IMG/VR virus record: IMGVR_UViG_3300037475_000064
Source of the DNA: a virus
Strand: one strand, 5' to 3'
Length of the DNA stretch: 64,000 nucleotides
In this document: one piece after another, positions 1 through 64,000 of the stretch
How positions within the stretch are numbered: position 1 is the stretch's first letter
Layout of the letters: every line of letters starts with the position of its first letter
Translations under genes and position numbers: made by a program
The notes under the pieces: model-generated
Databases searched by the model: none
The model's input: the letters and a program-made list of their open reading frames with translations, nothing else
What the model was told of the DNA's origin: nothing

Positions 1-17
1 CTGCATAAGGGGTCCCC

Positions 18-515
18 ATGTCTGACGCGACAATCCATCTGCTCGTCACCGAAGCCCTGCTCCCCGCCCTCGTGATCTCCGTGGGCGTCGTCGCGTATGT
101 ATTCGGCATCAGGCCCGCGCTAAAACAGAACCCGGCGTTCAAAGAGTTGTACGCAACCGAGGACACTGTCATCAACGCCATCGCTGCGAAGCTCAACGGC
201 CTCAAGCAGAAGATCGCGACCGTCCTGTTGACCGCTGGCAGCGTCATTGTCATGGCCTACGACCAGTTGATGCCGCTCGCGCAGCAAGTCGGCGTCGAGC
301 CTTCGCAGATTTTGCCGAAGGTCCCGTCGTGGGTTTGGCCAGTGGGCTCCATCGCGGCCCTATGGCTTATCCAATATTTTCGGAACCTCTCTGACAAGCA
401 GGCCCGCGCGAACGCCGAGGCCTTGCTCAATGCCGGTCACCCGCTCGTTGCTCCGGCCCCCGGGCTTCCGGTCAATACGTTGCCGTCCCCGTTCCCCGAC
501 AAGAAGGACGCCTGA
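18..515 (+). CDS. membrane protein with about 3 TM helices (holin candidate)
   Basis: 165-aa ORF with ATG start; hydrophobic segments LLPALVISVGVVAYVFGI, IATVLLTAGSVIVMAY, WVWPVGSIAALWLIQYF; first of a run of small membrane-protein genes. Confidence 0.5.
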   Translation: MSDATIHLLVTEALLPALVISVGVVAYVFGIRPALKQNPAFKELYATEDTVINAIAAKLNGLKQKIATVLLTAGSVIVMAYDQLMPLAQQVGVEPSQILPKVPSWVWPVGSIAALWLIQYFRNLSDKQARANAEALLNAGHPLVAPAPGLPVNTLPSPFPDKKDA

Positions 516-517
516 TC

Positions 518-970
518 ATGTGGTTCATCAACCTGCTCATGGGGGCTCCCGCGCTGATCTCCGGCGCATTCGGCACCATCAACGGCATCACGAAGGCGCT
601 CTCTGACGCCAAGATCGCGGCGATCAACGCGACCACTCAGCAGGAAAAGATACACGCGGATGAGCGGGTCAACACGCTGCAAGCTCGTCGCGACGTGCTC
701 ATTGCCGAGGCCGGGTCCGGCTCGCGCATTAATCTCATCATGCGGTCCTGCTTCGCCGCCGTGGCGCTAATCGTGGTCGCCAAGCTCTACGTCTGGGACA
801 AGGTCATCGGCTCCTTCGTCGGTTGCTCGCAAGCGCTCCACGGAACCTGCGGCGCGTTCACGACCGACCCCATTGACGAGAACGGCTGGAAACTTATCGG
901 CATGGTCATGGGTTTCTACTTCGTCTCCGAGGTCACGCTCGGCGTGTCCCGGATTTGGAAATCAAAATAA
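518..970 (+). CDS. membrane protein, resembles GTA-type 3-TM holin family
   Basis: 150 aa; starts 3 nt after previous stop; N-terminal amphipathic/coiled region then C-terminal TM segments (CFAAVALIVVAKLYVW, LIGMVMGFYFVSEVTL); family assignment from memory only. Confidence 0.45.
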   Translation: MWFINLLMGAPALISGAFGTINGITKALSDAKIAAINATTQQEKIHADERVNTLQARRDVLIAEAGSGSRINLIMRSCFAAVALIVVAKLYVWDKVIGSFVGCSQALHGTCGAFTTDPIDENGWKLIGMVMGFYFVSEVTLGVSRIWKSK

Positions 971-992
971 AGAAAATCCGGGGGCGCGCGTA

Positions 993-1211
993 ATGGGTAT
1001 CGGTACAGTCGGAGACAATGAGACGCAACGCCTCATCGGTGAGATGAGCGCGAACATCAAGACGATCATGACGAAGCAAGCCGAGATGGAGGTCAAGCTC
1101 GACGCGGTAGTCGCGATGACCAATCGCTGGAAAGGCGCGACCACCATCCTGATCCTGCTCGGAGGATTTCTCGGCTGGGCCGCCAATCTGTTTTTCAAAG
1201 GGCACGCGTAA
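993..1211 (+). CDS. small protein with C-terminal TM anchor (spanin/holin-accessory candidate)
   Basis: ATG at 993 inside track ORF 873..1211; strong GC3 bias; C-terminal TTILILLGGFLGWAANLFF. Confidence 0.5.
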   Translation: MGIGTVGDNETQRLIGEMSANIKTIMTKQAEMEVKLDAVVAMTNRWKGATTILILLGGFLGWAANLFFKGHA

Positions 1212-1387
1212 TGGATATCGAGAAGGACATCCACATCCCGGCTCAGCTTGCGCTCGTCGGTATTCAGCATTTCCCGTTCAAGAACCGCAACGTGCTCAAC
1301 TTCTTTATTCAGGGCATCGCAGTGTTCCTGATCGCGGCGTGGGTCGGCTTCGAGGCCGGTCATCACGTCGTCTTCGTCTGCAACTGA
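1211..1387 (+). CDS. small membrane protein (58 aa)
   Basis: Below the track threshold; hand translation MDIEKDIHIPAQLALVGIQHFPFKNRNVLNFFIQGIAVFLIAAWVGFEAGHHVVFVCN; start overlaps previous stop (TAATG); GC3-rich. The antisense 153-aa track ORF is judged a shadow. Confidence 0.45.
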   Translation: MDIEKDIHIPAQLALVGIQHFPFKNRNVLNFFIQGIAVFLIAAWVGFEAGHHVVFVCN

Positions 1388-1400
1388 CGGAACAAAGTTC

Positions 1401-1538
1401 ATGAGCAAGAAACACGTCTTCACGATTGCGTTGAACGTTGCTTCGGGCCTCGCGCTGCTCTGCGCCGCGACGTGGTTCTCATATAACGCGTTCTCAATAC
1501 GCGATAGTGCTCAGGTCATCATACTCCAGACAAAATGA
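1401..1538 (+). CDS. small membrane protein (45 aa)
   Basis: Hand translation MSKKHVFTIALNVASGLALLCAATWFSYNAFSIRDSAQVIILQTK; stop overlaps next start (ATGA). Confidence 0.35.
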   Translation: MSKKHVFTIALNVASGLALLCAATWFSYNAFSIRDSAQVIILQTK

Positions 1539-1999
1539 TCTCCTATGCTTCTCCCCGTGCCGTGCTAGGTAGCATGGCTTCACTGGAGGTGCAAGCGATG
1601 ACCTATGTGCAACATGAGATTGATGCCATCGCGGACCGCATCCTAGCGCACGTGACCGATAAGCTCGTACATATCGTTCGGGCTACCATCAGAGAGGAAA
1701 TGAAACTTATGACAGACCAAGCCATCACTAACCTGAGCGCAGCGACCGACGCGATTGTCGCTGAGCTTGCCACCGCCGTCTCGACGGTGCAGACAGAAGC
1801 GAAGGCGCTCGCCGACGCGCTGGCGAACTCCGGCGCGGCGCTCGACCCGGCCATTCAAGCGCAGGCCGACCGTTTGACCACGGCGACCGGCGCTGCGGCC
1901 TTGGCTCTCGCGGCGCTCCAGACGGCCCCGGCCCCGGCGGCTGCACCGGCAACGACCGACCCGGCGACTGCCCCGGCAGCGGCCACGCCGACCGCCTAG
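1535..1999 (+). CDS. hypothetical protein, Ala/Pro-rich C-terminus
   Basis: 154-aa ORF, ATGA-coupled to upstream gene, followed by a strong hairpin terminator. Confidence 0.55.
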   Translation: MISYASPRAVLGSMASLEVQAMTYVQHEIDAIADRILAHVTDKLVHIVRATIREEMKLMTDQAITNLSAATDAIVAELATAVSTVQTEAKALADALANSGAALDPAIQAQADRLTTATGAAALALAALQTAPAPAAAPATTDPATAPAAATPTA

Positions 2000-2040
2000 C
2001 CCAGATCGAGTACGAAAGACCACAAAAGCAGAACGGCCCC

Positions 2041-2078
2041 GGAGGTGATCCGGGGCCGTTCCTTGTTCCGGGCGAAGT
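2041..2078 (+). terminator. intrinsic terminator, probably bidirectional, between convergent units
   Basis: AACGGCCCCGG (2041-2051) / CCGGGGCCGTT (2059-2069), 7-nt loop, T-rich tail CCTTGTT, A-rich stretch upstream. Confidence 0.7.
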
Positions 2079-2212
2079 CAAGCTTTGCCCGTAACGAGGT
2101 CGGTAAACGGTTAACATCCGGTTACCTCCGCAAGCCCGTAGGAAGGCCGCTGAGGGGCCTGCCAGTTGCCGGGCGTCTTGGGTCGGGGATGTTGCCCCGG
2201 CCCGCTCTCCGC

Positions 2213-2503
2213 CTACGCCCGCCCCGGCTTGCGGGCAGCTTTACGCTCTGCCGCCAGTTCCTTGAGCCGGGCGAACCGGGCCTCTTTCTTGGCCGCTTCG
2301 GCAGCCTCCAGTTCCTTGCGTAGCTGGCGCGTCGCTGCCTCTTCGACCTTGGTCGGCTTGTCCCGGAACGCTGAGCCCTGTCGGGTCAGCTTCCGGCCTC
2401 TCCATGCCGCCCGCCGCTCGTCCTGCGGTATCCGCAGGAAGTCGGGGAAGTCCTCAGTCATGATCGGTCTCTCGTTCGTAGCGAGATACTTCTTCGCATC
2501 CAT
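2213..2503 (-). CDS. hypothetical protein
   Basis: ATG at 2503 (MDAKKYL...) preceded by GGAGAG; last gene of the leftward block. Confidence 0.55.
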   Translation of the reverse strand: MDAKKYLATNERPIMTEDFPDFLRIPQDERRAAWRGRKLTRQGSAFRDKPTKVEEAATRQLRKELEAAEAAKKEARFARLKELAAERKAARKPGRA

Positions 2504-2717
2504 AGTTCTCTCCACATTTTCAAACAGCCCGCGCCCGAGACCATTCCCGAGCACGTGTGAAGAGTATAGCAAATCGACTTCTGCCAGATCGGGAGAGATG
2601 ATCGAAAACCTCGGTCGCGCTCACTGCGCTGCAAGGGTTTCTCTCACGAAAAGATTTTTGTTGACTGGGAAAACATAGGCCGAGACGCGCGTCATTGCAG
2701 CTATGCAACGCGAGAAG

Positions 2718-2951
2718 TCACTGCGGCTCCGAAGTAACATTTCGTGATCCGATGCGTTCGACGAGGCCCGCCGCTGCCCGCAAGTCTTCTGCTACACGAG
2801 CCCGCTCGTCAAGGGTCTCCATCGAAACGTCGTTGACGGTCACGCTCATCATCCAATCGCCCTGAGCAACGAAATGAGAGATCGCTACATTGTACTCGAC
2901 CGGCTTCGCCCGGAGCCTATGGATCACGAAGGCGTCGCGAGGGTCCGTCAT
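2718..2951 (-). CDS. hypothetical protein
   Basis: 77-aa ORF, ATGA overlap with upstream gene. Confidence 0.5.
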   Translation of the reverse strand: MTDPRDAFVIHRLRAKPVEYNVAISHFVAQGDWMMSVTVNDVSMETLDERARVAEDLRAAAGLVERIGSRNVTSEPQ

Positions 2952-3121
2952 TTCGATGGCCCGCGCTCCAAAGAGACCGCGTGATACCCCGCCGGGATGT
3001 GCGGCTTGACGAGCGTTTCCATCAACCTCCAGCGTGTTCGTGTCGGGAAGTCGAGCGGCAACTCAATCCACTCGCCGTCTGCATTCGGCTCTGCGTCCGG
3101 CACGATCTTGACGCGCGTCAT
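2948..3121 (-). CDS. hypothetical protein (57 aa)
   Basis: Internal ATG (MTRVKIVPDAEP...) at 3121 overlaps the GNAT stop by ATGA; upstream part of the track ORF looks like out-of-frame junk. Confidence 0.45.
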   Translation of the reverse strand: MTRVKIVPDAEPNADGEWIELPLDFPTRTRWRLMETLVKPHIPAGYHAVSLERGPSK

Positions 3122-3582
3122 ATGTCTACCCCCGACGTGAGAAGCTTGAGCATGAGGTACCACTCGTTGCCGAGATGGTGCAGCTTGAAGAAGCCGAACT
3201 TGGAGAAGAACTCCGGCTTCTGTGTGACGAGTTGGATCATCTGGCCGTCGAGCCCTTCGATCTCCATCAGCCGCCACTCGGTAAGCAGCCGACCGACGTT
3301 GCAGCCCTGATAGTTTTCGGCCACTGCAATCCAGATCAGATCGAACGCGCCCTTCATCAGCATCGACCGGGTATACGCGGCGAAGCCGACAACTACGTCT
3401 TTCTCATTGACCGCGACGATGAAGATCGGCGCGTATTGGCCGCCCTGCCAGCATTCAATAAATTGATCCCGACAGCGGTCAGCGGCCTCACTGCCCCAGT
3501 TCTTCGCCACGAGATCGCAGCATATCGGCATCTCGCTATAGTGGGGCGGCCTGATCCGTGTGTAAGGCGCTGCAATCTTCAT
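3118..3582 (-). CDS. GNAT-family N-acetyltransferase
   Basis: 154 aa; acetyl-CoA motif A-like IAVAENYQGCNVGRLLTE, typical GNAT length. Confidence 0.7.
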   Translation of the reverse strand: MKIAAPYTRIRPPHYSEMPICCDLVAKNWGSEAADRCRDQFIECWQGGQYAPIFIVAVNEKDVVVGFAAYTRSMLMKGAFDLIWIAVAENYQGCNVGRLLTEWRLMEIEGLDGQMIQLVTQKPEFFSKFGFFKLHHLGNEWYLMLKLLTSGVDI

Positions 3583-3585
3583 GGC

Positions 3586-3996
3586 TCACTTATCCATGTG
3601 GCTGTAGACCGGAGTCTTCCGGTCGAAGCCGCCAAACTGATCGGCTTTCCTCACCGGGCGCGCCTTCGCCTCTTCGTATTTGTCGATCTGATTTTCATGG
3701 AGAAAGGCGTCATACTGAGAGCCCTCCCATATCCAGTTGTACCAAACGATTTGCGCGAGCCACACGAGGTTCGTCGCAACGAGCACGACACCGCCGTAGA
3801 AGGAAAACCATTGGTCGAGGTGCGGATAGAAGTACAGGTTCCAGATGCCCCACGATGAGAAGAATGCCACGTGGAGCCACGAGACGCCGCGCACGACCTT
3901 TTCACGATGGAGCTTGATGACGGACAGGGCGATGAACGCGCCGCCGAGGCTTTCGTAGATGCCATTGATGAGATCGGGGATATGCACGGGGGACAC
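3586..3996 (-). CDS. integral membrane protein
   Basis: 136 aa, 3-4 aromatic-rich hydrophobic helices, polar C-terminal tail. Confidence 0.55.
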   Translation of the reverse strand: MSPVHIPDLINGIYESLGGAFIALSVIKLHREKVVRGVSWLHVAFFSSWGIWNLYFYPHLDQWFSFYGGVVLVATNLVWLAQIVWYNWIWEGSQYDAFLHENQIDKYEEAKARPVRKADQFGGFDRKTPVYSHMDK

Positions 3997-4118
3997 TCCG
4001 TTTGAGGGTATGCCCGTCCCCGCCGACCAAGGCGCGCTGTCGGCAGGGACGTTGGGTTGGCAGACCGAGGAACCGGGGAGTTACGCGTTACCCCGGCGGC
4101 CTACCCGGCACTCGTGGA

Positions 4119-4319
4119 TTACTGTTTGTCGCCGATGTACTCTTCGACGACTTCGAACTTGCCTGCGGTCGGATGATTGCCGCGCAGATTGAAGGTGCGC
4201 TCGCCGGATGGATTGGGCGAGCCTTCGTAGTTGCCCTCGACAACGACGGGCGGAAGCTCGTCTTGTGTGACTGTCGCGCGATAGCGACCGTTGACGTGGA
4301 CACGGACTGAGGTAGTCAT
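4119..4319 (-). CDS. hypothetical protein
   Basis: 66-aa ORF, ATGA-coupled. Confidence 0.5.
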   Translation of the reverse strand: MTTSVRVHVNGRYRATVTQDELPPVVVEGNYEGSPNPSGERTFNLRGNHPTAGKFEVVEEYIGDKQ

Positions 4320-4498
4320 GGGGTCTCTCCGAGGTTAGACGGTTTCTGTAATTCCCTGACTACCCAATTTTCGTAGCCGAGGCAAGCGAAACTTGCCCTC
4401 TCCGCATAAATTTCGGCTGCACGTTCGGTCTTGAAGGGACCGACCATGCAACCGACCATCCGGCCATCGACGATTTTGACGACAGCCCAGACCTTCAT
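4316..4498 (-). CDS. hypothetical protein (60 aa)
   Basis: ATG at 4498 (MKVWAVVKIVDG...) overlaps the phosphoesterase stop (ATGA). Confidence 0.5.
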   Translation of the reverse strand: MKVWAVVKIVDGRMVGCMVGPFKTERAAEIYAERASFACLGYENWVVRELQKPSNLGETP

Positions 4499-5628
4499 GC
4501 GACGTACTTCGGTTTTGTCGTGTCCCATGACAGCCACGCCGTAGAGCCGGGCTTTTTACGCTCAGCGGCGTCGAGGTAGATCGGCCATTGCGCCGTGATC
4601 CCGCGCTTCGGATGGATGAAGGCGAGCGCCTGCGTCGGGCGCGTCGGCCCGGCGCGCAGCACGAGACGAGCGTACTCGTTGTAGCCGATCAGCGAACCGT
4701 TCGCGAGCACCGGCACCGCATCGCCCCGAGGGATGTACGTATGATAGTGCCCGATCAGCAGCGTGTCGAAGTCGCGCCCGCACTGAGCTTCTGACCGACC
4801 GACCTTGATCGCGCCGCGTGCGATGGGGCCGAGCGCACCAATGATGCCGTCGCCGCCCTTGACGCCGAGCGTGTCGCCGTGCGTCAGCATGAAGCGGTGC
4901 CCGTAGATCGCGAAGTGAGCATCGACCTCGTTGGGGACGTGGATGGTGACACGGGCGTCGTCCTTGAACCACTGTTCAAGATGCTGATAGATCACCCACT
5001 CCCAACTGTCGAACACGCGGTTCTTCGCGCGGGGCTTGAGCGTGGTGCGCCCGTGATTGCCCGGGACGCAGGGGACGAACACCTTGCCGAACTTGTCGGC
5101 CAGCATGGCGATGAAGCCGATGAGTTGTTCCTCGACCTCGACCACTGACATCGTCACCGTACCGTCGTTGGTCTCACGAAGGTCCTCGTGGATGCCGCCC
5201 GTGATCATGTCGCCGCCGACACAGAACACGACGCCGGGATAGGAGGGCTTCGTCATATGATTGAAGCAGAGATCGATCACGGCATCGCCGAAAATCTTGA
5301 CGCGCTGCTTGGCGATCTTGCGGTTGAAGCTGTTCATGCCGCCGACCTGATCGGGGTCAACGAACTCGCCCCAATGCCAGTCCGATGCGAGGATCAGCGG
5401 GACGCCCGTGATGGAGCCCTTCGAGTGTGGCTTGTCGAGCCACTCCGGCGGTTCGCGCGTGTAGGCTTCGAGGCCAAAGATTTCCTGACGCAGGCTCTCC
5501 GCCGTGTCGTTGGCTTGCGTGCGGGCGCGAAGCTCTTTATTGAGCGCGTTAATCTGCGTCTGCTTGCCCCGGATGAGATCGTTTGCGTCGGCGAGCCTTT
5601 CGGCGTCGGTCTTTAACTGCTTCACCAT
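4495..5628 (-). CDS. calcineurin-like metallophosphoesterase with N-terminal coiled coil
   Basis: Motifs GDMITGGIH, GNHG, THGD, GHYH in canonical order; ATG at 5628 preceded by GAGAGGGA. Confidence 0.8.
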   Translation of the reverse strand: MVKQLKTDAERLADANDLIRGKQTQINALNKELRARTQANDTAESLRQEIFGLEAYTREPPEWLDKPHSKGSITGVPLILASDWHWGEFVDPDQVGGMNSFNRKIAKQRVKIFGDAVIDLCFNHMTKPSYPGVVFCVGGDMITGGIHEDLRETNDGTVTMSVVEVEEQLIGFIAMLADKFGKVFVPCVPGNHGRTTLKPRAKNRVFDSWEWVIYQHLEQWFKDDARVTIHVPNEVDAHFAIYGHRFMLTHGDTLGVKGGDGIIGALGPIARGAIKVGRSEAQCGRDFDTLLIGHYHTYIPRGDAVPVLANGSLIGYNEYARLVLRAGPTRPTQALAFIHPKRGITAQWPIYLDAAERKKPGSTAWLSWDTTKPKYVA

Positions 5629-5779
5629 GTCTATAGTCCCTCTCGGTTGCTCGCCCCTTCGGCGACTGTTTATAAATTCGTTTGCGATCAAGATATTTGG
5701 GCGAGTGCTGGTATCGTCGTCGGCGCTCACGCCCCTTCGGCGATTTGTTGTAACGGATTTGCCTGTTTTCCTCCGTCAT
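5549..5779 (-). CDS. small basic protein with three tandem 14-aa repeats (Y-x-x-S-P-K-G...)
   Basis: RYNKSPKGRERRRR / YQHSPKYLDRKRI / YKQSPKGRATERD; ATGA-coupled to upstream gene; last 26 codons overlap the phosphoesterase start. Confidence 0.4.
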   Translation of the reverse strand: MTEENRQIRYNKSPKGRERRRRYQHSPKYLDRKRIYKQSPKGRATERDYRHGEAVKDRRRKARRRKRSHPGQADAD

Positions 5780-6180
5780 GTTCGCGGGCGAGCGGGGACA
5801 GTAAATTTGAGAGATTTCAGATGCCGCTCCAGACGGCGGAGGTCATCGGCGCAAAGATGCCTTTCCGGGAATTTCTTTTTCACATCGACCGTGACGCCGC
5901 CGTAGGCGCTGCTTCGGCGCAGGAGAAGTGTCATTGCAAAGCCCTCGGCGAGTGCACGCCGGGAGCGACGACGCACCGGAAGTCGCTCTGTGCCGTTGAG
6001 TTCGTAGGCCATCTTGCGAAGCCAGCGCTTTGATGTCTTCGCATTCGGGAAATTCTTTTTGATCTCAGCGAGGATATGCTCGTAGTCGTATCCCACTTTC
6101 CGCCCGTAAATGTCAACATAGTTGACCCGAATAAAATAGTCGCGAGCGAACTCTTTTATCGTCTGCTTGCGTGAGGCCAT
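5776..6180 (-). CDS. hypothetical protein
   Basis: ATG at 6180 (MASRKQTIKEF...), directly after VRR-NUC stop. Confidence 0.5.
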   Translation of the reverse strand: MASRKQTIKEFARDYFIRVNYVDIYGRKVGYDYEHILAEIKKNFPNAKTSKRWLRKMAYELNGTERLPVRRRSRRALAEGFAMTLLLRRSSAYGGVTVDVKKKFPERHLCADDLRRLERHLKSLKFTVPARPRT

Positions 6181-6181
6181 C

Positions 6182-6619
6182 TTACCAGCCCTCGCAGGCG
6201 CGCAAGAGGATTTCGGGGACACTGGCGCTCGGGCTGATCTCGGCCATTCCCGCGAGGACGGTCTCGGTCGCGATGATCTTGTCGTACTGACTGCCGGGGA
6301 TGAGATAGAGCCTTGCTGCATGCGCCTCGCCAACCTGTATCAGGACCCAATGAAAGCGACAGCCCGCCTCCGTCCGCTCGCGGTGCCATATCGATTGGCT
6401 CTCCCGCGTCTTCGACCGTATGACCGTCGTGGCTCGTGCCGGGCGGTCATTCGATTTCAATTCAATCCAGCACTGATCCCCGTTGAGGACACCCTCGACA
6501 TCGGGATTGCCTTCGCCTGCGGAGTTCTCCAGCCTACAGAAGTGCGCGGCGTGTCCGCGCTTCTTCAATAACTTGACCGCTCGATTACAGCGGCCCCAGA
6601 GAGAACTCTCGCGCGCCAT
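6182..6619 (-). CDS. VRR-NUC / PD-(D/E)xK nuclease
   Basis: GNPDVEGVLNGDQCWIELK matches the PD...E-x-K core, followed by Q-containing helix (ESQSIW). Confidence 0.6.
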   Translation of the reverse strand: MARESSLWGRCNRAVKLLKKRGHAAHFCRLENSAGEGNPDVEGVLNGDQCWIELKSNDRPARATTVIRSKTRESQSIWHRERTEAGCRFHWVLIQVGEAHAARLYLIPGSQYDKIIATETVLAGMAEISPSASVPEILLRACEGW

Positions 6620-7131
6620 TAGCGACCGTCGAGTTCGTCGGCCAGCTTCCGGCGCGCTTCATATTCAGCGCGCGGCTCGACCTTGCCGACCGGCGGCTGC
6701 TTGATTTCCTGCGGGGCCTGCTCTCCGTTCGGGCCGACGAGCGAATTGGTTTCCTTGAAGGCGCGCGGATCAACGACGCCCTCCGGCAACTCCAGCCCGT
6801 ACTTGCGCTCCAGAACTTCTTGACAGAGCGCCCCGGCCCGCCAGAACAGCGCGACGGCTTCGAGGGCTTCGCCATCCATGCCATTGTAGTTGGCCACGTG
6901 ACGCATGATGCAGTCAGTATGATCCATACTCTTGCCGCGTGCGTGGTGCAGCGGCTCGCCCGGGTTGTGCTTCTCATTGCCGTTGTACGAGTGCTCGGCG
7001 AGCGCGGCGATGGCGTCGGGGAAGTAGGCCATCACACCGGAGAAGATCGGCACCTTCTTGCGGCCTGCGCTATCGAAGCGGTCGAGATAGCGGCGGAAGC
7101 GGACAATCGGAGACGATGACTTCTCGGGCAT
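6619..7131 (-). CDS. DUF5664-like protein (dATP/dGTP diphosphohydrolase N-terminal-like)
   Basis: FPDAIAALAEHSYNGNEKHNPGEPLHHARGKSMDHTDCIMRH resembles the remembered signature of this phage family; needs HMM confirmation. Confidence 0.4.
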   Translation of the reverse strand: MPEKSSSPIVRFRRYLDRFDSAGRKKVPIFSGVMAYFPDAIAALAEHSYNGNEKHNPGEPLHHARGKSMDHTDCIMRHVANYNGMDGEALEAVALFWRAGALCQEVLERKYGLELPEGVVDPRAFKETNSLVGPNGEQAPQEIKQPPVGKVEPRAEYEARRKLADELDGR

Positions 7132-7158
7132 GTGATCCTCGTTTGGCTGGGGACAGGT

Positions 7159-7407
7159 TTAGGCGCGCTGCCCGCGCTGGCGCGCGAGCATGCGGATGTC
7201 GTCGATGACGCCGCTGACGTAACCGGCGATGAAGCTGGGGGTTGAGTTCTCGATTTCTTCGTGTTCTTCGTTCGTGAGATCGGGCTGCTTGTGCATCTCA
7301 TCGATCTCGTGCGCGATATCCATCACGTGGTCTATGCCGTGGCCTGCGCGGTATGCAGCGAGGCCCTGAGTGTGACGAGCGCGGACAAGCTTGGGATGAT
7401 GCGACAT
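7159..7407 (-). CDS. hypothetical protein
   Basis: 82-aa ORF with GAGAGG RBS. Confidence 0.5.
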   Translation of the reverse strand: MSHHPKLVRARHTQGLAAYRAGHGIDHVMDIAHEIDEMHKQPDLTNEEHEEIENSTPSFIAGYVSGVIDDIRMLARQRGQRA

Positions 7408-7480
7408 ACGGCGAGCCTCTCAAATAAATTGAGGCTGTTGCCTACACGACACTGGCGGGAATTGCAATAGGGTTAACCGC

Positions 7481-7504
7481 AGAAAAATGCCGCCCGGAGG
7501 CGGC
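7481..7504 (-). terminator. intrinsic terminator
   Basis: Minus strand reads GCCGCC-TCCG-GGCGGC followed by ATTTTTCT. Confidence 0.6.
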
Positions 7505-7736
7505 GATGTCGGCAGTGAGGGACGAATATAACCGACCCTACCTCAAAGATTTGTCGCAGAGCTTGGGGTCCTTAAATTCGGCGGCTCTGCGCGACATCTG
7601 AGTATCCTCGCACGTCCGCTGAAAGATGTCAAGACGGGAGGGCGACGACAGCAACGGCGCAACCCTCCCGTCCGCTAGGTTTGGCTCCGCAAGGGGGATG
7701 CAGAGCCGCCCCAAGTCTAGCGCGTGTTAAGCCGCG

Positions 7737-8087
7737 CTAGTGTCTGTGTCCGGGGCCGAACGTCTGGCCGCCGTCGTGCGAGTGGATACCCGCGCCGAGG
7801 GCCTGTCTGTTGACGCCACGGCCCGCAATCTGTTCGGCCTGCGCGATCTTAGCCTTCGTCAGCGACGAGCCGCTGATCATCAGTTGCCGGTACACGCAAG
7901 CGTCCGTGACACCGTCGCGAAGGTTCTCATCGAACCCTTGGAACGCGATAGCCCCAGTGAGCTTATCGATCACCGGCTTGACACGACCGGCAGCGATCAG
8001 CGAGTTCACGTCGTAGATCACCTTCTTGACTTCGGCCTTCCGCTCGGCGAGCGTTTGGCGCTGTTTCAATCGGGTCTCACAAGCCAT
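7737..8087 (-). CDS. hypothetical protein
   Basis: 116-aa ORF. Confidence 0.5.
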   Translation of the reverse strand: MACETRLKQRQTLAERKAEVKKVIYDVNSLIAAGRVKPVIDKLTGAIAFQGFDENLRDGVTDACVYRQLMISGSSLTKAKIAQAEQIAGRGVNRQALGAGIHSHDGGQTFGPGHRH

Positions 8088-8168
8088 TTCCGTCTCCTAG
8101 TTGCTGATAGGATCACGAGGTTATAGTGGAACCCGAGGCGGCCCGCAAGAGCCGCCTCGGGGTTGTGG

Positions 8169-9086
8169 TTAATCAATTTCCAAGTCGCGAGACGGGAGCA
8201 GGGTTGGCTCAGACACGTTGCCGTCCGTGTCCCGGCAGATATCGTCCGGGTACGCGGGGGCGAGGTCGAGAGCCCGGCCCGAGGTGTCCGCCGGGGCCTG
8301 TACCTCGGCAGCGTCGTCGAGGTCTAGGAAGGCGGTACGCGCGGCGGCCAGCTTGTTGATGACCGAAGCATCGACTTCGATGGCGGCCTGTTCACCGGCC
8401 TCGACGATATCCTTGGCGACCTTGCGGACCGCGTTGACGGCGTCGGCGATGCGTTCCTTGGCTTCGTCGCTCAGCATGTTGCCGATCTTCTTGGCGCGCT
8501 GGGCAGCGTCGCGGACGCGCTCCACGTCGAGGGCTTCAATGCCTTCCTGCATCTCCGAGATCAGATCACGGACTTCGCCGTTGATGGCACGGACCGCTTG
8601 GAGATCATCCGGCGCGATGCGACCCGCCAGCGCGTTGAACTTCAAACGCGTGGTCTTCGCGGTCGCGTTGAAGTCAGAGACCAGCTTACGCGCCTTGACA
8701 TAAGCCTCTTCGAGCTTCTCGCGGTCGGCCTCGGGACAGAGCAGCCCGTGCTCGGTCGCCGCACAGACGCCGACGATGAGGCTGCGCGCCTTCGAGCGTA
8801 TCTCGGTCGCGAGCTTCTGCTCTTTCGGGTCCTTGACGGTCCGCTCGGTTTCCCAGTCGGTATACTCCGAACCGTCCTCGCGGATGTAGCTCTCGCCCTC
8901 GGTCTTGAGGTACTTCACGTTGCCCTTGATGCTCGTGCTGACGTGCACGAGCAAGCCGGGGACAAGGGTTGAGATTTTGATCGGGCTGTTCGGCGTCGCG
9001 GGAGCGAGCCGAGCGACTTCACGCTCGAAGTCGCGCTTCTGTTTCGGGGTAGCCTTACGTCTCTTCGCGGGTTTCTTGGTAGGCAT
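8169..9086 (-). CDS. hypothetical protein, basic N-terminus, helical, acidic C-terminus
   Basis: 305-aa ORF downstream of the AAA+ ATPase. Confidence 0.6.
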   Translation of the reverse strand: MPTKKPAKRRKATPKQKRDFEREVARLAPATPNSPIKISTLVPGLLVHVSTSIKGNVKYLKTEGESYIREDGSEYTDWETERTVKDPKEQKLATEIRSKARSLIVGVCAATEHGLLCPEADREKLEEAYVKARKLVSDFNATAKTTRLKFNALAGRIAPDDLQAVRAINGEVRDLISEMQEGIEALDVERVRDAAQRAKKIGNMLSDEAKERIADAVNAVRKVAKDIVEAGEQAAIEVDASVINKLAAARTAFLDLDDAAEVQAPADTSGRALDLAPAYPDDICRDTDGNVSEPTLLPSRDLEID

Positions 9087-9197
9087 GACTTTAGGTCCTT
9101 CGTTGCTGTTGACCCGGACACCTCCGGGGTTGTCCCGTATGTAGTCGAGCCCCTCGGGATTGTCACGGACAAACCCGAGGGATAGTTAACGGACCGT

Positions 9198-10811
9198 TTA
9201 CAGGTCCAGCTTGCGGCCCTTGGTGCCCTTGGCGTCGGCCTTAGCGGCTGCCGTGGCCGGGCGAGCGTTGACCGCGCCCCACTCCCGGATAACCTTGATG
9301 CGCGCCTCAGCGGTCTTCGCCATGGGCACCACTGCCGAGGCAGCGGTCAAGAGGTCTTCCGTCGTGATCTCGCGGGCGTCGTCGTTGAAGGCGACGTACA
9401 GCGAGGTCGGCACGAGTTCGGCGATCTCCGCGCCCGAGAACGTCTCGGTCGCGTCGGCGAGCTTCTCGAAGTCCACCTTGACATGAGCGCGCCCGTTGGC
9501 CTTGAGCGACGCCAGCAGAACCGACTTGCGCTCGTCATGGTTCGGGAGGTCAACGAAGAACACTTCGTCAAAGCGGCCCTTGCGGATCAACTCCGGGGGC
9601 AGCTTGGTCACGTCGTTCGAAGTGACGATGACGAACGCTTCGCTCTTGCGCTCTTGAAACCAGTTGAGCAGCGTGCCCAGTTGATCCGACGAGACGCCGC
9701 CGTCAGCCGAGTTGCCGTCCGAACCCTGTAGCGCCTTTTCGATCTCGTCAATCCAGACGATGCAGCGGCCCAGAGCTTCGATGACCTTGAGCGCCTTACG
9801 GACGTTGCCTTCACTGTCGCCGACGAACTTGCCCTTGAGCGCGCCCGGGTCGAGCCTGAGCAGCGGCACGCCCCAAGCAGTCGGGATGCACTTCGCCGCA
9901 AGCGACTTGCCGCAGCCCGGGATGCCGGTCAGCACGGCACCCTTCGGAGCCGGGAGGCCGTACTCACGAGCCTTCGCGCTGTAGGCGTTCTTGCGCGGAG
10001 CCAGCCACGTCTTGAAGTTCTCCAGCCCGCCGACCGCGTCGAGGCCGCCGGACACCGGCTCAATCCATTCCAGCACGCGCTCGCGGCTGATGACGCGCTT
10101 CTTCTCCGATGACACGATTGTCGGGTCGATCTTCTTCGTCTGCACGAGCGACTTGGCGTAGCAGGACGCAGCTTCCTCGGCGGTCAGGCCGACAGCGGCG
10201 TCAATGGCGAGGTCGCGCGTTCCGTTCGGCGCGGCGTCGGCCTTGAGGTCATCCGGCAGACTGTCAATGGCAGTCTGCAACACCTTCTCGATTTCCGAGC
10301 GGTCCGGGAGCGGGAAGTCGATGACGGTCGCGTGGCCCGCGAGATCGTCCTGCACGGTCGCTTGCGTGGTCAGGATGATGATGGCTTGCGCGCTCTTGCG
10401 GCCAACGCTCGGCAGATACTTCGCGAGGTTGCGAAGCTGACGGCGGGGAGCCGCACCGGGCGTCCCTTCGAGCCATGTCGAGAGATCGCGGAATACCCAC
10501 AACTGACGCTCGCCCTTCTCGCCCTTCTCTGCTTCCGCGCGGACGAAACCGAACGCGGCAACCGGGTCTTGCGCGTCACGAAATTGACTGGAGGGCTTGC
10601 CGTCGAGCGTGGTGACGCCCTGCGCGATGTCCCAGAACAAAATCTTGTACCCGGCACTGGCAGCGGCCTCGGCAAGGAAGCCTTCAACGCGGGCCTCTTC
10701 ACGAGAGATCACTTGGATGAGCGGGTTGCGAGCGCGGAGCAATGAAGAGATGTCCGTCGCCGTCTTCTGGCCCTTAGAAACCGGGGCCTCGGTCTTGGTC
10801 TTCGCGGTCAT
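9198..10811 (-). CDS. classical-clade AAA+ ATPase
   Basis: Walker A GIPGCGKS, Walker B IVWIDEIE, second region of homology TSNDVTKLPPELIRKGRFDE; ATG at 10811 chosen over the TTG at 10886. Confidence 0.85.
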   Translation of the reverse strand: MTAKTKTEAPVSKGQKTATDISSLLRARNPLIQVISREEARVEGFLAEAAASAGYKILFWDIAQGVTTLDGKPSSQFRDAQDPVAAFGFVRAEAEKGEKGERQLWVFRDLSTWLEGTPGAAPRRQLRNLAKYLPSVGRKSAQAIIILTTQATVQDDLAGHATVIDFPLPDRSEIEKVLQTAIDSLPDDLKADAAPNGTRDLAIDAAVGLTAEEAASCYAKSLVQTKKIDPTIVSSEKKRVISRERVLEWIEPVSGGLDAVGGLENFKTWLAPRKNAYSAKAREYGLPAPKGAVLTGIPGCGKSLAAKCIPTAWGVPLLRLDPGALKGKFVGDSEGNVRKALKVIEALGRCIVWIDEIEKALQGSDGNSADGGVSSDQLGTLLNWFQERKSEAFVIVTSNDVTKLPPELIRKGRFDEVFFVDLPNHDERKSVLLASLKANGRAHVKVDFEKLADATETFSGAEIAELVPTSLYVAFNDDAREITTEDLLTAASAVVPMAKTAEARIKVIREWGAVNARPATAAAKADAKGTKGRKLDL

Positions 10812-11103
10812 AGTGCGTTCCGTTGCTGTTGAGACGGGGTCCTGCCCCGACCCGCACAACCTAGCCTTCGTCCCGGACGAACGCAAGAGCGCAATACGCG
10901 AGTGGTTAACGGAGGGTAAACGAACGGCCCGGCGAGCGTTAGCTCAGCCGAGCCGGTCATTCTCTCGACGGCCTCCGGTTAGGAACCGCCGCGTCTACAG
11001 CGCCCTTAGACGGGGAATGCGCGAAGGCACACGAGCCGACCCGCAGGACGCCTGCTTGGTAGGAGCCGACCGACGAAGCCGACCGCGAACGCCCGGCTCG
11101 GGC

Positions 11104-11829
11104 CTAGCTCTTGAAGTCGGCAGTGCGGGTCCGGTAGTTGCGGACGCGCTCCGCCGCCGTGATTGCTTGCTCGGGGATTTTGAAAACCTCGGGCATCTCG
11201 TTGCCGCCGACCTTGTGCCAGATGACACCGCGCTCGGAGGTCTCACGGTATTCGCCGTGATACTGCGGACGCTCGCCGCCGAGGAATTTCACCGGCTGCG
11301 CTGGCACGGCGCGCAAGCCATCCCATTGCTTGCCGATGAACGTCATCGCGCCGACCGGCGTCTCGCCCCCGCTGAAGAGCGTGCGGGCTTCCTTGTAGAG
11401 AGCCTCGGGGTCCCCGCGAGCTTCGCGCGAAGCGTTGAGCGCTGCCCAGAACTTCACGAAGGGAGGTTGGTCAATACCGGGTTGGATACGATCCATGTGG
11501 GTCGGATGGTAGGGACGCTCCGCCCCTGATGCGAGTGCACCGAAGATGACCATGTCGGCCAGAGCTTCGGCTGTTCTCTGCGCTGCCGTCTTCGGCTTGC
11601 CGCCGATGATGTCAGCAATGACGCTATCGACCACGTCGTCAAAGATAGTGCGCTTCGGCTTACCACTGGCATGAGCCGCGCGTTCGCGCTGTCGGGCTTC
11701 GACGCGCTCGCCGTGGAAACGCTGCGTCTCCCGGTCGTGATCATGATGCCGACCAGCAAAGATTGCATCGTCTCTGCGAGCGGCGTGAGGGTTCTCGTTG
11801 ATCTCTTTGATTTGTTCAAGGCCACGCAT
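11104..11829 (-). CDS. hypothetical protein
   Basis: ATG at 11829 (MRGLEQIKE...) preceded by GGAGA at 9 nt. Confidence 0.55.
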   Translation of the reverse strand: MRGLEQIKEINENPHAARRDDAIFAGRHHDHDRETQRFHGERVEARQRERAAHASGKPKRTIFDDVVDSVIADIIGGKPKTAAQRTAEALADMVIFGALASGAERPYHPTHMDRIQPGIDQPPFVKFWAALNASREARGDPEALYKEARTLFSGGETPVGAMTFIGKQWDGLRAVPAQPVKFLGGERPQYHGEYRETSERGVIWHKVGGNEMPEVFKIPEQAITAAERVRNYRTRTADFKS

Positions 11830-11875
11830 TGTGGGGGTCTCCATTGAGAGGGGATAAACTTCATTCGCGAGATCG

Positions 11876-11904
11876 TCGTTACGCCTCCAGCAAATCGCCG
11901 TCAA
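11876..11904 (-). promoter_or_regulatory. sigma70-like promoter (TTGACG-17-TAACGA)
   Basis: Read on the minus strand upstream of the 11829 start. Confidence 0.4.
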
Positions 11905-11915
11905 GCGGAATTTTT

Positions 11916-12212
11916 CTAGTGGTTAATACTTTCCCACGTTCGCGCATCCGGGTCACGGTCGAACCGTTCGACGATATCGCCGGGGTTGACTGCGATAGCA
12001 ACCCACTGATCTTTGCTCACGAAGAGCACGGCCTTCGCAGCGCGCAGTGCGTTCGTCGTGTCGTTATTCGCAGCGTCGAACATATTGGTGACAGCACGCC
12101 ACTCGCCCAAAAACTGCATCATGTATTTACTGTCGGGTCCGCTCAGTACCATCGGCCCGGCCAATGCTGGAAACGCCCAAAAGCCTTGTGCATGAAACGG
12201 GCGTAGCGCCAC
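11916..12212 (-). CDS. hypothetical protein
   Basis: 98-aa ORF. Confidence 0.5.
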   Translation of the reverse strand: MALRPFHAQGFWAFPALAGPMVLSGPDSKYMMQFLGEWRAVTNMFDAANNDTTNALRAAKAVLFVSKDQWVAIAVNPGDIVERFDRDPDARTWESINH

Positions 12213-12291
12213 GTCGCGCGCAGTCGGCCCCAGAACGTAGTCTCGACGAGGATAGCACTGTGAAGTCTTGCTTCTGTCGCGTATGGCTCCC

Positions 12292-12549
12292 TCATTTTAG
12301 CACCGCCCTTCCGTTGACATATTTGTAGTCGCTCGCCGGTCGCCCGCTGATCTTCGAGGCCCGGTCGATAGCACGCGCGACGGGACCCATGGCTTCGCGC
12401 TCTCGCCCGGCTTTCGTCAGCTTCTCGCTGTTCTTGTGCATGTGGCCGCGCTCGCGCAGGATGCCTATGGCCTCGCTGCGCGCATCGGGGACCTTGTCGG
12501 CGGACAACTGCCGCGTGAGCCGTGTGAGAAGAGGTAGATGCTTTGCCAT
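12292..12549 (-). CDS. hypothetical protein
   Basis: 85-aa ORF. Confidence 0.5.
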   Translation of the reverse strand: MAKHLPLLTRLTRQLSADKVPDARSEAIGILRERGHMHKNSEKLTKAGREREAMGPVARAIDRASKISGRPASDYKYVNGRAVLK

Positions 12550-12552
12550 GGT

Positions 12553-12822
12553 TCACCTCAGATCGATCTCAAGCCATTTGTTAAACTGGGGGCCAAGATG
12601 GTTCGGCTCTCGGCCCTCGTCAATGCGCTCACGGATGATGCAGCTATCCCGCCCGAAGATAGTCAGCAATGCGGGCGGCGACTTCTCGGGAGCTTCCGAC
12701 ATCAGTTTGGTCAGGACTTCGACCACGCTCGTTTCCCATATGGGAGTGCCGTCCACTAGGACATTGAGCCGCCTGCTCAACGGGTACTCTGCGAGAATTG
12801 TTTTTAGCTGATCGGTGTTCAT
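12553..12822 (-). CDS. hypothetical protein
   Basis: 89-aa ORF with protein-like composition; its 5' 180 nt overlap the tail of 12644..13189. Confidence 0.5.
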   Translation of the reverse strand: MNTDQLKTILAEYPLSRRLNVLVDGTPIWETSVVEVLTKLMSEAPEKSPPALLTIFGRDSCIIRERIDEGREPNHLGPQFNKWLEIDLR

Positions 12823-13189
12823 CGGCGTAGGCCCTCAGTTGATCTTGCAGCTTGGTGTTGATCTTTCCGGTTTTCATGAACTCATCGCAGAACGCAGCGC
12901 GGATTTCTTGTATGCGCGGAGGCGCGCTGTCTCGGGGCGGGCGGCCTCGGCCCCTAGACGTGTCTCGGGCCAGCGCAATCACTGGCTTGCCCCAGCGCGC
13001 TAGCCGCTCCGCTCTCGCGGCTTGACGCAGCGCTCGGGCCGCCGCCTGCCCGGGCTTAGGCTTGGGCACGTGGACCGGCTGACTGACTGCCCGCTCAAGG
13101 TCCCAGCCGTGCTCCAGCCGCATGTAGGCGCAGGCGTAGCTTATCCCCGCCGCGCGTGGCCGACCGTCGAGTTCGGGATGCTTAGACAT
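12644..13189 (-). CDS. putative DNA-binding protein (HTH-like N-terminus); 3' end uncertain
   Basis: N-terminal GISYACAYMRLEHGWDLERAV resembles NUMOD/HTH-type modules; C-terminal ~59 aa overlap the next gene and look low quality. Confidence 0.45.
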   Translation of the reverse strand: MSKHPELDGRPRAAGISYACAYMRLEHGWDLERAVSQPVHVPKPKPGQAAARALRQAARAERLARWGKPVIALARDTSRGRGRPPRDSAPPRIQEIRAAFCDEFMKTGKINTKLQDQLRAYADEHRSAKNNSRRVPVEQAAQCPSGRHSHMGNERGRSPDQTDVGSSREVAARIADYLRAG

Positions 13190-14669
13190 TGGTCCTCATC
13201 AAGAGATCGCGCAATCCACGACCGCTAAGGTCATCGGCAACCGTGGTCTTCCCATCGACGAGCGACCAGTTGCGATCATCGACCGTTCCCGGAGTTCGAA
13301 GACGGACGATAGTGACAGGATGCCCCCACTTCTCAGTCCCGCGTTCTTCTCCCTGATTGACGTGAATTGCGTTTGGAGTAGACGAGAAAAAGATGATTGC
13401 ATGCGCTCGGCTATAATCTTTTCCTTCGCCGCCGACAGCCGGATGCCCGACAAGCACGACGGGTCGATCACTGTTTTGAAACTGTAGTCGGATGGCCTCG
13501 CGCTTCGCCGTGGGGACGCCACCGTGCATTTCGAGGAACGGGATGCGCTCTTTCTTGAGCCGCCTGCAAACGCGAACGATGTCTTCTCGGTAGCGGCACC
13601 AAACGATAGAGTTCTCAGGAAACGTTCCTGTGATCTCATCAACGAGAGCGTCGTAGATCGGAGCCTCCGGGTCGATATCGATAATTTTGTCGTCATCTTT
13701 CACATACCCGTTGAGGATTTGCTGGAGCTTCTGCACTCTGGCCCCGCTGTCCTTGGCGCTGACCATGTCGTCGCCGATCTCGACGAGATGTCTGGAGACC
13801 ATCTCCAGATACGCTCGCCGCTGGACTTCACTCATAACAATGATCCGCTCGGTCCGCAATAGCTCAGGCATGCCCTCTACGTCGTCCCGGGTCACGACGC
13901 TCGACCACTGTGCCATTTTTGCCTGTAGCTCGCCAAGGTTCTTGTAGCCCTTGATCTTCCTATAGGCCCGACGCTTGGCGCGGTACGGCGGCGCGTTCGG
14001 GTCAACTTCCCAATCCGCGTATCGAGTGGCGAACTTCTCATAGGCGGGACCCGCGAACTCGGGACCGAGCGTGAGGTCGCCGAGAATTTTATAGATGGAA
14101 TAGGCGCGCAGGGGCGAGTTCAAGATCGCGGTGCCCGTCTCGACCGTGATGTACTTGGCGACCTTGCCGAGATTGCGCGCGAGCCGCGTGCGCTTCGCTC
14201 CGGCGCGACCGAAGTGATGGGCCTCGGAGATCACCAGCATGATCTTGCCATTGCACGCTTTGCGAAAGCGGCGGATGGCTTTGATGCAGTCCATATGCTG
14301 GAGCGCTTCCATATTGACGGTCAGATAGCGGATGCCGTCACGGTAGGCTTCGAACTTCTCCAGCGCAGCGATGCGGTCCCAGTCGGCGCGCTTCGGCGTC
14401 TCCCATCCGAAAGCCATATACTCGTTGATCGGCCACGACCAGCGCGGAATTTCGTTGAGGACCCAGTTGAGGTGAATGCCGTTTGGCGCGAGTACGACGA
14501 CGCCTTCGATGTTGCCATTGGCAAACTGATACTCGGCCTTGTCGATGACGGCTTTGGATTTGCCGGTCCGCATGGTCCAGAGCAGCGCGCGGCACCTATC
14601 GTCGCGGTGCTCGTCGAACTCTTTCTCTTGGTGTGCCCACGGCTTCTTAGCGTCGGAAGGGGTTGTCAC
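13182..14669 (-). CDS. SNF2/DEAD-like superfamily 2 helicase
   Basis: Walker A RTGKSKA, DEAH-like VISEAHHF, C-terminal helicase motif VGGEGKDYS...IIFFS. Confidence 0.8.
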   Translation of the reverse strand: MTTPSDAKKPWAHQEKEFDEHRDDRCRALLWTMRTGKSKAVIDKAEYQFANGNIEGVVVLAPNGIHLNWVLNEIPRWSWPINEYMAFGWETPKRADWDRIAALEKFEAYRDGIRYLTVNMEALQHMDCIKAIRRFRKACNGKIMLVISEAHHFGRAGAKRTRLARNLGKVAKYITVETGTAILNSPLRAYSIYKILGDLTLGPEFAGPAYEKFATRYADWEVDPNAPPYRAKRRAYRKIKGYKNLGELQAKMAQWSSVVTRDDVEGMPELLRTERIIVMSEVQRRAYLEMVSRHLVEIGDDMVSAKDSGARVQKLQQILNGYVKDDDKIIDIDPEAPIYDALVDEITGTFPENSIVWCRYREDIVRVCRRLKKERIPFLEMHGGVPTAKREAIRLQFQNSDRPVVLVGHPAVGGEGKDYSRAHAIIFFSSTPNAIHVNQGEERGTEKWGHPVTIVRLRTPGTVDDRNWSLVDGKTTVADDLSGRGLRDLLMRTNV

Positions 14670-14871
14670 GGTCCGCCCTCGCCGTCTTCGAGCAGTCCGG
14701 GCACAGATGGTCCGTCCCGCTCATTGTCCAGCCTTCTTCACGAAGCTCGACCCAACACTCGCGAAAATTCGAAACGTCGGCCCCGTCAGCTTTCGAGAAC
14801 TCATGCTGCTCGTCAAAGCAGACATCGCACTGGAAAACCAACTGCCCCCTAGATGGCCGCTCGAATGACAT
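14647..14871 (-). CDS. zinc-ribbon protein (74 aa)
   Basis: ATG at 14871 overlaps upstream TAA; CDVC...CPDC cysteine pairs; only the last 74 codons of track ORF 14647..15324 accepted. Confidence 0.5.
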   Translation of the reverse strand: MSFERPSRGQLVFQCDVCFDEQHEFSKADGADVSNFRECWVELREEGWTMSGTDHLCPDCSKTARADRDNPFRR

Positions 14872-15701
14872 TAGGCGCGCTCCCTCACTTCGAACTTGCC
14901 GTGTTCCCAGCGCCACTGCGCTCTCGGAAACACGCCCTGCAAGTTGTCTCTGATCATGATGCCCTCTTCGTCGCGGACGCGGAGACGCCCGACGCCGCCC
15001 TTGACATCGACTTCGATGAGATCGGAGGGCTTGCCCATGTCGCTGCCGCCCTCGTGGTAGATGTGCACGGGGATGCCCCACTCGTGATTGATGTACTGGT
15101 ACGCGCCGTAAACCTCTTTCGAGTAGGCGGCATACTGCATCAGGAATTGTTTCTCGGCCTCGTGCGGGGACCATGGCGTGATCTCGATACCGAGCGGCTC
15201 CAGCCGATGGCCCCAGTCGTTGCGGCGGGCCTTGTCCATCAACTGAGCGCGCTCGTCTACAATGATGCGGCTGTCGAGTTCGTCCTGTATCGGCAGCATC
15301 GGGAGGTCTTTCCAGCCGAGCCACTCACGGATCACATCATTGATCGCGTGATCCCAGACGCGGTATTGCGGCATGTACTGCTTGACCGGGCGCGGGATGT
15401 CCACAAGGTACGCCTCGGGCGCATCGTGCATCAGGATTTGCAGACAGTCGAGCGCCGAGCCGCCGTGCTTGCCCATCCACGTCGCCAGCAGGCAACAGTG
15501 CTGCGCGACGGAATAGAAAAACTGCACGTGGCCGGAGTAGCGGCACTGATTGCTCAGCGCGTGCGCGATATCGATCACCGATAGCGCGTCCATTGTTGGG
15601 GCGAGCGGCCAGAACGCGCGACCCGTGTAGGTCTCGATAAACGTGGCCGCCTTGTACTGTGTGTCGGTCTTCATCAAGACCGCAGGTTCCGTGGGGGACA
15701 T
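14871..15701 (-). CDS. HD-domain phosphohydrolase (YfbR-like nucleotidase)
   Basis: IAHALSNQCRYSGH ... LMHDAPEAYLVDIP (H...HD...D pattern). Confidence 0.7.
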   Translation of the reverse strand: MSPTEPAVLMKTDTQYKAATFIETYTGRAFWPLAPTMDALSVIDIAHALSNQCRYSGHVQFFYSVAQHCCLLATWMGKHGGSALDCLQILMHDAPEAYLVDIPRPVKQYMPQYRVWDHAINDVIREWLGWKDLPMLPIQDELDSRIIVDERAQLMDKARRNDWGHRLEPLGIEITPWSPHEAEKQFLMQYAAYSKEVYGAYQYINHEWGIPVHIYHEGGSDMGKPSDLIEVDVKGGVGRLRVRDEEGIMIRDNLQGVFPRAQWRWEHGKFEVRERA

Positions 15702-15710
15702 TGATCTCTC

Positions 15711-15929
15711 CTATAAGCCTTCAAGTTTGTCGTATGCCCGCAAAATCCGATTTGCGTACTCATACGCCCCCGTTGCATCCAAGATCAGACTGCTCAGCAC
15801 TCCGAACTCGTTGTGGTGCTGGATACGCATCTCATTGTCGTCGATGCTGTAGCCAATAGTATATTCCGTCGCAGCGATATCATCGCTGATCTCGACAGCG
15901 GCGTCGTCTTCGTGCTCGATTTCTGCCAT
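15711..15929 (-). CDS. hypothetical acidic protein
   Basis: 72-aa ORF. Confidence 0.5.
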   Translation of the reverse strand: MAEIEHEDDAAVEISDDIAATEYTIGYSIDDNEMRIQHHNEFGVLSSLILDATGAYEYANRILRAYDKLEGL

Positions 15930-15939
15930 TTAGTCCCCC

Positions 15940-18519
15940 TCATTTTCTTAGTCTTGGGCCGACCCAGCCTTCCGCCGTGATGGGCATGCCGGGAGCCCAG
16001 TCGGGCACCACGGACATGATTGCCTCAAAATCCTTGACAGCGCAAGTGCCTATAGGAGCCTCGGCAATAACTTCGTCGTGGATGGAAAGCAGCAAATCGA
16101 ACGGGTCTAGCTCGTCAACGCGAAGCATGGCTTCGGCGAGCAGATCGCGAGAGCTTGCTTGGTCATAATTTTCGACGAGAGAGCCGCCGTGAGTGCCGCA
16201 GCGTTTCCACTGTTTAGTGTATGTATCGCGGCCCATGAATGAAAGATGTGGAGAGACAAAACTCTCTGGCGGATCAGGCAACAGCCGCTTGTTCTGCTTC
16301 GCCGCCATCTTCTCGGCATGCCAACGAACTCGGTGCTGCGGCACGCTCTTCTTCGCGGGGAAGTTGACGGTAGTCGGTCGGCCCCGGGCGTTGAGCGCGG
16401 CGAAGCGATAGGTGACGCGCATGTTCACGCGCGGATAGAGATACGCCAGTAGGCGGCCCGAGGGCAGGCGACAGTGCAGGAAATTGCCGTCCGCGCTCAT
16501 GAAGTAGGAGACCGCGCCGTTGCCGAACTCGTCACCACCGCACCAATGCTCGCCACCTTCGATCACGGCAGCGATGGCCGCCTTCTCGGTAGAGCGCCAG
16601 AGCATCGGCACCTCGGGGTATTTCTCTTTGCGGTAGATACGGACCACCATCTGACAGAACTCGTCGTCGAGCCAAATACCCTCATCCATGTAGACCGTCG
16701 CTTGGAATTTCTCCCAGCCCATCGCGTAGCCGAGACCGAGGATGGCTTTCTTGCCGAGGTTACGCTCAGACTTGTCGGCCTTCGTGATCAGACGGCCATA
16801 GATGCCGCTCGCCATGTCGCAGTAGATGTCCTGCCCGGGCACGAACATCGCAAGCATCGCGGCGCAGCCGGAGAGCCACGCCAGCTTGCGTGCTTCGATG
16901 GCATTGAAGTCGGCGGCGTAGAGTTCTTTGTCCTCACTGGCGATCAGCGCACCGCGACAGGCTTTGGCCAATGCAACCATTGGCTCGCCCCACATGATGG
17001 TGACGAGTTCGCGGTCGAGCGACAGGATGTCGCGCCACGCGTCGCCCATTTCGTCGAGGCCGTCAGACGTAAGCTTCTTGTAGCCGCCGCCGTAGCCCCG
17101 GACGAAGTTGTGCGGCTGCACGCCCTTGCCTGACCAGCGTCCGGTACGGTCGGCCCCGTTATAGAGCATGATGTCGTGCAGGCGGCCATCCGGACACACG
17201 CTCTGCACCATGCGCTTGTACTTGGCGACCGATGAGCGGTTGACCTCCATGCAAATGCGGAGCGCCCGCTCGACCCGCGCGCCCTCTTCGCCCATGCTTT
17301 CCCACTTTGTCCGGGACGCGGGCAGCGCAGCCTCTTTAGCCTCGTCGCCTGCTTTGGTCGGGACGCCGTCGAGCGCGAAGCTGAGCGTATCGGCCTTGGT
17401 ATCGGCGAGGGGGTCCTGATCAAGCTCTACCAGCCGCCCATTGGCCCAACGCAGTAGGGCTGCACGTTGGCTCCCCTTCTCGACCGCACCGCCAGTGATC
17501 TCCGTAAGCTCGCCATTGAGCCGTTCGGCCTCCAGCGCGGCCAGCTTGAGGGCTTCCTCCGCAGCGGTCTTGTCTAGCCGGATGCCCCGCAAGTTCATGC
17601 GGAAATCCATCAGCCAATACTTCCGCTCTTGCTCGGGCATCTCCGGGCAAAAGTTCGACAGGCCGCGCTCGGCCCGCACGTCGCCCTTGCAGTATTCCCA
17701 GTTGCTACGGTGCTCGGCCTCTTCCTCGCAGAACTTAACTCCGTCTTCGGCGTCGCCGACGTGGCGCTCATAAGTCGCGAGCTTGGGCTTCAACTTGATC
17801 GCTGGTGGCTCCGTTAGCCATTCGTACTGGCCCTCTTCGGGATGGCCGAGGATGCCTTTGCGCTTCGCCAGTTCCTCATTGAGGAATTTACGGATCGAGC
17901 CCATCGCCGCAGGCTCTCCCGAATAGTAGTCCGGGAAGTAATTGTTGACGATCATCCGCTGTATTTCCTCGGCGTCTTCCGTGGTGAACGGCTCAGGGAA
18001 GAGCTTGAACAGTTCGGCCTTGAACAGATCGCGAGGCGTCGCCCCCGGCGTCAGCGCCTTGGGCGGTCGATTACGCATTGGCTTCGACAGCTTGTTGATG
18101 AGCCGCTTGCCGTCCGCGATCTTGTGATCGGGCAGGCCTAGTGCGCGGATGGCATCTTCAAGGCCACGGGGCAGCGACAGGCACGAAGCTTTGGCCGCCG
18201 AGCAGAACATCTGCTCAGGCTTTAGCTCGACATCGAACTCGGGAAATTCCCGGCGGAGCGTCTCGTTCCAGATGTTGAACTCAAAGCCTGCGTTGTGCGC
18301 CTCGACCGGCTCGCCGCTGCGGATGCGCTCGATAAGCTCATCCGGGCGCGGGCTCTTCCTGATCCACGGATGGTCGCGGTGCCAGAGATGTATCTCGTCT
18401 TCCTGATCGTAGGCCCACGCAAGACAGAGCGCCTGCGAGCTTGCATCCATGGCATAGCGCCGCTGTCCCCACTTGATGAGGTCGGCGGCGGACCGAGTTT
18501 CGAAGTCGAGTGTGATCAT
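15940..18519 (-). CDS. family A DNA polymerase with 3'-5' exonuclease domain
   Basis: Exo I LDFETRS; motif A DFNAIEARKLAW; motif B RNLGKKAILGLGYAMG; motif C SIHDEV; ATG at 18519 overlaps upstream stop (ATGA). Confidence 0.9.
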   Translation of the reverse strand: MITLDFETRSAADLIKWGQRRYAMDASSQALCLAWAYDQEDEIHLWHRDHPWIRKSPRPDELIERIRSGEPVEAHNAGFEFNIWNETLRREFPEFDVELKPEQMFCSAAKASCLSLPRGLEDAIRALGLPDHKIADGKRLINKLSKPMRNRPPKALTPGATPRDLFKAELFKLFPEPFTTEDAEEIQRMIVNNYFPDYYSGEPAAMGSIRKFLNEELAKRKGILGHPEEGQYEWLTEPPAIKLKPKLATYERHVGDAEDGVKFCEEEAEHRSNWEYCKGDVRAERGLSNFCPEMPEQERKYWLMDFRMNLRGIRLDKTAAEEALKLAALEAERLNGELTEITGGAVEKGSQRAALLRWANGRLVELDQDPLADTKADTLSFALDGVPTKAGDEAKEAALPASRTKWESMGEEGARVERALRICMEVNRSSVAKYKRMVQSVCPDGRLHDIMLYNGADRTGRWSGKGVQPHNFVRGYGGGYKKLTSDGLDEMGDAWRDILSLDRELVTIMWGEPMVALAKACRGALIASEDKELYAADFNAIEARKLAWLSGCAAMLAMFVPGQDIYCDMASGIYGRLITKADKSERNLGKKAILGLGYAMGWEKFQATVYMDEGIWLDDEFCQMVVRIYRKEKYPEVPMLWRSTEKAAIAAVIEGGEHWCGGDEFGNGAVSYFMSADGNFLHCRLPSGRLLAYLYPRVNMRVTYRFAALNARGRPTTVNFPAKKSVPQHRVRWHAEKMAAKQNKRLLPDPPESFVSPHLSFMGRDTYTKQWKRCGTHGGSLVENYDQASSRDLLAEAMLRVDELDPFDLLLSIHDEVIAEAPIGTCAVKDFEAIMSVVPDWAPGMPITAEGWVGPRLRK

Positions 18520-18764
18520 GCGAGATTGCGGGCGTCCCGAATTTCGACCGGCCCGGGAGTGCTGGACATCACGCGGAGCGTTGGCGTGAGCAGCGAGCGC
18601 AGTGCCTTCGAGAGGCATTCGCGCGCATCGCCGACATTCTTCACCGCGATGTGGCGCTCATGCTCGGAGCAGGCCGGGTTCGTCGCGACGACTTGCGCAA
18701 GCGTCAGGGCCTCAATGGCCTCCGTGACGAGTTCGATCTTAGTCTCTTGCTGAGGATTTGACAT
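18516..18764 (-). CDS. hypothetical protein
   Basis: 82-aa ORF coupled to the polymerase gene. Confidence 0.5.
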   Translation of the reverse strand: MSNPQQETKIELVTEAIEALTLAQVVATNPACSEHERHIAVKNVGDARECLSKALRSLLTPTLRVMSSTPGPVEIRDARNLA

Positions 18765-18831
18765 CAGGCCGGGGCTCCATGTTGACTATTTTGGCAGTGA
18801 GCACGCGGCCCTTGATGCTGTCAATATGGTT

Positions 18832-18863
18832 GGGGCCGATATCGTTTTACCGATACCGGCCCC
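18832..18863 (-). terminator. strong hairpin downstream of SSB gene (terminator-like, no U-tract)
   Basis: GGGGCCGATATCG / CGATACCGGCCCC, 13-bp stem with one mismatch. Confidence 0.4.
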
Positions 18864-18902
18864 GACGCTGGCGGCTGAGTGGCTTATTTCCCTGTGCCAG
18901 CG

Positions 18903-19532
18903 TTAGCCCAGATCGTCCTCGTCGCCGCTAGCGAGATCGTCATCCTCGGAGAAGCCCTCCGCAGGATCGTCACCGAAATCGTCCTCAGCAGACGTGAAGC
19001 CTTCGAAGCTCTCATCGTCGCCGACCTTCTGGAGGTTGCCGAGACCGATGGCCAGACCCTTGCCGATGTTGTTGAAGGGGTAAGGGTTGACCGACGCGCG
19101 AGCCCAGCAACCGGCGTAGAACTCTTCCGAGTTCTCGCTTGTGATTGCGTTGCCGCTCACGTCGAGGATTTGCGGGCGGCGCTTCGAGTTGGCCATGGAG
19201 AAGAACACCATGTCCGGGTCGCCGTAGCCCTGATAGTCCTTCTCACTGCCCTTGTGAAACGGAATTTTGAAGGACCGATCTTCCTTCATTTCCTTGATGG
19301 ACTTTTTGAAGAACTCTTTGCAGACCTCCGCGAGCTTGGTGCGGATGGCTTCCCACTTCGCCTTGTCGGCGTCAGTGAATTGCTTCGGATAGAAGAGACC
19401 GGTCAACGAGTACCGAGGGGTCCCGTTGTTGTAGCTGGCCTTCTCGAAGACTTGGGGGAAGCTGACACGGAATTTCGGGGTCAGCAGGCGGGAGCCCTTT
19501 TTGCCGGGCGCGGCTGTAGCGGTGCTTGCCAT
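18903..19532 (-). CDS. T7 gp2.5-like ssDNA-binding protein (DUF2815-like)
   Basis: 209 aa; N-terminal RLLTPKFRVSFPQVF pattern, highly acidic tail ...SEDDDLASGDEDDLG; sits next to polymerase. Confidence 0.65.
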   Translation of the reverse strand: MASTATAAPGKKGSRLLTPKFRVSFPQVFEKASYNNGTPRYSLTGLFYPKQFTDADKAKWEAIRTKLAEVCKEFFKKSIKEMKEDRSFKIPFHKGSEKDYQGYGDPDMVFFSMANSKRRPQILDVSGNAITSENSEEFYAGCWARASVNPYPFNNIGKGLAIGLGNLQKVGDDESFEGFTSAEDDFGDDPAEGFSEDDDLASGDEDDLG

Positions 19533-19587
19533 GGTGTCCTGTCCTTTCGATTTGATGTGATGTGATAATTGGACTTGGCAGTTGCGG

Positions 19588-19616
19588 GTATTAACGAAAA
19601 ATTAACGATGTGTCAA
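19588..19616 (-). promoter_or_regulatory. sigma70-like promoter (TTGACA-17-TAATAC) for the SSB gene
   Basis: Near-consensus hexamers on the minus strand, about 55 nt upstream of the 19532 start. Confidence 0.6.
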
Positions 19617-20272
19617 GCGATAAATCCATGCCACGCAAAGAAAACCGCAGCGCCGAGAAGCGCGCCCGGGACGACATCCACGACATAATGCTGCTTCGTC
19701 TTGAGCGCGGAGATCGCGATCAGCAGCGGGAACGCCGCACAGATCACGCCCATGGTCGGCCAGTTCTTGCCGATGGTCAGATCAACCATCATGGCCACGC
19801 TGACGTGCATGCTCGGCAGCGAGTTGCGGAGCTTGTCGTAGCTCCATACGAGGTTGAGCATCCGCATTGAACGTGGCCAAAGCCGCTCCGCGATCTTCCG
19901 ATTAACGGACCCATAGTTTGAGCCGCGCACAAACCCGACCGGCATAAGTTCGCGCCACGTCGCCGGAATGGCGACCGGCCAAAGTACGAAGAACGTCACC
20001 TGTACCGCGAGCAGCGTGAGGAAGCAGCCGACGCAATAGGCGTATTCGCGCCACGTCGGCACGGACAGCGCCGCAAGCAGGATCATCGGGTAGTAGAGCC
20101 CGGAGTAAATCCACACCCATCTAGGATCGAAGTTGACCTTGCGGTCCCACGCGGTTTCGAAGTAGCGCGCGTCGAAGAACGTTTGCCGCTGAGCCCAGAA
20201 ATAAAACTGGTAGCCGCCGACGATGAGAACGACCGTGATGAATAGCTCAAGGATGCGATCAAACAGTTCCAT
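19613..20272 (-). CDS. PAP2-superfamily membrane enzyme (PAP2_3 / IPC-synthase-like)
   Basis: 219 aa, about 6 TM helices; LPSMH (C2-like) and KQHYVVDVVPG (C3-like) motifs. Confidence 0.6.
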   Translation of the reverse strand: MELFDRILELFITVVLIVGGYQFYFWAQRQTFFDARYFETAWDRKVNFDPRWVWIYSGLYYPMILLAALSVPTWREYAYCVGCFLTLLAVQVTFFVLWPVAIPATWRELMPVGFVRGSNYGSVNRKIAERLWPRSMRMLNLVWSYDKLRNSLPSMHVSVAMMVDLTIGKNWPTMGVICAAFPLLIAISALKTKQHYVVDVVPGALLGAAVFFAWHGFIA

Positions 20273-20528
20273 CGTTGATCCTCGGGTCGAAGTTGATCAT
20301 GTACTTGACGGCCATCGCCCCGATTTGGCAGGCTTCCTCGCCAGCCTCGGTAGTGCGCCCCGTGTTGGCGCGGACGTGCTCCCATAGCTCTTCGTATTCC
20401 TCACGGATGATTGAGTTGCCCTCATGGGGAGACGCCATGACAAGCCCGTGCTTCGCCTCGGCCCGCGCAAGCTCCGCGCGGATCAGGGATATCGCGTACT
20501 CAATCTTCTCTTGGTTCGATACTGGCAT
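20259..20528 (-). CDS. small all-alpha MazG-like NTP pyrophosphohydrolase candidate
   Basis: AEAKHG...SPHEGNSIIREEYEELWEHV resembles phage MazG-like signature; ATG at 20528. Confidence 0.4.
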   Translation of the reverse strand: MPVSNQEKIEYAISLIRAELARAEAKHGLVMASPHEGNSIIREEYEELWEHVRANTGRTTEAGEEACQIGAMAVKYMINFDPRINDGTV

Positions 20529-20682
20529 TGATCTCGATCTCCCCTCGCGCAATGGCTTCGTTGCGAAGCCGCATGTAAACGTCGTGGATGCTTGGCCCTG
20601 TCGGGTTGCGGGTCCACTGCTTGCCCGCCTCCAGCATCAGCGCCATCTCTTTGCGGCGGCGCTCGCATCCTTCGCACGCCAT
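20500..20682 (-). CDS. small Cys-containing protein (60 aa)
   Basis: ATG at 20682 (MACEGCERRRKEM...) overlaps upstream stop. Confidence 0.4.
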   Translation of the reverse strand: MACEGCERRRKEMALMLEAGKQWTRNPTGPSIHDVYMRLRNEAIARGEIEINASIEPRED

Positions 20683-21284
20683 CAGTTCGCGCTCGGATGC
20701 CTGACCAGACAATAGACAGCGCTGATTTCTCCCGCATGCACGGCCATGAAAATCCATGACACGTCAGTCGGGTTGTCGAGGTCGTCCTCGTAGTTGTTGA
20801 CGTAGAGGTCGGGGACGATGACCTCGGTCCCGGTCGCGATGTATTCGCGCGTCGTGCCGTCTGGATAGAGCTTCGCGGAGCCGTCGCCGATCACGGCGGT
20901 CCACGTTCCGGTCGGCGTCCCGTTCGCGTCCTTGTTCTGCCAATACCTTTCAACCGGATAGCCGTCACCCTTGCCGCAGCACGAGCTATCAGGCATGTCT
21001 GGCCGCATCAAGCGCTCAAACCATTGCACCGTTTTGCTGTTGGGGTCGAAGCCGTGGTCCATCGCGGGCGCGGGCGTCGTGAAGAGCCAAAACAGACACG
21101 CGAGCACGACGGCGACGAACACTATCACCTTCGCGCTGTTCGGCAGAACATCGGGCTCGGGCTCATACGTGGCGCGGAGCATATCGAACCGCGCCTGATC
21201 TCGACCGTCCGGCTCCGGGTAGGCCGGGCCGTGCTCATCGTGACCGATCTTCGGATAGCCTACGATGTAGTTCGGGCTACCCAT
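20682..21284 (-). CDS. single-pass membrane protein with periplasmic domain
   Basis: TM VIVFVAVVLACLFWLF; extracytoplasmic domain with CCGKGDGYP. Confidence 0.55.
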   Translation of the reverse strand: MGSPNYIVGYPKIGHDEHGPAYPEPDGRDQARFDMLRATYEPEPDVLPNSAKVIVFVAVVLACLFWLFTTPAPAMDHGFDPNSKTVQWFERLMRPDMPDSSCCGKGDGYPVERYWQNKDANGTPTGTWTAVIGDGSAKLYPDGTTREYIATGTEVIVPDLYVNNYEDDLDNPTDVSWIFMAVHAGEISAVYCLVRHPSAN

Positions 21285-21615
21285 GATGATCGTCCCCGTG
21301 GGCGTGCTCGTTGATGGTTACCGATTTCTGCGGCGCGACGTAGGGCAGTAACGCCTTCTCGACCGGCTCGACGACGTAGACGCGCATGGGCGGTTGAGTG
21401 GTGACGCAGAGCCCGATCTCGATAACGCCGCCCGCGTTGAGCGCCGCAAGCTCGCCCGGGCTCGGTTTCCACGTGCTGATCAGTTCGACGATTTGACGGT
21501 CGCCGAACGCTTCGGCGCGCACTTGCAGATCGCCGCACGGACCATCCGCTTCGGCGTCCCAATTCTTCGGCGCTTGAAAATTGTGTGTAGCTCCGCGTGT
21601 CACTGTCGGTTGCAC
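21277..21615 (-). CDS. hypothetical protein
   Basis: 112 aa, GTG start. Confidence 0.5.
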   Translation of the reverse strand: MQPTVTRGATHNFQAPKNWDAEADGPCGDLQVRAEAFGDRQIVELISTWKPSPGELAALNAGGVIEIGLCVTTQPPMRVYVVEPVEKALLPYVAPQKSVTINEHAHGDDHHG

Positions 21616-21616
21616 C

Positions 21617-21694
21617 CTACCCTCCTATGATGTTGATGAGCGTCCCCGTGACGAAGCACAGAGACCCGGCCAGAAAGAAATAGTTCGCGATCAT
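21617..21694 (-). CDS. 25-aa hydrophobic peptide
   Basis: Hand translation MIANYFFLAGSLCFVTGTLINIIGG; ATGA-coupled. Confidence 0.3.
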   Translation of the reverse strand: MIANYFFLAGSLCFVTGTLINIIGG

Positions 21695-21843
21695 GAGTTC
21701 TCCACTACAGCGGTGATGACTTGGTCAGCGAGGCCCGCCAGCACGATGAGCGTGAGGACTTGCCACGTAAGCTCGACCTCCAGAAAATGCGCGAGCGCGA
21801 CGCAAAAGGCAGACCAGACGATGACCCCGATCAGTCGTTTCAT
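21691..21843 (-). CDS. 50-aa two-TM membrane peptide
   Basis: Hand translation MKRLIGVIVWSAFCVALAHFLEVELTWQVLTLIVLAGLADQVITAVVENS; ATGA-coupled at both ends; GC3-rich. Confidence 0.45.
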   Translation of the reverse strand: MKRLIGVIVWSAFCVALAHFLEVELTWQVLTLIVLAGLADQVITAVVENS

Positions 21844-22055
21844 CGCGTCACCTTCACGTCCGAAAGATAGACGCTGAGATACGGCACTTCATTGGCCATG
21901 AAGAGCATCAGCTTGTCCGCGAGAACTTTGCGCATCTCGTCGGCTTCGCTGCGCATCAGCACGCCCGGCTCGACCGCAATCGTCGCGCTCAGGTCCACGC
22001 GCATGCGGTTCTTGCTGACGGCCCTGACGTTCACTCGGCGGATAAATTGGGGCAT
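21840..22055 (-). CDS. hypothetical protein
   Basis: 71-aa ORF coupled to the nuclease gene. Confidence 0.5.
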   Translation of the reverse strand: MPQFIRRVNVRAVSKNRMRVDLSATIAVEPGVLMRSEADEMRKVLADKLMLFMANEVPYLSVYLSDVKVTR

Positions 22056-23341
22056 TACATGAAGTCCTCTTCGTCGTCATCCGCGAACTCGTTGGCCGCG
22101 TCGTCGAGGGCGCTCGCGGCCTCGCGCGGATCATGCTCCGGCGCAATCGTCAGCGCGCCGTTCGGCATGAACGCCAGTTCCTTGACAGCGGCCTTGACGA
22201 GTTTGCGTTGCTCTTTGCCGACGCCGAGCTTCTCCAGTTGCGCTGGCGTCTTGAGCTTCGGCGCGACGAGAAGGTCATCCTCGGGCAGGCCGAGGTCGTC
22301 GATAAATTTTTCCTTGACTGCGACTTCGCTGATCCAACGGCGTTTCGATTTGCCCCGGACAAGCTTCCAGCCGGGCACCTCGTTGCCGTTCTCAAGCTCA
22401 CGCTGGATGTCAGCCTTGATGTTGCCGACCCATGCTTCGATCACGGGGACCCATTCCATCTTGTGGGCAAGTTCTGCTGTGCTCTTCGGCGTCGGCAGCA
22501 TGGCGGGCGGCTCGTCGTCGGCGAAATCCACCTGAGCCTCTTCGAGCAGCATAGCGTCGTATTCTTCGCAACGCGTCTTGGCCGGACACCACAGGCACCA
22601 ATCTCCAGCGCGCAACCGAGCATTTGGTTTTGAAGTTTCATCGGCTGCACGCTTCATCTCGATTTCATACAGCTTCAATTCGTCCGCAGTAAAGGTCTCC
22701 GACCGGATCAGGCCCTCGGCATGCGGCGCGTTCGGCTGCGAGATCGTAACCGTGACGCCCTCGGCGTCGGGATGCTCGTGCAGCAGAAAAACGCCGTATT
22801 GTTTTAGTTGATCATTGTCTTTCGCTTCGACGAGGATGTAGCCGTTCTTGTGGTCAACGAGATTGATCCAACCGAACGGCTCGACCAGCGTCACGTCCGC
22901 CGTGCCGCCGAGGCGGCTGTCAAGCCACTTGCCGTCAAGATATCGCTCCGAGAAAATCTCAGTGCCCTCGGCCATTTCCAGCTTGAGCCGGTCTACTTCA
23001 TCAATGGTTTGCTGCACGCCTTCGACCATCTTCTCGTCGGCGATGAACATGAACCATCCCGGGCGGGCGTGATCGGGGTCGAGCGCGGGCTCGCCGGGCG
23101 GGTAGTATTCGGTCTCGTGGTCCTCTCCATCGTCGCCGCCATACACGAGGAAGGTCGAGCCGTGGTACTCGCGCGCCTCGTGGTGATCATTCTGGATCAT
23201 GATCTCGATAAGCTTGTGCGCGGCAGTGCCGAGCATCGCGGCCTGATTTGTCGTCGAGCTTTCGTCGCCCACGAGAGCGACGGAGCCGGGACAGTTCATC
23301 CATCGATGCGAGGATGAGGGGGACAGCTTGGCGTGAGCCAT
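22055..23341 (-). CDS. PD-(D/E)xK exonuclease, DUF2800/Cas4-like
   Basis: N-terminal LSPSSSHRWMNCPGS, core DHKNGYILVEAKDNDQLKQY, C-terminal Cys cluster CLWCPAKTRC. Confidence 0.7.
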   Translation of the reverse strand: MAHAKLSPSSSHRWMNCPGSVALVGDESSTTNQAAMLGTAAHKLIEIMIQNDHHEAREYHGSTFLVYGGDDGEDHETEYYPPGEPALDPDHARPGWFMFIADEKMVEGVQQTIDEVDRLKLEMAEGTEIFSERYLDGKWLDSRLGGTADVTLVEPFGWINLVDHKNGYILVEAKDNDQLKQYGVFLLHEHPDAEGVTVTISQPNAPHAEGLIRSETFTADELKLYEIEMKRAADETSKPNARLRAGDWCLWCPAKTRCEEYDAMLLEEAQVDFADDEPPAMLPTPKSTAELAHKMEWVPVIEAWVGNIKADIQRELENGNEVPGWKLVRGKSKRRWISEVAVKEKFIDDLGLPEDDLLVAPKLKTPAQLEKLGVGKEQRKLVKAAVKELAFMPNGALTIAPEHDPREAASALDDAANEFADDDEEDFM

Positions 23342-23353
23342 TACATTTCCTTG

Positions 23354-23590
23354 TCAGATACCGAGACGGCGTATGTCTTCGTTGAGCGCCGCGTCGGCGC
23401 GCAGGATAGCATTCAGGATAATCTCAAGATCGTCGTTGTTCTTGACGAACTCCGCCATCTCTTTAAGCTCATGGCCTGAGCGAAGCAGCCGCCTCAGTGC
23501 AGTGAGCTTCTGCTCTCTCGACTTCGCGATCTCATACGAGAAAATGTGGGCGTCGAACTCAAGGAGCTTTACTTGCACGTGGGGCTGCAT
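23354..23590 (-). CDS. hypothetical protein (78 aa)
   Basis: Internal ATG (MQPHVQVKLLEF...); upstream part of the track ORF is Arg-rich junk. Confidence 0.45.
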   Translation of the reverse strand: MQPHVQVKLLEFDAHIFSYEIAKSREQKLTALRRLLRSGHELKEMAEFVKNNDDLEIILNAILRADAALNEDIRRLGI

Positions 23591-23600
23591 CTCAAGCCCC

Positions 23601-23954
23601 CTACGGCGTGTACGGGAAGATGATCGGCGTCCGCCCCTTGCGAACATCCCATGCCATCTCATCGTCCTTGAAAACGCGCGAGCAACGCGTGTTGACCTGT
23701 ATCTGGCCGCCCATGCCTTCGGGGACTTCCCACTCATCGTCCTCGCCGGTCAGTGGCGACAGCGGCATACCTCGGGCGAGCTTCTCGAAGATGTCGAGCG
23801 TCTGCTCGGAGCTTGCGCCGGAATGACCGTAGGCCGCGAAGACCTCCATGAGGGAAGAGACTTGCACGGCAACATCGCCATTGAAGTCGGCGTCGGCGTC
23901 GAAAAGACCGGCGGCACGAAGCTCACGTTTTGCATGCTGGAGCAGGGTAGTCAT
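23601..23954 (-). CDS. hypothetical protein (117 aa)
   Basis: ATG at 23954 (MTTLLQHAKRELRAAG...) with ATGA overlap. Confidence 0.5.
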   Translation of the reverse strand: MTTLLQHAKRELRAAGLFDADADFNGDVAVQVSSLMEVFAAYGHSGASSEQTLDIFEKLARGMPLSPLTGEDDEWEVPEGMGGQIQVNTRCSRVFKDDEMAWDVRKGRTPIIFPYTP

Positions 23955-24226
23955 CTTGGGTCTTCCTTTGGGGGTTGCAATCGGTTGATGATATCGAACT
24001 TCGCCACTTCGAGACGGCCAATCCACGTCAGGAAGCTTTCGATCAGGTTCGTGCGCGCCGACCACTCTTTCGGGTTAGCGTGTTGGATCAGGATCATGAT
24101 CTCCGTGATGTCACCGCTGCGCGCCTCTTCGAGAGCGCGCTCCAGTTCGGCGATGATCTCGCTACGCTGCACGTCGCCGACACGCGGCGGCGGCACGACA
24201 TGAAGCCTTTGAATTGTATCGCTCAC
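23951..24226 (-). CDS. hypothetical protein
   Basis: 91-aa ORF. Confidence 0.5.
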   Translation of the reverse strand: MSDTIQRLHVVPPPRVGDVQRSEIIAELERALEEARSGDITEIMILIQHANPKEWSARTNLIESFLTWIGRLEVAKFDIINRLQPPKEDPR

Positions 24227-24471
24227 TTCTCAGTCTCCGCGTAGACGATATCGACGACGCCCGTGTCATGTGTCTTGATGGACATCGTCTGATTTTCGCC
24301 GGGACCGGCGATAAGCAAACGAATGGTTTCGGAGCCATCATCGGCGGCGACAATCGCCTCGACGTTGCCGTCCGCGAGATTGAACAGCACCACGCTATAG
24401 AACTCCGCCGCGCAGATGGTCACGTGGTTCTTGCTGATGTGGCGGACGGTCACTGCGCTGCTATTGGCCAT
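24223..24471 (-). CDS. hypothetical protein
   Basis: 82-aa ORF, ATGA-coupled. Confidence 0.5.
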   Translation of the reverse strand: MANSSAVTVRHISKNHVTICAAEFYSVVLFNLADGNVEAIVAADDGSETIRLLIAGPGENQTMSIKTHDTGVVDIVYAETEK

Positions 24472-24778
24472 AGGGGTTCTCCGCCTTTATCATTGCCATG
24501 CGCTTCTCGTGTTGTGCAAGCTTTATTTTCTCGCGGAGGCGGGACTGCTTGTTGATGGCGTCCTGTATCGCCGGACCGAGGCTCTCCCATGCGTCGTCGC
24601 CTGAATGCGTGCTGATCGCGCGCCACGACCAGTCGGTCGGGTCTAGCTGCTCCACGCGGAATTTCAGATGGGTCTCTTCGACGACCACGCGGAGCGCCCG
24701 CGTTGGCACCGTGACAGCCACGATGCTCCAGCCCTTGGGCACCGCATTGATCACGCGGTCAACAGTGGCTAGGTCCAC
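24461..24778 (-). CDS. hypothetical protein
   Basis: 105-aa ORF. Confidence 0.5.
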   Translation of the reverse strand: MDLATVDRVINAVPKGWSIVAVTVPTRALRVVVEETHLKFRVEQLDPTDWSWRAISTHSGDDAWESLGPAIQDAINKQSRLREKIKLAQHEKRMAMIKAENPYGQ

Positions 24779-24781
24779 GGG

Positions 24782-25195
24782 TCAGCCCTCGATCTCGGCG
24801 AAGTCGTGACGGTCATAGCCGTGACAGTCACAGACCTCGTCGGCCATCTTCATGAACGCTTTGTTGTGCATCGCTGTCGGCGACACTGTTTTCAGCACGA
24901 CCTCAGCGACGTGGATAGCTTCGTGCGACATGATTTGCATTAGACGGAACATCGAACTCACGCATCGGCTGCTCACACGTATTCTGTGCTTCTTCGTGTA
25001 GCGGTAGTACGTGTGGTCACCCGATGTATCGCGCATCTTCATGACCCTGAATTGAACCTCGTGCTTGTCCGGCAGGCCCCAGTTGCAGAAGGGCTCTGTC
25101 GAGATCACGAGGCCGTAGGCATCGCGCAGCACCTCGGGAGTGAGCAGCAAACCTTTTCTCGCGGTACCCCTGACGATTGCCATCACGTTTCCCAT
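24782..25195 (-). CDS. SprT-like zinc metalloprotease
   Basis: HEAIH zinc motif in a 137-aa protein, C-terminal Cys/His (CDCH). Confidence 0.6.
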   Translation of the reverse strand: MGNVMAIVRGTARKGLLLTPEVLRDAYGLVISTEPFCNWGLPDKHEVQFRVMKMRDTSGDHTYYRYTKKHRIRVSSRCVSSMFRLMQIMSHEAIHVAEVVLKTVSPTAMHNKAFMKMADEVCDCHGYDRHDFAEIEG

Positions 25196-25491
25196 TCCAC
25201 GACCATCACGCCCGTCCCGGCGAAGCGGGGGTCGTGCGACTTTTTCGCGGACAATTTCTTGCCAGCGTCCATCAGCGGCGCGACCTCGGCGGCGAAGCCG
25301 CGAGGGAAGTGGCCGAGCTTCTGTTGAAAAATGTGCACGGAGACCGCGTTAGGGTCGTACTCGTTGTTTGGCTCACGCTCGACCCGCAACGGCTGGCCCG
25401 GGCCGAGCTTCGCGAGCCATCTATCCGCGCCCGGATAGAAGCTGGAGCCGACGATGCTGACCTGTCGCCTTTCGATACCCATCAGAACCAC
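25183..25491 (-). CDS. HIRAN-domain protein
   Basis: VGSSFY...LRVEREPNNEYDPNAVSV...LGHFPR matches the HIRAN signature. Confidence 0.65.
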   Translation of the reverse strand: MVLMGIERRQVSIVGSSFYPGADRWLAKLGPGQPLRVEREPNNEYDPNAVSVHIFQQKLGHFPRGFAAEVAPLMDAGKKLSAKKSHDPRFAGTGVMVVEWET

Positions 25492-26087
25492 CTCTTGAGG
25501 GCGTAGTTGACGGCTTCGGCGGTTTCCAGTTTCGTTGCTGCGCGCGGCTCAGCATCAACCCAATGCGTGCCCCACGGCCAGAAGACGCGGGCATGTTCGG
25601 TGTCGCCGATGCGCTCGTTGAGCGTGACCGTGCCGTCCGCGAACAGTGTCTCGTGAATTTCGTCGGCGCGTTGACGGTATACATCACCGGGCTCGTAGGT
25701 TTCGAGCGGGCTCTTGAGCAGAACGCATGCATCAAAGCTCGACTTCTCAATGCCGCCGCCTTCGCCCGTTTTGATGGTAGTGAAAGCGTGCGACGGCGTG
25801 ATGTCGTTTAGCTTGGGATGCTGCATCGTGTATCGCTGATTGTAGAACTCGCCCGCGACGATGACGCTCGTGAAGTCCCACGGATGATCATGAATGGTCG
25901 AGACGCCGGGGACAGTGAGGCGATGGTCCCAGAGATTGAGACGATATCGCTTTGGTGCATCGGCGGGGCCGAAGTAGGTCCGCAGGAAGCCGAAGCCTTG
26001 AACGGTCCACGACCGATTTCTGTCTTGAAGAGCGCTGGCGACGAGCGGCTTAAGGAAAGTCAAATCGGTTTTCATAGTGATGCTCAT
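25482..26087 (-). CDS. hypothetical protein, possible cupin-like metal site (start uncertain)
   Basis: STIHDHPWDF motif; candidate starts at 26105 (GTG), 26087 and 26075. Confidence 0.45.
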   Translation of the reverse strand: MSITMKTDLTFLKPLVASALQDRNRSWTVQGFGFLRTYFGPADAPKRYRLNLWDHRLTVPGVSTIHDHPWDFTSVIVAGEFYNQRYTMQHPKLNDITPSHAFTTIKTGEGGGIEKSSFDACVLLKSPLETYEPGDVYRQRADEIHETLFADGTVTLNERIGDTEHARVFWPWGTHWVDAEPRAATKLETAEAVNYALKRWF

Positions 26088-26143
26088 GCATCTGGAGGGA
26101 GACACCTCTCGGCCCGAAGACCGAGAGGGTTCGCTAGTGTTCG

Positions 26144-26674
26144 TCAGGCGAAGTCGTCTTCCTCGGCAACGGCGGCGGCGGCCTTGTCGCCCTCGCCGTT
26201 GAGCAGGACTTCACACGCCTCGTAGACCGCGTCGTATTTCTCGGGCTTGAGGTCAAGCACCTTGCCGACACCGCCGCCGTCATCCATCAGGATGTCGAGC
26301 GCGGATTGCTTGTCCACCTTCGCCGCGACAGAACGGATCATCTCGCGGACCTGATCGATGGTGTGCTTGCCCCCGGCAGCCTTCGCAGCGGCAGCGGGCT
26401 TCGCAGCGGCAGCGGGCGCAGCGGCGGCCTTGTCGGCAGCGGCCTTGGCAGCCTTGCGGGCAGCGATGGCTTTGTCGGCCTCGTCTTTCTTCTGGGCCGG
26501 GGTCTTCGTCGCATCTGACGCGATGGCGTTAGCCGAGGCGGCAGAAGCAGCGGGGCGAGCGGCGGGAGCAGCCGCCGGGCGTGCAGCGGCAGCCGGAGCG
26601 GCCCCTGCCTTCTTTAGGTCGGCGCGCAGGGCATCGATGCCCTCCGCAATTCGGGTAAGCAGGGCGTCAGACAT
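26144..26674 (-). CDS. Ala/Lys/Pro-rich (histone H1/AlgP-like) protein with globular acidic C-terminal domain
   Basis: 176 aa; AAKPAAAAKAAGGK-type low complexity encoded by near-tandem 18-nt repeats around 26389-26424. Confidence 0.6.
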   Translation of the reverse strand: MSDALLTRIAEGIDALRADLKKAGAAPAAAARPAAAPAARPAASAASANAIASDATKTPAQKKDEADKAIAARKAAKAAADKAAAAPAAAAKPAAAAKAAGGKHTIDQVREMIRSVAAKVDKQSALDILMDDGGGVGKVLDLKPEKYDAVYEACEVLLNGEGDKAAAAVAEEDDFA

Positions 26675-26714
26675 GGGGGACAGTCTCCGTATGGGGAAAA
26701 ATCGATGATGGCGG

Positions 26715-26754
26715 TTCCTAGCCCGCTCGACAGCGCACTGTCAAGCGGGTTGGG
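26715..26754 (-). promoter_or_regulatory. candidate promoter (TTGACA-18-TAGGAA) inside a hairpin; carries a shared 17-mer
   Basis: CTGTCAAGCGGGTTGGG at 26738-26754 is identical to 30616-30632; minus strand gives CTTGACAG. Confidence 0.4.
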
Positions 26755-26763
26755 AAACCATTT

Positions 26764-27180
26764 TTAGCCGAGAGCGGCTAGGGCCTCTTCCGACGACACG
26801 TAAGGTGTCGCCACTGTGTATGGCTCGCCGCGCTTGGTGCGCGTCGTGTCTTCGCCGAGCAGGATGCGCCGCTTGATCTCACTGCGGATGAATGCAGCGG
26901 CGACGACGAGATTGGCGACGTTCGACCCGTAGCTCCGCAGGCCGTCCCAGTCTTCGGGATAGTAGTTGAGCAGCGCCAACGAGGTCGCGCGCTGCGCCGA
27001 GTGGCCGTCGAGAATGTGCGAGGTCAAATCCAACTGGGCTTGACCCGCGCGAAGCAGTTGGTTCTCAGTGCTGTCGGCGCGCTCGTTGGCGTCACCCCAC
27101 ATGCGGTCTTGTATCGCGACTTCCGTCGCGATCAGTTCGTCCGCGAGTTTTCCGGCGGATGATTGTTCGATAGTGGTCAT
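26764..27180 (-). CDS. hypothetical protein
   Basis: ATG at 27180 (MTTIEQSS...) preceded by GGAGAC. Confidence 0.5.
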   Translation of the reverse strand: MTTIEQSSAGKLADELIATEVAIQDRMWGDANERADSTENQLLRAGQAQLDLTSHILDGHSAQRATSLALLNYYPEDWDGLRSYGSNVANLVVAAAFIRSEIKRRILLGEDTTRTKRGEPYTVATPYVSSEEALAALG

Positions 27181-27424
27181 GAGGTCGGTCTCCAGTGAGG
27201 TTGAAAAGAAGTTTGACGGCGCGATCAAGTCTTGTCGAAAGTCGTTTCGCCCGGATGCTCTTGATCACGTCGTTGTAGCGAGACTGGGCGAGACGTTTCT
27301 TCTCGGGATGCGCCACGTGATAATCACGGTGGCGGAGCGCAGTCCGTTTTCGGCTGCACTCATGCGAACACGTTTTCCAATTTTTGTGCGAGGCGAACTC
27401 CGCGCCGCAGGATGAGCATATCAC
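27092..27424 (-). CDS. zinc-ribbon protein, first gene of leftward block (3' end uncertain)
   Basis: GTG start; CSSCG...CSHEC; last ~30 codons overlap the next gene. Confidence 0.4.
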   Translation of the reverse strand: MICSSCGAEFASHKNWKTCSHECSRKRTALRHRDYHVAHPEKKRLAQSRYNDVIKSIRAKRLSTRLDRAVKLLFNLTGDRPHDHYRTIIRRKTRGRTDRDGSRDTRPHVG

Positions 27425-27552
27425 GTGGAGGCACCAATTTCAGACACCACATGCGGTATACCGAGCCGCGAAAATTGTCAAGAGCCTCAAAATGCTTGCA
27501 TTCGTTAACTTTTGATGGTAGTGACCATGTCCCAATCCCCCGGAAAGGTCCT

Positions 27553-29916
27553 ATGATTAGACAGCGTACCCTTGACCTCGCGTGGGAATATGTAGAGCGG
27601 CACCTGTATCGCCGCTATCTTTTTCCGATCAAGCCCGGCGCAAAATTTCCGCCGCTGATCAAGAACAATCTCGAAGACGCATCGTGTGATCCTGAGCAGC
27701 TTCGCGCGTGGGAGGCGAAATGGCCCGGATGTAATTGGGGCGTCGCGCACCGCAAATCGGAGTTGATGGTCGCCGACATTGACGTGAACAAGCTCAAAGG
27801 CAAAGTCGGTCAGGCCACCTTCGATGGCCTCGACCTGATCTACGGTTGGCCGCCGACCGAGATGACCACGACGCCGTCCGGCGGCTGGCACATGATATAC
27901 GAAGGTTGGGCCAACGAGAACCACCCCGCTCACATCATGGCGCTCGGCGAGAACGGCATCGGCAAGGACATCGACAGCCCGAACTATACGCTGATCCCGG
28001 GCTGCACGTTTGACGATGGCACGTCCTACGTCGGCAACGACGCCGAAGCCGTCAAGTGCCCAGAATGGATATACGACACCATCAAGAGTGCGAAGACCAA
28101 GAGCCGCGTCACGGACGCAGGCGAGGTCGTCATTGAACTCGACCAGCAAGCCAACATCGAACTCGCGATTGACTTCCTCCAGAATGACGCCGCGCCATCC
28201 ATCCAAGGCTCAGGCGGCGACTTCAATCTGCTCAAGGCCGCCTACTACCTCAAGGACATCGGTATCTCGCAAGGGCTCGGCGCAGAACTCTTGAACGAAT
28301 ACTTCAATCCGCGTTGCGAGCCCGCGTGGGACGTGGCCGATCTCGAAAAGAAGATGGCGGGCGCGTACAGCTACGCCAATCTCTCGAAGGTAGGCGGAAA
28401 GACAGCCGAGGCCGACTTCGCCGACGAGCCGCCAGAAGCCCCAATAGAGCCGATGGGCATCTGGGACAACGAGACAAAGTCCTACAAGAAGGACCCGAAG
28501 CGGCTCAAGGGTCAGGTCAAAGCGCGAGCCAAAGTGCGTAAGCGTGAAGAGGGAAAGCTCGACGACCCGAAACGGGCGAAGACAAAGGCCAACGTCCTCG
28601 ACCAGTTCGTATGGGTCGTCGGCATGGAGCGGTTCATCAACATCGTGGACCCGGTCGGAAACGATGAACGCGACATCTGGAAACGCTCGCAGTTCGACAG
28701 CGAGTTCAACAAGATTTGGTTTCCCGCACCGAAGCGCGGCAGTGCATCGGATTTCCTGCTCCGCGTCCCCAAGGGCGGCTTGCAAAGCTTCTACCGTGTC
28801 GCGTTCAAGCCCGGGCAGCCGCGTTCGCTCGACGGCGGGCTGGCGTTCAATATGTACCGCGCGCCCGATGTGGTGCCTGTCGAGGGCGACCTCGCGTGGT
28901 GGGATGCTCATCTCGAATACCTGTTCCCGGAAGAGACCTATCGAAACCATCTCTTGGATTGGATGGGTTGGCTTGTGCAGAACCTCGACAAGAAACCGAA
29001 GCACGCGCTGATCATTCAGGGCGAGGTCAACGGCACGGGCAAGAGCTTCATCGGCAAGGTGCTCGCCCGCATTCTGCACGAGGCGAACGTCTCCATCGTT
29101 CCACAGAACGGGCTCTCGGGCCGGTTCAACTCGTGGGCTCTCCAGTGCAAGCTCATCCTGATCGAAGAGTTGCGCGCCTCTGACAAGCGCGCGGTCAAGG
29201 AAGCTCTGCACGACATTATCACCGAGGACCGCATCAACGTCGAAAAGAAAGGCGTCGATAGCATGATGGTCGATACCTGTTTCGGCGTCATGGCCTTCAC
29301 CAACGACGACGCCGCGCTCGACCTCGACAACACCGACCGCCGCTACCTCGTGATCCGCACCGACCGCACTGAGGCCGAGGCGCTTGCGCTGTCGGCGCAG
29401 GGCTACTTCATCCGGCTCTTCGCCAAGCTTGAGGACCCGACCGCGATGGCCGCCGTCGCCTACGCGCTCATGAACCGCGATCTCAAGGGCTACAACGGGC
29501 AGGCCGCCGCACCGAAGACCGAGGCAAAGGGTGGCATGAAGAAAGCCGCGATGAGCGACCTTGAGCATCACCTCGACGAGAACCGGGGCGAGTGGCCGCT
29601 CTCCAGCCGCCTCGTGACCATTGAGGACGTGATCTCATCGCTACCGAAACGTATCGAGCAGAAGGGCTACCGGCTGCACGGTACGATCAAGAAGTTCCTG
29701 TTGACCGACCTCGACGGCATTGACCTCGGCCAGTGCACGACGCCGAGTGGCAAGAAACCGCGCCTGTACGCCATCAACGGCGCGGGCAACATCCTGTCGG
29801 CCCAGCCGCGCACCGTAGCGGGCAAAGTCTACGAGGACGACAAGGTCCGGGCTGGCAAGAACCAACCGCTCGAAGACATCGACGACGCCGCCAGTGAGTT
29901 CGACGGAAAAGAATAG
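27553..29916 (+). CDS. bifunctional prim-pol primase / D5-type SF3 helicase
   Basis: N-terminal prim-pol motifs (VADIDV, GGWHMIY), central D5_N-like region, P-loop GEVNGTGKSF; ATG at 27553 with GGAAAGG RBS. Confidence 0.85.
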   Translation: MIRQRTLDLAWEYVERHLYRRYLFPIKPGAKFPPLIKNNLEDASCDPEQLRAWEAKWPGCNWGVAHRKSELMVADIDVNKLKGKVGQATFDGLDLIYGWPPTEMTTTPSGGWHMIYEGWANENHPAHIMALGENGIGKDIDSPNYTLIPGCTFDDGTSYVGNDAEAVKCPEWIYDTIKSAKTKSRVTDAGEVVIELDQQANIELAIDFLQNDAAPSIQGSGGDFNLLKAAYYLKDIGISQGLGAELLNEYFNPRCEPAWDVADLEKKMAGAYSYANLSKVGGKTAEADFADEPPEAPIEPMGIWDNETKSYKKDPKRLKGQVKARAKVRKREEGKLDDPKRAKTKANVLDQFVWVVGMERFINIVDPVGNDERDIWKRSQFDSEFNKIWFPAPKRGSASDFLLRVPKGGLQSFYRVAFKPGQPRSLDGGLAFNMYRAPDVVPVEGDLAWWDAHLEYLFPEETYRNHLLDWMGWLVQNLDKKPKHALIIQGEVNGTGKSFIGKVLARILHEANVSIVPQNGLSGRFNSWALQCKLILIEELRASDKRAVKEALHDIITEDRINVEKKGVDSMMVDTCFGVMAFTNDDAALDLDNTDRRYLVIRTDRTEAEALALSAQGYFIRLFAKLEDPTAMAAVAYALMNRDLKGYNGQAAAPKTEAKGGMKKAAMSDLEHHLDENRGEWPLSSRLVTIEDVISSLPKRIEQKGYRLHGTIKKFLLTDLDGIDLGQCTTPSGKKPRLYAINGAGNILSAQPRTVAGKVYEDDKVRAGKNQPLEDIDDAASEFDGKE

Positions 29917-30126
29917 AGCTTTGTGCAGTGACCGGAAGTCGTAAACCGATGAGCAGATGGCCAGTGTTCTCATCGGAGCAGCCGGTGCCCCGCTAACCCC
30001 GAGGGCGAGACGTGTTGAAGAGAGTTGCAGAGACCGGCGAAGCATGCCGCCGTTCGTCTCATGCGCCCGTCAGCATACATCGGGGACAGAAGCAACGTTG
30101 CGGCAGTCACGCGCCGCCTGCACAAC

Positions 30127-30160
30127 AAAACGCCCGGATCACTCCGGGCGTTTTCGTTTT
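30127..30160 (+). terminator. bidirectional intrinsic terminator
   Basis: AAAA-CGCCCGGA-TCAC-TCCGGGCG-TTTTCGTTTT between convergent genes. Confidence 0.75.
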
Positions 30161-30541
30161 CTAGGAGGCGATGGCGGCCCGCTTCCGGTCTATCAGCGAG
30201 ACCACTTTAGGGTCCGCTGGCAGCGCGCAGATGCGCCGGATCATGTTCTCATCGATGATGGCTTGCCTTAGCCACGCTCTGATCTCGTCAGTGTCACCGT
30301 TGACCACTCTGGCGAGTGTTGCACGTTGCTTGAGACGCCTGAGAGCTTCGAGCCTGTTACGACCGAAGCCCAGTTGGATGCCGAGACCCGGAGAGGGTCG
30401 GCACAGAACGATGGGTTGCAGAACGCCGACGACCGGGATGCTGATCATCAGTTGCCTTACGACTTCCTCGTCGGGCTCCCGACCGTCCACGACCTTGATC
30501 CGGTCCACGACGATCTGTTCCGACGTTAGTGTCACTGTCAT
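30161..30541 (-). CDS. ParB N-terminal (ParB/Srx fold) domain protein
   Basis: VGVLQPIVL ... LGFGRNRLEALRRL resembles ParB box II (GxxRxxA). Confidence 0.6.
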   Translation of the reverse strand: MTVTLTSEQIVVDRIKVVDGREPDEEVVRQLMISIPVVGVLQPIVLCRPSPGLGIQLGFGRNRLEALRRLKQRATLARVVNGDTDEIRAWLRQAIIDENMIRRICALPADPKVVSLIDRKRAAIAS

Positions 30542-30594
30542 TTGCCCAAGCCCCTTTCACTTCTGTACGGTAGCGGACGCTACCAAACGCAGGC

Positions 30595-30638
30595 ACAATA
30601 AGAACGCCCAAGCCGCTGTCAAGCGGGTTGGGCGTTCT
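30595..30638 (-). promoter_or_regulatory. hairpin (terminator-like) containing a promoter TTGACA-16-TATTGT
   Basis: AGAACGCCCAA/TTGGGCGTTCT stem; loop carries the shared 17-mer CTGTCAAGCGGGTTGGG. Confidence 0.45.
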
Positions 30639-30646
30639 TTAGTACG

Positions 30647-31555
30647 TTATCCAGCGACCTTTGGGAAAGGCCGAAGGTTGGTCCACTCGAAGTCCTTCAC
30701 GGAGCCCTTGCGGTTGCGTACCACAAAATTCCATGCGAGGACCCAGACCGCCGCGCGCATCGTATCGTGAATGCGAACAAGCGGGTTCTCTTTCATGATC
30801 TTCGCGAAGGTCCTATTGGCCTTCGAGATCGGGTTCATCCGACCGGGATGCGTCCCGCTAGACCATGCCTCGAAGAACTCATCGGCGAGCGCCTTGTTCT
30901 TCTTGGCGAAGATGTAGTACAGCGCCGACGCAAGCGAGCGCGGCGTGTTCGTGGCCTTCTGCACCAAGAGACCCTTCTCCATCCCGACCGCGATCAGTTC
31001 ATGATCGTAGCCCTGATTGAAGTAGGCGTCCCGGATTTGGGCGCGCGTGAACGTCGTGCGCTCTTTGACTTGGTCGAGGCGGAATAGCTCCAGCCACCGC
31101 ATCACGTGCGCGAGCAGTTGCGGGTTGTCCATTCCGTCAACGAAGAAGTCGTCACCGATGGACCGCGTCCTTCCCTTGTCGAGCCATGGGAAGACAGCGT
31201 CATCGATCCCGAACACGACATGCGTCGTGAACGATTTGCGCGCTCTCACGCAAGCATAGAGCCGGTTCTGGCCGTCGCCGAGCACGCCGGATTTGGTGAA
31301 CTTGATCGTGTCGCCCGTGAGGTGCCACGTCCCGTTCGTCATGTCTTCGGCATACTCTTTGATCTTGCTAGGCTTGCGGCCTCGGTTGTGACTGTTCATA
31401 CCGGGCGTATCGGTGCCGACCCCGAGGATGGTCGCGGCGGCCTTCGGCGTGAACGTGATAACCCGAGAAGTCTCGGGCGGCTTCTTAATCCACTCGTTGA
31501 TCTGGTCCATAAGATCAACCGTGGAACGTGTCTGTAAGACAGCTACGTTACTCAT
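30647..31555 (-). CDS. ParB-like nuclease-domain protein
   Basis: NRGRKPSKIKEYAEDMTNGTWHLTGDTIKFTKSGVLGDGQNRLYA (DGQHRL-type motif); ATG at 31555 with GGAGAG RBS. Confidence 0.55.
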   Translation of the reverse strand: MSNVAVLQTRSTVDLMDQINEWIKKPPETSRVITFTPKAAATILGVGTDTPGMNSHNRGRKPSKIKEYAEDMTNGTWHLTGDTIKFTKSGVLGDGQNRLYACVRARKSFTTHVVFGIDDAVFPWLDKGRTRSIGDDFFVDGMDNPQLLAHVMRWLELFRLDQVKERTTFTRAQIRDAYFNQGYDHELIAVGMEKGLLVQKATNTPRSLASALYYIFAKKNKALADEFFEAWSSGTHPGRMNPISKANRTFAKIMKENPLVRIHDTMRAAVWVLAWNFVVRNRKGSVKDFEWTNLRPFPKVAG

Positions 31556-31712
31556 CGTACTCTCCAACAAAACCCCCTTCCGTATCGCCCGCGTTCGGAA
31601 TTGAGCGCAAGCCTCTCATGCGATTGAGATGCAACAGAAGATACATGAGCTATGCTGCTCGTCAACCCCGCCCCGCCACATTGTCACCCGGTATGGTGAA
31701 CGCCCAACACGC

Positions 31713-31742
31713 TTGACACGTCCCGGACAGAGCGGCTATTCT
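31713..31742 (+). promoter_or_regulatory. sigma70-like promoter TTGACA-18-TATTCT for the tmRNA locus
   Basis: Consensus -35 hexamer; no ORF downstream on the + strand. Confidence 0.5.
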
Positions 31743-31800
31743 CGCGATTGCTAGGACACAACGGACAAGGCTTTGGCCGCGTTCAATTCCGACGACGGTC

Positions 31801-31914
31801 GGGGCGATTGTTAATCGTGGATGGGTAGCGTGTGGTTGACCAGTCTTAGCGATGGTTCTGAATGTCAGGACGGACCGTGATCAGACGCGGGGGCAGTACC
31901 CGCCGCCTCCACCA
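31801..31914 (+). ncRNA. ssrA: tmRNA acceptor piece (3' tRNA-like half ending CCA); 5' boundary uncertain
   Basis: T arm GCGGG-GGCAGTA-CCCGC (31887-31903), acceptor 3' strand CGCCTCC (31904-31910), ACCA (31911-31914). Confidence 0.7.
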
Positions 31915-32075
31915 CGGACAGCGCGAAGCGGTATGGATACCGTGCATCGAATATGCGACGCCTCTTCGTAGGGTCTCGCGCTGTCTCTGATGGGGGCGAA
32001 CTAGGATCGATGGGCACGACGAAGTCAGGAAGTGAACCCGGCATGATACCGCCGACATCGGGTCAAAAACTAAAT

Positions 32076-32120
32076 GTGAACGACAACGTTCCCATGACCG
32101 AAATGCGCCTCGCGGCGTAA
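32076..32120 (+). other. tmRNA tag reading frame VNDNVPMTEMRLAA-stop
   Basis: GUG AAC GAC AAC GUU CCC AUG ACC GAA AUG CGC CUC GCG GCG UAA, preceded by CAAAAACUAAAU (compare the remembered E. coli AAAAAAUAGUC-GCA). Confidence 0.6.
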
Positions 32121-32159
32121 GCGGTTGGGGTTAGTCCACCTAGCAACAGAATGGCTCGT

Positions 32160-32194
32160 ATCGCCCGGCGCGCAAGCTCCGGGCGATTTGCGTT
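32160..32194 (+). terminator. intrinsic terminator of the tmRNA unit
   Basis: ATCGCCCGG / CCGGGCGAT stem then TTTGCGTT; overlaps the stop of the convergent HNH gene. Confidence 0.65.
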
Positions 32195-32624
32195 AGAAGG
32201 GAATGTCCTCGGGAGCCGGGCGAGCGGGAGCGCATGGGCGGGCAGTTCTGCGGTTCTGGGATGGGGTCGCCCACGTCAGGTTCTCGCGCTCGCAGTTCAA
32301 GCTATCGCCGTCCCCGTGGTCGCCCATGGTGTGTCTATGGCTCGGCTGAGCCTTCCCGGTCCGTTTAAGGACCTCTTTGTGCAGATAGAGCTTGATCCGG
32401 CGATGCGCTGCCCCGTCCGTGGTAGAGCGCGTGGCGTATGCTTTTCGCTTATGCCGGTCCCACGTGATCTGCCATTTCCATTGCAGCGCCCACGCGTAGT
32501 CATCGAAAGAGACCGTCGCATATATCCCGCGCTCAACGTCGAGCCAGATGCGATGCTCCGCCGAAGACCTCGTCAGATGTGAAGTCGGTATGGTAGGGCA
32601 GGCCGCAGCGTTGACATCTACCAA
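32193..32624 (-). CDS. HNH homing-type endonuclease (start uncertain)
   Basis: GDHGDGDSLNCERENLTWATPSQN HNH core; upstream AP2-like IWLDVERGIYATVSFDDYAW; TTG start in the track; ends ...PEDIPF. Confidence 0.7.
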   Translation of the reverse strand: MVDVNAAACPTIPTSHLTRSSAEHRIWLDVERGIYATVSFDDYAWALQWKWQITWDRHKRKAYATRSTTDGAAHRRIKLYLHKEVLKRTGKAQPSHRHTMGDHGDGDSLNCERENLTWATPSQNRRTARPCAPARPAPEDIPF

Positions 32625-32733
32625 AACACATCTCCATAACGCTCATCGGCTCTTGATCCCACACGGCGACGCCGCGCTCATTGACGTGATAGCTGACCGG
32701 GCACTGGCATTCGGTCGGGTCAGTCTTGGGCAT
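32533..32733 (-). CDS. small Cys-rich (zinc-finger-like) protein
   Basis: ATG at 32733 (MPKTDPTECQCPV...CFGRCQRCG); 3' end overlaps the HNH 5' region. Confidence 0.4.
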   Translation of the reverse strand: MPKTDPTECQCPVSYHVNERGVAVWDQEPMSVMEMCFGRCQRCGLPYHTDFTSDEVFGGASHLARR

Positions 32734-32923
32734 CGAAGCTCCGTATCCATTTGAGCACGCTCTCGGTAGGGAGCCACGAGAACGGGCGATTGTACAAGAC
32801 GGCGACCATCGTCTCGCGTTGCTGCTCCCTGATCTGGGCATTCCACCCGGGATGAGCTTTGCGCGCGTTATCGATCTCGATTAGATCGGCGCGTTGTTGG
32901 GCGCTTAGCCACACGTTTTGCAT
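32720..32923 (-). CDS. hypothetical protein (67 aa)
   Basis: Internal ATG (MQNVWLSAQQRADL...). Confidence 0.4.
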   Translation of the reverse strand: MQNVWLSAQQRADLIEIDNARKAHPGWNAQIREQQRETMVAVLYNRPFSWLPTESVLKWIRSFDAQD

Positions 32924-33098
32924 CTCCAGTTTTGTTGGCTCGGTCGAATAGCAGCTTGAGCCGCGTCTGCAATGCGTGCGTGTTGGCGTTGAACGTGGCC
33001 AGCCGCACGTTGTAGCTCGTGAGGTAGATGCCCACGCGACCGTCGCGGCCCTCGCGCACCTCGTAGCCCTCAAACCATTTCAGGGTCGGTTCACCCAT
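32868..33098 (-). CDS. hypothetical protein (76 aa)
   Basis: ATG at 33098 overlaps upstream stop (ATGA). Confidence 0.4.
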   Translation of the reverse strand: MGEPTLKWFEGYEVREGRDGRVGIYLTSYNVRLATFNANTHALQTRLKLLFDRANKTGDAKRVAKRPTTRRSNRDR

Positions 33099-33298
33099 CA
33101 CATCAAATCCTCAATGTCCTCGACCGGCTGCATCTCTTCGAGCCGCTGGCGCGCCGTCTCCAGTTCGGTGACGCTGTAGGAGTTCTCGATACAGAAGAAC
33201 AGGAACGGCCTATGCTGGATTGCTCGCGCCAGCGCAAGACACCGGGCGCGTTCGTCCGCGATGTAGTGTTGAATTGGATGCTCCATAATGTAGCTCAC
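33098..33298 (-). CDS. hypothetical protein
   Basis: 66 aa, GTG start in a GTGA overlap. Confidence 0.45.
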   Translation of the reverse strand: MSYIMEHPIQHYIADERARCLALARAIQHRPFLFFCIENSYSVTELETARQRLEEMQPVEDIEDLM

Positions 33299-33513
33299 TT
33301 CTGGACCCGATCATGCCGACGCGCCGTGCTCTTCCTAGCTTTGGCCCGCCGTTCGTTCTCGGCCTTGAACGCCTCGTCGCACGCCTCTTTGCCGTGCTCC
33401 ATGACGAACTTGTTGAGATTAAGCCGCGCCTTGATACGCTCCAGTTGGTTGCGAGAGCCGCAACCGTCCACGAGCGCGTTGAACTTCCTGCGTTGGGCGG
33501 GCGTCAGGATCAT
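33295..33513 (-). CDS. hypothetical protein (72 aa)
   Basis: ATG at 33513 (MILTPAQRRKFNAL...) with ATGA overlap. Confidence 0.45.
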   Translation of the reverse strand: MILTPAQRRKFNALVDGCGSRNQLERIKARLNLNKFVMEHGKEACDEAFKAENERRAKARKSTARRHDRVQK

Positions 33514-34097
33514 GACGGGCTCTGCCAGTGTGCCCAGACTTGCCACGCCTGCACGATGCAATCATAGACCGGCTCGTGTGCTACGCCCGGGATGTCGAGC
33601 GCGTCGCCGATGGGCACGAGGCGCATCGCCGGGGTCTCGCGGCAGAACGTCCGCATGTCGCGCGGAGCCTGATAGTGCCACATATTGTCCTTACTGATGC
33701 CGATGTCCTCAGCGAGGCCGATGATGTTGCTGAGATCGAATTGTGTGCCGTTGGCCCAGACGCGCGTCCGGCCCTCGCAGAACTTCTGCACGAGCCCAAT
33801 GGCTTCGTGTGGCGAATGATGTTCGTCGGCATCAACCCAATGCCGCGATGCCTCGTAAGGCTGCTTGGCCCAAAATTCCTGAGTGCTGACATCGACACGG
33901 CGACCGAGCGCGAGTTGCGCCGGGATGTCGAGCACGAGCAGCGAACGCTTGCCGACGAAAAGCTGCTTGAGCGGCGCGGGGTCAAACTCGATCATGCCGA
34001 TGCTCAGGATCAGCGCCTTGTGCGGATGCAGCGACATGGTTTCGATGTCAAGCATCACGTGCTCGTAGGGCGTTTCAGAAGGGGATGTCGTCGTCAT
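33510..34097 (-). CDS. DEDDh 3'-5' exonuclease (DnaQ-like)
   Basis: MLDIET (Exo I), ANGTQFD (Exo II), HEPVYDC (Exo III, H-x4-D). Confidence 0.75.
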   Translation of the reverse strand: MTTTSPSETPYEHVMLDIETMSLHPHKALILSIGMIEFDPAPLKQLFVGKRSLLVLDIPAQLALGRRVDVSTQEFWAKQPYEASRHWVDADEHHSPHEAIGLVQKFCEGRTRVWANGTQFDLSNIIGLAEDIGISKDNMWHYQAPRDMRTFCRETPAMRLVPIGDALDIPGVAHEPVYDCIVQAWQVWAHWQSPS

Positions 34098-34494
34098 CGT
34101 CGGCTCCGGGAGTTGGCTGCGGTCGTTGATGCGAGGCAGCCCGCCTTCGGGCGATCTCGATACTGTGCGGGAAGCCGAGTGGCTTGCGGTCGGCGTCCAT
34201 TTGCTGAATTGTATAGCCCAGACGCGCCGCGTGTGTCAACCATCGGCGCGCTGTCTCTTTATCGGCGCACTCAATGCCGACCCGGTCCTTGCGCGACCAA
34301 TCGTAATGCAGCGGGCAGGCGAGGTTCTTCGGCGGCCTGATATCGTGATTGATTGAGAAGCGGAACGGCTTCTCAGTCAGCGCCAGACATTTCTCGGCGA
34401 GCATGAGCGCGACCTGTCGGTCATCGAACGCGGGCGTGATCTCCAGCAGCTTTTGCGAGATCGATTTCTTGTGCATGCCCTTTAGGACGCCCAC
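34075..34494 (-). CDS. hypothetical protein ending in SSB-tip-like DDDDDIPF
   Basis: 139 aa, no OB-fold SSB signature seen; C-terminus ...PGADDDDDIPF verified codon by codon. Confidence 0.55.
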   Translation of the reverse strand: MGVLKGMHKKSISQKLLEITPAFDDRQVALMLAEKCLALTEKPFRFSINHDIRPPKNLACPLHYDWSRKDRVGIECADKETARRWLTHAARLGYTIQQMDADRKPLGFPHSIEIARRRAASHQRPQPTPGADDDDDIPF

Positions 34495-34784
34495 GGATCA
34501 ACTCCCGGCTCAGTGTCCGGCTTGCGCGTCTTCTTGAGGTCGCGCGGATCATATCCCTTGCGGATGCAGTCGGCGACCACGTCGAACGCGTGTGCGACAA
34601 GCTCCAAGTCCTGCGCCGCCTTCTCCCATTTCGGCGCAACGCGGCTGGAGCCGAACCATCCGGTATAGGTGCCCTCCCTGCGGAGCTTGGCCGCGCTCTC
34701 GCGTGAGATATCGGCGCGCATCGTCACGAGCAAAGCGCACCGTTCGGCCTCGTCGGCTCTGATCTTGTCTTCGTCGGTCGTCAT
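34482..34784 (-). CDS. hypothetical protein (100 aa)
   Basis: ATG at 34784 (MTTDEDKIRADE...) with ATGA overlap. Confidence 0.5.
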   Translation of the reverse strand: MTTDEDKIRADEAERCALLVTMRADISRESAAKLRREGTYTGWFGSSRVAPKWEKAAQDLELVAHAFDVVADCIRKGYDPRDLKKTRKPDTEPGVDPWAS

Positions 34785-34963
34785 GTGATCCTCGGCTTGT
34801 TGCACGTCTTGTCCTTGCGCAGACACGCGTCTATCGGAAGGAAGTAGAAGTCGTTGCCCATCTGAGCATGACAGTCGCAAGGCGTGTTATCGGAGAACGG
34901 ACGCTGGTGATCATCGGGAATGATGAAGTGCCGACCGTCAGCCGTGGTGTGGTGCTTAGTCAT
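34781..34963 (-). CDS. hypothetical Cys/His-containing protein
   Basis: 60-aa ORF. Confidence 0.45.
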   Translation of the reverse strand: MTKHHTTADGRHFIIPDDHQRPFSDNTPCDCHAQMGNDFYFLPIDACLRKDKTCNKPRIT

Positions 34964-35201
34964 TGAACGTCACTCCATAAAGATGCAGCACCTCTTTGAC
35001 GCGTCTGATCTCAGCGTCGAGCATCACCACGAACGTATCCCGAACGCACGTGACAGATGTTAGCTCCGCGATGTCGTAGTGATTGCCCGCTCGGGAGACA
35101 GCGCAGACAATGCCATTGTACTTCGCCGCGTCAAGCGCCGCCTCCAGCTTGCGGAACCTCGCGACGGCATCGGCAACCCCATCAAAATTTTCGATCTTCA
35201 T
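34956..35201 (-). CDS. hypothetical protein (81 aa)
   Basis: ATG at 35201 (MKIENFDG...) with ATGA overlap. Confidence 0.5.
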   Translation of the reverse strand: MKIENFDGVADAVARFRKLEAALDAAKYNGIVCAVSRAGNHYDIAELTSVTCVRDTFVVMLDAEIRRVKEVLHLYGVTFND

Positions 35202-35392
35202 AACTGTCTCCCTGCCATGCGCTCGACCACATGCTCCAGCCTTTGCAACCAATCGTCGAGGAAACGCTGATGCCGCTCTAGCGCGCCGTCAATGGTTGAC
35301 GCCGCGCTGCTCATCGTCTCCGCCGCTCGCGCCATGGTGTGGCCCGCGCTGCGAACGTCTTCGGCCCCGATCAGTATCGTGCGGTCGCTCAC
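35198..35392 (-). CDS. hypothetical protein (64 aa)
   Basis: GTG at 35392 in a GTGA overlap with the upstream peptide gene. Confidence 0.4.
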   Translation of the reverse strand: MSDRTILIGAEDVRSAGHTMARAAETMSSAASTIDGALERHQRFLDDWLQRLEHVVERMAGRQL

Positions 35393-35505
35393 TGTGCAAA
35401 CCCCATGACGAAACGAACATAGTGGTCGTACCCGATCATGACCCATGGCAGCGACAGGAAGAACAAAACTAGCCCCATGATGGCGATAGCCAGCTTAAAT
35501 TTCAT
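35389..35505 (-). CDS. 38-aa membrane peptide
   Basis: Hand translation MKFKLAIAIMGLVLFFLSLPWVMIGYDHYVRFVMGFAQ; ATGA-coupled. Confidence 0.4.
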   Translation of the reverse strand: MKFKLAIAIMGLVLFFLSLPWVMIGYDHYVRFVMGFAQ

Positions 35506-35696
35506 CGCACGGCCTCATATGAGTGGCATTTCCAAATCGGGAAGCGCTGGGGTTGGTCCTTATTTTCTTCTGGACCCGCCTTCAAGTCGGTGGCGAGTTG
35601 CTTGCATGCTTCGTAGGTACGAATGCCCGGGATTGCGACATACCCGTAACTAGGATAGCCGATCTGCACGAGAAGTAACCAAGCAACGACAGTCAT
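35502..35696 (-). CDS. small secreted/membrane protein
   Basis: 64 aa, N-terminal hydrophobic MTVVAWLLLVQIGY. Confidence 0.5.
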   Translation of the reverse strand: MTVVAWLLLVQIGYPSYGYVAIPGIRTYEACKQLATDLKAGPEENKDQPQRFPIWKCHSYEAVR

Positions 35697-36070
35697 TATG
35701 ATCTCCCAAGGTATGAGACAGGATAGTGCGTGTAAAGCTCAGGCGTGACCGGGCAGGCGTGAACGCTATCCCACACCATGCCGTCGCGCCAGACAACCCA
35801 ATGCCAGTTACGCGTGCCCACAAGGAAGGACGGAACGACCTTCACGAGAGAGTTGTCCGGGACATCGTACCATGACCGCGACCGCACAAGGATCAACTTC
35901 GCCTTGATATGCGCACGCGCGCCGATCTTCATCATGCGTGTCGTAGTGCCGAATGAACGCTTGCGCCTCCAGTTCGGATGCAGCCGCGCCAGCGCCTTCG
36001 GATACGAAATGCGCTTCAAGTTCGCGAGCGCACAGACGCCGCAGTCGTTGTGACGCGCTGATCTTATCAT
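35696..36070 (-). CDS. papain-like cysteine peptidase (C39-like)
   Basis: NDCGVCALANL (catalytic Cys context) and NWHWVVW (His); ATG at 36070 with ATGA overlap. Confidence 0.5.
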   Translation of the reverse strand: MIRSARHNDCGVCALANLKRISYPKALARLHPNWRRKRSFGTTTRMMKIGARAHIKAKLILVRSRSWYDVPDNSLVKVVPSFLVGTRNWHWVVWRDGMVWDSVHACPVTPELYTHYPVSYLGRS

Positions 36071-36324
36071 CACCACACCTTGCGGGAGTGCTGGAGGTTG
36101 CGTGCGAGCGTTTTAGTCATGGTGATCGCACCGGTGACCAGCCGGGCGCGAAGTTCCTCCCGGACAGCCTTCTCGGGAAAATCCGCGCTTGGGCCATACC
36201 ATTCCTTGAAGAAACGCTTCGAACAATACTCGCCGTCAAGGTCGCGTTCGACGATCTGAAACGCGTCGTCATCGGACATGCGAACCGGCACGCCATGGCC
36301 GACCACACGAATGCACTTAGCCAT
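36070..36324 (-). CDS. hypothetical protein
   Basis: ATG at 36324 (MAKCIRVVGH...). Confidence 0.5.
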   Translation of the reverse strand: MAKCIRVVGHGVPVRMSDDDAFQIVERDLDGEYCSKRFFKEWYGPSADFPEKAVREELRARLVTGAITMTKTLARNLQHSRKVW

Positions 36325-36601
36325 CTTCAAACGCCTTTGCTGTTATGGGGCCGATGTCCCAGACCTTGGTGCCGCGCACGCCGCCCTTGAGAATGCGATA
36401 GCCGCGTGCCGAGATGTAGCCGTTCCACCCATAGCTGATGTATGTGATCTCGTAAAGCCGGTTGAACTTCTTGCAACGCTGGCCGACGAGACGTTGAAGC
36501 TTTTCCGCGTCGTCTCTCCCAGAGCGATGCAAGAGTTCAAGGCTGTCGTGTCGAGCCCTACCCGCTTCGAGCAGTGCGATCTCGTGTGTGCTGATGATCA
36601 T
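36317..36601 (-). CDS. hypothetical protein
   Basis: 94-aa ORF. Confidence 0.5.
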   Translation of the reverse strand: MIISTHEIALLEAGRARHDSLELLHRSGRDDAEKLQRLVGQRCKKFNRLYEITYISYGWNGYISARGYRILKGGVRGTKVWDIGPITAKAFEDG

Positions 36602-36604
36602 CGC

Positions 36605-36823
36605 TCAGTCCTCTTTGTCGTCGCCCCACATCTCAATCGCTTGCGCGAGTTGATGCAGCACCATCACCGGAAGGTCCGGACGCTTTACCGCTTTTTGGAT
36701 ACGCTTGATCAGCACCGCGCGCACGGCAGGGTCTTTGTCGAGCGCCGTTGTGAATGCGCGCTGCTTCTGCGCTGTCGCCGCGATGCGCCTGCCCAGTTCT
36801 CTCGTAAGATCGGTCGGCTTCAC
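36605..36823 (-). CDS. hypothetical protein (72 aa)
   Basis: GTG at 36823 in a GTGA overlap. Confidence 0.4.
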   Translation of the reverse strand: MKPTDLTRELGRRIAATAQKQRAFTTALDKDPAVRAVLIKRIQKAVKRPDLPVMVLHQLAQAIEMWGDDKED

Positions 36824-36957
36824 GACTTGAACTCCACTGAGAACGATCCGATGGCCGCGCCCACGACGAACGCAACAGTCGCATCCCAACTGACGCAGAG
36901 TGCAATCGCCGTACCGAGCACGATAGCGAATGTCCGCTTGGGCTCTTTGATGCTCAT
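36820..36957 (-). CDS. 45-aa membrane peptide
   Basis: Hand translation MSIKEPKRTFAIVLGTAIALCVSWDATVAFVVGAAIGSFSVEFKS; strong RBS GGAGGA. Confidence 0.5.
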   Translation of the reverse strand: MSIKEPKRTFAIVLGTAIALCVSWDATVAFVVGAAIGSFSVEFKS

Positions 36958-37028
36958 CTGATCCTCCGTGGTGTCCTAATAGTCATTCGGCTCGGGGCTG
37001 TCAATCGTCAAATTCTCGGCATGGTTGA

Positions 37029-37277
37029 TCACTTCCCCAACCATAGGACAATCGTGCGCCGCCTTGGCGCGTATCGACCAGTCGCCTCGGGGTTGCCAGC
37101 GATGCGCCATACGAGGCGTGTGAAATCCGGGTCAAGCTTGCGCAGGTCTCGACATAGATCGGTTTTGTGTAGTCGCAGTGAGCGCGGCAATAGACCGCTG
37201 CATCCGACAACCCAGCCGCCCGGTTGTAGATCGCGGAGCAACTCTTTCGGCGTTCCGTTTTTCCAATGATCGGTCAT
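37029..37277 (-). CDS. hypothetical protein
   Basis: 82 aa, ATGA-coupled to upstream gene. Confidence 0.45.
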   Translation of the reverse strand: MTDHWKNGTPKELLRDLQPGGWVVGCSGLLPRSLRLHKTDLCRDLRKLDPDFTRLVWRIAGNPEATGRYAPRRRTIVLWLGK

Positions 37278-37735
37278 GGGTCAAGGTCCAGTCCTGAAAA
37301 TCTGTTGCGTTCCTCTTCCGGCTCGGGCTGTCGCGCTCCGTCCCGGACGATGTCTTCTTCGCGCTCTGTTCGTCGCGCCTCGGCTTTGATCCGCGTCGCT
37401 TCCTCGCGTGTCCAGTCGCCACCGATGAATTTGCGCGCCTCGCTCATCAGTGCGTTCTGCTCGCAATACGGACAGCCGTCGCCGACGATATAGTCGTGAG
37501 TGCATCTCAGCGGTTGAACTTCGAACTTGCTCGTCGCCGTGACCAGCGCCGGGCGCAACCCCGTCAGTTGCTCGGGGCGCTCACGGTCGAAGTTGATCTC
37601 GCTGACGAGCATCGCGATGCGGCGAGCTTCGTCCTTGCTCAGGTTCAAGACGCCAACGCTCCACGGCACGCCGCCGTTGTTGGCGGTCGGCGTCTTGAAG
37701 AGGGATATCTCGGCCTTCGGTTGCTTCGAAGCCAT
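37274..37735 (-). CDS. hypothetical protein, first gene of the leftward early operon
   Basis: 153 aa; CxxxxxxxxxxCPYC cysteines, acidic tail. Confidence 0.55.
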   Translation of the reverse strand: MASKQPKAEISLFKTPTANNGGVPWSVGVLNLSKDEARRIAMLVSEINFDRERPEQLTGLRPALVTATSKFEVQPLRCTHDYIVGDGCPYCEQNALMSEARKFIGGDWTREEATRIKAEARRTEREEDIVRDGARQPEPEEERNRFSGLDLDP

Positions 37736-37797
37736 ATTGATCTCAATTCCGGGTCTGTTGGCCGCTGTCGGTACGCTGCTTTTGGGGTGATGTCAAT

Positions 37798-37830
37798 GGT
37801 GAGAAAAGAGGTGAGAAATTTGGTGAGAAA
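37798..37830 (+). repeat. iterons: 3 x GGTGAGAAA at 12-bp spacing
   Basis: Copies at 37798, 37810 and 37822; immediately upstream (minus sense) of a TTGACA at 37791-37796. Confidence 0.8.
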
Positions 37831-38032
37831 TTGGGCGTTTGGGGTCGATTTTCACTGTTTTTGGGTCGGATTTCATTTTCGCCGACCCGCATAAACATTG
37901 GGTTTCTTGCATCGCGGAGGCCCGAAAACAGGGTCTTTTTCGGTCGCTAATCGGTCGTCCGCTGGGGGCCGCGATAAACCTTAACTCTTGCTAACGTGCT
38001 CTGATCAAAGCTCAATTCGGCGCGCGGCCCAA

Positions 38033-38121
38033 TTTCTCACCTCTTTTCATTTCTCACCTATTTCTCACCAAATTTCTCATCTTATGTCGTTGATAACACA
38101 ACAATTTCTCACCTTCTCACC
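38033..38121 (-). repeat. iterons: 5-6 copies of the same 9-mer in opposite orientation (TTTCTCACC)
   Basis: Copies at 38033, 38050, 38061, 38073 (degenerate), 38105 and 38114. Confidence 0.8.
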
Positions 38122-38174
38122 TCTTTTACATATTCTTTAGTGAGTATGGTGTGTGTATAGGAGTTGACGAATTT

Positions 38175-38191
38175 GGTGAGAAGGTGAGAAA
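38175..38191 (+). repeat. iterons: 2 adjacent GGTGAGAA(A) copies
   Basis: GGTGAGAAGGTGAGAAA. Confidence 0.7.
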
Positions 38192-38220
38192 TCGGGTCAC
38201 TTTTGGGGCCTTTGGCTCAT

Positions 38221-38590
38221 GCAAGGGGTAGCTGCTATTAGGGTTAATTTAGAGTTAAGATAAACCCTGCATCGTGGCGTTTTAACCTTAACAGTTAAGA
38301 TTAATGCGCACGAAGGCCCCTGTGGCGGCTATTAACCCTATCAATTAACCTTAATTTAGGGGTTGTAGGCCCCTAAAGGCTTGATATTATTAACTTTTAT
38401 TCTTTACGTTAATCGCTTAGCCCTGCGTATAGCGCATGCACTCATGCACATGCATCCATATCCCCTTGATATCATTACACTATTGTCGTGATGTTCCATA
38501 CTATATGTTATGCGAATTGACGTTAACCTTAATCACTATGCATTAACCTAAATTGTTTACGTTAATCGCTATTAGTAGTGCTCGAAGCAT
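38221..38590. repeat. AT-rich repeat region (TTAACCTTAA x3, TTTACGTTAATCGCT x2, palindromes)
   Basis: TTAACCTTAA at 38282, 38345 and 38523; 15-mer at 38403 and 38556; GCTATTAGGGTTAA / TTAACCCTAT inverted; ATGCA triplet at about 38435-38452; clearly lower GC than its flanks. Confidence 0.75.
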
Positions 38591-38810
38591 TGACCCCTCC
38601 ACAAGATGGTGCTACCCTAGCCTCGCAGAGATAGGCCGTAGGACCCAGATTTTGCATCGAAGCGCCAGACGCAATGTCCCCCTGCTCGCACACACCGCCT
38701 CGATTTTGAACCGAAATTTAGAAAAATAAAAATATGAGGATTAAGAAAAACTCTTGCCTCCCCAAATTTTTCGTGCTAGGGCAACCTGACAATTTCACAA
38801 GGTCCCCAAC

Positions 38811-39653
38811 GTGACGCGCCTGAGCACATCATCCCCGACGAGGTTCTTCACCGGCAAGCCATGCGTGCGCGGCCACATCGCCGAGCGCTTGATCAGCAAC
38901 AACGGCTGCGTCGTCTGTCAGAACGAACGGAAGGCGAAGCGCGGCCAGTCGCCGGACTATCGCGCCCGCCGCAACGCCCGGCTGAAACGCAAGCGCGATG
39001 AGCGGCGGGAGCCGAGGATATGTGCGGTTTGCTTCGGGGCCTTCGACGCGCAAGAGGGCAACCGCTTCGCGGCTAGGACCTGTTCGCCCGAGTGCGGCGA
39101 GACGTTCTATGCGCGCAACCGCAAAAAGCAGCCGGACAAAGAATGCGATCACTGCTTCGCGATGTTCGCGTCGCGCAACCCGGCGCAGCGTGCGTGCTCG
39201 CCCCAGTGCAGGGCCGCGCTCGAAGCCGAGCAGCGGGCGGCTCGGACCAAGCCGTGCGTCAAATGCGAGACAGTGTTCAACCTGAGCAGCGACGACAACG
39301 GGCGCAATGGCTTTTGCTCAGACGAGTGCCGGGGTGAGGCCCGTGCAGAGCGATGCGCCTCCGCGTACCAGCGGCTCCGCATCCACAAGCCCGAGGTCAT
39401 CGTCGCGAGGAAAGCCCGATACCGACTTAACCAGCCCGAGGCGTTCATGCGTACTCGGAAAACCATCAACAACCGTCGTGTCGCTGGCGAGACCGCCGCG
39501 TATGAGGTCGCGAAGCAAATGATCCCTGACGCGCTGGCCGGTCTTCCCGGCTATCGTGCCAAGGTTCGCGCGTCTGTCGAGTTCTTGCGTTCGATAGGTA
39601 TGAACCCCAGCAAGCCAACGGAGAAAACTGATGTCCCCCTTCGATCAACTTAA
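38811..39653 (+). CDS. multi-zinc-ribbon protein, first gene of the rightward operon
   Basis: GTG start; FTGKPCVRGH...NGCVVC plus four further C-x2-C/CS-x-EC units, basic linkers. Confidence 0.6.
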   Translation: MTRLSTSSPTRFFTGKPCVRGHIAERLISNNGCVVCQNERKAKRGQSPDYRARRNARLKRKRDERREPRICAVCFGAFDAQEGNRFAARTCSPECGETFYARNRKKQPDKECDHCFAMFASRNPAQRACSPQCRAALEAEQRAARTKPCVKCETVFNLSSDDNGRNGFCSDECRGEARAERCASAYQRLRIHKPEVIVARKARYRLNQPEAFMRTRKTINNRRVAGETAAYEVAKQMIPDALAGLPGYRAKVRASVEFLRSIGMNPSKPTEKTDVPLRST

Positions 39654-40416
39654 AGCCGACATGATCATCCCGCTCATTAAGAGCAACCCGACAGCATCCG
39701 ATAGCGAACTCTTCCGGCTCGCTGTTCGACACTTCGAGAAGAACGAAGGGTCTCGGCAACTGTGCTACGAGTATTTTATCAAGAACGCGCTACTCTCGGT
39801 CGAGCGTGTCAAGCCGCAGGGCGACAACTCAATCGCCGTGCTGCCGCGTGCGCGTGCGAGCGCCCCCGCTCCGGCTCCAGTTCGCGCGGAGGTCGAGCAT
39901 CGTGTGGCCACACCCCAGACCCGTAAGACGATTGTCGAACAGGTTCGTCGCGATGCGCCATCCGCGCCCGCGCCGGTACAGAAAAAGATCGTCGAGGAAG
40001 TCACGAAGCAGTTCGAACGTCCGCTTGTGCGGGCGTCGATTGCGACTGAGGCGGCGCATAACATCCCAGCTAATCCGCACCGGATGCCCGTCGCCCGAGA
40101 GCAAGCGGTCGTCGCCGCTGTTGCCAAGGCGGTAGCAGTTGAGGTGCCGAAAGCTATCGCGAAGATCGACCGCGTCGAGCAAATGAAGGTCGAGGCGATT
40201 GCCTGCGTCCTGCTCGACTATGTATTGCCAGATGGCACGCCGGTCCGCGATGCTACGTTCGGTGCTCTGGCGAAACTCGGCGGTTGGGCGACTGCCGTCT
40301 CCAAGCTCGGCCCGGCGAATGCCAAGGTCGGCGGCCTGCGCGGCGTCAGCGAAGAGACGTTGCAGAACATCATGCGCCGCTTCACCGATGAGACCACCTC
40401 GCGCCGCGTCGCATAA
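39631..40416 (+). CDS. hypothetical protein
   Basis: 261 aa, GGAGA RBS. Confidence 0.6.
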   Translation: MSPFDQLKADMIIPLIKSNPTASDSELFRLAVRHFEKNEGSRQLCYEYFIKNALLSVERVKPQGDNSIAVLPRARASAPAPAPVRAEVEHRVATPQTRKTIVEQVRRDAPSAPAPVQKKIVEEVTKQFERPLVRASIATEAAHNIPANPHRMPVAREQAVVAAVAKAVAVEVPKAIAKIDRVEQMKVEAIACVLLDYVLPDGTPVRDATFGALAKLGGWATAVSKLGPANAKVGGLRGVSEETLQNIMRRFTDETTSRRVA

Positions 40417-40427
40417 CAGAACTTTAA

Positions 40428-40461
40428 CCCTGTCCCGGAGCCGCACTTGCCCGGGACAGGG
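40428..40461 (+). terminator. hairpin after 40416 stop (no U-tract)
   Basis: CCCTGTCCCGG / CCGGGACAGGG, 11-bp stem. Confidence 0.4.
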
Positions 40462-40534
40462 CGGCAATGGTACAAGAGAGTTACCCGGGGCAATTCCGCC
40501 CCGGGCGAGTTCGTCCCCTATGGAGCCGAAGCAC

Positions 40535-40807
40535 ATGAACACCGCCAGACGAAAAGAGATCGCCCGCATCATCGACCTGATCGCGAAGATCAAGGACGAC
40601 TTCGAGGATGCTCGCGACAGCGTCGAGACCGTCGCCAGCGAAGAGCGCGACTACTACGACAACATGAGCCCCAACCTACAGGGCGGCGACAAGGGCACCG
40701 CCGCGAACGACGCTGCTGACGATCTCGAAGAGGCGCATCGCGCGCTCAGCGATCTCGACCTTGACGACGTGATCACTCGGCTCGACAACGCGAAGGGCGA
40801 GCAGTGA
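40535..40807 (+). CDS. hypothetical acidic helical protein
   Basis: ATG at 40535 (MNTARRKEIARI...) with GGAG RBS. Confidence 0.55.
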   Translation: MNTARRKEIARIIDLIAKIKDDFEDARDSVETVASEERDYYDNMSPNLQGGDKGTAANDAADDLEEAHRALSDLDLDDVITRLDNAKGEQ

Positions 40808-40989
40808 TGCAGAAGCCATCCCCCAAGACGCACGTCATCGTCGGCGATCACACCCCCGAGCCGCGTGTCAAACACGAGCCGTTCAACTACACCGGAGCGG
40901 TCTCCGGGCCGCGCCTATGCGCGACGCACGCGCCGGACCCGGATGATCGATACGTCGTCCCCGCGTCCGCAACGCACGGACCGCGCTGA
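40804..40989 (+). CDS. hypothetical protein
   Basis: 61-aa ORF, overlapping start. Confidence 0.4.
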   Translation: MMQKPSPKTHVIVGDHTPEPRVKHEPFNYTGAVSGPRLCATHAPDPDDRYVVPASATHGPR

Positions 40990-41276
40990 TGAGCAAGATC
41001 AGACGAGTACGTCGTGCCCGACCCGGCTATCACGAAGCGGTCGAGTGGCTCGCATGTAACGATGACTGCTATTGGCTCGGCGACGAGGCCGCGTGTCTGT
41101 CTGTCTCCGCGTCGCTCGTGCGCGATCTCTATGGCGTCACCGATGACAGCCTGATGATGGACCTCCGCAAGATGTTGGCGAAGGTCTACCCGGATCACGA
41201 TGCGCTGGCCCCCTACTGCACGTTCTGCAAGAAGCGGCACCGGGGCGGCGACAAGTGCATGGGACACCATCCATGA
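40989..41276 (+). CDS. hypothetical Cys-rich protein
   Basis: 95-aa ORF. Confidence 0.5.
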   Translation: MSKIRRVRRARPGYHEAVEWLACNDDCYWLGDEAACLSVSASLVRDLYGVTDDSLMMDLRKMLAKVYPDHDALAPYCTFCKKRHRGGDKCMGHHP

Positions 41277-41360
41277 GCATCATGAGCGTCCGGGACAGCT
41301 TTGACGAATGTCGGTTCCTTGGTATAGTCCCGCTCGGGGGCCAAGGGACGGAGGCTCGTC

Positions 41361-41474
41361 ATGACCGAGTTGAAGTTGATGCTGATGTACGAAGAGGTGC
41401 TTCTGTTGCGCCTTCTCGTTGTGAACCTGACAAGGCAAAGGATTGAGGACGCGCATGCCCGCCTACATCGTTGA
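41361..41474 (+). CDS. 37-aa peptide
   Basis: Hand translation MTELKLMLMYEEVLLLRLLVVNLTRQRIEDAHARLHR; RBS GGAGG at 6 nt. Confidence 0.3.
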   Translation: MTELKLMLMYEEVLLLRLLVVNLTRQRIEDAHARLHR

Positions 41475-41946
41475 GCTTGAACACCGCGACACAGATCAGG
41501 TGTTCTCCTACTACCACGGCGAAACCATGCTACACTTCAACGTGACGCTGCTTGCCCGGCTCCGCGACGCGATGCCCGATCAGTTCCGTAGGATCACGAT
41601 GGACTTCGGCGACGCGGAGTACGAGCTTTGCATGCAACATCGCGGCATCGAAGAGCCGAAGATCACGGCGCTGGAGCCGAAGCAACTGCGCGAGCCCGGC
41701 TACGGCGTCCTGTTCGATGATGGCTTGTTTAGCATCGTCGATGGTCACCACCGGCTCGTGCGGCGTTACCGGGGCGGCGTGCGCGTGATGGACTTCTGGG
41801 TCACGCACCGCGACGTGTGGCAGCACTGTCTCGTCGAATACAGCGAAGAGGGCGAGAAGATTTTGTCCGCAGCGATGCCAGAGCGCGTCGAGAACCCGGT
41901 CAACATCGCGAGCCACGTCACTCTGCATCCGAAGGACAAGCCATGA
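41455..41946 (+). CDS. ParB/sulfiredoxin-fold protein (DGHHR motif)
   Basis: FSIVDGHHRLVRRY; ATG at 41455 with GAGGA RBS. Confidence 0.5.
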   Translation: MPAYIVELEHRDTDQVFSYYHGETMLHFNVTLLARLRDAMPDQFRRITMDFGDAEYELCMQHRGIEEPKITALEPKQLREPGYGVLFDDGLFSIVDGHHRLVRRYRGGVRVMDFWVTHRDVWQHCLVEYSEEGEKILSAAMPERVENPVNIASHVTLHPKDKP

Positions 41947-42134
41947 CTAATCGTTTCGACAGGGATGAAGTCTACGCGCTCGAAGGCCATCAGCTACAGA
42001 AGCTTGAAGGCGTCTCGCAGCGGCTCAATGACATGCGCCCGCTGACATGGGATGACCGGCGCGATCTAGCCAACCGTATCGATCTCATCTTGAGCGATGC
42101 GGCTAATTCGCAAGTATCCATCGACGGAGGCTGA
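41943..42134 (+). CDS. hypothetical protein (63 aa)
   Basis: ATGA overlap; MTNRFDRDEVYALEG... Confidence 0.45.
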   Translation: MTNRFDRDEVYALEGHQLQKLEGVSQRLNDMRPLTWDDRRDLANRIDLILSDAANSQVSIDGG

Positions 42135-42135
42135 C

Positions 42136-42387
42136 ATGACCGACGAAGAGAAGCACGCCTTCGCGCGCAAGATCGGCTACCCCCACGCTGTCTTCCTGCC
42201 ACGTTCGCTCTATCTTAAGGCCGAGCGCGCCGGATACGACATGAGTGTCTATGTGATGGTGAAGCCGATACCGATGACCAAGACCCCGCCGCGCAAACGC
42301 ATCAGCGAGAAGACGTGCAACGGCAAAGAGGCGGCCTGCCTCGCTGGCAAGGGCGGCGTCTGCGTCGCTTGCGCCGATGACGATTGA
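42136..42387 (+). CDS. hypothetical protein (83 aa)
   Basis: ATG at 42136 (MTDEEKHAFARK...). Confidence 0.45.
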   Translation: MTDEEKHAFARKIGYPHAVFLPRSLYLKAERAGYDMSVYVMVKPIPMTKTPPRKRISEKTCNGKEAACLAGKGGVCVACADDD

Positions 42388-42396
42388 GAGGACATC

Positions 42397-42717
42397 ATGA
42401 CCGGAAGACCAATCAACGAAGACCGTCAGCGCGCCATCGCGCTCGGCCTGCGAACCTACACCGGCTTGAAGCACGTCAAGTGCGACACGACGCTGCGCTA
42501 CGTCGCGGGCGGCGGCTGCGTTCACTGCGCGAGGATCATCGCGACCGAACAGCGCGAGGCGCGGAAGTATCTCCAGCAAATCGGGGCGCTCGACGTGACC
42601 GCTAAGGATGTCGAAGCAATGGCTATTGACAATGCCACGGAAATCGAGGAAGAGGATGAGGACAGCGAAGCTGTACGGCAGGCCAGACGCGAAGCTTCAA
42701 TCGACGAACTCATGTGA
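42397..42717 (+). CDS. zinc-ribbon protein with acidic tail
   Basis: YTGLKHVKCDTTLRYVAGGGCVHC shares the motif found at the N-terminus of 38811..39653. Confidence 0.5.
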   Translation: MTGRPINEDRQRAIALGLRTYTGLKHVKCDTTLRYVAGGGCVHCARIIATEQREARKYLQQIGALDVTAKDVEAMAIDNATEIEEEDEDSEAVRQARREASIDELM

Positions 42718-42726
42718 AGGTGGACT

Positions 42727-42930
42727 ATGAGGATCAACGGCGACATCAGCGATCTTTTCTTCAACACGGATCATAATTCCGCTGAGTACGACAGCAACAA
42801 GCGGTTCGTGGGCTACAACCACGACAAGCTTCGCGAGGCGGCGGAGTTGTTCTTGCTTTCTCTGGAGCGGCTCGGCGTCGCGGTGCCGACCGTGGACGAA
42901 CTCACTGCGGATTTTTACGGGAGGATATGA
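42727..42930 (+). CDS. hypothetical protein
   Basis: 67-aa ORF. Confidence 0.45.
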   Translation: MRINGDISDLFFNTDHNSAEYDSNKRFVGYNHDKLREAAELFLLSLERLGVAVPTVDELTADFYGRI

Positions 42931-43331
42931 TGCCACAAGAGCGCCCTAACCACTACGGTCACCTTCTGCCGGGCCGTCATACTCTGTCGGATGGGACCGA
43001 TATCTCGAAGAAAACGGTCGATCAAATCAAGATGGCTCAGCGCAGAGCCGACGAAGAGTTCTTCACGGCCAAGCGCAAAATCTCTCCGAGGTTTCCGGAC
43101 GTGGCCGAGGCGCTGGAACGGCGTCGATGCCTGCGCGAAACTATCGCGGCCCGGACCATGATCGCGACCGGCGTCGCTGGCGGGCTTTACGCGCTGATCA
43201 CTGGCGAGACCTTCGGCCTCGTCGTCTTGGGATTTTCTATCGTCGGCTTCATCACGACTTGCTTCGTCGCGGGCAATCGTCAGTACGTCCGCAGTGGCCG
43301 GGGAGGCGGACATGGCCAAAGGCCCTTCTAG
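42927..43331 (+). CDS. membrane protein
   Basis: 134 aa; TM segments MIATGVAGGLYALITG and LVVLGFSIVGFITTCFV. Confidence 0.5.
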   Translation: MMPQERPNHYGHLLPGRHTLSDGTDISKKTVDQIKMAQRRADEEFFTAKRKISPRFPDVAEALERRRCLRETIAARTMIATGVAGGLYALITGETFGLVVLGFSIVGFITTCFVAGNRQYVRSGRGGGHGQRPF

Positions 43332-43587
43332 GGATGAACTCTTTCCGGGTCGCGCCGATGACGGCAACAGTCATCGGTTTCACGCAACCGGCCTGCCCGC
43401 TGGCGGAGACCGCGATACCCCACGCAACGCCGAGGACCGGGAGTGGGAGCAAGAGCGGCATCAGCGGCGCATGCAACTGATGCGGATGCGGGGCGAGACC
43501 GACCGGCTGGAGGCCCGCATGTACGTCATGTGGTTCGTGGCCGCTGCGCTTGCCGTCGTCGCTATAATCGGGGCGATCTTGTCATGA
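43312..43587 (+). CDS. tail-anchored membrane protein
   Basis: ATG at 43312 with GGAGG RBS; C-terminal MWFVAAALAVVAIIGAIL. Confidence 0.45.
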   Translation: MAKGPSRDELFPGRADDGNSHRFHATGLPAGGDRDTPRNAEDREWEQERHQRRMQLMRMRGETDRLEARMYVMWFVAAALAVVAIIGAILS

Positions 43588-44177
43588 ATTGCGATATCTG
43601 CCGAGACACCAAGCGTGTGACGCTCGTGCGCCACGTCGAGATGAACGCCGTTGATCAATTCAGCGACGCGGCAATTCATGCGACGTTCAACGCCAAAGAG
43701 TTCGACTGTCCGCAGTGCGTGCCGAAGGTCCCCTACAAGCGTGTGCGCGCGATGAAGGTCTCCACCGCATACGACGCAGAGAGCTTCGGGAAATTCCAGA
43801 TGCCCATCGAACGCATGCTCGCGGCTCGCTTCGGGGAGTATCTTCTGCGCGAGGGACTGATCCGGTTCACGCAATCGGGCTCGAAGGACTTCGGCATCGC
43901 TGCGGACAAGATCACCGTCACTGCGCATCTCGGCGTTGTCTCGCCGAAAGACGTGGAGAAGTCTGGGGCAGTCGCGGAGGTCGCGTTGACAGAGCCGATA
44001 CCCATCCCCAAGAAACTCACGGCACGACAAGTGCAGCGCCTCAAGGTCTCGCCCGGGTCCGTCGCATGGAAGCCGAAGGCCGCCGCGTGGTCGCCGCCGG
44101 ACGAACCTCTCACTGACGAGTTCGATGAACCGAAAAGCGCGCTCGGCGCTCGCTTCGCTGGATTGGAGATCGGCTGA
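43584..44177 (+). CDS. hypothetical protein with N-terminal CxxC...CPQC
   Basis: ATG at 43584 (MNCDICRDTKR...) with ATGA overlap. Confidence 0.55.
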   Translation: MNCDICRDTKRVTLVRHVEMNAVDQFSDAAIHATFNAKEFDCPQCVPKVPYKRVRAMKVSTAYDAESFGKFQMPIERMLAARFGEYLLREGLIRFTQSGSKDFGIAADKITVTAHLGVVSPKDVEKSGAVAEVALTEPIPIPKKLTARQVQRLKVSPGSVAWKPKAAAWSPPDEPLTDEFDEPKSALGARFAGLEIG

Positions 44178-44419
44178 TGGATGTCGCCCAGAGCGCAGCG
44201 GTTCGCATTCTAGATTGGCTTCATCAGGCCGAGCGGGACCTCGTCGGGAAAAGTTGTGAGCACGTTTTCAGGCGAGAGCGGAGCCGTCACCGGCTTGCAG
44301 CTTGACGCGCACCACGGCTTGTGCTTTAGCTTGGAGCCGGACCCGCACAGAGTTTTTCGAGACGGCTATGGAGCGATGAGTGTTCGCTGGCGTCCGGTCT
44401 CTACGATCAAGAGCAGAAC

Positions 44420-44671
44420 ATGAAAATATCCCACAACGACGAGTACATCGACCGCGCCAACACCGCGTATCAGCGCGAGTATGCGCTTTGGTCGTGGCGG
44501 CGCGTAATACGAAAAGGCAGCTACCGTTTTGAGCTTGTCCGCGACAGCGGTCCGGACGAAGCGATCATTCTTCTGACGAAACTAGAATGCGCCGACCGTG
44601 ACACCGCCGAGATGTGGCTCGACACCTATCGCGGACGCGCTGCGATGCGCGCGGCTCTGGAGGTCCTATGA
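44420..44671 (+). CDS. hypothetical protein
   Basis: 83-aa ORF. Confidence 0.5.
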   Translation: MKISHNDEYIDRANTAYQREYALWSWRRVIRKGSYRFELVRDSGPDEAIILLTKLECADRDTAEMWLDTYRGRAAMRAALEVL

Positions 44672-44991
44672 TCCGGGTTGAACGGTGTGAGCCGCATTGC
44701 GTCGGATGGGTACAGGCGACCGCATCGCTCTGGGGCATGGCGAGCGATCACCATCTAGACGAGCCCGTGCGGCTCAGCGTCGAAACTCCGGTTCGGCTGC
44801 GCGTCGTTGACCCCCATTGCGTCACCGCCGACCGGGAGCTATCGCTCAAGGCCGAGCGCGCGGGCACGCATATCGCACTACGGTTTTATTTCAGGGACGG
44901 GTCTTATCACGAAGTCGATCTCATCGGTGTCCCGCATCTCAACATGGGCGAGACCGCGCACGTGGATGTGGATCAGGTTCTCTATCGATGA
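44668..44991 (+). CDS. hypothetical protein (107 aa)
   Basis: ATG at 44668 with ATGA overlap. Confidence 0.5.
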   Translation: MIRVERCEPHCVGWVQATASLWGMASDHHLDEPVRLSVETPVRLRVVDPHCVTADRELSLKAERAGTHIALRFYFRDGSYHEVDLIGVPHLNMGETAHVDVDQVLYR

Positions 44992-45284
44992 AAATCATCC
45001 ACTCGATAGGCAGGCCGGTCAAGGTCGGCATCGACGCCCGCACGCGATGCGGAAAGTCCGCGAGCGTTGACACAGTCGGCGCGTTCGCTGCCAACATGAT
45101 CGATGCCGCAGGAAATCAATTCTTCGGCTCTCCGTTCCCCAACACTGTCACGTGCAAGAAGTGTATCAACCTCCTAACCGTAGGAACCATCCATGCGAAG
45201 CGACCGAGCAGGCCCGCCAGCCCCGAGAAACGAGCCGTGGCGCGGAACCCCGTTGGCCGACCCAAAGGCGGGCGGCTTCGATAG
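44988..45284 (+). CDS. hypothetical protein with AT-hook-like GRPKGG tail
   Basis: ATG at 44988 with ATGA overlap. Confidence 0.45.
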   Translation: MKIIHSIGRPVKVGIDARTRCGKSASVDTVGAFAANMIDAAGNQFFGSPFPNTVTCKKCINLLTVGTIHAKRPSRPASPEKRAVARNPVGRPKGGRLR

Positions 45285-45489
45285 AGACGCGGCGTGGGAC
45301 GCCTATCGCGCGAGCCACAACGTTGACGCGCTCGCCACGTGCTGGAGAGCGGTGCTCAAAGAGGCGTACATGGCCGGATGGGCTGCGCGAAAACAGGCTC
45401 AGTATCAAAATATCGTCGAGGTCCTTGACAGGACCCGGCGACCCGTGCCAAGCATTTTCCCGACCGACGCGGAGCTTGATCCAAAATGA
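45193..45489 (+). CDS. hypothetical protein
   Basis: 98-aa ORF; 92-nt overlap with the previous gene makes the start uncertain. Confidence 0.4.
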   Translation: MRSDRAGPPAPRNEPWRGTPLADPKAGGFDRDAAWDAYRASHNVDALATCWRAVLKEAYMAGWAARKQAQYQNIVEVLDRTRRPVPSIFPTDAELDPK

Positions 45490-45632
45490 GCGTAGAGCAG
45501 ATAATCGGAGTTCTGATGGCAGCGCTCACATTCGGGGTCTGTATGTGGCTTCTCTTTTCCGCGTCCCTTGAGCGTGGCCGGAAGATGCACGAGATGTACG
45601 ACAAACTGGGCAAACGCGATGAACAGGACTGA
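45486..45632 (+). CDS. 48-aa membrane peptide
   Basis: Hand translation MSVEQIIGVLMAALTFGVCMWLLFSASLERGRKMHEMYDKLGKRDEQD; ATGA overlap. Confidence 0.45.
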   Translation: MSVEQIIGVLMAALTFGVCMWLLFSASLERGRKMHEMYDKLGKRDEQD

Positions 45633-45701
45633 GACATATTGGCGGACGTGGGCGGCTATCGCTTTCGTGCCGCTCGACCTTATCGTCTGGAGCATCGTGC
45701 G

Positions 45702-45911
45702 ATGGATTTGAATGACGCAGTTCACACCGCGCAGTGCGGGGGCTTTGTCCGTGACGATGCGACGATGGCCCCGGGCTGGAGCGTGCGCTGGGACAAAGAC
45801 GAGAAGCTCTTGTACTATTTCAACCCGAAGGGCGAGCGTGCACACCGGATCAGGTTCTCCGATCAGATGCGGGCATCGTACCAGTGGAGGACGACGTTAG
45901 ATGGCCAGTAA
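45702..45911 (+). CDS. hypothetical protein (69 aa)
   Basis: ATG at 45702 with GGAG RBS. Confidence 0.45.
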   Translation: MDLNDAVHTAQCGGFVRDDATMAPGWSVRWDKDEKLLYYFNPKGERAHRIRFSDQMRASYQWRTTLDGQ

Positions 45912-46311
45912 AAATCCAGAGCGCCTGATTTTTCAGGATGACCGCGATTACTACGTAGCGTGTCGCAACAACGGTCAGAGACCGGCCTGCTTCGTCCGCG
46001 ATACTCGCGGTTGGATTTTGTTTGGGCCTTACGATATCCGGGGGCGCTCGGAGGGCTTCCTGTTTTGCTTGCAGAGGTTGCCGGGTCAGAAGTTGCCGCG
46101 CGTGCGCGCGGGTTGCCGGTACTTCACGCTCAAGCAGGCGTATGCTCACTGGAGCCGCAAGGCTAAGAAAGGTTTTCTGTCAGGTCACAGAAACGAAGGC
46201 AAGCAAGCGCTCGCGATCATCCGCCTTATGCTGCTACAGGCGCAAGCGTATGGTCTGATCTCGCCGTCTATCAAGTTCGACAGCACCATTCTCAGACCGA
46301 AAAGGAAGTGA
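45901..46311 (+). CDS. hypothetical protein
   Basis: 136-aa ORF. Confidence 0.5.
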   Translation: MASKNPERLIFQDDRDYYVACRNNGQRPACFVRDTRGWILFGPYDIRGRSEGFLFCLQRLPGQKLPRVRAGCRYFTLKQAYAHWSRKAKKGFLSGHRNEGKQALAIIRLMLLQAQAYGLISPSIKFDSTILRPKRK

Positions 46312-46313
46312 CG

Positions 46314-47153
46314 ATGTCCCCGTATTCCATTCTCATGCTCTGCATCGCTGCGGCGCTCGGTGCTGCCATCTGGGCCGCGCTCGCATCCCGCAAGCTTCCG
46401 AAGGCGACTGAGCGCGTGATCGAACCGCCGCTTCCTGATCGGCATCCGGCGCTCGGCGGCGGTCGGCCACCGGCCCGCAAGAGCAACATGAGTTTCGAGA
46501 AGATCAAGCACACGGCTACGAGTGGGCAACCGATTACTCGCAGCAATGCGTCTCCGCTCGGTCAGAAAAAGACCCCTGTTTTTCTGACACCAAGTCAGAT
46601 CGAGCACGTCAATATCATCCGCAAGCGCAACGGCAAACCACCGTTCAATCGTGCCGGGCTCCTAAGCGCAATCGCGCATCCGTGGGACCGCGCCGAGGTG
46701 CGCCAGCCGCAGACCAGTACGGATTGGCTCTCGTACCTCATCGTCTACGAAATTCTCTCCGTCGATCATTTTGGCGGCTCGGTCGCGGGCTGCGGAGGGG
46801 CCGTCATTGATCGTGATCTCCCTTACAACGGGCAGGGCGGCGAGTTCGCTGGCGCTGGAGCTTCGGGAGACTGGAGCGACACCTCCGCGATGGACAAGGC
46901 TACGAGCGTCATCGCGGCGAGCCCCGCTTGGGAGATGCCGAGTGGTCTACGCAGCCTTAGCGACGTTGCTCCAGTCCCCGCTTGGGACGCGCCGCGTGAT
47001 CCGCTCAGCGACCCCACCAGTTTCAAGGGCTCATCGGACAACGCGCCGAGCTACAGCGCGCCGGACCCGACGCCGAGCGTGAGCGATAGCTCAGCGTCCT
47101 ATAGCTCAGACAGTTCTTCGAGCTTCTCACCTGACACATCGTCAAACTTCTGA
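46314..47153 (+). CDS. N-terminally anchored membrane protein with Ser-rich disordered tail
   Basis: ATG at 46314 after AAGGAAG; TM SILMLCIAAALGAAIWAAL; tail SDSSASYSSDSSSSFSPDTSSNF. Confidence 0.55.
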   Translation: MSPYSILMLCIAAALGAAIWAALASRKLPKATERVIEPPLPDRHPALGGGRPPARKSNMSFEKIKHTATSGQPITRSNASPLGQKKTPVFLTPSQIEHVNIIRKRNGKPPFNRAGLLSAIAHPWDRAEVRQPQTSTDWLSYLIVYEILSVDHFGGSVAGCGGAVIDRDLPYNGQGGEFAGAGASGDWSDTSAMDKATSVIAASPAWEMPSGLRSLSDVAPVPAWDAPRDPLSDPTSFKGSSDNAPSYSAPDPTPSVSDSSASYSSDSSSSFSPDTSSNF

Positions 47154-47164
47154 AAGGAAACTAC

Positions 47165-47359
47165 ATGGCCACCTCGGCAGAGCAACTGATCCTGCGCGGA
47201 TTGAACCTCGTGATCCGCGCGACCTTTTCGCCTAACTCGCCCGAAGCGCAGGCGAAGCACTTTCTCGGCATGCAGAACGACATCGGCCCATGGTTGAAAG
47301 ACTATGCCGACGAGATCGCGAAGCCCGCCGTGGACTTCACGTTGACCCGTCTCGACTAA
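47165..47359 (+). CDS. hypothetical protein
   Basis: 64-aa ORF. Confidence 0.45.
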   Translation: MATSAEQLILRGLNLVIRATFSPNSPEAQAKHFLGMQNDIGPWLKDYADEIAKPAVDFTLTRLD

Positions 47360-47371
47360 GGAAACATCCCA

Positions 47372-47764
47372 ATGGCTAAGACACGGCGCAAGAAACTAAA
47401 CTCATCGCCCCGGCGTGGGCCGTATCGCAACTCCCGCATCTACGTCGCGGACAAAGGCGACATGGTCACGACGATTGGCGTGAGAGGCCGGACCCGCGTG
47501 ACCCGCGTCACGAACGAAACGGGTCAGCGTCTCAAGACGATCAGGCTCGTCGAGGATGCCATACAGACCCCGGCGAAGGCCGTGGGCGAGCGCAAGCCCA
47601 AGGCGATCTTCATAGGGCGCATCTACACGGGCGTCGCTCGCAGCAAGCCCTACCCCTACCGCAGCCGTAAGCGCGGGGCATCGGAGCCCGAGATGAAGCC
47701 CGGCCTCATGGCGCGGGCCGCCAAGGCGATGAAGAGCGTGATTGTCCGGGACGAAGTCAAATGA
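47372..47764 (+). CDS. hypothetical basic protein
   Basis: 130-aa ORF rich in Arg/Lys. Confidence 0.5.
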   Translation: MAKTRRKKLNSSPRRGPYRNSRIYVADKGDMVTTIGVRGRTRVTRVTNETGQRLKTIRLVEDAIQTPAKAVGERKPKAIFIGRIYTGVARSKPYPYRSRKRGASEPEMKPGLMARAAKAMKSVIVRDEVK

Positions 47765-47970
47765 AGCGATCTCAAGAACAAGTTCTGCGGTCGATGGACC
47801 GGCTCTCTGCCAACCTCACGAGATCGGGACTGCTCGGCTATGCCAAGCGGCTCCGGGGGATGCGGACCGAGATCGCGGGCTTCGGAATTTCCGAAAAATC
47901 AGACCCGCGAAAAGATCAGCGATTGAGCACTGCGGATAGCAGGCGGCTCTTGCGTCTGATCATGCAATAG
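47761..47970 (+). CDS. hypothetical protein
   Basis: 69 aa, ATGA overlap; 3' end overlaps the convergent 47899..48084. Confidence 0.4.
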   Translation: MKRSQEQVLRSMDRLSANLTRSGLLGYAKRLRGMRTEIAGFGISEKSDPRKDQRLSTADSRRLLRLIMQ

Positions 47971-48084
47971 GCCGACCCACGCCTCGCCAAGCTGTTGCTC
48001 GGCGTTACGCTTGCGGACCCTGTCAAAGGCCGCACGTTGGAGCCTAGCAAGCTCCAGCGTGATCTCGTCTTGGATATCGTTCAT
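47899..48084 (-). CDS. hypothetical protein
   Basis: 61 aa, ATGA-coupled to 48081..48275. Confidence 0.4.
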   Translation of the reverse strand: MNDIQDEITLELARLQRAAFDRVRKRNAEQQLGEAWVGLLHDQTQEPPAIRSAQSLIFSRV

Positions 48085-48275
48085 GACGCGTAGTGGGCGT
48101 TGACTAGCCCGCCGACCGAGGCGCAGTAGTAGGCAACGAACAGCCCAGTGACCGGGCTCAGGTCGCTGACGAGCTTGTCGAACAGCCGGTCAGCATCCTT
48201 GCGCGTGAAGTAGCGGTACTCGACACAATGCCCGAGATGCGAGCACGTGACGAAGGTGAACATTTCATTTTCCAT
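48081..48275 (-). CDS. hypothetical protein
   Basis: 64-aa ORF. Confidence 0.45.
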   Translation of the reverse strand: MENEMFTFVTCSHLGHCVEYRYFTRKDADRLFDKLVSDLSPVTGLFVAYYCASVGGLVNAHYAS

Positions 48276-48285
48276 TTGGCGTTCC

Positions 48286-48504
48286 TTATTGCAAGTTTTC
48301 AGTGAAGATGTGTTCGATCAGGTACGCGATAAATCCGGGGACGTTGTCTTGCTTGAGCTTGCGGTTGATCTCGGGCATCGCCGGACGGACGATCTCGGCG
48401 AGAATTTTAGCGTAGAACTCGGAACGATAGTTTTGCCATATGTAGAGCGCCTTCTTGATCTCGGCGTCTGTCAGAAAGTCTTTCAGCGCGACGAGTGTCT
48501 TCAT
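48286..48504 (-). CDS. hypothetical protein (72 aa)
   Basis: ATG at 48504 with GGGAGAG RBS. Confidence 0.5.
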   Translation of the reverse strand: MKTLVALKDFLTDAEIKKALYIWQNYRSEFYAKILAEIVRPAMPEINRKLKQDNVPGFIAYLIEHIFTENLQ

Positions 48505-48521
48505 CGATCTTCTCTCCCTGC

Positions 48522-48908
48522 TCAGATGAAATAGATTTTGCCTCCGATAGCGTAGAGCCCAACCTCGGCGCGTTCGCATGCTTTGCTTAGCTCGTTGCCG
48601 AGCGGTCCCAATGTCTCGCGGTCCCAGAAGCCGACACCATGACCATTCCGCGTGAACCAAAAGTCGCGTCCGGCTTGGGTCGGGCCGTAGTCGTCGCACG
48701 CATACGCGCGGTCGAGCAGCGCGACGTTCTCAGTCTGGAAACCTAAGCAATCGCTGAGAGCCCGATCATACGCCTCTTTCGAAACGTCCGCGAACGTCAG
48801 TCCGGGGACCTCGTCGGTGAAGAACGCGGCTTCCCAATAGCCTTGCGTGAACTCGTCTAGCGCCTGCCATGTCTGTTGCTGGCCTAGCGGCATCTCAAAC
48901 TTCGGCAT
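48522..48908 (-). CDS. conserved hypothetical protein (GRDFWFTRNGHGVGFWD motif)
   Basis: 128-aa ORF; the motif is remembered from mobile-element proteins of unknown function. Confidence 0.55.
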   Translation of the reverse strand: MPKFEMPLGQQQTWQALDEFTQGYWEAAFFTDEVPGLTFADVSKEAYDRALSDCLGFQTENVALLDRAYACDDYGPTQAGRDFWFTRNGHGVGFWDRETLGPLGNELSKACERAEVGLYAIGGKIYFI

Positions 48909-49085
48909 CTGCTTTCGCTCCGGTTAGGGAATGCAGGGCGGTCTTCTCGACCATTGCTGATCCCGCCCTACACCCGCCGCTTTGCCTGATTGCCTAGCGA
49001 CGGATCGAACATACACACCCCGACGCGGTCCGCAAGCCGGACCTCGGCCAATGGTTTACAGATCACTAAAACCCCAGTGCCGCAG

Positions 49086-49113
49086 ACGTTAGCACAACAT
49101 TAACCAGTGTCAA
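49086..49113 (-). promoter_or_regulatory. sigma70-like promoter TTGACA-16-TAACGT for the antisense island
   Basis: Read on the minus strand; about 170-nt leader to the 48908 start. Confidence 0.35.
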
Positions 49114-49157
49114 CGGTCTGGCTTGCGGCTATCCACAGGACGCGCTAGGTTAGGGTC

Positions 49158-49400
49158 ATGGAAAGTCGAAAACCCAATCGCGTCGCGGAGGTGAACCGCG
49201 AACTCCGGAGCCGGGGCGTCAGTGAGAAGCTGGTGCGCGGCAACGGCTACTACTATTTTGTCGATGGCAACGCGGCAGACTGGTACACCTCAAGCGTTTC
49301 GGTCTATCGCGCGAGCGATCTCCCGCTTGACCAGTGGTTACGCGAATGGAGCTTCCTGTCCGGGCGCGAGTTGCCCGCAAAGAAAGTGGGACGGTCATGA
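49158..49400 (+). CDS. hypothetical protein
   Basis: 80-aa ORF. Confidence 0.5.
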   Translation: MESRKPNRVAEVNRELRSRGVSEKLVRGNGYYYFVDGNAADWYTSSVSVYRASDLPLDQWLREWSFLSGRELPAKKVGRS

Positions 49401-49729
49401 GTGGATCAGGACACCGAGGCTTGTGGACCGAGGCGAAGTATCCCGGCGACACGGTCCGCATCAAGATGCTGTACCGGGGCGGCCATGGTCAGCCCATGGA
49501 GCTTGGCGACGTTCGCATTCAACAGTACGAGAGCGTCCTGCGGGTCGCGACCTTCCTGCCCGGCTACGAGACTTCGTTCCCCGGCGACACGCCGAAGATG
49601 AACCCGGAGAGATCGATGCACTGCCGCTTCGCGGACCTTGCCGACGCGAAGTTTGACGAGTACCTCGAAAAGGCGTATGCGGACGGCTGGCAGAATTACG
49701 AACCCGAACTTCATGGAGCTTTGAGATGA
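49397..49729 (+). CDS. hypothetical protein (110 aa)
   Basis: ATG at 49397 with ATGA overlap. Confidence 0.5.
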   Translation: MSGSGHRGLWTEAKYPGDTVRIKMLYRGGHGQPMELGDVRIQQYESVLRVATFLPGYETSFPGDTPKMNPERSMHCRFADLADAKFDEYLEKAYADGWQNYEPELHGALR

Positions 49730-50067
49730 GACGCTTGATCTTGGTCGCGCTGGCTGCGACCGCAATCTGTTCGCCAGCACTCGCCCGCGACAACTGGAAC
49801 GGCTCCGGCTTCGCGCTCGACCACCGGACACCGGCTGACCGATGGTTCGGCTCTGACTACACGCTCAGCGTGCCGAGCTACGGCGGCCAACCCAATGCGC
49901 GTATCATTACCATCCCGGAGCCGCGCGGCGACGACGAGCGCGAAGCGCTCGACGCCACGATCAAGCGCTGGACTGAGCACTGCCGCCCGGCCCCGCACGT
50001 CGATGCCCTCGGTGTGACGCGCCTGACCTACGCACACCCCGGCTGCGCGTTCGGCGAGGGCGAGTAG
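49726..50067 (+). CDS. secreted protein (signal peptide)
   Basis: MRRLILVALAATAICSPALA-RD signal-peptide-like N-terminus. Confidence 0.55.
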   Translation: MRRLILVALAATAICSPALARDNWNGSGFALDHRTPADRWFGSDYTLSVPSYGGQPNARIITIPEPRGDDEREALDATIKRWTEHCRPAPHVDALGVTRLTYAHPGCAFGEGE

Positions 50068-50070
50068 GTC

Positions 50071-50343
50071 ATGGCCCAGACGGTCGATGATGTTCTCCGT
50101 GATCTCGCCAAGCGCGGCGAGATCAGTCACATCAGTCTCGTGCCATCGCAGAACGGGAAGCTCTGGCGCGCATCGTTCGCGATGTGCTCCAAGTTCGGCG
50201 TCTCATTCGCGGAAGACGCGGACCCGGCGAAGGCGATCATCCTCGCCTGCACGTCGGCGAAAATGAAGCCGCGTCCAGCGGAGAAGCGCCACGCGAGCCT
50301 TGAGGCCGCCGCCGTGGAGGACCCGCTCGCCGATCTCATGTGA
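50071..50343 (+). CDS. hypothetical protein
   Basis: 90-aa ORF. Confidence 0.5.
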   Translation: MAQTVDDVLRDLAKRGEISHISLVPSQNGKLWRASFAMCSKFGVSFAEDADPAKAIILACTSAKMKPRPAEKRHASLEAAAVEDPLADLM

Positions 50344-50411
50344 TTGCCAGTTGTCCCGGACGGAGCGATGCGCTAAGTTTAACGCCCAATCCCGCCACCC
50401 GGAGCCGACCC

Positions 50412-50654
50412 ATGGCCAAGCTGACCGCGAAGCGTCGCAACGCTCTCCCCGCCTCGAAGTTCGCCCTTAAGCAGGGCGGCAAAGAAAAATACCCGGTTGA
50501 TACGAAGGGGCGGGCCGTCGCTGCCAAGGGCCGCGCTACGCAGGCCGTGGCGAAGGGAAGGCTAACCCCTGAGCAAGCTTCGAAGATCAAGCACAAGGCC
50601 GACGCGGTCCTCGGCAAGCATGATTGCGCGTACCACAACACAGGGAAGTGCTGA
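50412..50654 (+). CDS. small basic protein (DUF6582-like pattern)
   Basis: ATG at 50412 with GGAG RBS; RRNALPASKFALKQGGKEKYPVDTKGRAVAAKGRA. Confidence 0.5.
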   Translation: MAKLTAKRRNALPASKFALKQGGKEKYPVDTKGRAVAAKGRATQAVAKGRLTPEQASKIKHKADAVLGKHDCAYHNTGKC

Positions 50655-50656
50655 TC

Positions 50657-50956
50657 ATGAAAGACGCCAAAGGACACGGCAGCAACACGCGCAATGCGAT
50701 GCTCGACATCAACGGACGCGGCATCATGCCGAGCCGTCCGTTCCGCGAGGGCACCGCTCATCAGGTTTCGCTCGCCGAGGACCATGGCGTCGCAACGGAC
50801 CATCTGCTCAACGGTCAGGGCCATGCCTACGGCTCGCCCGCCGCGCTCGCCGACTTCAAGGCGCAGTACGGCGGACCGCGCAATCATGCGGCGGAAGATC
50901 GCGCGTTCCGCAGCGGGCAGCGTGAGATCAATCGCCTTCGACGACAGGGGAAATAA
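50657..50956 (+). CDS. GHGSN-leader family protein 1
   Basis: Starts MKDAKGHGSN. Confidence 0.6.
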   Translation: MKDAKGHGSNTRNAMLDINGRGIMPSRPFREGTAHQVSLAEDHGVATDHLLNGQGHAYGSPAALADFKAQYGGPRNHAAEDRAFRSGQREINRLRRQGK

Positions 50957-50958
50957 TC

Positions 50959-51249
50959 ATGAAAGACGCACTAGGACACGGGTCGAACACCGGGCTCCAC
51001 TCGGGCGGGACGCAGAAGACGCCGCAACTACAGCGTCGGCACTTCGAGGCGATTGCCGCTGACTTGAAGGCCAAGAGCGCGTCGCCCGAAGAGGTTCACG
51101 CAATGGCTGACAAGCTCGCGACCACGAACCCCGGCTTCCGCCGGGACTTCTTTGTCGCTGCCGCGACCGGCGGCGGCTATCGGTTCAAGGGGCCGGGCAA
51201 CAACCCGGCGTCTGTCGCGCGCAAAGCGAAGAAATACTCTGGGGGCTAA
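50959..51249 (+). CDS. GHGSN-leader family protein 2
   Basis: Starts MKDALGHGSNTGLHSGG; AGGGGA RBS. Confidence 0.6.
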   Translation: MKDALGHGSNTGLHSGGTQKTPQLQRRHFEAIAADLKAKSASPEEVHAMADKLATTNPGFRRDFFVAAATGGGYRFKGPGNNPASVARKAKKYSGG

Positions 51250-51335
51250 GGATGCAATGTGGTACGCGAACGCGCTCTTTCGACTGGGCTTGTTCGTGAT
51301 CGCAGCGAGCATCTTGCTTGCGAAGGGACGATGGA

Positions 51336-51599
51336 ATGAAAGACGCAGCGGGACATGGCAGCAATGGGAAGGGCAGCAACTCGGCTCTGACCAAGACGCA
51401 AGGTCCCGCGTCCCCGATACCTCGCGGGCCGACCGGCAAGGGCGGTAAGGGCTTCGGACAAGTTCACGGCGGCGTCGTGATGTCGTCGAATGCACAAGCG
51501 GCGGGCGCTCTGATGTCCTCGCTAAAATCAACTCAGGCCCCGGTCCATCCTGCTATGATGTACCATCGGCCATCACCGGACGGCGGATCAGCATCATGA
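51336..51599 (+). CDS. GHGSN-leader family protein 3
   Basis: ATG at 51336, MKDAAGHGSN; Gly/Lys-rich. Confidence 0.55.
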   Translation: MKDAAGHGSNGKGSNSALTKTQGPASPIPRGPTGKGGKGFGQVHGGVVMSSNAQAAGALMSSLKSTQAPVHPAMMYHRPSPDGGSAS

Positions 51600-52102
51600 A
51601 AGACGCAAAAGGTCACGGCAGCAATGCAGGCTGGAAAGTATCGCTGACCGGCAAAGGCACCGAAGACGGCGTCAAGTGGTCGCGAGTTTCGCGTGAGTTC
51701 AACGTCCCTGCGAGCCGTGCGCGCACTCAAGCTGACGCGGAGCGCGAAGCTATCAACGCGCACGAGAGCATGGGCTGGTACAAGAACATGAGAGTGACTG
51801 GCAGTGAACCGATCTTTGATCCGGCTCACGAACTCGCCAGCGGCCCGAAGTCGGCACCGGCTCCCGTTCACGACAGCATGTCCGGGCGGCTCCAAACGCC
51901 GGGCGAGCAGTATGCGATGAAATCCTCGGGCGGGCCGAAGTGGAAATATCAGGATGCGCGCGGCGTTGATCAGACCGGCCACATGGAGCGGTACGTCGAA
52001 CACGGCGGAACCGATCACACCGCATATATGCGGAGCGACAGCGGCGATCTTCACCTAGTCAGCGGCTCACGCCTCAAGGCGATGAGCAGAATTTGGAAAT
52101 GA
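51596..52102 (+). CDS. GHGSN-leader family protein 4
   Basis: MKDAKGHGSN; internal LASGPKSAPAPVHDSM; ATGA overlap. Confidence 0.6.
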   Translation: MKDAKGHGSNAGWKVSLTGKGTEDGVKWSRVSREFNVPASRARTQADAEREAINAHESMGWYKNMRVTGSEPIFDPAHELASGPKSAPAPVHDSMSGRLQTPGEQYAMKSSGGPKWKYQDARGVDQTGHMERYVEHGGTDHTAYMRSDSGDLHLVSGSRLKAMSRIWK

Positions 52103-52103
52103 T

Positions 52104-52298
52104 ATGTCGCGCAAAAAGAAACACGAAGTAGATGACAAAACCGCGAAGGAAGCGCTACGCTACGGCGGCAAGTCTGGCGCGGTGCCTACGCACTCTGCAA
52201 TGCAAGACCCCGACGCTGACGCAACCGACGCCGAGCCCGACGATGACAGCAACGAAGACGAAGACAACGACAACGACTTCGACGAGAACCGGAGCTAA
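52104..52298 (+). CDS. small highly acidic protein
   Basis: 64 aa; GGKSGAVPTHSAM then a D/E/N-rich tail. Confidence 0.5.
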   Translation: MSRKKKHEVDDKTAKEALRYGGKSGAVPTHSAMQDPDADATDAEPDDDSNEDEDNDNDFDENRS

Positions 52299-52301
52299 GT
52301 C

Positions 52302-52373
52302 ATGATCGCAGACCTATTCGCGATACTCGTTTGCGGCGGCGCAGTCTTCGCGCTGCTTAAAGGATTTTTCTGA
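52302..52373 (+). CDS. 23-aa hydrophobic peptide
   Basis: Hand translation MIADLFAILVCGGAVFALLKGFF; GGAG RBS at 7 nt. Confidence 0.4.
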   Translation: MIADLFAILVCGGAVFALLKGFF

Positions 52374-52374
52374 A

Positions 52375-52971
52375 ATGAGCAAAGTCAGCCGCAAGGCATT
52401 TCCGCATGCCCTCAAGGCGGTCTACGATTTCATTGACGCGCTCGCAGCGGGCGGCGGAGGCGGCGGAGGCACCGCTGCGTATTCGGTCACTATCCCGCTC
52501 GTTACGAGCGCGACCCCGCTCGTCGTCACGCCGGACGTGAATGCTCCGCCACTGACGATCTACGAAGTCACCAGCGGCGGCACTGGGGGCAACGAGTTCA
52601 TCGGTTTCGTGCGCTATGCCAAAGACGCGGACCTGACGTTTGGCAACCTCACTCAGAACGGCAAGCATGCGGTGTTTGTCCTAAAGACGCGAACGAACGC
52701 GCTGGACAAGGTCTATATTCAGGGCCTCCCCACGGCTGCCGACATCAGCGGGTCGGCTCGCGCTAATCAGACTTTCTACGACGCGGCGGGAAAAATTGTC
52801 GCGCACATCAACACCGGAAACACCGCGACCCCCGGACCGGGCGGCTCGTTTGGCGGGGCTCTCATCGACTACGTCGGCGCTGCCATGGCGTACACGTGGA
52901 TGTACGAAGAGTGGGCCGCGCGTCAGGACATGGTTGACGAAGAAAACGACAACGATATCGTAACCCCGTAA
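52375..52971 (+). CDS. hypothetical protein (Gly run, beta-rich)
   Basis: 198-aa ORF. Confidence 0.55.
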   Translation: MSKVSRKAFPHALKAVYDFIDALAAGGGGGGGTAAYSVTIPLVTSATPLVVTPDVNAPPLTIYEVTSGGTGGNEFIGFVRYAKDADLTFGNLTQNGKHAVFVLKTRTNALDKVYIQGLPTAADISGSARANQTFYDAAGKIVAHINTGNTATPGPGGSFGGALIDYVGAAMAYTWMYEEWAARQDMVDEENDNDIVTP

Positions 52972-52981
52972 GGAATGACAG

Positions 52982-53497
52982 ATGGCTAAAGATCAACTGG
53001 GACACGGCAGCAATCAGCGGGGCACGGGCGCGCAGGGAATGCGGCTCGTGAAAACGCATGTGCTCGGCCCTCACTCCGCCAAGGTCTACAAGAACCCGGA
53101 TTGGGAAGAGAACGTCGTCAAGTTTTTCCACAACGGCGTCTACCAGTCGAAGGCCGATAGTCATACGAACGATCTCGCGGACGCGCACGCGACGGCGCGC
53201 TTTCAGCTTCAACGCTACATGGATCAGGACGCAAAGGCGTCACTGGCCAGCGGCCCGAAGTCGGATGCAGCCCCGACGCACGATAGCATGACCAACCTAC
53301 AGGGTAGCATCGAACGCGGTCACGCGATGCGCTCCGCAGGCGACGGCAGGCACGTATCGGGCTTTGCAGCGGGCGGTCGTCACGGCTACAGCCCCGACGC
53401 GGTCAACAAAGCCATCGCCTCGTCGAACCGCTCCGGTCGGCGCATCGGCGGACGTGAAGCGAAGATGATCCACGCCATTATCAAGGGCCGGGGGTAA
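52982..53497 (+). CDS. GHGSN-leader family protein 5
   Basis: MAKDQLGHGSN; internal LASGPKSDAAPTHDSM. Confidence 0.6.
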   Translation: MAKDQLGHGSNQRGTGAQGMRLVKTHVLGPHSAKVYKNPDWEENVVKFFHNGVYQSKADSHTNDLADAHATARFQLQRYMDQDAKASLASGPKSDAAPTHDSMTNLQGSIERGHAMRSAGDGRHVSGFAAGGRHGYSPDAVNKAIASSNRSGRRIGGREAKMIHAIIKGRG

Positions 53498-53609
53498 ATG
53501 GTCGGCCAGAGAATTTCGAAGCCGGTTCAACTCGCCGTTAAGATTGTTTTGCCGAACCGCGTGCAACGAACGCCGGTCCCGGATAAAAAGCCCGAGAAGG
53601 ACAAAGACA

Positions 53610-53843
53610 GTGAAAGACCCACTAGGACACGGTAGCAACGGGCGCGGCGCATTCAAATCGCCGAAGCATCAGTTCAAGGTCGAGAAGCACATCGCTTTTC
53701 ACGGAACGACTGCGGCTGGCCAGAAGGTCACCACGACCGGCAACGTCTGGCAAAAAGTCGGCGCGGGTCGTCGGGCTGTCGCAGAGAAGCTCGCGCAATT
53801 CGCTCGTGTCGATAATCCCAACTCTCGCGTGAGGATCAGATAA
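53610..53843 (+). CDS. GHGSN-leader family protein 6
   Basis: GTG at 53610 gives VKDPLGHGSN at the same N-terminal position as its paralogues; GAAGGA RBS. Confidence 0.5.
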   Translation: MKDPLGHGSNGRGAFKSPKHQFKVEKHIAFHGTTAAGQKVTTTGNVWQKVGAGRRAVAEKLAQFARVDNPNSRVRIR

Positions 53844-53845
53844 AC

Positions 53846-54079
53846 ATGAAGGCAGCAATTCCCTCAGTGCTCGCGCTCGCTATCGTCGCCGTGCTCGCCT
53901 ATTTCCACGACTGGCAGACGCAGGCCCCAGTCGCGGCTCCCGTGATCGGGCCGTTCGCGTATGCGGACGCTGTCATGCCGTCGTTCGTACCGACGCCGAA
54001 GCCGCGTCCGCGACATCATCGGCGTCATCGTTTCGCTGTTTGCAAGCCGCCGCTGCCCGGACTGGAGTTATCGAAATGA
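53846..54079 (+). CDS. N-terminally anchored membrane protein
   Basis: 77 aa; TM IPSVLALAIVAVLAYF. Confidence 0.5.
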   Translation: MKAAIPSVLALAIVAVLAYFHDWQTQAPVAAPVIGPFAYADAVMPSFVPTPKPRPRHHRRHRFAVCKPPLPGLELSK

Positions 54080-54513
54080 AGGACGCGCTAGGTCACGGCA
54101 GCAACGCGCATAGCGGCGGCATCGAAAAGATCGGCAAGATCAAGGTGCATCCGCAGGCGACGGCCACTGCCGTCTATAATCTGCTCCATTCGGGCGGCTT
54201 CTCCGTCAAGCCTGAGACCGGCGCTTCACCGAAATCGGGCTACATGGTTTCGATACCGGGGCACACGAAGATCATCGCGGGCGACCCCGACGAGCGTGCA
54301 ATCCAGCAGTACGCGAATGAACACGCTGGCGTGCTTCAACATCCCGGAGCCCATATCGGCGGCTGGCAGCACGAAGGCAATACCTACCTCGACGTGTCCC
54401 ATCGGTACAGCAGCAAGAGCAAAGCCGCTGCCGCCGGAAAGCAGCACAATCAGATCGCGATATGGGATGTGAAACATGGGCGAGAGATCAACACGGGCGG
54501 CACCGGGGAGTAG
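54076..54513 (+). CDS. GHGSN-leader family protein 7
   Basis: MKDALGHGSNAHSGG; globular C-terminal domain (GGWQHEGNTYLDVSH...NQIAIWD); ATGA overlap. Confidence 0.6.
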   Translation: MKDALGHGSNAHSGGIEKIGKIKVHPQATATAVYNLLHSGGFSVKPETGASPKSGYMVSIPGHTKIIAGDPDERAIQQYANEHAGVLQHPGAHIGGWQHEGNTYLDVSHRYSSKSKAAAAGKQHNQIAIWDVKHGREINTGGTGE

Positions 54514-54516
54514 GCC

Positions 54517-54726
54517 ATGCAACCACAGTGGACGCAATCGAACCGTCCGGTCTCGGATGACGACGCTTCGACTACGCTTGCGAACGGTCATCCGAAAAGC
54601 AACACGCCCCCTACGCACTTCGCTCAGGTTCTTCCGGGCAGCCCGGGCTCAGGCGCGGCTCCGGGCGCGAACGGACCGCCTACGACCGGGGCCATCGGGC
54701 CGGGCGACCCGCTGAGTTCTACGTAG
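54517..54726 (+). CDS. small Pro/Gly-rich disordered protein
   Basis: 69 aa; contains HPKSNTPPTHFAQ. Confidence 0.45.
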   Translation: MQPQWTQSNRPVSDDDASTTLANGHPKSNTPPTHFAQVLPGSPGSGAAPGANGPPTTGAIGPGDPLSST

Positions 54727-54804
54727 CGGAGTTGCCAGTTGTTTGTCGCCGTCAAGCCTAGTAAGCTTGGCGGCGAAATCACATCTGCGCGCGAGGGCTA
54801 CATC

Positions 54805-55110
54805 ATGGTTGCAAATCATCCCGGCATGACCGATCAGACTTCGAGCAACATTGCTCGGGACGGCGCGGCCAAGAAAACCCAGACCAAATTCCCCGTCAAG
54901 GACGGCATGAAAAATCAGACCCAAGTGCTGAGCGGCGTGAGCCCGGCCAACCCCGGCGTCGGCCCCGATGCCGCCCCGGCCAACCCGCTTTCGCCGGAGC
55001 CAAAGCAGAAGCACTCGCAGGCCATCCCGAAACACCCCGGCATGAAGGGCGAGCACGATGCAGCCCTCGGCAGTGCGGTTCTCGCCGAGGCGGCCAATCT
55101 TGGCCGCTAA
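54805..55110 (+). CDS. disordered protein with repeated HPGM
   Basis: ATG at 54805 with GAGGG RBS. Confidence 0.45.
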   Translation: MVANHPGMTDQTSSNIARDGAAKKTQTKFPVKDGMKNQTQVLSGVSPANPGVGPDAAPANPLSPEPKQKHSQAIPKHPGMKGEHDAALGSAVLAEAANLGR

Positions 55111-55138
55111 GCCGAAAATCTGAGCGAAGGAAACGAAC

Positions 55139-55438
55139 ATGGCAGACGGCGGTACTGAATTTGTCGGCTCGCATGAGAAGGCGCGCAACGGTTACGGCCA
55201 GAACGGCTACCAAGGCCCGGCGAGTGATCTTCCCGGCCAGAGCACGCGGATGGACCGCGACTACGGCCTCGCGGCTGATCCGTCCGCCGACGCGGGCAAC
55301 TGGCAGACGCGCGTCGTCCCCAAGTATGACTGCCCGCCCGCATTCGGTATGAAGTCCCCCGCCGAACCCGCCAAGGTGCCCGACGCCACCATGCGCCGCG
55401 CTTCGAAGCAGGCCGCGCCGGGCTCTTTCCAGCGGTAA
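55139..55438 (+). CDS. hypothetical disordered protein
   Basis: 99-aa ORF. Confidence 0.5.
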   Translation: MADGGTEFVGSHEKARNGYGQNGYQGPASDLPGQSTRMDRDYGLAADPSADAGNWQTRVVPKYDCPPAFGMKSPAEPAKVPDATMRRASKQAAPGSFQR

Positions 55439-55441
55439 CTC

Positions 55442-55591
55442 ATGCCGAAACCGAACACGTGTAAACCTTCGAGTTTACATTCAAGGCTCCAGCGTCAACT
55501 CGAAGGTATCGAGAAGCATCTGGAGCAGTTCCCCAATGACAGGCTGAGCTTGCAGCGCGCGAGCACTATCCGCGCCGAACTCAGCAAATGA
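55442..55591 (+). CDS. 49-aa protein
   Basis: Hand translation MPKPNTCKPSSLHSRLQRQLEGIEKHLEQFPNDRLSLQRASTIRAELSK. Confidence 0.3.
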   Translation: MPKPNTCKPSSLHSRLQRQLEGIEKHLEQFPNDRLSLQRASTIRAELSK

Positions 55592-55600
55592 TACGCGAAC

Positions 55601-55675
55601 GCGCATATCCTGCGGATATGCGCGAACTCGTATAGGACGTGGCGCGCATGAGCGCGCTCCATCGCTTGAGCGATG
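55601..55675 (+). promoter_or_regulatory. three consecutive palindromes upstream of terS (pac/cos or attenuator candidate)
   Basis: GCGCATATCC-TGC-GGATATGCGC (55601-55623); GCGCGC-ATGA-GCGCGC (55642-55657); CATCGCT-TG-AGCGATG (55660-55675). Confidence 0.4.
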
Positions 55676-55693
55676 TTACTGGAGGATACCCGC

Positions 55694-56494
55694 ATGCGCG
55701 GCGACGACATAGACCTCGAAGAGATGCTCGGCCCCTCCCCGGCGGTCGAAGCGGAAGAAAACCTCGTTGATGCGGCCCCGGTAGATTATCCGAGCACGGC
55801 CCTCATGAAACGCTCGCGCAGCTACCCCATCAATCGCGCAGCGAAGAAAAACACCCAAGAACGTCTCAAGCGCGCTTTGAACTACGTTGCCGAAATGCCG
55901 GTCACCGCCGACGTTGCGCGTCGCATGGGCCTGAGCAACGCAACCCTCAAGTATTGGCTCCAGCGCTCCTTCGAAGGCGCTCCGGGAGATGGCTTTGACA
56001 TCGCCATGGGCGACGACGACGAGAACGGCACCGAAGACAACACCATTCGGTTTCACGAAGCATGGGACCTCGCGATGCTGTCCGGCGTCGAGCGCGTCGA
56101 GGCCGCAGCGATCAAGCGTGCGACCGGCTACGACGAGACGCTGACCTATCGCGGTCAGGTGCAGTATCGTTACGATCCGGTCAAGATGGCCGAGAGCCGC
56201 TTGCTCGGCATCCCTGAGCTAGTCCCGGAGAATTATCTGCTCGACGAGTTCGGCGCTCCCGTCCCGGAGACGGTCCTCAAGATGGACCCGGACCTCGCGA
56301 TGTTCATCCTGAAAGCCCGCAAGCCGCAGACCTACGGCGCGAAGGCAAGCGTGGATATCAACGTCAAGGGCGGCGTGCTTGTGGTCCCGATGCGTGCTGT
56401 CGATGCAGCCGAGCTAAACGAGATCGAAGATCGATATCGAAAGAACGGTCGGCCCTCCGTCACATTCGAAGAGGGCGACGAAGACGATGTTTGA
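55694..56494 (+). CDS. terS: terminase small subunit candidate
   Basis: GGAGGA RBS; HTH-like VTADVARRMGLSNATLKYWLQR; directly upstream of and overlapping terL. Confidence 0.55.
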   Translation: MRGDDIDLEEMLGPSPAVEAEENLVDAAPVDYPSTALMKRSRSYPINRAAKKNTQERLKRALNYVAEMPVTADVARRMGLSNATLKYWLQRSFEGAPGDGFDIAMGDDDENGTEDNTIRFHEAWDLAMLSGVERVEAAAIKRATGYDETLTYRGQVQYRYDPVKMAESRLLGIPELVPENYLLDEFGAPVPETVLKMDPDLAMFILKARKPQTYGAKASVDINVKGGVLVVPMRAVDAAELNEIEDRYRKNGRPSVTFEEGDEDDV

Positions 56495-58082
56495 GATCGC
56501 GGGCGCAGTCGAGACGTTCAAGTCGATCAACGGCGAGTACGTCCCGTTCGTGCGAGACGCTAACGGAATTTTGAAGGCCGTAGCTTGGGCACCGCAGCCC
56601 GGCTCGCAAGCCTTCTTCCTCGCGGACCCCACGGTCGAGGTCCTCTACGAGGGAACGCGTGGCCCGGGTAAGACCGACGCGCTGATCATGGATTTCTGCC
56701 AAGAGATCGGCAAAGGCTACGGCGCGGAGTGGAAAGGCATCCTGTTCCGACAGACGCATCCGCAGTTGCGCGACATCATTGAGAAGTCGAAGAAGTGGAT
56801 CAAGCGCATCTGGCCGGATGCAATCTACAACGAAGTCAAAACGATGTGGGAGTGGCCAACAGGCGAGCGCCTGTACTTCGCGCACTTCAATGTACGCAGC
56901 GACTACGACAACTACCATGGTCACGCCTATCCGTGGATTGGTTGGGAAGAGTTGACCAACTGGCCTAACCCGGATTGCTACAAGAGCATGTTCTCGTGCT
57001 CGCGTTCGACGATCAAGGGGATGCCGCGCAAAATCCGCTCGACGACGAACCCCTACGGCGTCGGGCATAACTGGGTCAAGGCGCGCTGGCGGTTACCGAT
57101 CAATGGCGAGATCGGTCCGAACGGCACGCGGCCTAGTGTTGGGCCGATCATCATTGGCGAGATAGACGAAGACGGAAACAAAGAGCCGCCGCGTCGCGCC
57201 ATCCACGGCTATCTCGACGAGAACCAGTTGCTCTTGCACGCCGACCCCGAGTACAAGGGGCGTATCGCGGCTGCGGCGAGAAACGCGTCGGAAAAAGCGG
57301 CGTGGCTCGAAGGCTCGTGGGACATCGTCGCAGGCGGCATGTTCGACGATATTTGGTACGAGTTTCGCGACACGATTGTCATGGAGCCGTTCGACATCCC
57401 GCCGGGATGGAAAATCTATCGAGCCTATGACCACGGCTCGTCGAAGCCATTCTCGGTCGGCTGGTACGCCGTCAGCGATGGCACGGACTTCAAGCTTCGC
57501 GACGGTCGCATCCGCTCGACCGTGCGCGGCGATATGTTTCGGTTCAAAGAGTGGTACGGCTGGCGTGGTCAGGCTAACGAAGGCTCGCGGATGCTCGTCG
57601 CGGATATTGCGAAGGGCATCATCGAACGCGAGATCAAGTGGGGCCTGCGCGCGGCGGACGCCTCGTGGACCCGCGTCAGCCGAGGCCCGGCGGACAGTTC
57701 GATTTTCGACGACAACACGAATGGCTCAGATGTGTCCATTGCTACCGACTTCGAGAAGCGCGTCACGATAAACGGCGTCAGTCATCGGGGCATTTTCTGG
57801 GAACGCGCCGACAAGGGACCCGGCTCGCGTGAGCAGGGATGGGAGCAGATCAGAAAGCGGCTCAAGGCGACCAAGCGTCCGCCGGGCGGCTTCCGGGAAA
57901 TCCCCGGGCTGTTCATCACCACCGAATGCGTACAATGGCTTCGATGCGTGCCTGTGCTGCCGCGTGATGAGTTGAAGATCGATGACGTTGACGATGAAAG
58001 CGAAGACCATAATGGTGACGAAACGAGATACATGCTGCGCTTCGAGGTTCGGACCATGAAGTCCGGGCGGGTCGCAGCGTAA
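56487..58082 (+). CDS. terL: terminase large subunit
   Basis: 531 aa; Walker A-like GTRGPGKTDA, C-terminal nuclease-type acidic motifs (AYDHGSS, EDHNGDETRY). Confidence 0.85.
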   Translation: MFEIAGAVETFKSINGEYVPFVRDANGILKAVAWAPQPGSQAFFLADPTVEVLYEGTRGPGKTDALIMDFCQEIGKGYGAEWKGILFRQTHPQLRDIIEKSKKWIKRIWPDAIYNEVKTMWEWPTGERLYFAHFNVRSDYDNYHGHAYPWIGWEELTNWPNPDCYKSMFSCSRSTIKGMPRKIRSTTNPYGVGHNWVKARWRLPINGEIGPNGTRPSVGPIIIGEIDEDGNKEPPRRAIHGYLDENQLLLHADPEYKGRIAAAARNASEKAAWLEGSWDIVAGGMFDDIWYEFRDTIVMEPFDIPPGWKIYRAYDHGSSKPFSVGWYAVSDGTDFKLRDGRIRSTVRGDMFRFKEWYGWRGQANEGSRMLVADIAKGIIEREIKWGLRAADASWTRVSRGPADSSIFDDNTNGSDVSIATDFEKRVTINGVSHRGIFWERADKGPGSREQGWEQIRKRLKATKRPPGGFREIPGLFITTECVQWLRCVPVLPRDELKIDDVDDESEDHNGDETRYMLRFEVRTMKSGRVAA

Positions 58083-58135
58083 AATCACCGTCAAGCACTA
58101 TTGCAATTTTTGGTTAATACTGGTAGAGGATCACA

Positions 58136-58651
58136 ATGCAGCTAGGTTCGGAGACTTTTGTCAGAAGTCGGGGACGTATCTCGACGCCGGAGACGCGTGA
58201 GGCCGAAAAGCTTCGAGCGCGAGCGAAGCGCGCTGTCAACCGTGAGCCTAGTCGGGCTGCGGCGCGTCGCTACAACGCTAATCATCCCGGTCGGCATCAA
58301 GAGGCGCGGCGAAACTGGCGCTATGCTAATCCGGTAAAGCGCCTTCTCCAGACTGCTAAGGCTAGGGCAAAGCAGCGAGGTCTTGAGTTTGCTATCACTG
58401 CGAACGACCTCCAGCCGTTCCCCACGCACTGTCCTGTGCTTGGGATAAAACTTCAATACGGTGGGGAGCAGGGAAAGAATTTGCGGGCGAAAAGCAAGTG
58501 GGCGCTCGCGTCCCTTGATCGTCGTGACAATTCTCTCGGATATATTTCCGGGAATGTTTTTATCATCAGCCTTCGCGCTAACATGCTAAAGAGTGATGGC
58601 ACTCCCGATGAGCATCGCGCTATCGCTAAATGGGCGGGAGAGATCACATGA
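58136..58651 (+). CDS. HNH endonuclease
   Basis: CPVLGIKLQY...ASLDRRDNSLGYISGNVFIISLRANMLK; basic repeat N-terminus; GAGGA RBS. Confidence 0.7.
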   Translation: MQLGSETFVRSRGRISTPETREAEKLRARAKRAVNREPSRAAARRYNANHPGRHQEARRNWRYANPVKRLLQTAKARAKQRGLEFAITANDLQPFPTHCPVLGIKLQYGGEQGKNLRAKSKWALASLDRRDNSLGYISGNVFIISLRANMLKSDGTPDEHRAIAKWAGEIT

Positions 58652-60348
58652 GTTTAGTTGACAAGCATCCCGAGTTCGTAGAAAGATTGGCCGAGTGGAT
58701 ACAGATGGCCGATACCTATGCGGGCGAGCGCGTCGTCAAGTCGAAGCGGCTTGACTACCTCCCCGCGACCGAGGGCATGGTACAGGACGGCATGACAACG
58801 CCGTCTTCGCTCGGCTGGAAAGACTACGACGCGTACATGATGCGCGCCTATTTCCACGACGTAGTCAAAGATGCCGTCAAAGCCATGGTCGGCATCATGC
58901 ACAACAAGCCCGCCGTGATCAAACTTCCGAAGCGCCTCGAAGGCATGCTGGAGAAGGCGACTATCCAAGGCGAGGGCTTGCAGATGTTGCTCCGCAGGAT
59001 CAACGTCGCGCAACTCGTGTACGGGCGCTGCGGTTTGCTCGTGGACGCGCCGCAGAACGTGGACGTTGACAAGGCGACGCCGTATCTGGCGTTCTACAAC
59101 CCCGAACGAATTATCAACTGGGATGCGGGCAAGCTCAACGAGGGCATGAACGAACTCGACCTCGTCGTGCTCGACGAAGGCGGCTATCGCCGTGAAGGCT
59201 TCACGTGGAAAACCGAGAAGAAATATCGCGTGCTGACGCGCGGAGGCCAAGCCGAACTCGATAGCGGCTGGGAACGTCCGCCGGTCGGCGCTCCCTACGG
59301 CGTCGCGGTCAAGGTCAATGACACGAGCATGCCAATGCTGACCGACTTCATCTACCCGAGCATTGGCGGTAACACGCTCGACCAAATTCCGTTCGTCTTC
59401 ATCGGGGCGAACGATCTCGTACCGGAGCCCGAAGTGTCCCCGCTTCTCGGCTTGTCGAACCTCGCGCTCGCGATTTATCGGGCCGAGGCCGACTACCGTC
59501 AGACGCTCTACTTGCAGGGTCAGAACACGCTCGTCATCATCGGCGGCGCGGTTGACGAGGCCGCGCCGTCGCAACTGCGCGTCGGCAACAAGGGCGTCAT
59601 CGATCTCCGCGTCGGCGGCGATGCGAAATATATCGGCGTCTCTCCAGCGGGCCTCGGCGAAATGCGGCAATCGCTTATGGCGGACAAAGAAGCTGCCGCT
59701 GCCGAGGGCGTCGCGTTCTTGGATGTCGGCAATGCTCGCGGCGAAAGCGGCGAAGCTCTTCGCATCCGCGTGGCCGCGCGCACCACCACGATCTCGTCTG
59801 TTGCCCAATGCGCGGGCGCTGGGCTTGAGCAGGCGCTCAAGTTCGCCGCTCAGTGGGTTGGAGAAGACCCGGAAGAAGTTTCGGTCGAGCCGACCACAGA
59901 CTTCGCCGATCAGACCGTCGCTGGCGCTGCTCTGCTCGCCTTTATGCAGGCGAAGCAACTGGGCTTGCCGCTGTCTCTTCGTTCTATGCACCGCATGATG
60001 AAGCTTAACGACATGACGGAGATGGATTTTGAAGAAGAGAACGAACAGATCGAAGAGGAAGCTGCATCGATGCTCGGCGCGATGGTCGCGCCGTTCCAAG
60101 GAACCGTCACTGATGACACGTTTCTCGACGAAGATGTCAGCCCGCTATCTGATCCAGCGGCGGGCACTCCCGGCGGCACTACACCTCCCGCCGGTACTAC
60201 GCCTCCGGCTGGGCCTGCATCGACCGCCCCGCCTAATAAAAACGTTCCGATCAAACCGAACTCGCAAAGCCCGAAGGGGCACACACGCGGCTCTCCAGTT
60301 CCGCTGAAACGCAAGGTGGGCAAGAAGGGCGCGTCGGCTGGAAAATGA
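58648..60348 (+). CDS. portal protein (DUF4055-like)
   Basis: 566 aa, immediately after terL/HNH; ATG at 58648 with GGGAGAG RBS; Pro/Gly-rich basic tail. Confidence 0.7.
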   Translation: MSLVDKHPEFVERLAEWIQMADTYAGERVVKSKRLDYLPATEGMVQDGMTTPSSLGWKDYDAYMMRAYFHDVVKDAVKAMVGIMHNKPAVIKLPKRLEGMLEKATIQGEGLQMLLRRINVAQLVYGRCGLLVDAPQNVDVDKATPYLAFYNPERIINWDAGKLNEGMNELDLVVLDEGGYRREGFTWKTEKKYRVLTRGGQAELDSGWERPPVGAPYGVAVKVNDTSMPMLTDFIYPSIGGNTLDQIPFVFIGANDLVPEPEVSPLLGLSNLALAIYRAEADYRQTLYLQGQNTLVIIGGAVDEAAPSQLRVGNKGVIDLRVGGDAKYIGVSPAGLGEMRQSLMADKEAAAAEGVAFLDVGNARGESGEALRIRVAARTTTISSVAQCAGAGLEQALKFAAQWVGEDPEEVSVEPTTDFADQTVAGAALLAFMQAKQLGLPLSLRSMHRMMKLNDMTEMDFEEENEQIEEEAASMLGAMVAPFQGTVTDDTFLDEDVSPLSDPAAGTPGGTTPPAGTTPPAGPASTAPPNKNVPIKPNSQSPKGHTRGSPVPLKRKVGKKGASAGK

Positions 60349-60596
60349 GTGATCCGGCTGGGCCGCATATCGTTCGGACGTTCCGCGAAGCTATCGATAT
60401 TCTCGATCAGAGCGAACCGAAAATTCGTGACCTGATCGAGACCCATCTGATGGATGTCGCGGGCATCAATCGCACGAAGGTCAGCGACGCCATGCTGAGC
60501 CGAGATGACCTCACTCAACAGATCGCGCTTATTCGCCATCATCACATGAGGGCGGCGTTTCGTCATTTAAGGGACCATCTGCCAAGTGACATATGA
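60345..60596 (+). CDS. hypothetical protein
   Basis: 83 aa, ATGA overlap. Confidence 0.5.
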   Translation: MSDPAGPHIVRTFREAIDILDQSEPKIRDLIETHLMDVAGINRTKVSDAMLSRDDLTQQIALIRHHHMRAAFRHLRDHLPSDI

Positions 60597-61557
60597 TCCA
60601 TCACAGGCTCGCAATAACCACGGCGAGTTCGGCACGACGGATGTCGCGCTCAAAGGGCCTCAACAGACGGGAGGCGCGAGTGCGCTTGTCACTGAGCGAC
60701 CGATCAACCTTGCGGCTCATAAGGGAGCAGACACTCCCGAGGAAGCGCAGGCGCAAGCGACCCTTGTCGCGGCTGGAGCAAAACCTCTTGAGGGGCTGCC
60801 TCAGAAGCCTATCGAGTTGGCCGGACAATGGTACGTCCCCGGTCCGATTGGTCGGCTCAAGGATGCCGCCAGTGAGTACATGAAAGAGGCCGGGCTGCCG
60901 TACAACCCGCCGACCGACTACGCGAAGCTCGACAAAGAGCGAGCCGCGAAGATCGCGGACGCCTATGATCACATGAAGGACGACCCGGCCAACCCCGAGG
61001 TGAAGAAGAGCTACGACGCGCTCGTCAAGGAAACTCTGGCACAATGGAACGTGATCAAGCAGACCGGCTTGCAAGTCGAGTGGGTCAAGCCCGGGCAGAA
61101 GGACCCTTATGCGCTGTCGCCGCGTCTCGCTGCGATGGACGTGAGCGAAAATAATCATTGGTGGGGCTTCCCCACGGACCTCGGCTACGGCTCGGGCGTC
61201 GGCAAAAGCAACACGGGAGAGACGAACCCGATGCTCAGGCCGACCGGCGAAGTGATCGGCGGGCGGCCCGTGGTCGTCAATGACGTGTTCCGCATCGTGC
61301 ACGACATGATGGGGCACCTCAAAGAAGGAAATGGTTTCAGGGCCGAGGGCGAGGAAAATGCTTGGCGCTCTCACGCTGCGATGTATTCGGATACTGCACG
61401 CCCGGCGATGACTTCGGAGACGCGCGGTCAGAACTCGTGGGTCAACTACGGCCCGCACGGCGTTACGAACCGCACCGCTGACGCGGAGCATACGGTCTTC
61501 GCTCCGCAGAAGATCGGGCTCATGCCGGACTGGACAGAGAATGACGGACGACATTGA
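60586..61557 (+). CDS. head-module protein of unknown function
   Basis: 323 aa, GTG start; N-terminal DPSQARNNHGEFG; conserved-looking VHDMMGHLKEGNGFRAEGEENAW. Confidence 0.55.
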   Translation: MTYDPSQARNNHGEFGTTDVALKGPQQTGGASALVTERPINLAAHKGADTPEEAQAQATLVAAGAKPLEGLPQKPIELAGQWYVPGPIGRLKDAASEYMKEAGLPYNPPTDYAKLDKERAAKIADAYDHMKDDPANPEVKKSYDALVKETLAQWNVIKQTGLQVEWVKPGQKDPYALSPRLAAMDVSENNHWWGFPTDLGYGSGVGKSNTGETNPMLRPTGEVIGGRPVVVNDVFRIVHDMMGHLKEGNGFRAEGEENAWRSHAAMYSDTARPAMTSETRGQNSWVNYGPHGVTNRTADAEHTVFAPQKIGLMPDWTENDGRH

Positions 61558-61870
61558 GGATCACGAGCACGACGGCGAGGCGTGGGCTAAGCATCGCATT
61601 CGTACCGGACAGAAGAAGACGTTGCGTATACACGGCAGAGACCTCGCGTCGTGGGCGCGTGATATCGCCAATCAGGATGCTCATCGCATCCACACCGCAA
61701 TCAGCGTCGGCCTCACGGCTGGCGAGGATAACACAGACATCGCCCATCGCGTCATCGGCAGCCGCCGCGTCAACGGCGTCAACGGCGCGACGGAGATAAC
61801 AAGGCAACATATCCTTCGCCTCGGCAAAGGACTTTTGCTCAAGAGAAAATCCCGCATGAGCGGTGCCTGA
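61541..61870 (+). CDS. possible MuF/SPP1 gp7-like minor head protein fragment
   Basis: 109 aa; weak resemblance only (GLTAGEDNTDIAHRVIG...ATEITRQ). Confidence 0.3.
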   Translation: MTDDIEDHEHDGEAWAKHRIRTGQKKTLRIHGRDLASWARDIANQDAHRIHTAISVGLTAGEDNTDIAHRVIGSRRVNGVNGATEITRQHILRLGKGLLLKRKSRMSGA

Positions 61871-61905
61871 GTGGATGTCCACTAAGGTAATTACTGGAGG
61901 CTACC

Positions 61906-62766
61906 ATGAGACTGAAAACCATCTATGACACTGCCGAGGAAATCCCCGAAGGCTATGCCGATCTCTACACCGAGCGGAATGGCCGCTGGGAATTGACCGG
62001 CGTCGAGGGCGTGAAGACCCAAGCCGACATCGACCGTGTTCAAAGCGCGCTCGTGAAAGAGCGCAACGACCACAAGCAGACGAAGGCGGCGCTCGTGCCG
62101 TTCGAAGGTCTCGACCCGGATCAGATCAGCGCGAATGCTACTGCGCTCGAAGAGGCCCGGGCGCAACTCGAAGCCATCAACAAAGATGGCCGCATCGATG
62201 AGACCAAGCTGGAGCCGATCATCGCGGCCCGTATCCGTCAGGCCGTTGCTCCGCTGGAGCGCGACAAGACCAATCTGGAGCGTCAGCTTGACGCGCAGAA
62301 GAAGGTCGTCGTGGAGAAAGACAACGAAGTCGTGTCTCTCCGCACTTCGATCACGTCAGAGAATATCGAACGTGCGGTCCGTGACGCTGCGTCGATGGAG
62401 AAGGTCCTCCCGACCGCTCTTGACGACGTGACGCTTCGTGCCTCGCGCGTCTTCGAGAAGACCGAGGACGGTCGCATCGTCACCAAGGATGTCCCCGGCA
62501 CCACTCCGGGCCTCTCGCCCAAGGAATGGCTCAAGGACATGCAAGACAAGGCCCCGCATTGGTGGCCCACGTCGGTCGGCAGCGGCGCGCAGGGCGGCAG
62601 CGGCGCTCGCGGTACCTACGGCGGTGCGAACAATCCGTGGTCGAAGGAAGGCTGGAGCCTAACGAAGCAGGGCGCACTCGTGCGTCAGCTTGGCGAAGCG
62701 AAGGCTGGAGAGATCGCGGCGCAAGTCGGCTGCAAAATCGGAGACACGAAGCCCGTCGCAGCCTGA
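61906..62766 (+). CDS. scaffolding-like coiled-coil protein
   Basis: 286 aa, long helical/charged centre, strong GGAGG RBS, strong terminator downstream. Confidence 0.5.
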   Translation: MRLKTIYDTAEEIPEGYADLYTERNGRWELTGVEGVKTQADIDRVQSALVKERNDHKQTKAALVPFEGLDPDQISANATALEEARAQLEAINKDGRIDETKLEPIIAARIRQAVAPLERDKTNLERQLDAQKKVVVEKDNEVVSLRTSITSENIERAVRDAASMEKVLPTALDDVTLRASRVFEKTEDGRIVTKDVPGTTPGLSPKEWLKDMQDKAPHWWPTSVGSGAQGGSGARGTYGGANNPWSKEGWSLTKQGALVRQLGEAKAGEIAAQVGCKIGDTKPVAA

Positions 62767-62788
62767 TAAGTTGCCAGTAGCAAACCGA

Positions 62789-62826
62789 GCGCGTCCCGGA
62801 TACTATTCCGGGGCGCGCATTTTTAT
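62789..62826 (+). terminator. intrinsic terminator
   Basis: GCGCGTCCCGGA-TACTAT-TCCGGGGCGCGC then ATTTTTAT. Confidence 0.8.
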
Positions 62827-62838
62827 GAGGGTATGGTC

Positions 62839-63120
62839 ATGGCCGACGAAGCTTTCGCGGAGAACCCTTGGTCGGCTGAGTTCTGGAACCTCACGCGTCA
62901 AGGTCAATATATCCAAAAATACGGCATCGAAGTCGCTAAGACGAAAGCGAAGCAGGCTGGCGCGCGGTTCGGCGATCTCCAGCCCCGCGCGGGCGTCGGG
63001 CCGTTCACCCCTATCCCGAAGTCAAACTTCACTGTGATCGTGCAGCATAAGGGCATCGCCGCTCCAGTGGGCGGAGGCGGCCTCGTTGGCGCAGGATCAA
63101 GCGGCAGCGGAAATCCGTAA
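62839..63120 (+). CDS. small structural-module protein sharing the NPWS motif with the scaffold C-terminus
   Basis: ATG at 62839 (GAGG at 8 nt); ENPWSAEFWNLTRQGQYIQKYG. Confidence 0.5.
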   Translation: MADEAFAENPWSAEFWNLTRQGQYIQKYGIEVAKTKAKQAGARFGDLQPRAGVGPFTPIPKSNFTVIVQHKGIAAPVGGGGLVGAGSSGSGNP

Positions 63121-63603
63121 ATGGTTGCTCCCTTCAATCCGCCGGTCAACGGCGAGTTCTACATCGACAACGACAACGGCGAGTTCTTCCTCTTCGAAAG
63201 CGGAGCGTGGAACAAGAAGGGCCGTATCGTTCGCGCGAGTGTGGTCGGGCTCGTCAGTGTAGGGCCGTTTCCGTTCACCCCGCTCCAGCAATTCGAGTTG
63301 GCCATCGGCGAGACTGGGGCTCGCTACTACGATGCATTCAGCACCGCGCGCAGCGCGGTCTCATGTGAGTACCCGACCGCAGCCTCATGCGATGTTATTT
63401 TCACGAACAATCTCGCGGGCTACCTGAGCAGCGGCACCGACATCATCTGCATCGCGCATTTCGAGGGCGTAGCGCAAGAGGCCACGCTGACATTCACCGA
63501 CACTACCGTTCCCGCGCTCGCGCCGCTCTGGGTTGTCATGCCTGCGTCGGCTGACGCGAGCATGGCCGGGCTCCGCGCGCTGTTCGCTGGGGAGCCGATC
63601 TAA
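63121..63603 (+). CDS. hypothetical structural-module protein
   Basis: 160-aa ORF, TAAATG junction. Confidence 0.5.
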   Translation: MVAPFNPPVNGEFYIDNDNGEFFLFESGAWNKKGRIVRASVVGLVSVGPFPFTPLQQFELAIGETGARYYDAFSTARSAVSCEYPTAASCDVIFTNNLAGYLSSGTDIICIAHFEGVAQEATLTFTDTTVPALAPLWVVMPASADASMAGLRALFAGEPI

Positions 63604-64000
63604 ATGGCTTTAGCAGTAGCAAACCAAGCAGCCGGTAGTGGCACATCCATCACGTACACCGCTGCGTCGGGCTCGGTCGTCGTTCTTATCGTTTATCTGC
63701 TAGATACCAATGCCGGTTTCAACACTGTCACGGGCGTCACTGATACTGGCGGCCTAACGTGGCACCGTCGAAGTGCGGGGCGTGTTGCTGGCGCTTACGC
63801 GAATAGCTCCGGCGTCAACATGGGCTGCGAGGTGTGGTGGGCCAATGCGACTTCGGCTAAGACATCCAAGGTCATCACCCTCACATATTCCAATAGCGGG
63901 TTTTCTGTTCAAGGTCCGTTCACGCGACTGTTCACCGTCACTGGTTCGCTGACGCCATCCGCGCCATGGGACAGCAACGCGACGGCCTATCAATTTTGGA
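63604..64000 (+). CDS. hypothetical protein, 5' partial (runs off window)
   Basis: Not in the track; hand translation MALAVANQAAGSGTSITYTAASGSVVVLIVYLLDTNAGF... is open to the window end. Confidence 0.45.
   Translation, partial: MALAVANQAAGSGTSITYTAASGSVVVLIVYLLDTNAGFNTVTGVTDTGGLTWHRRSAGRVAGAYANSSGVNMGCEVWWANATSAKTSKVITLTYSNSGFSVQGPFTRLFTVTGSLTPSAPWDSNATAYQFW

Follow-up and report, generated by a model that had tools for sequence, protein, structure and literature searches.

The stretch of DNA analysed here (the window; 64,000 nucleotides of IMG/VR record IMGVR_UViG_3300037475_000064) covers 64 kb of a phage genome. A single full related contig was seen, and it measures 83.9 kb. Two leftward genes near its centre lie 622 nt apart, and the longest stop-free frame in the gap between them has at most 94 codons. 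The features of the gap and its flanks are as follows:

30647..31570, minus strand: phrog_5931 gene of unknown function, flanking the tmRNA gene and serving as synteny anchor
31713..31742, plus strand: sigma-70-type promoter-like site TTGACA-18-TATTCT, putative in function (10/12 in a motif scan)
31854..31883, plus strand: 5' strands of P2 in the acceptor piece, namely outer P2 (31854-58), P2b (31865-71, with a tandem G.A) and P2a (31876-79 + 31881-83), from the Rfam structure line and covariation
31887..31903, plus strand: T arm with a 5-bp stem (GCGGG/CCCGC) and a 7-nt loop (GGCAGUA), from the sequence and the Rfam model
31904..31914, plus strand: acceptor 3' strand CGCCUCC (31904-10), discriminator A and encoded CCA (ACCA, 31911-14), from the Rfam model and covariation
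31915..31991, plus strand: intervening segment, predicted to be excised (fold MFE -33.9 kcal/mol, z = -3.4)
31928..31945, plus strand: hairpin GCGGUAUGGAUACCGUGC within the intervening segment, from the clade alignment
31992..31998, plus strand: acceptor 5' strand GGGGGCG, where RNase P is predicted to cut and the coding piece to begin, from the Rfam model
31999..32038, plus strand: conserved segment of the tRNA-like domain, AACUAGGAUCGA, then the 3' strands of P2a (32011-13 + 32015-18), P2b (32024-30) and outer P2 (32034-38), from the Rfam model and covariation
32039..32060, plus strand: region of hairpin CGGC/GCCG (32039-42 / 32051-54), from the Rfam structure line
32076..32120, plus strand: tag frame with resume codon GUG at 32076, 14 codons encoding VNDNVPMTEMRLAA, and UAA at 32118-20, from the Rfam alignment and ARAGORN -ps
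32121..32159, plus strand: 3' domain of the coding piece with the conserved CCUAGCAACAGAA, from the Rfam model and clade alignment
32160..32194, plus strand: terminator-like hairpin with a 9-bp stem (32160-68 / 32179-87), followed by AUUUGCGUU (fold z = -3.4)
32193..32624, minus strand: HNH-endonuclease-like gene flanking the tmRNA gene, present in the related contig L002 and absent from L001

A preliminary description of this locus, made from the letters alone, had listed the elements of a permuted tmRNA gene, and every one of them lies where it had placed them. It had also proposed two computational checks. The first, a search with the Rfam tmRNA models, gave full-length matches on the plus strand to both alpha_tmRNA (RF01849; 31804-32161, 122.5 bits, E = 7e-33, model positions 1-355 of 355) and tmRNA_permuted (RF04321; 31854-32120, 117.2 bits, E = 3e-22, model positions 1-213 of 213), well above the respective gathering scores of 50 and 47 bits. 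The second had a divided outcome: ARAGORN called nothing in the window at default settings, whereas with relaxed thresholds (-ps) it recognised the gene as a permuted tmRNA whose tag reads VNDNVPMTEMRLAA. The default miss is therefore a matter of thresholds. The order of the parts is the permuted one, with the CCA ending at 31914, GGGGGCG starting at 31992 and the tag at 32076-32120. A permissive Rfam scan of 31650-32250 gave no riboswitch and no other family.

Two covariance models, relaxed ARAGORN, and the synteny and covariation seen in related phages thus bear out the permuted alphaproteobacterial architecture proposed earlier, and support the reading of the locus as a complete, circularly permuted ssrA gene of alphaproteobacterial type within a phage genome. 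All the elements together are far beyond chance. The Rfam score of the window copy is 122 bits, compared with 228 bits for L155, a typical chromosomal-type copy; a score so far below the chromosomal type counts against a functional gene, as does the miss by ARAGORN at default thresholds.

In the tRNA-like portion of the molecule, positions 31992-98 pair with 31904-10 in a 7-bp acceptor stem, and the acceptor piece is predicted to end with the CCA at 31914. G31994 pairs with U31908, which confirms the proposed G3:U70 wobble, the identity element of alanyl-tRNA synthetase (AlaRS); this G.U is invariant in all six sequences compared. The pair next to it is changed on both sides, from G-C to A-U, in L001, and three of the five T-arm pairs show compensatory changes in relatives. 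The T loop GGCAGUA had been called unusual, a view that does not hold, as it matches the alphaproteobacterial consensus in Rfam alpha_tmRNA (GGCgGUA) and at least 120 IMG/VR viral contigs share its exact 25-mer over the T arm and acceptor. An exact 28-mer of the T arm and acceptor, by which the genome matches were picked, occurs in 38 genome contigs, mostly metagenome-assembled genomes of Alphaproteobacteria. Across the clade, the outer P2 helix is paired in 100% and P2a in 95% of cases. RNAalifold, run on six sequences, offered a local hairpin instead of P2a, which was dropped in favour of the Rfam-defined pairing. P2b is also kept, with a tandem G.A, and two of its pairs are compensatory between the window and L168, in which U-A/C-G beside the tandem G.A is replaced by C-G/U-A. 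Because the MAFFT alignment of L002 and L166 was shifted by one column at P2b, this helix was judged in each sequence with RNAduplex.

In the coding piece, the loop UGAUA of the CGGC/GCCG hairpin can pair with a downstream CAUCG, in what is predicted to be a PK1-like pseudoknot with one mismatched pair in the window (A48 with C56). The tag frame was found from the GUG at 32076 to the UAA as first described. U32071 and A32072 stand at positions -5 and -4 from the resume codon, and the Rfam consensus opposite the start of the tag is GCa AAC GAc AAc. The window tag carries NDN, ends in LAA and is closed by a UAA stop, with GUG in place of the usual GCN as the resume codon. In alphaproteobacteria, the NDN motif and the LAA terminus are the determinants for SspB-alpha and ClpXP. 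The tag frames of the relatives are likewise in-frame, comprise 13-16 codons and end in LAA and a stop. Resumption one codon later, at AAC (GUG then being the -1 triplet), was considered and dropped, since the spacing of the UA, the Rfam alignment and ARAGORN all favour GUG; the same spacing rule gives a GUC resume codon in L168. The tandem G.A in the middle P2 helix, the mismatched PK1 pair and the use of GUG rather than GCN are further points against a functional gene.

The valine resume codon had also been described as unusual. It is indeed unusual, but it has precedents: it recurs in other phage tmRNAs, GUA is the resume codon of Helicobacter pylori, and in E. coli both GUA and GUC are functional, although a valine resume codon was reported to be suboptimal there (PMC2862035). 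The H. pylori SsrA, with GUA where the window has GUG, differs otherwise from the window gene in being chromosomal and one-piece, with a tag ending in AKAA. GUG for GCN is therefore a known minority state, and we counted it as a variant rather than a failure.

The 77-nt spacer between the two halves of the acceptor stem had been noted to close on itself, and the helix in question (31916-31926 with 31976-31986) is part of the MFE fold. The predicted fold is a 71-nt four-way junction in which this 11-bp closing helix is followed by three hairpins. Seven of the 11 pairs of the closing helix are compensatory across relatives, and the hairpin GCGGUAUGGAUACCGUGC is identical throughout the clade apart from one mismatch in L001. 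Most of the chromosomal-type copies fetched have spacers of only 3-12 nt, and a few of 26-61 nt. We regard the covarying insert and the valine resume codon as minor novelties. Conceivably, the phage tmRNA does more than duplicate that of a host: the insert, whose hairpin is near-invariant, and the recurrent valine codon could be adaptations specific to phages, or the RNA could counter host defences in which mRNAs are cut or trans-translation is disabled in the infected cell; we consider this unlikely. If the adaptation reading were true, the excised insert could be a separate stable RNA or a regulated processing switch.

A putative promoter and a putative terminator were also found as proposed. 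The promoter-like site consists of a -35 element TTGACA (31713-18), an 18-nt spacer and a -10 element TATTCT (31737-42), and the leader from this site to the P2 helix would be about 105 nt. The pattern TTGACA-17/18-TAnnnT is found in all five distinct clade members, 22-108 nt upstream of P2. At the other end, the terminator-like hairpin is in the expected place, directly next to the stop codon with which the HNH gene, running the opposite way, ends; the stem of the hairpin is maintained in relatives by compensatory changes. A strict terminator scan omits this hairpin because the T run is short.

The tmRNA gene sits inside the replication module of the phage, with phage genes extending over more than 25 kb to each side. 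These include genes for DNA polymerase A, a primase-polymerase, a SNF2 helicase, a DUF2800 nuclease, an Enc34-type SSB, terminase and portal. Pfam searches of the approximately 90 ORFs of the 64-kb window, most of which had no match of any kind, gave no integrase, recombinase, SmpB or AlaRS and no obvious host housekeeping family, and no tRNA genes were found in the window. The phage looks virulent and tailed, and appears to be that of an alphaproteobacterium. DNA searches of the GenBank phage collection gave no close relative; at relaxed E-values, only the 31 nt of the T arm and acceptor were matched.

The same syntenic slot is occupied by this gene in five related contigs of uncultured phages; identity is 40-89% for the flanking proteins and 67-79%, at the nucleotide level, for the tmRNAs. 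Of five distinct clade members run through ARAGORN at default settings, four went undetected. Across the clade, 97.3% of the cells of the proposed structure are paired and 18 pairs are compensatory, with changes on both sides, compared with 38-44% paired and 1-4 compensatory in slid controls; none of 500 shuffles reached the observed values. The G3:U70 pair and the CCA recur in each of the six sequences compared, as does an NDN...LAA-stop frame.

This context bears on the possibility that the gene is a host chromosomal ssrA beside an integrated prophage, or an attP-type fragment for integration into the host ssrA. Integration into tmRNA genes is frequent (PMC4383910), and the 28-nt string shared with 38 mostly alphaproteobacterial genomes would be in keeping with such an origin. 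The gene is full length, however, rather than a fragment; phage replication genes lie on both sides, in a synteny common to viral contigs; and integrase, recombinase and obvious host housekeeping families are all missing from the Pfam results for the 64 kb. Moreover, in L001 and L166 the T arm and acceptor have been changed by compensation, which an att core would not tolerate, and the 77-nt spacer exceeds those of the chromosomal-type copies fetched. We therefore dropped the attP fragment as a candidate, and consider an origin in a prophage flank or attachment site extremely improbable.

The same comparisons address the passive capture of a host ssrA, by imprecise excision or recombination, that is now decaying without a function for the phage. 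The acquisition of ssrA via temperate phages is discussed in PMC9004378, and both the reduced Rfam score and the default miss by ARAGORN could be read as signs of decay. Yet the gene has stayed in one syntenic place while the phage lineage diverged substantially, and its tag frame, promoter and terminator are intact in every member. The 18 compensatory pairs also speak against decay, which would break pairs rather than compensate them. Passive capture thus seems very unlikely.

We consider it very probable, judging from sequence comparisons, that this permuted, alphaproteobacterial-type ssrA is functional and belongs to a virulent-looking tailed phage with an alphaproteobacterial host. The host RNA polymerase would transcribe it from its own sigma-70-type promoter, in opposition to the neighbouring replication genes, and transcription would end at its own hairpin terminator. 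In the precursor, 31904-10 and 31992-98 would form the acceptor stem, as covariation indicates, with the structured 71-nt insert linking the two halves. By analogy with Caulobacter, the insert would be excised by host RNase P acting at G31992 and by 3' trimming to the CCA at 31914, and the acceptor and coding pieces would remain joined by P1 and P2. Host AlaRS would then charge the RNA via G3:U70, host SmpB and EF-Tu would bring it to stalled ribosomes, and translation would resume at the GUG at 32076, thereby appending (A)VNDNVPMTEMRLAA. The gain to the phage may be extra ribosome-rescue capacity during infection, when truncated or damaged mRNAs might pile up or host tmRNA might become limiting.

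Alternatively, the RNA might act as an inhibitor or decoy that titrates host SmpB or occupies stalled ribosomes, and so shuts down host trans-translation. A precedent exists in the RNA of mycobacteriophage DS6A, comprising only the tRNA-like domain (TLD), which strongly inhibits tmRNA, perhaps by titrating SmpB (PMC4131195); the weakened P2b and PK1, the non-alanine resume codon and the lack of an SmpB gene in the window would fit such a role. A decoy, though, would need no more than the tRNA-like domain, whereas the UA at -5/-4, the tag of 13-16 codons with its LAA and stop, PK1 and P2 are all kept at 67-79% identity. A decoy role is accordingly highly improbable in our estimation.

As a functional gene, the locus is best compared with the alphaproteobacterial two-piece tmRNA, of which the Caulobacter crescentus ssrA was reportedly described as the prototype by Keiler, Shapiro and Williams in 2000. 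The window gene and this type (RF01849/RF04321) have in common the P2 5' strands, T arm, acceptor 3' strand with CCA, intervening loop, acceptor 5' strand, P2 3' strands, PK1 and tag, as well as the GGCNGUA T loop, G3:U70, the encoded CCA and the NDN...LAA tag. The window copy differs in being phage-borne, with about half the Rfam score of a chromosomal-type copy, and in its long structured 77-nt spacer, its GUG (Val) codon and the tandem G.A of P2b.

The location in a phage, first regarded as unusual, is not so: Buchholz et al. (2022) found tmRNA genes in 402 of 18,146 phage genomes, with 53 two-piece forms among 133 unique structures (PMC9004378). The phages with two-piece tmRNAs, among them the Methylophilales phage Melnitz and pelagimyophages (PMC9004378), share with the window a complete permuted alpha-type ssrA and an early-type sigma-70 promoter, and in them, as within the 64-kb window, no integrase is detected. 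The 141-kb Melnitz genome is that of a T4-like marine myovirus, and a glutamine riboswitch accompanies its ssrA (PMC9004378); the permissive scan of 31650-32250 indicates that the window gene has none. The window phage falls in a separate group, with siphovirus-like genomes and a distant relationship to RDJL3 and NP1. By portal and polymerase, its nearest cultured relative is Roseobacter phage RDJL3, and no tmRNA was found in the first 50 kb of RDJL3, the part scanned. Mycobacteriophages of the Bxz1 group and Bacillus phage G have one-piece tmRNAs and DS6A its TLD-only RNA (PMC4131195), likewise without a phage SmpB, but these genes have the standard non-permuted order, and that of DS6A has no tag frame.

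Unannotated full-length permuted tmRNAs, scoring 84-112 bits with Rfam, were found in Rhodobacter phage RcRudolph, Mesorhizobium phage Cp1R7A-A1 and Erythrobacter phage vB_EliS-L02, with the tags ANDNVRMDAQALAA, VAANDNHFEARALAA and VNDNDVVVARDEVRLAA, respectively; VNDNDVVVARDEVRLAA begins with V-N-D-N, like the window tag. The genome of RcRudolph is of similar size (64.9 kb), and its DNA polymerase is related to that of the window (34% identity). DNA similarity between the three phages and the window is limited to the 31-nt T arm and acceptor, and the gene neighbourhoods differ; in vB_EliS-L02 the tmRNA lies within a tRNA cluster, unlike in the window. A hypothetical CDS overlays one of the three copies.

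The window gene is thus a new example of a phenomenon already described, as phage two-piece tmRNAs were catalogued in 2022 (PMC9004378). It provides a well-supported case, with comparative structural evidence, of phages that carry a ribosome-rescue RNA, in a siphovirus-like lineage distinct from the marine myoviruses of the catalogued two-piece phage tmRNAs. The default misses in four of five clade members and the lack of annotation in three GenBank phages suggest that ARAGORN-based surveys probably undercount phage tmRNAs, and the occurrence of the T-arm and acceptor 25-mer in so many IMG/VR contigs implies that those of the alpha type appear to be common. With its compact gene, and with no tRNAs or SmpB in the sequence examined, this clade would be a clean system for study, given a host.

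Scanned across the whole window at gathering thresholds, Rfam returns exactly two matches, both in the tmRNA region. The alpha_tmRNA model (RF01849) aligns over model positions 1-355 to 31804-32161 on the + strand (122.5 bits, threshold 50; E = 7e-33), and the tmRNA_permuted model (RF04321) aligns to 31854-32120 (117.2 bits, threshold 47). The observation of a tmRNA gene is confirmed, and its reading in the preliminary description as a permuted (two-piece) ssrA gene is supported by both models. A permissive Rfam rescan of 31650-32250 revealed no riboswitch or any further family. Direct reading of 31500-32400 located every element that had been proposed:

31713-31718 and 31737-31742, + strand: putative promoter TTGACA-18-TATTCT, scoring 10/12 in a promoter scan
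31887-31903, + strand: T arm GCGGG/GGCAGTA/CCCGC, from the sequence reading
31904-31910, then 31911-31914, + strand: 3' acceptor strand CGCCTCC followed by ACCA, from the sequence reading
31916-31926 with 31976-31986, + strand: self-pairing helix that closes the intervening segment
31992-31998, + strand: 5' acceptor strand GGGGGCG, which pairs with CGCCUCC to give G3:U70
32076 (GUG) to 32118-32120 (UAA), + strand: tag reading frame, encoding VNDNVPMTEMRLAA
32160-32168 with 32179-32187, + strand: 9-bp terminal hairpin followed by AUUUGCGUU, from the sequence reading

The predicted folds of the intervening segment (-33.9 kcal/mol, z = -3.4) and of the terminal hairpin (-25.8 kcal/mol, z = -3.4) are both stable; the latter is absent from the list of a strict terminator scan because its T run is short. 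The T loop GGCAGUA, originally considered unusual, proved to be the ordinary alphaproteobacterial form (Rfam consensus GGCgGUA). ARAGORN at default settings called neither a tRNA nor a tmRNA in the window, whereas at lowered thresholds it recovered a permuted tmRNA (31822-32211, tag VNDNVPMTEMRLAA), so that its silence at default settings is a false negative rather than counter-evidence.

The window is phage DNA from end to end. A frame-composition gene call gave about 90 ORFs, arranged in a leftward block (approximately 2.2-37.7 kb) and a rightward block (from approximately 38.8 kb on), and the tmRNA gene lies on the + strand within the leftward block. The principal genes, including the two that flank the tmRNA, are as follows:

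13182-14669, - strand: SNF2 helicase
15940-18618, - strand: DNA polymerase A
18903-19532, - strand: Enc34-type SSB
22055-23341, - strand: DUF2800/PD-(D/E)XK nuclease
27412-29916, + strand: primase-polymerase
30647-31570, - strand: phrog_5931 gene, on one flank of the tmRNA
32193-32624, - strand: HNH-endonuclease-like gene, on the other flank, abutting the tmRNA terminator
56487-58082, + strand: terminase
58630-60348, + strand: portal

Pfam searches of essentially all ORFs, most of which had no match, detected no integrase or recombinase, no SmpB and no obvious family of host housekeeping genes, and no tRNA genes were found in the window by ARAGORN (default) or Rfam. The nearest cultured relatives are distant: Roseobacter phage RDJL3 (portal 46%, polymerase 43% identical), followed by PhiJL001 (by portal) and NP1-like Pseudomonas phages, with no DNA-level match in the GenBank phage set. 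The GC content is lowest at 38000-40000 (0.546, compared to about 0.60), coinciding with the leftward-to-rightward gene switch near 38 kb; this is probably a divergent early control region. The ORF at 6619-7131 (- strand) shows a sub-threshold match (26.1 bits, cutoff 27) to the N-terminal domain of a MazZ-like dATP/dGTP diphosphohydrolase; a modified-base pathway is not indicated, since no PurZ-like gene was seen in the window. The HNH-endonuclease-like gene, which may be a mobile homing-endonuclease insertion, is present in the related contig L002 and absent from L001. A gene for an Rv2179c-like 3'-5' exoribonuclease (33510-34097, - strand, Pfam E = 4e-23), 1.3 kb from the tmRNA, is syntenic in both of these contigs (60-63% identity); that its product trims the acceptor piece to the CCA end is speculation, proximity being the sole link.

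Using the phrog_5931 protein as anchor in a search of viral and metagenome contigs, we recovered five further contigs, duplicate locus ids being counted once: L001, L002 (an 83.9-kb viral contig, with duplicate ids L010, L162 and L165), L164, L166 and L168. A 3.4-kb metagenome contig, L163 (Ga0207664_10045359), encodes a 100% identical phrog_5931 protein and ends before the tmRNA; either this phage was sampled a second time, independently, or the window derives from that metagenome. A permuted tmRNA is present in every contig that reaches the slot, with Rfam matches of 98-135 bits in four of them; in L168 it was identified by an alignment, by ARAGORN with relaxed thresholds and by two acceptor halves that are intact. 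The window, L001 and L002 share a collinear gene order around the tmRNA (38-89% protein identity), and the other tmRNAs of this clade have 67-79% identity with the window copy. The full-length tmRNA gene, the phage synteny on both flanks, the absence of an integrase among the window ORFs searched with Pfam, and the T arm and acceptor of L001 and L166, which differ by compensatory changes, all contradict the alternatives of a host gene adjoining a prophage and of an attP fragment.

Base pairing was assessed on the six-sequence alignment, using the Rfam-defined helices together with those of the intervening segment and terminator, and a control in which the 3' partner was slid by 1-3 columns. 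Standard pairs occupy 97.3% of the cells, compared to 38-44% in the slid control, and 18 of 59 pairs have changed on both sides, compared to 1-4; none of 500 column shuffles matched any observed pairing measure. Compensatory pairs occur in the T arm (3 of 5), the acceptor stem (one, with G3:U70 invariant), the outer P2 (two), the helix closing the intervening segment (7 of 11) and the terminator (four). Helix P2b of the window (U-A, C-G, A.G, G.A, G-C, A-U, C-G) scores poorly under the covariance model; compared with that of L168, its closest relative (C-G, U-A, A.G, G.A, G-C, A-U, C-G), it shows two compensatory swaps flanking a conserved tandem G.A. A TTGACA-17/18-TAnnnT motif occurs 22-108 nt 5' of P2 in all five distinct clade members, and all members keep an in-frame tag ending in LAA and a stop: VANDNYPVEMRLAA in L168, (V)AHNDNFPAEMRLAA in L001, ANDNNVAVEALALAA in L002 and L164, and ANDNVAFAEPIRLAA in L166. 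Judged from these alignments, the pattern is that expected of purifying selection on a working tmRNA; the compensatory changes contradict a decaying captured gene, carried as a passenger. Conservation of the entire mRNA-like half makes a decoy that titrates SmpB unlikely.

The intervening segment is no random spacer. It holds a 71-nt four-way junction, of which the closing helix and third hairpin covary, and its first hairpin, GCGGUAUGGAUACCGUGC, is identical across the clade save one mismatch in L001 and was found neither elsewhere in the window nor in the other loci. Its length is 77 nt in the window and 24-267 nt in viral copies, compared to 3-12 nt in most of the chromosomal-type alphaproteobacterial contigs fetched and 26-61 nt in a few, a contrast biased by the choice of loci by exact 25- or 28-mer and which may not generalise.

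The resume codon of tmRNA is set by a UA at positions -5 and -4, according to work in E. coli. In the window, U32071 and A32072 occupy these positions relative to GUG, which lies beneath the consensus GCa in the covariance alignment, and ARAGORN likewise begins the tag at V. By the same rule L168, which reads UAACU GUC GCA AAC (ARAGORN tag VANDN...), would resume at GUC, and the window appears to be without the GCA codon that comes next in L168. The GUG reading in the preliminary description is upheld by the alignment and ARAGORN, and a Val resume codon has precedent: that of H. pylori is GUA, and in E. coli substitution by GUA or GUC leaves a tmRNA that works, though less well (PMC2862035). 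Val (GUN) resume codons also recur in viral contigs L069, L079 and L091 by ARAGORN, and in the tags of Mesorhizobium phage Cp1R7A-A1 (VAANDN...) and Erythrobacter phage vB_EliS-L02 (VNDND...). None of 32 ARAGORN tag calls from genome-collection contigs, a small and non-independent sample, begins with V; the occurrence of Val resume codons in phage copies but not in these contigs is only a lead.

More than 120 IMG/VR contigs (a lower bound) contain an exact copy of the 25-mer GGGGCAGTACCCGCCGCCTCCACCA, and 38 genome contigs, for the most part MAGs of Alphaproteobacteria, contain a 28-mer that covers the T arm and acceptor. Among 168 loci and the window, a GGGGGCG-type 5' acceptor strand follows downstream on 158 locus strands, which therefore represent complete permuted genes, not fragments. 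In MAG contigs L135 (24-51 and 219-246) and L140 (3952-3979 and 4147-4174) the 28-nt string occurs twice on the same strand, about 195 nt apart; duplication of the acceptor half, or att repeats of an island within an ssrA gene, could account for this. The alphaproteobacterial-type string also appears in contigs of MAG bins assigned to Methanobacteriota, Elusimicrobia, Omnitrophota, Dehalococcoidia, Ratteibacteria and Flavobacteriales (L126, L138, L140, L142, L151, L152). Most of these contigs have lengths of 5-45 kb and may represent DNA of phages or Alphaproteobacteria placed in the wrong bin, an explanation that does not fit the Dehalococcoidia contig L142, which is 3.8 Mb long.

The location in a phage, first presented as unusual, has precedent. 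A 2014 census listed, for phages, only one-piece genes and the TLD-only RNA of phage DS6A (PMC4131195); Buchholz et al. 2022 reported tmRNA genes in 402 of 18,146 phage genomes, among which 53 of 133 unique structures were two-piece, and described the Melnitz ssrA (PMC9004378). By Rfam, three cultured phages also carry full-length alpha-type permuted tmRNAs, none annotated in the GenBank records; the RcRudolph copy lies beneath the hypothetical CDS RCRUDOLPH_61:

Mesorhizobium phage Cp1R7A-A1 (MT188704.1): locus L170, 1411-1796, best Rfam match 112 bits
Rhodobacter phage RcRudolph (OP009285.1): locus L171, 1438-1802, best Rfam match 104 bits
Erythrobacter phage vB_EliS-L02 (OL955261.1): locus L172, 1420-1828, best Rfam match 92 bits

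This kind of feature was therefore already known, and the window tmRNA adds an example in another phage lineage. With its default settings ARAGORN detects 92 of the first 160 loci, and of the five distinct clade members tested it fails to detect four (the window, L001, L166 and L168); ARAGORN-based surveys of phage tmRNA probably undercount the permuted alpha type.

Covariation demonstrates the described folding of the acceptor stem, T arm, P2 and PK1. As the conserved motifs suggest, transcription would run from the promoter at 31713-31742 to the hairpin at 32160-32187. By analogy with the Caulobacter prototype, RNase P and 3' trimming would excise 31915-31991 to leave two pieces, which would be alanylated via G3:U70 and delivered by host SmpB and EF-Tu, the window encoding no SmpB. 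Translation would then resume at GUG and append (A)VNDNVPMTEMRLAA, whose NDN motif and LAA end correspond to the determinants for SspB-alpha and ClpXP. Dependence on trans-translation is known for some phages, lambda-immP22 among them (PMC2862035), and a plausible benefit to the phage is extra ribosome-rescue capacity during infection.

Follow-up and report, generated by a model that had tools for sequence, protein, structure and literature searches.

A host-type SSB C-terminal tip on an orphan phage protein and on an HNH-like nuclease

The tip-bearing gene and its genomic setting

The stretch of DNA analysed here (the window, 64 kb) comes from an uncultivated tailed phage that carries its own replication set (Table 1). 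The closest relative of its polymerase is that of Roseobacter phage RDJL3, with 43% identity, and a conserved tmRNA of the alpha type suggests an alphaproteobacterium as host. This tmRNA was recovered with Rfam, and ARAGORN run on the window returned neither a tRNA nor a tmRNA. A scan of the region from 33 to 39 kb for sigma-70 promoters gave 0 sites, a result that is uninformative for a probable alphaproteobacterial phage. None of the known binders of the SSB C-terminus (SSB-Ct), such as RecT or chi, was among the Pfam and PHROG families detected in the 64 window ORFs that were scanned.

Table 1. Coordinates of the features discussed, in window positions.
Feature	Position	Strand	Evidence or remark
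SNF2-type helicase	13182-14669		
Family-A polymerase (PolA)	15940-18618		
Enc34/gp2.5-type SSB, acidic tail ending DEDDLG, no IPF tip	18903..19532	(-)	Pfam Enc34_ssDNA-bd, E 8.5e-33
DUF2800 PD-(D/E)XK nuclease	22055-23341		
PrimPol-DUF5906 primase-helicase	27412..29916	(+)	Gene kind accompanied by tip-less body relatives
Alpha-type permuted tmRNA gene	31804-32161	(+)	Rfam; conserved in four relatives
HNH-like nuclease, Pro/Arg-rich linker, EDIPF end	32193..32624	(-)	Tip codons 32196-32210; Pfam HNH_3, HNH PHROGs
DEDDh 3'-5' exonuclease gene (Rv2179c-like)	33510..34097	(-)	Pfam E 3.8e-23; PHROG 255 E 5e-39
Gene for the 139-aa tip-bearing protein	34075..34494	(-)	GTG start, TGA stop; 32 homologues
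Acidic tip DDDDDIPF, free C-terminus	codons 34078-34101	(-)	Identical to the bacterial SSB-Ct hexapeptide DDDIPF
Short Pro/Gln-rich flexible linker RPQPTPGA, residues 124-131	34102..34125	(-)	pLDDT falls to 78, then 58
Basic alpha+beta globular body, residues ~12-123, pI 9.8, orphan family	34126..34461	(-)	pLDDT 86-97

The ORF at 34075..34494 encodes a 139-aa protein that ends in RPQPTPGADDDDDIPF, followed by TGA; its terminus reads ...GADDDDDIPF. An example of a tail peptide of this protein is QPTPGADDDDDIPF. The GTG start is preceded, at a distance of 7 nt, by a Shine-Dalgarno-like GGGAG box, and the composition of the codon positions is coding-like (GC3 0.75 vs GC2 0.44), as it is in the other genes of the window (GC content 60%). 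No paralogue of the protein was found within the window. The gene is surrounded by a block of small genes without assigned function, an arrangement that is also present in distant relatives. The original prediction had held that the protein carries a canonical SSB C-terminal tip, that its gene and the start of a DEDDh exonuclease gene overlap, and that the phage's own SSB lacks a terminal aromatic residue. All three statements proved correct: codons 34078-34101 spell DDDDDIPF directly before the stop, the ORFs 34075..34494 and 33510..34097 share 23 nt, and the phage SSB, which matches Enc34_ssDNA-bd with an E-value of 8.5e-33, ends in ...SGDEDDLG.

Two ORFs of the window end in DIPF, the one just described and the ORF at 32193..32624, both on the minus strand. 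These C-terminal cases are the sole DIPF strings in the translations of 755 six-frame ORFs of at least 50 aa, among which 0.0023 C-terminal occurrences would be expected (P ~3e-6). The second ORF, which was absent from the original prediction, terminates in ...ARPAPEDIPF. Its assignment as an HNH-like nuclease draws on several sources. Pfam HNH_3 matches it at E 7.8e-5 with 22.7 bits, below the cut-off of 24.8, and HNH PHROG families match at E ~1e-3. Further, six of its homologues carry a precomputed PF13392 match, one homologue is named an HNH endonuclease by NCBI, and residues H82, H103, N115 and N124 are invariant in the family. Its AlphaFold2 (AF2) model is confident, and Foldseek returned only weak matches for it (I-PpoI, E ~1).

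The exonuclease gene scores 82.5 bits against the Rv2179c-like Pfam profile, above the cut-off of 27, which places its product in that family. Its ATG is made from the GAT-GAC Asp codons of the tail, and an in-frame ATG at 34055 may be an alternative start. In the six closest relatives the tip gene likewise adjoins the exonuclease gene, with a small ORF intercalated in two of them. This adjacency is missing in more distant tip-bearing members; at loci L137 and L138, no exonuclease gene lies within the ~2.5-6 kb examined on each side of the tip gene. The idea of the exonuclease as a universal receptor of the tip is weakened, as the adjacency is confined to the closest relatives.

Searches with the 139-aa protein gave little hint of its identity. 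Pfam yielded nothing except a sub-threshold match to DUF6894 (E 0.03), there was no match among the PHROG families or to Enc34_ssDNA-bd (PF10991), and a search of the PDB sequence set with the family profile found nothing. A phmmer search with an E. coli SSB sequence, which also served as seed for the profile used below, gave nothing significant in the window (E = 2), where we found no canonical SSB. An AF2 model built from 32 homologues has a mean pLDDT of 87.9 and a pTM of 0.76. It is alpha+beta, with helices at residues 12-17, 25-38, 79-91 and 112-123 and six strands. Every ten-residue block of the body reaches a pLDDT of 86-97, and confidence falls over residues 124-139 (78 and then 58 across residues 121-139). 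Foldseek detected no neighbour of the model in the PDB or BFVD (best E 0.1-0.28, TM scores <0.42), and SSB or OB-fold entries were absent from the best 50 matches in each. The absence of an OB-fold SSB signature, noted at the outset from the sequence, is thus borne out by the profile searches and by the structure prediction that had been suggested, which gave a confident model with no OB fold. The body is basic (pI 9.8; family median pI 9.4) and the tail acidic, and conserved aromatic and basic residues of the body comprise F46, W66, W85, Y94, R53, R116 and R118. As modelled, the protein has the layout of an SSB, with a folded basic domain, a flexible linker and an acidic tip, built on a different, orphan fold.

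Conservation and modularity of the tip

A search of 5.8 billion proteins yielded 32 homologues of the 139-aa protein, all metagenomic and without names. Leaving out one homologue that is a frameshifted fragment, 31 full-length orthologues could be aligned, and 30 of these keep the D-D-I-P-F end; the exception ends in DDDILY. Residues D136, I137, P138 and F139 are near-invariant. The linker before the tip differs among orthologues in both length and sequence. Comparison of ten loci showed synonymous changes among the tail codons (GAC/GAT, ATC/ATT/ATA, CCC/CCG), all three stop codons are used after the tip, and the tails of the HNH-like proteins add CCA and TTT to the synonymous set. Because the tip is conserved as its codons vary synonymously and its linker is free to vary, the tail is under selection that acts on the peptide. 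Three hallmarks of an SSB-Ct motif are present: the consensus at the extreme C-terminus with a free carboxylate, a flexible and poorly conserved linker, and conservation of the motif itself. Loss of the tail among orthologues had been named beforehand as grounds for abandoning the idea. What we found instead is an end of the form [DE]-[DE]-[ILV]-P-F, both in those 30 of 31 orthologues and in 48 of the 142 cluster representatives of the wider family described below. Nor does the gene overlap explain this conservation. We rejected that possibility, given that the tip persists at loci without an overlapping exonuclease gene (L132/L133, L137 and L138) and in the HNH-like family.

The variants found in the family of the 139-aa protein are DDDIPF and DDEIPF. 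SSB of E. coli ends in FDDDIPF and that of Rhodobacter sphaeroides in LDDEIPF, a tail that SSB also has in 5,795 of 18,841 alphaproteobacterial assemblies (PMC13490951).

The HNH-like nuclease shows a comparable pattern. About 58 of its 73 homologues have a [DE]-[ILV]-P-[FY] end after a variable Pro/Arg-rich linker, and distant members, for example in Bradyrhizobium, have neither linker nor tip and terminate directly after the catalytic core. The tipped HNH-like protein and the tipped 139-aa protein occur together in the window and at loci L004, L007/L008 and L009. Within this phage lineage, at least two unrelated proteins have thus gained the tip as an added module.

The body of the 139-aa protein also has relatives without the tip. 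When 1.84 billion cluster representatives were searched with a profile, 145 clusters of the body-domain family emerged. Of 142 representatives examined, 48 end in DDDIPF or DDEIPF and the other 94 lack the tip; Pfam detected no domain in any of the 142. To judge by these sequences, the tip is a module independent of the body family. Three tip-less contexts were informative, and in each an SF3 primase-helicase gene follows the body gene closely, on the same strand. One is an integrase-bearing element with PrimPol/VapE, in another the body gene overlaps the DUF5906 helicase gene, and in the third it is found two ORFs upstream of a VapE-like gene. Tip-less relatives thus accompany VapE/DUF5906 genes in small mobile elements, and in these three contexts the body domain has the appearance of an accessory to the replication modules of mobile elements.

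The 139-aa family is so far known from metagenomes only. Neither megablast with the region nor tblastn with the protein found a match in 50,697 phage records, no relative of the tip protein turned up when 185,579 reference genomes were scanned with a pattern, and four IMG/VR contigs encode it.

The tip itself is far more widespread. A survey of viral ORFs bearing it had been suggested from the start, and for this purpose we searched IMG/VR for DNA in which DDDIPF is directly followed by a stop codon. At least 120 matches resulted; they make up a sample rather than a census, and their ORF starts are approximate. The matches listed include at least 113 DDDIPF-ending ORFs of at least 55 aa, of which only 34 were canonical SSBs by an iterated HMM seeded with E. 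coli SSB. The other 79 of the 113 listed fall into 38 clusters, and 69 of these 79 were annotated, PHROG names being taken as annotations. Among the matches listed, some belong to PHROG families that are named SSB and fall outside the SSB HMM (e.g. 18154, 7364, 743 and 6015). Other carriers listed are SF2 helicases (ResIII/DEAD, phrog_16, phrog_62), a DnaB_C fragment, the clamp-like processivity factor phrog_947, Pam3_Gp34-like and DUF669 proteins, and many orphan families or PHROGs without an assigned function. The SSB tip thus appears to be widely grafted in the phage world, with the 139-aa protein as one family among its carriers. Since the tip is common on non-canonical proteins in viral contigs, this case is less singular than it first appeared.

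What the tip might do

Building on the observed architecture, tip conservation, modularity, SSB-like layout and genomic associations, we infer that the tip binds an SSB-Ct pocket of a host protein and that this partner is recruited rather than purely blocked. Our tentative reading, to which we would give slightly less than an even chance, is that the 139-aa protein docks on host SSB partners and bridges them to whatever its basic body binds. The D-D-D-I-P-F-COOH tip would be a short linear motif gained by mimicry of host SSB, and is predicted to enter the hydrophobic pocket and basic ridge of SSB-interacting proteins. Phage ssDNA would be coated by the Enc34/gp2.5-type SSB. As that SSB has no tip, the 139-aa protein and the HNH-like nuclease are the only tip-ending products found in the 64-kb window, which may be less than the whole genome. 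Through the tail, the body would be tethered to one or a few host SSB partners, together with its own ligand, which is probably DNA or the primase-helicase module of the phage. The tether is so short that the body would lie immediately against the partner.

An identical, conserved and exposed terminal peptide on a flexible tether is most simply read as a ligand for SSB-Ct pockets. Docking is favoured because the body appears to be a companion of replication modules, because an enzyme of the same phage is tipped and the phage SSB is not, and because DDDIPF and DDEIPF are both known bacterial SSB tails and the tether is short. The exact SSB-Ct hexapeptide at the extreme C-terminus of 30 of 31 orthologues speaks for it, as do the modular occurrence of the tip in the body family (48/142) and the HNH-like family, and its portability onto helicases, a clamp-like protein and orphan families in viral contigs. 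However, a phage that encodes PolA, a primase-helicase, an SSB and nucleases has no obvious need of a host partner. The logic would also be reversed with respect to SSB, in that the tip would bring the protein to the enzymes and not the enzymes to ssDNA. Further, the association with primase-helicase genes comes from three contexts.

A pure competitor would fit the conservation of the tip equally well. As an abundant early protein, it would saturate the SSB-Ct pockets of ExoI, RecJ, RecQ, PriA, chi and DnaG, shutting down host replication restart and repair and protecting phage DNA ends, with the body as a soluble, possibly oligomeric carrier. Such a decoy would profit from a strongly conserved tip identical to the host motif, the gene lies within a small-gene block typical of early or take-over regions, and the lack of a tip on the phage SSB would spare phage ssDNA from the competition. 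Yet the body family is conserved without the tip as well, beside primase-helicase genes, which is unexpected for a mere carrier and argues against an inert decoy scaffold. The HNH-like nuclease, an enzyme, has the same tip, and each chain offers a single tail on a short tether. We therefore regard a pure decoy as rather unlikely, though a serious contender.

Alternatively, the receptor could be encoded by the phage itself: by docking on PolA, or on the DEDDh exonuclease encoded beside the tip gene, the tails would tether both the 139-aa protein and the HNH-like nuclease to the phage replisome. The phage does have a PolA, and there are precedents in the T7 polymerase, whose gp5 basic patches bind the acidic C-tail of gp4 (PMC12593628), and in the dependence of Sak4 on the last six SSB residues (PMC5928155). 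In addition, tip gene and exonuclease gene overlap or abut each other in the six closest relatives, where translational coupling to a gene for an ExoI-superfamily enzyme counts against a host partner. But the tail is the exact host consensus and not a motif private to phages, the SSB of this phage has a different tail (DEDDLG), and the tip genes of L137 and L138 have no exonuclease gene in the ~2.5-6 kb around them. A shared host receptor is also the simpler account of the same tip on dozens of unrelated viral families, and a phage-encoded receptor seems distinctly unlikely to us. Less probable still is that the body is a new-fold nucleic-acid binder, an SSB analogue or origin binder that presents the host tip on phage DNA; being a special case of an adaptor, such a binder would be compatible with the docking model. 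The basic body (pI 9.8) with its conserved aromatic and basic residues, the SSB-like order of body, linker and tip, the association with replication genes, and the many non-canonical phage 'SSB' PHROG families that share the tip all fit this proposal. It is set back by the lack of resemblance to any DNA-binding fold in Foldseek searches of the PDB and BFVD and in the PDB profile search, and by the SSB that the phage already has. Finally, the GAT-GAC Asp codons that form the exonuclease ATG raise the thought that the tip is due to chance or is a by-product of the overlapping start codon. That ATG constrains just 2 of the 8 tip codons, 0.002 DIPF ends are expected per window vs 2 observed, and the tip is kept without the overlap (L132/L133, L137, L138) and in the HNH-like family. 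The conservation data effectively refute this explanation, which retains only a vanishingly small probability.

The docking model can be extended to a wider proposal, possible though on the unlikely side. Here the host SSB tip would be a portable docking module that phages graft onto many unrelated proteins, among them orphan folds, HNH nucleases, SF2 and DnaB-type helicases and clamp-like factors. In phages with an SSB that has lost the tip, the 139-aa family would be a dedicated adaptor between SF3 primase-helicase replication modules and the SSB interactome of the host. Bacteria organise replication restart, recombination and repair through the SSB tip as a hub, and the tip is also a drug target. 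If docking is correct, a phage family of tip-bearing non-SSB proteins would supply natural, evolved ligands for SSB-Ct pockets that could serve as tools or inhibitor leads, and would show how phages with their own SSB still engage or silence host genome-maintenance enzymes. If the portable-module reading is true as well, it would describe a general host-takeover strategy of which we found no description in the literature searched. Tip-bearing non-SSB proteins are, moreover, candidate defence triggers or counter-measures, given that tipped phage SSB-like proteins have been linked to the triggering of DRT10.

Comparison with known systems

Two components of this picture are already known in kind: docking by means of an SSB-Ct motif, and the imitation of a host's linear motif by a virus. 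The novelty lies in the fold of the carrier, in the presence of a tipped nuclease alongside it, and in the range of carriers among the matches listed. Our literature search for a host-type tip on non-SSB phage proteins returned only OB-fold cases and papers on SSB-binding partners. More generally, viruses are known to mimic short linear motifs by grafting a disordered terminal peptide of a host hub protein onto unrelated viral proteins. The present case differs in that the virus infects bacteria and the putative target is the SSB hub.

Known partners of the SSB-Ct include the chi subunit of Pol III, PriA, RecQ, ExoI, RecJ, RNase HI, Topo III, Ung and DnaG, and the DEDDh exonuclease of the phage belongs to the same superfamily as ExoI. 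The bacterial SSB-Ct and the 139-aa protein have the identical terminal hexapeptide with a free C-terminus, an acidic run, a flexible linker before the tip, and a tip far more conserved than the linker. They differ in the carrier, which is an OB-fold in bacterial SSB and an alpha+beta orphan domain here, and in the linker, which has ~10 residues in the 139-aa protein and roughly 55 in E. coli SSB. In established accounts of SSB, its terminal Ile-Pro-Phe and free carboxylate occupy a hydrophobic pocket flanked by basic residues in at least 17 partners (e.g. PMC10018359).

Phage T7 offers a parallel: the acidic C-terminal tails of its gp4 helicase-primase and of gp2.5 bind the gp5 polymerase, so that there too a non-SSB replication protein has an SSB-like acidic tail as docking element, and both T7 and this phage have a family-A polymerase and a gp2.5-fold SSB. 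Work from the Richardson laboratory reportedly established that T7 acidic tails require their terminal Phe. The acidic C-tail of gp4 docks on basic patches of gp5 (PMC12593628). T7 tails are a private phage motif for the phage polymerase, whereas the tail of the 139-aa protein copies the host consensus exactly.

Also close to the present case are two phage-encoded proteins with an SSB-type tip. Bas52_0087 is an OB-fold, SSB-like phage protein ending in FDDDIPF that triggers DRT10 (bioRxiv 10.64898/2026.04.29.721553), and the SSB of HK620 has the tail NDYPPF, phage Sak4 needing the last six residues of SSB (PMC5928155). The partners proposed for these tips are host enzymes that process ssDNA, such as ExoI (SbcB), or phage proteins. 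Both Bas52_0087 and the HK620 SSB are OB-fold proteins, unlike the 139-aa protein, and here a nuclease encoded in the same genome bears the tip as well.

SSB-type tips beyond SSB

Acidic tips of the bacterial SSB type are carried by a range of other proteins, both within this phage (see table) and in other viral contigs. Among the homologues of its HNH-like nuclease, the tip is mostly retained, following a proline-rich linker of variable make-up. Canonical SSBs made up 34 of the 113 DDDIPF-ending ORFs among the IMG/VR matches listed. The same C-terminus occurs on SF2 helicases in viral contigs (IMG/VR loci L017, L052, L081, L086 and L095), a clamp-like protein (L094), a DnaB_C protein (L127) and Pam3_Gp34-like proteins (L025/L046), which are unrelated and clearly non-SSB families.

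In the window, the DEDDh exonuclease gene takes its initiating ATG from the tail codons of the 139-aa tip protein: the Asp codon pair GAT GAC of the acidic tip creates it out of frame. Comparable tip gene/exonuclease overlaps, of 17-20 nt, are found in the related metagenomic loci L001 and L004.

Features of the window, with positions and strands
Feature	Position	Strand	Remarks
AAA ATPase + AAA_lid_3 protein (FtsH/Cdc48-type)	9198-10886	-	562 aa
PAP2-superfamily gene (membrane phosphatase-like)	19613-20272	-	Adjoins phage SSB gene, within replication module
alpha_tmRNA gene	31804-32161	+	Rfam, full-length match, 122.5 bits, E 9.5e-34
Second tip-bearing ORF, HNH-like nuclease	32193-32624	-	Ends …PAPEDIPF; gene block shared with 139-aa tip protein
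DEDDh exonuclease start codon	34095-34097	-	Inside tail codons of 139-aa tip protein

Possible functions of the minus-strand block

Taken as a set, the minus-strand ORFs of window 1-38000 gave one Pfam match each to Tad3 (a Thoeris inhibitor; E 1.3e-24), HIRAN, SprT-like, GNAT acetyltransferase and the dATP/dGTP diphosphohydrolase N-terminal domain, together with PHROG matches to dNMP phosphatases. These similarities point to anti-defence and nucleotide-pool functions, and perhaps to DNA modification as well. GC content drops to 0.546 at 38001-40000, where this early/replication block meets the plus-strand block, and the junction may represent a divergent control or origin region.

A tmRNA gene and the likely host

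The HNH ORF and a 307-aa ParB-like ORF are separated by a seemingly 'empty' stretch, which holds a tmRNA gene on the opposite strand. ARAGORN made no tmRNA call there in the window, despite the Rfam match. The Rfam alpha_tmRNA family describes the two-piece (permuted) tmRNA of Alphaproteobacteria, and the presence of this gene suggests an alphaproteobacterial host. Relatives L001, L004, L009 and L132 also carry it, and there is precedent for alpha-type tmRNAs being encoded by phages (PMC9004378).

Follow-up and report, generated by a model that had tools for sequence, protein, structure and literature searches.

The origins of Staphylococcus aureus pathogenicity islands (SaPIs) contain 6–12 short iterons and an AT-rich centre, which is flanked on either side by two or more iterons in opposite directions. 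The SaPI initiators (Rep and PriRep) are self-loading SF3 helicases that read these iterons through a C-terminal winged helix; in SaPI5, a primase is fused to the helicase (PMC9371898). The order of primase, SF3 helicase and winged helix is also that of ORF904, the replication protein of the archaeal plasmid pRN1, and of the alpha protein of satellite phage P4; for ORF904, the best-studied example, neither iterons nor a cognate site could be found (PMC2777425). Few replication proteins of phages, plasmids and integrated elements are as common as those that combine a Prim-Pol with an SF3 helicase, and little is known of how they find their start sites. P4 has octamer iterons in both orientations, distributed over two separated cis elements, ori and crr. 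Geminivirus Rep and SV40 large T act on short, virus-specific iterons located in the intergenic region between divergent promoters. Both of these initiators carry an SF3 helicase and also regulate transcription, and in both systems the iteron and the domain that reads it co-vary.

Here, we describe four arrays of short repeats in the control region of an uncultivated phage that encodes a protein of the Prim-Pol/SF3 type, and compare them with these systems.

The phage and its gene-free control region

The stretch of DNA analysed (64 kb; hereafter the window) is phage DNA and is part of an 84,146-bp Logan contig from SRR12917118. Its leftward arm is devoted to replication and nucleotide metabolism, and encodes DNA polymerase A, an SNF2 helicase, a DUF2800 nuclease, an Enc34-type SSB, HIRAN and SprT proteins, an Rv2179c-like exonuclease and a protein with Prim-Pol and DUF5906 domains. 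The rightward arm encodes small uncharacterised proteins followed by the portal and morphogenesis genes. Searches of the ∼100 ORFs of the window with Pfam and PHROGs returned no repressor, integrase, Rep, DnaA-like protein or partition motor; matches to the Serglycin family were artefacts of GS linkers. The nearest isolated phage is Roseobacter phage RDJL3 (43% in the polymerase). Homologues of the primase-helicase are also present in Bradyrhizobium chromosomes, and GANTC is nearly absent from the window. These two observations point to an alphaproteobacterial host, and the hosts of this phage group are probably Bradyrhizobium-like.

The two arms are separated by a 1,075-bp gene-free gap (37736–38810), which contains the arrays and holds nearly all of the least stable DNA of the window. 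Rfam, tRNA and E. coli-type promoter and terminator scans of this gap gave nothing meaningful, and the leftward promoter given in Table 1 was also missed by the E. coli-type consensus scan. Two small ORFs over the arrays (37743–37898 and 37988–38140) yield low-complexity peptides that merely translate the repeats, and we did not accept them as genes.

Eleven iterons form four arrays

The word GGTGAGAAA is present in eight exact copies in the 64 kb, against 0.47 expected, and none of 100 shuffles reached eight. All eight are confined to 394 bp (37798–38191), with starts at 37798, 37810, 37822 and 38183 on the plus strand and at 38033, 38050, 38061 and 38105 on the minus strand. With the three copies that carry one mismatch, 38073− (GATGAGAAA), 38113− and 38175+ (GGTGAGAAG), the cluster has 11 members. 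We therefore count 11 iterons, words of 8–9 nt, in these non-coding 394 bp and none elsewhere in the 64 kb, where the other one-mismatch matches (n = 4) are scattered and at chance level. The actual repeat unit is ∼12 bp, wwwGGTGAGAAAtt. The copy at 38073 is a perfect TTTCTCACC in three ∼99% identical metagenome contigs, which retain every copy, indicating that the mismatch is a recent mutation in the window.

The eleven 9-bp copies described in an earlier note on this DNA are thus borne out, and so is the arrangement that it gave: three direct copies at 12-bp spacing, copies in the opposite orientation at 38033–38121, of which we counted six, and two more direct copies at 38175–38191. The copies fall into four arrays, A to D (Table 1), with array B ∼200 bp to the right of array A. 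Arrays C and D are inverted repeats of each other, perfect over 18 bp (38104–38121/38175–38192). The duplex stability of the spacer between them is ∼3.5 SD below the mean of the window, although it is not the sole least-stable stretch, since the A-tract and the TTAA-rich blocks to its right are equally or less stable.

Table 1. Features of the control region, the candidate initiator gene and their coordinates in the window
Feature	Coordinates	Strand	Description
Putative leftward early promoter	37768..37796	-	TTGACA (37796-37791), 17-nt spacer, TACCGA (37773-37768)
Array A	37798..37830	+	three direct GGTGAGAAA, 12-bp spacing; directly upstream of leftward -35
A-B spacer block	37876..37911	.	TTTTCGCCGACCCGCATAAACATTGGGTTTCTTGCA; near-identical in L177 and L175, recognisable in L019
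Array B	38033..38081	-	four reverse copies, spacing 17, 11 and 12 bp; last copy TTTCTCATC
TTGATAACAC box	38090..38099	+	between arrays B and C; nucleotide-level conservation
Array C	38105..38121	-	two reverse copies, 8-bp spacing; left arm of inverted repeat
C-D spacer	38122..38174	.	53 nt, 32% GC; T-rich left end, (TG)n-TATAGGAG right end
Array D	38175..38191	+	two forward copies, 8-bp spacing; right arm of inverted repeat
Block after array D	38200..38219	.	TTTTGTGGCCATTGGCTC in relatives, CTTTTGGGGCCTTTGGCTCA here; conserved
Second repeat family	38238..38566	.	5-6 palindromes TTAACCTTAA-N3-TTAAGGTTAA; non-lineage-specific
Predicted rightward operon promoter	38715..38782	+	A-tract (UP-like), TTGCCT (38754-38759), N17, TAGGGC (38777-38782)
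Candidate initiator, 834 aa	27412..29916	+	Prim-Pol, SF3 (DUF5906, NrS-1-like) helicase, C-terminal winged helix
C-terminal module	29509..29913	+	aa ∼700-834, winged helix aa ∼734-788

Predicted promoters and other conserved blocks of the gap

We confirmed both the leftward ORF start at 37735 and the minus-strand TTGACA (TGTCAA at 37791–37796), which is 1 nt away from the first iteron copy. Relative to the putative leftward promoter, array A occupies about −38 to −70. The −35 beside array A recurs in L176 (as the identical GATGTCAATG), L019, L017, L183 and L259, and the leftward promoter of L176 reads TTGACA-N17-TACGGC. On the other side, the rightward promoter-like element lies ∼570 bp from the arrays and is kept as CTTGAC-N17-TAGGGA or TACGTG, after a AAAAATAAAAAT tract, in L017, L019, L177 and L183. 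The claim that the arrays lie upstream of the rightward operon thus holds only loosely, as this operon appears to have its own promoter at that distance.

Besides the iterons, the gap has several other conserved elements. The TTGATAACAC box was found in L019, L178, L257, L258 and L259, and as TTGATAACAT in L180 and L255; its identification as a DnaA box, a CtrA box or an IHF site (the last judged by eye) was unsupported. No DnaA box (≤1 mismatch) is present in 37736–38810. The second repeat family is strongly concentrated: TTAACSTWAA (≤1 mismatch) has 18 matches in the window against 2.0 expected, 15 of them in the region of this family and one at 37975. Words of the TTAA palindrome dominate the equivalent region in every relative, including those without iterons. 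Control by CtrA through TTAA-N7-TTAA was considered and rejected; one perfect box (38244–38258) is present and is not conserved among the relatives, and the recurrent TTAA palindromes have a spacing of N2, N3 or N9, not the N7 of CtrA.

The layout is conserved in 12 related contigs

Distant relatives were gathered through homologues of the primase-helicase, which number ∼160, and of the exonuclease. Twelve related contigs (L017, L019, L176, L177, L178, L180, L183 and L255–L259) share the layout of the window. Its order begins with an array adjoining a minus-strand TTGAC(A/G/T) and a ∼200-bp spacer with a conserved block, followed by a reverse array, the TTGATAACAC box, a reverse pair, an AT-rich spacer and a forward pair. 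Then come the TTTTGTGGCCATTGGCTC-like block and several TTAACCTTAA-N3-TTAAGGTTAA palindromes, and the order ends with an A-tract and a predicted CTTGAC-N17-TAGGG promoter, next to which the first rightward gene starts.

The C pair is present in 12 of 12 iteron-bearing relatives, and array D of L017 is the identical GGTGAGAAGGTGAGAAAT. The C–D spacer measures 45–62 nt with a GC of 0.29–0.38 in 11 of the 12 correctly measured lineages, the exception being L183 with 105 nt; the spacer of L259 was mis-anchored in the length script and is ∼51 nt when read directly from the sequence. An equivalent of array A (2–4 copies at the same relative position) is found in L017, L019, L176, L177, L178, L183 and L259, and equivalents of array B also occur in relatives.

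The words themselves are lineage-specific around a common core, YGAGWAR: GGTGAGAAA in the window, CGTGAGTAA and GGTGAGAA in L017, CCGAGAAA in L019 and L259, GTCTGAGTAA in L176, and mixtures elsewhere. In contrast to the iteron words, the palindromes of the TTAA type and the promoter blocks keep their sequence from lineage to lineage. Neither of the two genes that border the gap is conserved among these phages, which suggests that the reader of the arrays is encoded elsewhere and is common to the family. The product of 38811–39653, which had been proposed as a binder, is without a homologue in all of the array-keeping relatives. A second proposed candidate, 12644–13189, corresponds to no ORF in the rough ORF map. 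A cI/Cro-type switch was likewise rejected, as the flanking first genes lack a match to an HTH family and are not conserved in the array-keeping relatives.

Three further lineages (L175, L179 and L181) have a primase-helicase with a third type of module, and their arrays are weak or absent, which is unexplained by the origin model proposed below. RDJL3 has a modest cluster of ACCAGT at the equivalent place, which we regard as a lead and not as evidence.

Other searches did not extend this set. Megablast and blastn of the region against a phage collection gave no match, and scans of IMG/VR with the 280-aa protein and with the primase gave no close relatives. All contigs that matched the pattern GGTGAGAAANNNGGTGAGAAA in IMG/VR were unrelated and most were of low GC, and in one the match was a coding FGEK repeat; the 15-mer probe TTAAGATTAATGCGC, run against metagenomes, was too unspecific and recovered one true relative, which was already known. 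A scan of the genome collection with an exonuclease profile found only distant, unrelated loci.

A primase-helicase as the candidate reader

The candidate initiator matches Pfam PF09250 (Prim-Pol) and PF19263 (DUF5906), and PDB 6k9c (phage NrS-1) aligns to its helicase core with an E value of 8e-29. Single-sequence and profile searches against PDB sequences returned only NrS-1, and gave no similarity of this protein to SaPI Rep or P4 alpha.

For the C-terminal part, an AlphaFold (AF2) model of aa 667–834 (pLDDT 89) predicts a helical lid followed by a winged helix of strand-helix-helix-helix-strand-strand topology. The third helix of this winged helix, RLHGTIKKFLL (aa 755–765), is the putative recognition helix. 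Foldseek against the PDB gave no significant single match to the C-terminal winged helix; the top non-significant matches were almost all winged-helix DNA binders, and the best fold matches among viral models were the C-termini of other phage primase-helicases. The arrays lie 7.9–8.3 kb from the end of the primase-helicase gene (29916), with more than 20 genes between.

Iteron type co-varies with the C-terminal module

We counted YGAGWWR words in hand-delimited array regions and compared them with the putative recognition helix of each phage. Phages with an RLH helix (the window, L017, L177 and L256) have 37 TGAG words and one CGAG word, while those with an RLT or RLV helix (L019, L259, L257 and L258) have 11 and 25, respectively. 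L183, with a KPR helix, has three TGAG and seven CGAG words, and L176, with an RIA helix, has eight TGAG words with a distinct GTC flank and no CGAG.

Between the RLH and the RLT/RLV groups, identity over aa 725–800 is 47–56%, compared to 63–79% within the groups. The Prim-Pol and helicase domains lack this split, as do the exonuclease, whose gene lies between the primase gene and the arrays, and five further small conserved proteins. In a sliding window, the within-minus-between identity is 13–23 points in the last ∼135 residues, and mostly ∼0–7 points elsewhere in the protein, with up to 10 around aa 477–546. When all 35 4/4 splits of the eight phages were ranked, the one based on the iterons came first (19.6 versus 5.0 for the next). 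The group-specific positions 756 and 761 fall within the putative recognition helix.

These phages are mosaic, and L019 is a good example. It is nearest to the window in the exonuclease (71%) and in the Prim-Pol domain (84%), and despite this closeness it shares its module type and its CCGAGAAA words with L259.

This co-variation is the main evidence that the primase-helicase may read the words, and it should be taken with the following in mind. Identity over the whole C-terminus was at first not cleanly related to the iteron word, and the signal emerged after five lineages were added and domains were compared; moreover, the helix groups were first seen in the protein alignment, before the test was formalised. 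As there are only about four module types, few independent events lie behind the co-variation. TGAG and CGAG words are mixed within one array in many lineages, so the difference in specificity may be soft. Against the co-variation, the TGAG iterons of L176 come with yet another helix, RIA.

Comparison with known origins

The closest design is that of the SaPIs. The 11 iterons are within the SaPI range, and the two reverse copies of array C and the two forward copies of array D flank an AT-rich spacer, an arrangement conserved in 12 relatives. The protein combines an SF3 helicase with a winged helix at its C-terminus (the latter modelled), and its primase is fused as in SaPI5. We consider that two inverted iteron pairs around an AT-rich centre, together with a reader of the SF3/winged-helix type, probably represent a variant of the SaPI Rep design. 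The differences are also clear. SaPI iterons are 5–6 nt long compared to the 8–9 nt of the words here; the SaPI origin is located directly downstream of rep, whereas the arrays are ∼8 kb from the gene and inside a divergent early control region. There are two extra arrays, one of them at a promoter, and the primase is of the Prim-Pol (AEP) type. In addition, the second family of conserved palindromes that follows the arrays here sets this locus apart from both SaPI and P4.

In P4, the two cis elements recall arrays C/D plus A/B. Its alpha protein has the order of primase, SF3 helicase and C-terminal winged helix, as here (PMC2777425). However, alpha has a DnaG-type primase and is without detected sequence similarity to the protein of the window. 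The domain order of pRN1 ORF904 is identical (Prim-Pol of PF09250, SF3 helicase and winged helix), and the difference lies in the candidate site, which is conspicuous here. Among solved structures, sequence similarity was detected to NrS-1 (6k9c) alone; it covers the helicase core and, by sequence search, stops short of the C-terminal module. Taking together the distance, the word size, the four arrays, the palindromes, the Prim-Pol and the lack of homology, the locus would work like an origin of the SaPI/P4 type and would not be a member of that family.

The iterons of the RepA, pi and TrfA plasmid origins are 17–22 bp long, in contrast to the 8–9-bp words described here. These plasmids and lambda rely on a dedicated protein, Rep or O, to bring in the host helicase, and DnaA boxes are often present, whereas no Rep- or O-type gene was found here: there is no Rep-family domain in the ∼100 ORFs and, as noted above, no DnaA box in the gap. 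The lambda ori also differs in sitting inside a gene. Geminivirus Rep and SV40 large T are alike in having intergenic iterons between divergent promoters, an initiator with an SF3 helicase and co-variation of word and domain, but their DNA-binding domains (HUH or OBD) are unrelated and their hosts are eukaryotic, and geminiviruses initiate by a rolling-circle mode.

A proposed replication origin

We propose, with a probability of about 60%, that the four arrays are the iterons of the replication origin of the phage, putatively read by the primase-helicase. The earlier note had offered two readings, one of an array bound by a regulator or initiator that controls both early operons and one of the iterons of an origin. 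The second of these is better supported, by the layout conserved in 12 phages, by the inverted pair around the AT-rich spacer and by the co-variation with the module; control of both operons is unsupported. Direct control of the rightward operon by the arrays is unlikely because of the distance to its conserved promoter, while the position of array A beside the conserved −35 makes an effect on the leftward promoter plausible.

As arrays C and D with their spacer match the SaPI design feature for feature, we propose them as the core origin. In the mechanism that we infer, from word binding through spacer melting to the promoter effect, the primase-helicase would recognise single YGAGWAR words (here GGTGAGAAA) via its C-terminal winged helix. 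The opposed word pairs C and D would place two helicase assemblies on either side of the AT-rich spacer, where the DNA would melt and the helicases would load, and the fused primase-polymerase would then begin synthesis. Arrays A and B, ∼75 and 300 bp leftward, may supply cooperative, auxiliary binding sites, and array A would probably also couple the occupancy of the initiator to transcription of the leftward operon, which carries the replication genes.

Among the observations that count against the origin reading are the ∼8 kb between the arrays and the initiator gene, where a SaPI origin adjoins rep, and the place of array A at a promoter, which would suit the site of a transcription factor equally well. 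An explanation on these lines, in which the words are operators of a phage transcription factor that switches the leftward promoter (and perhaps one in the C–D spacer) and have no role in replication, appears unlikely to us. The adjacency of array A to the conserved −35 agrees with it, as do an inverted copy inside the promoter spacer of L176, words overlapping the −10 region in L178 and a conserved TATAG(G/T) core 12–22 nt before array D. Arrays of short repeats at divergent promoters are, moreover, typical of Mu, phi105 and omega/ParR-type regulators. However, the TATAG core lacks a −35 at constant spacing, the rightward operon is served by a distant promoter of its own, and neither of the flanking first genes, which in a cI/Cro-type switch would be the regulator genes, is conserved in the relatives. 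Pfam and PHROGs searches of the ∼100 ORFs gave no HTH or RHH regulator, and no small conserved protein tracks the iteron type.

The layout argument for an origin is independent of which protein binds, and the words could be read by another conserved protein, for example the 139-aa protein (34075–34494), with the primase-helicase loaded secondarily. Nearly all relatives have this protein with its SSB-like DDDDDIPF tail, through which replication proteins of the host could be recruited. We nevertheless judge this version improbable, as the relationships of the protein do not track the iteron type, it has no family match, and in a single-sequence model, itself of low confidence, no DNA-binding fold is seen.

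Two other explanations are very improbable. In parC of plasmid R1, two sets of short repeats are arranged around a promoter, and the arrays resemble such a plasmid-type partition site (centromere), which a ParB- or ParR-like protein would bind; a 126-aa ParB_N protein is indeed encoded at 30161–30541, and ParB-fold proteins had been suggested as binders in the earlier note. Its gene, however, is undetected in several array-keeping relatives, including L177, whose locus spans that neighbourhood, and the protein is too short for a specific DNA-binding domain; furthermore, searches of the 64-kb window of the 84-kb contig gave no ParA, ParM, TubZ, integrase or other lysogeny or plasmid-maintenance gene. 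Repeated short boxes are also what terminase small subunits bind, and the equivalent divergent region of the distant relative RDJL3 adjoins the small terminase gene, but a pac or cos region recognised by the small terminase is hardly compatible with a morphogenesis block (portal 58630–60348) that begins >17 kb away, with none of 14 contigs ending at the region, and with words that co-vary with a replication protein.

Implications for the phage family

Returning to the origin reading, we can picture the region as a dual-purpose hub, in which the primase-helicase would both fire the origin and, from its place beside the −35, set the level of the leftward operon, much as SV40 large T and geminivirus Rep act on transcription. 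The winged-helix module and the iteron word would then be exchanged as one unit, a 'replicon specificity cassette'. This extension is tentative and we hold it to be doubtful; if true, the cassette would define which co-infecting relatives can or cannot use each other's initiator. The words GGTGAGAAA, CCGAGAAA and GTCTGAGTAA, each accompanied by a distinct winged-helix module, would be natural variants of specificity. With these variants and a conserved candidate site, recognition, loading and the swapping of specificity become directly testable. The proposed site is the first origin prediction for a large uncultivated group of 60–125-kb soil phages, and it suggests a route to locating the origins in related genomes.

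A conserved palindrome family beside the iterons

Downstream of the iterons (eleven 9-bp repeat copies at the proposed phage replication origin), we observed a second repeat family, made up of 5–6 palindromes of the type TTAACCTTAA-N3-TTAAGGTTAA (see table for coordinates). The word TTAACSTWAA, with up to one mismatch allowed, has 18 matches in the window against 2.0 expected, and almost all of them lie within this stretch. Because the sequence of the palindromes is itself kept in every relative, the iteron-less ones included, they are probably the sites of a conserved dimeric protein. Perfect CtrA-type boxes (TTAA-N7-TTAA) occur twice in the window, against 0.09 expected; the 38244 box is not conserved among the relatives.

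In the related contig L175 (IMGVR_UViG_3300025913_000027), the region equivalent to 37736-38200 retains the conserved blocks together with the TTAA palindromes, and recognisable iterons were not found there. This region also carries an additional small ORF, HTH-like in appearance when judged by eye. Two other relatives, L179 and L181, have just 2–3 ACTCAG-type words, and their winged-helix module is of a third type, as in L175. The corresponding divergent region of Roseobacter phage RDJL3, the closest isolated phage, has four ACCAGTswsAC words in 58 bp directly upstream of the first early gene. This cluster may be an analogous array built on an unrelated word.

Orientation and mosaicism of the primase-helicase gene

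The primase-helicase, the proposed reader of the iterons, is encoded by the sole large plus-strand gene within a ∼33-kb minus-strand block. This inversion is common to all the relatives and RDJL3, where the homologue is annotated as 'integrase'. The protein is a mosaic, its C-terminal module being swapped independently of the remainder. In some relatives (L017 and L018), a GapR-type DNA-binding protein is encoded beside this gene; the GapR type is an alphaproteobacterial nucleoid protein family. No GapR Pfam match was found for the window gene at the corresponding position.

Depletion of GANTC

GANTC, the CcrM/HinfI-type site, occurs once in the 64-kb window against 357 ± 19 expected, and ranks first by a wide margin among short palindromes ordered by depletion. 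The relatives L017, L019, L175–L183 and L257–L259 have 0–1 sites per ∼20 kb (∼75 expected), and RDJL3 has six in 61.5 kb (∼231 expected). L184 is the exception without depletion (44 sites, 74 expected).

Protein motifs and DIPF tails

Upstream of the morphogenesis block, the motif K-D-x-x-G-H-G-S-N (MKDALGHGSN, for instance) recurs in at least six ORFs; it lies at or close to the N-terminus and could be a common targeting or cleavage tag. Two plus-strand products start with the same cysteine motif, C-x...R-x...G-G-C-V-x-C, that matches the unknown-function PHROG families phrog_1081, 23777 and 15231; the 280-aa product has several more C-x-x-C pairs. Another product weakly matches the dATP/dGTP diphosphohydrolase N-terminal domain (E 2e-4, below the curated cut-off).

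Coordinates of the features in the window and in related phages
Feature	Genome	Position	Strand
TTAA palindromes	window	38238-38566	
CtrA-type boxes	window	38244-38258; 19591-19605	
GANTC site	window	3612-3616	
Primase-helicase gene	window	27412-29916	+
Gene at GapR position	window	26764-27228	
139-aa protein	window	34075-34494	-
HNH_3 protein	window	32193-32624	-
K-D-x-x-G-H-G-S-N ORFs	window	50959-54513	+
Cysteine motif, 280 aa	window	38811-39653	+
Cysteine motif, second product	window	42397-42717	+
Weak diphosphohydrolase match	window	6619-7131	-
ACCAGTswsAC words	RDJL3 (L016)	11386-11444 (record 61386-61444)	
GapR-type protein	L017	9597-9863	
GapR-type protein	L018	9532-9864	

The 139-aa protein has the C-terminus DDDDDIPF, a tail resembling the C-terminal tip of bacterial SSB. 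ORFs of the same size and position have a (D/E)-rich ...DIPF tail in 14 of the 17 relatives' loci. The HNH_3 protein ends in EDIPF, and this ending is kept in several relatives. Both DIPF-tailed proteins may be mimics of the SSB tip that recruit host proteins interacting with SSB.
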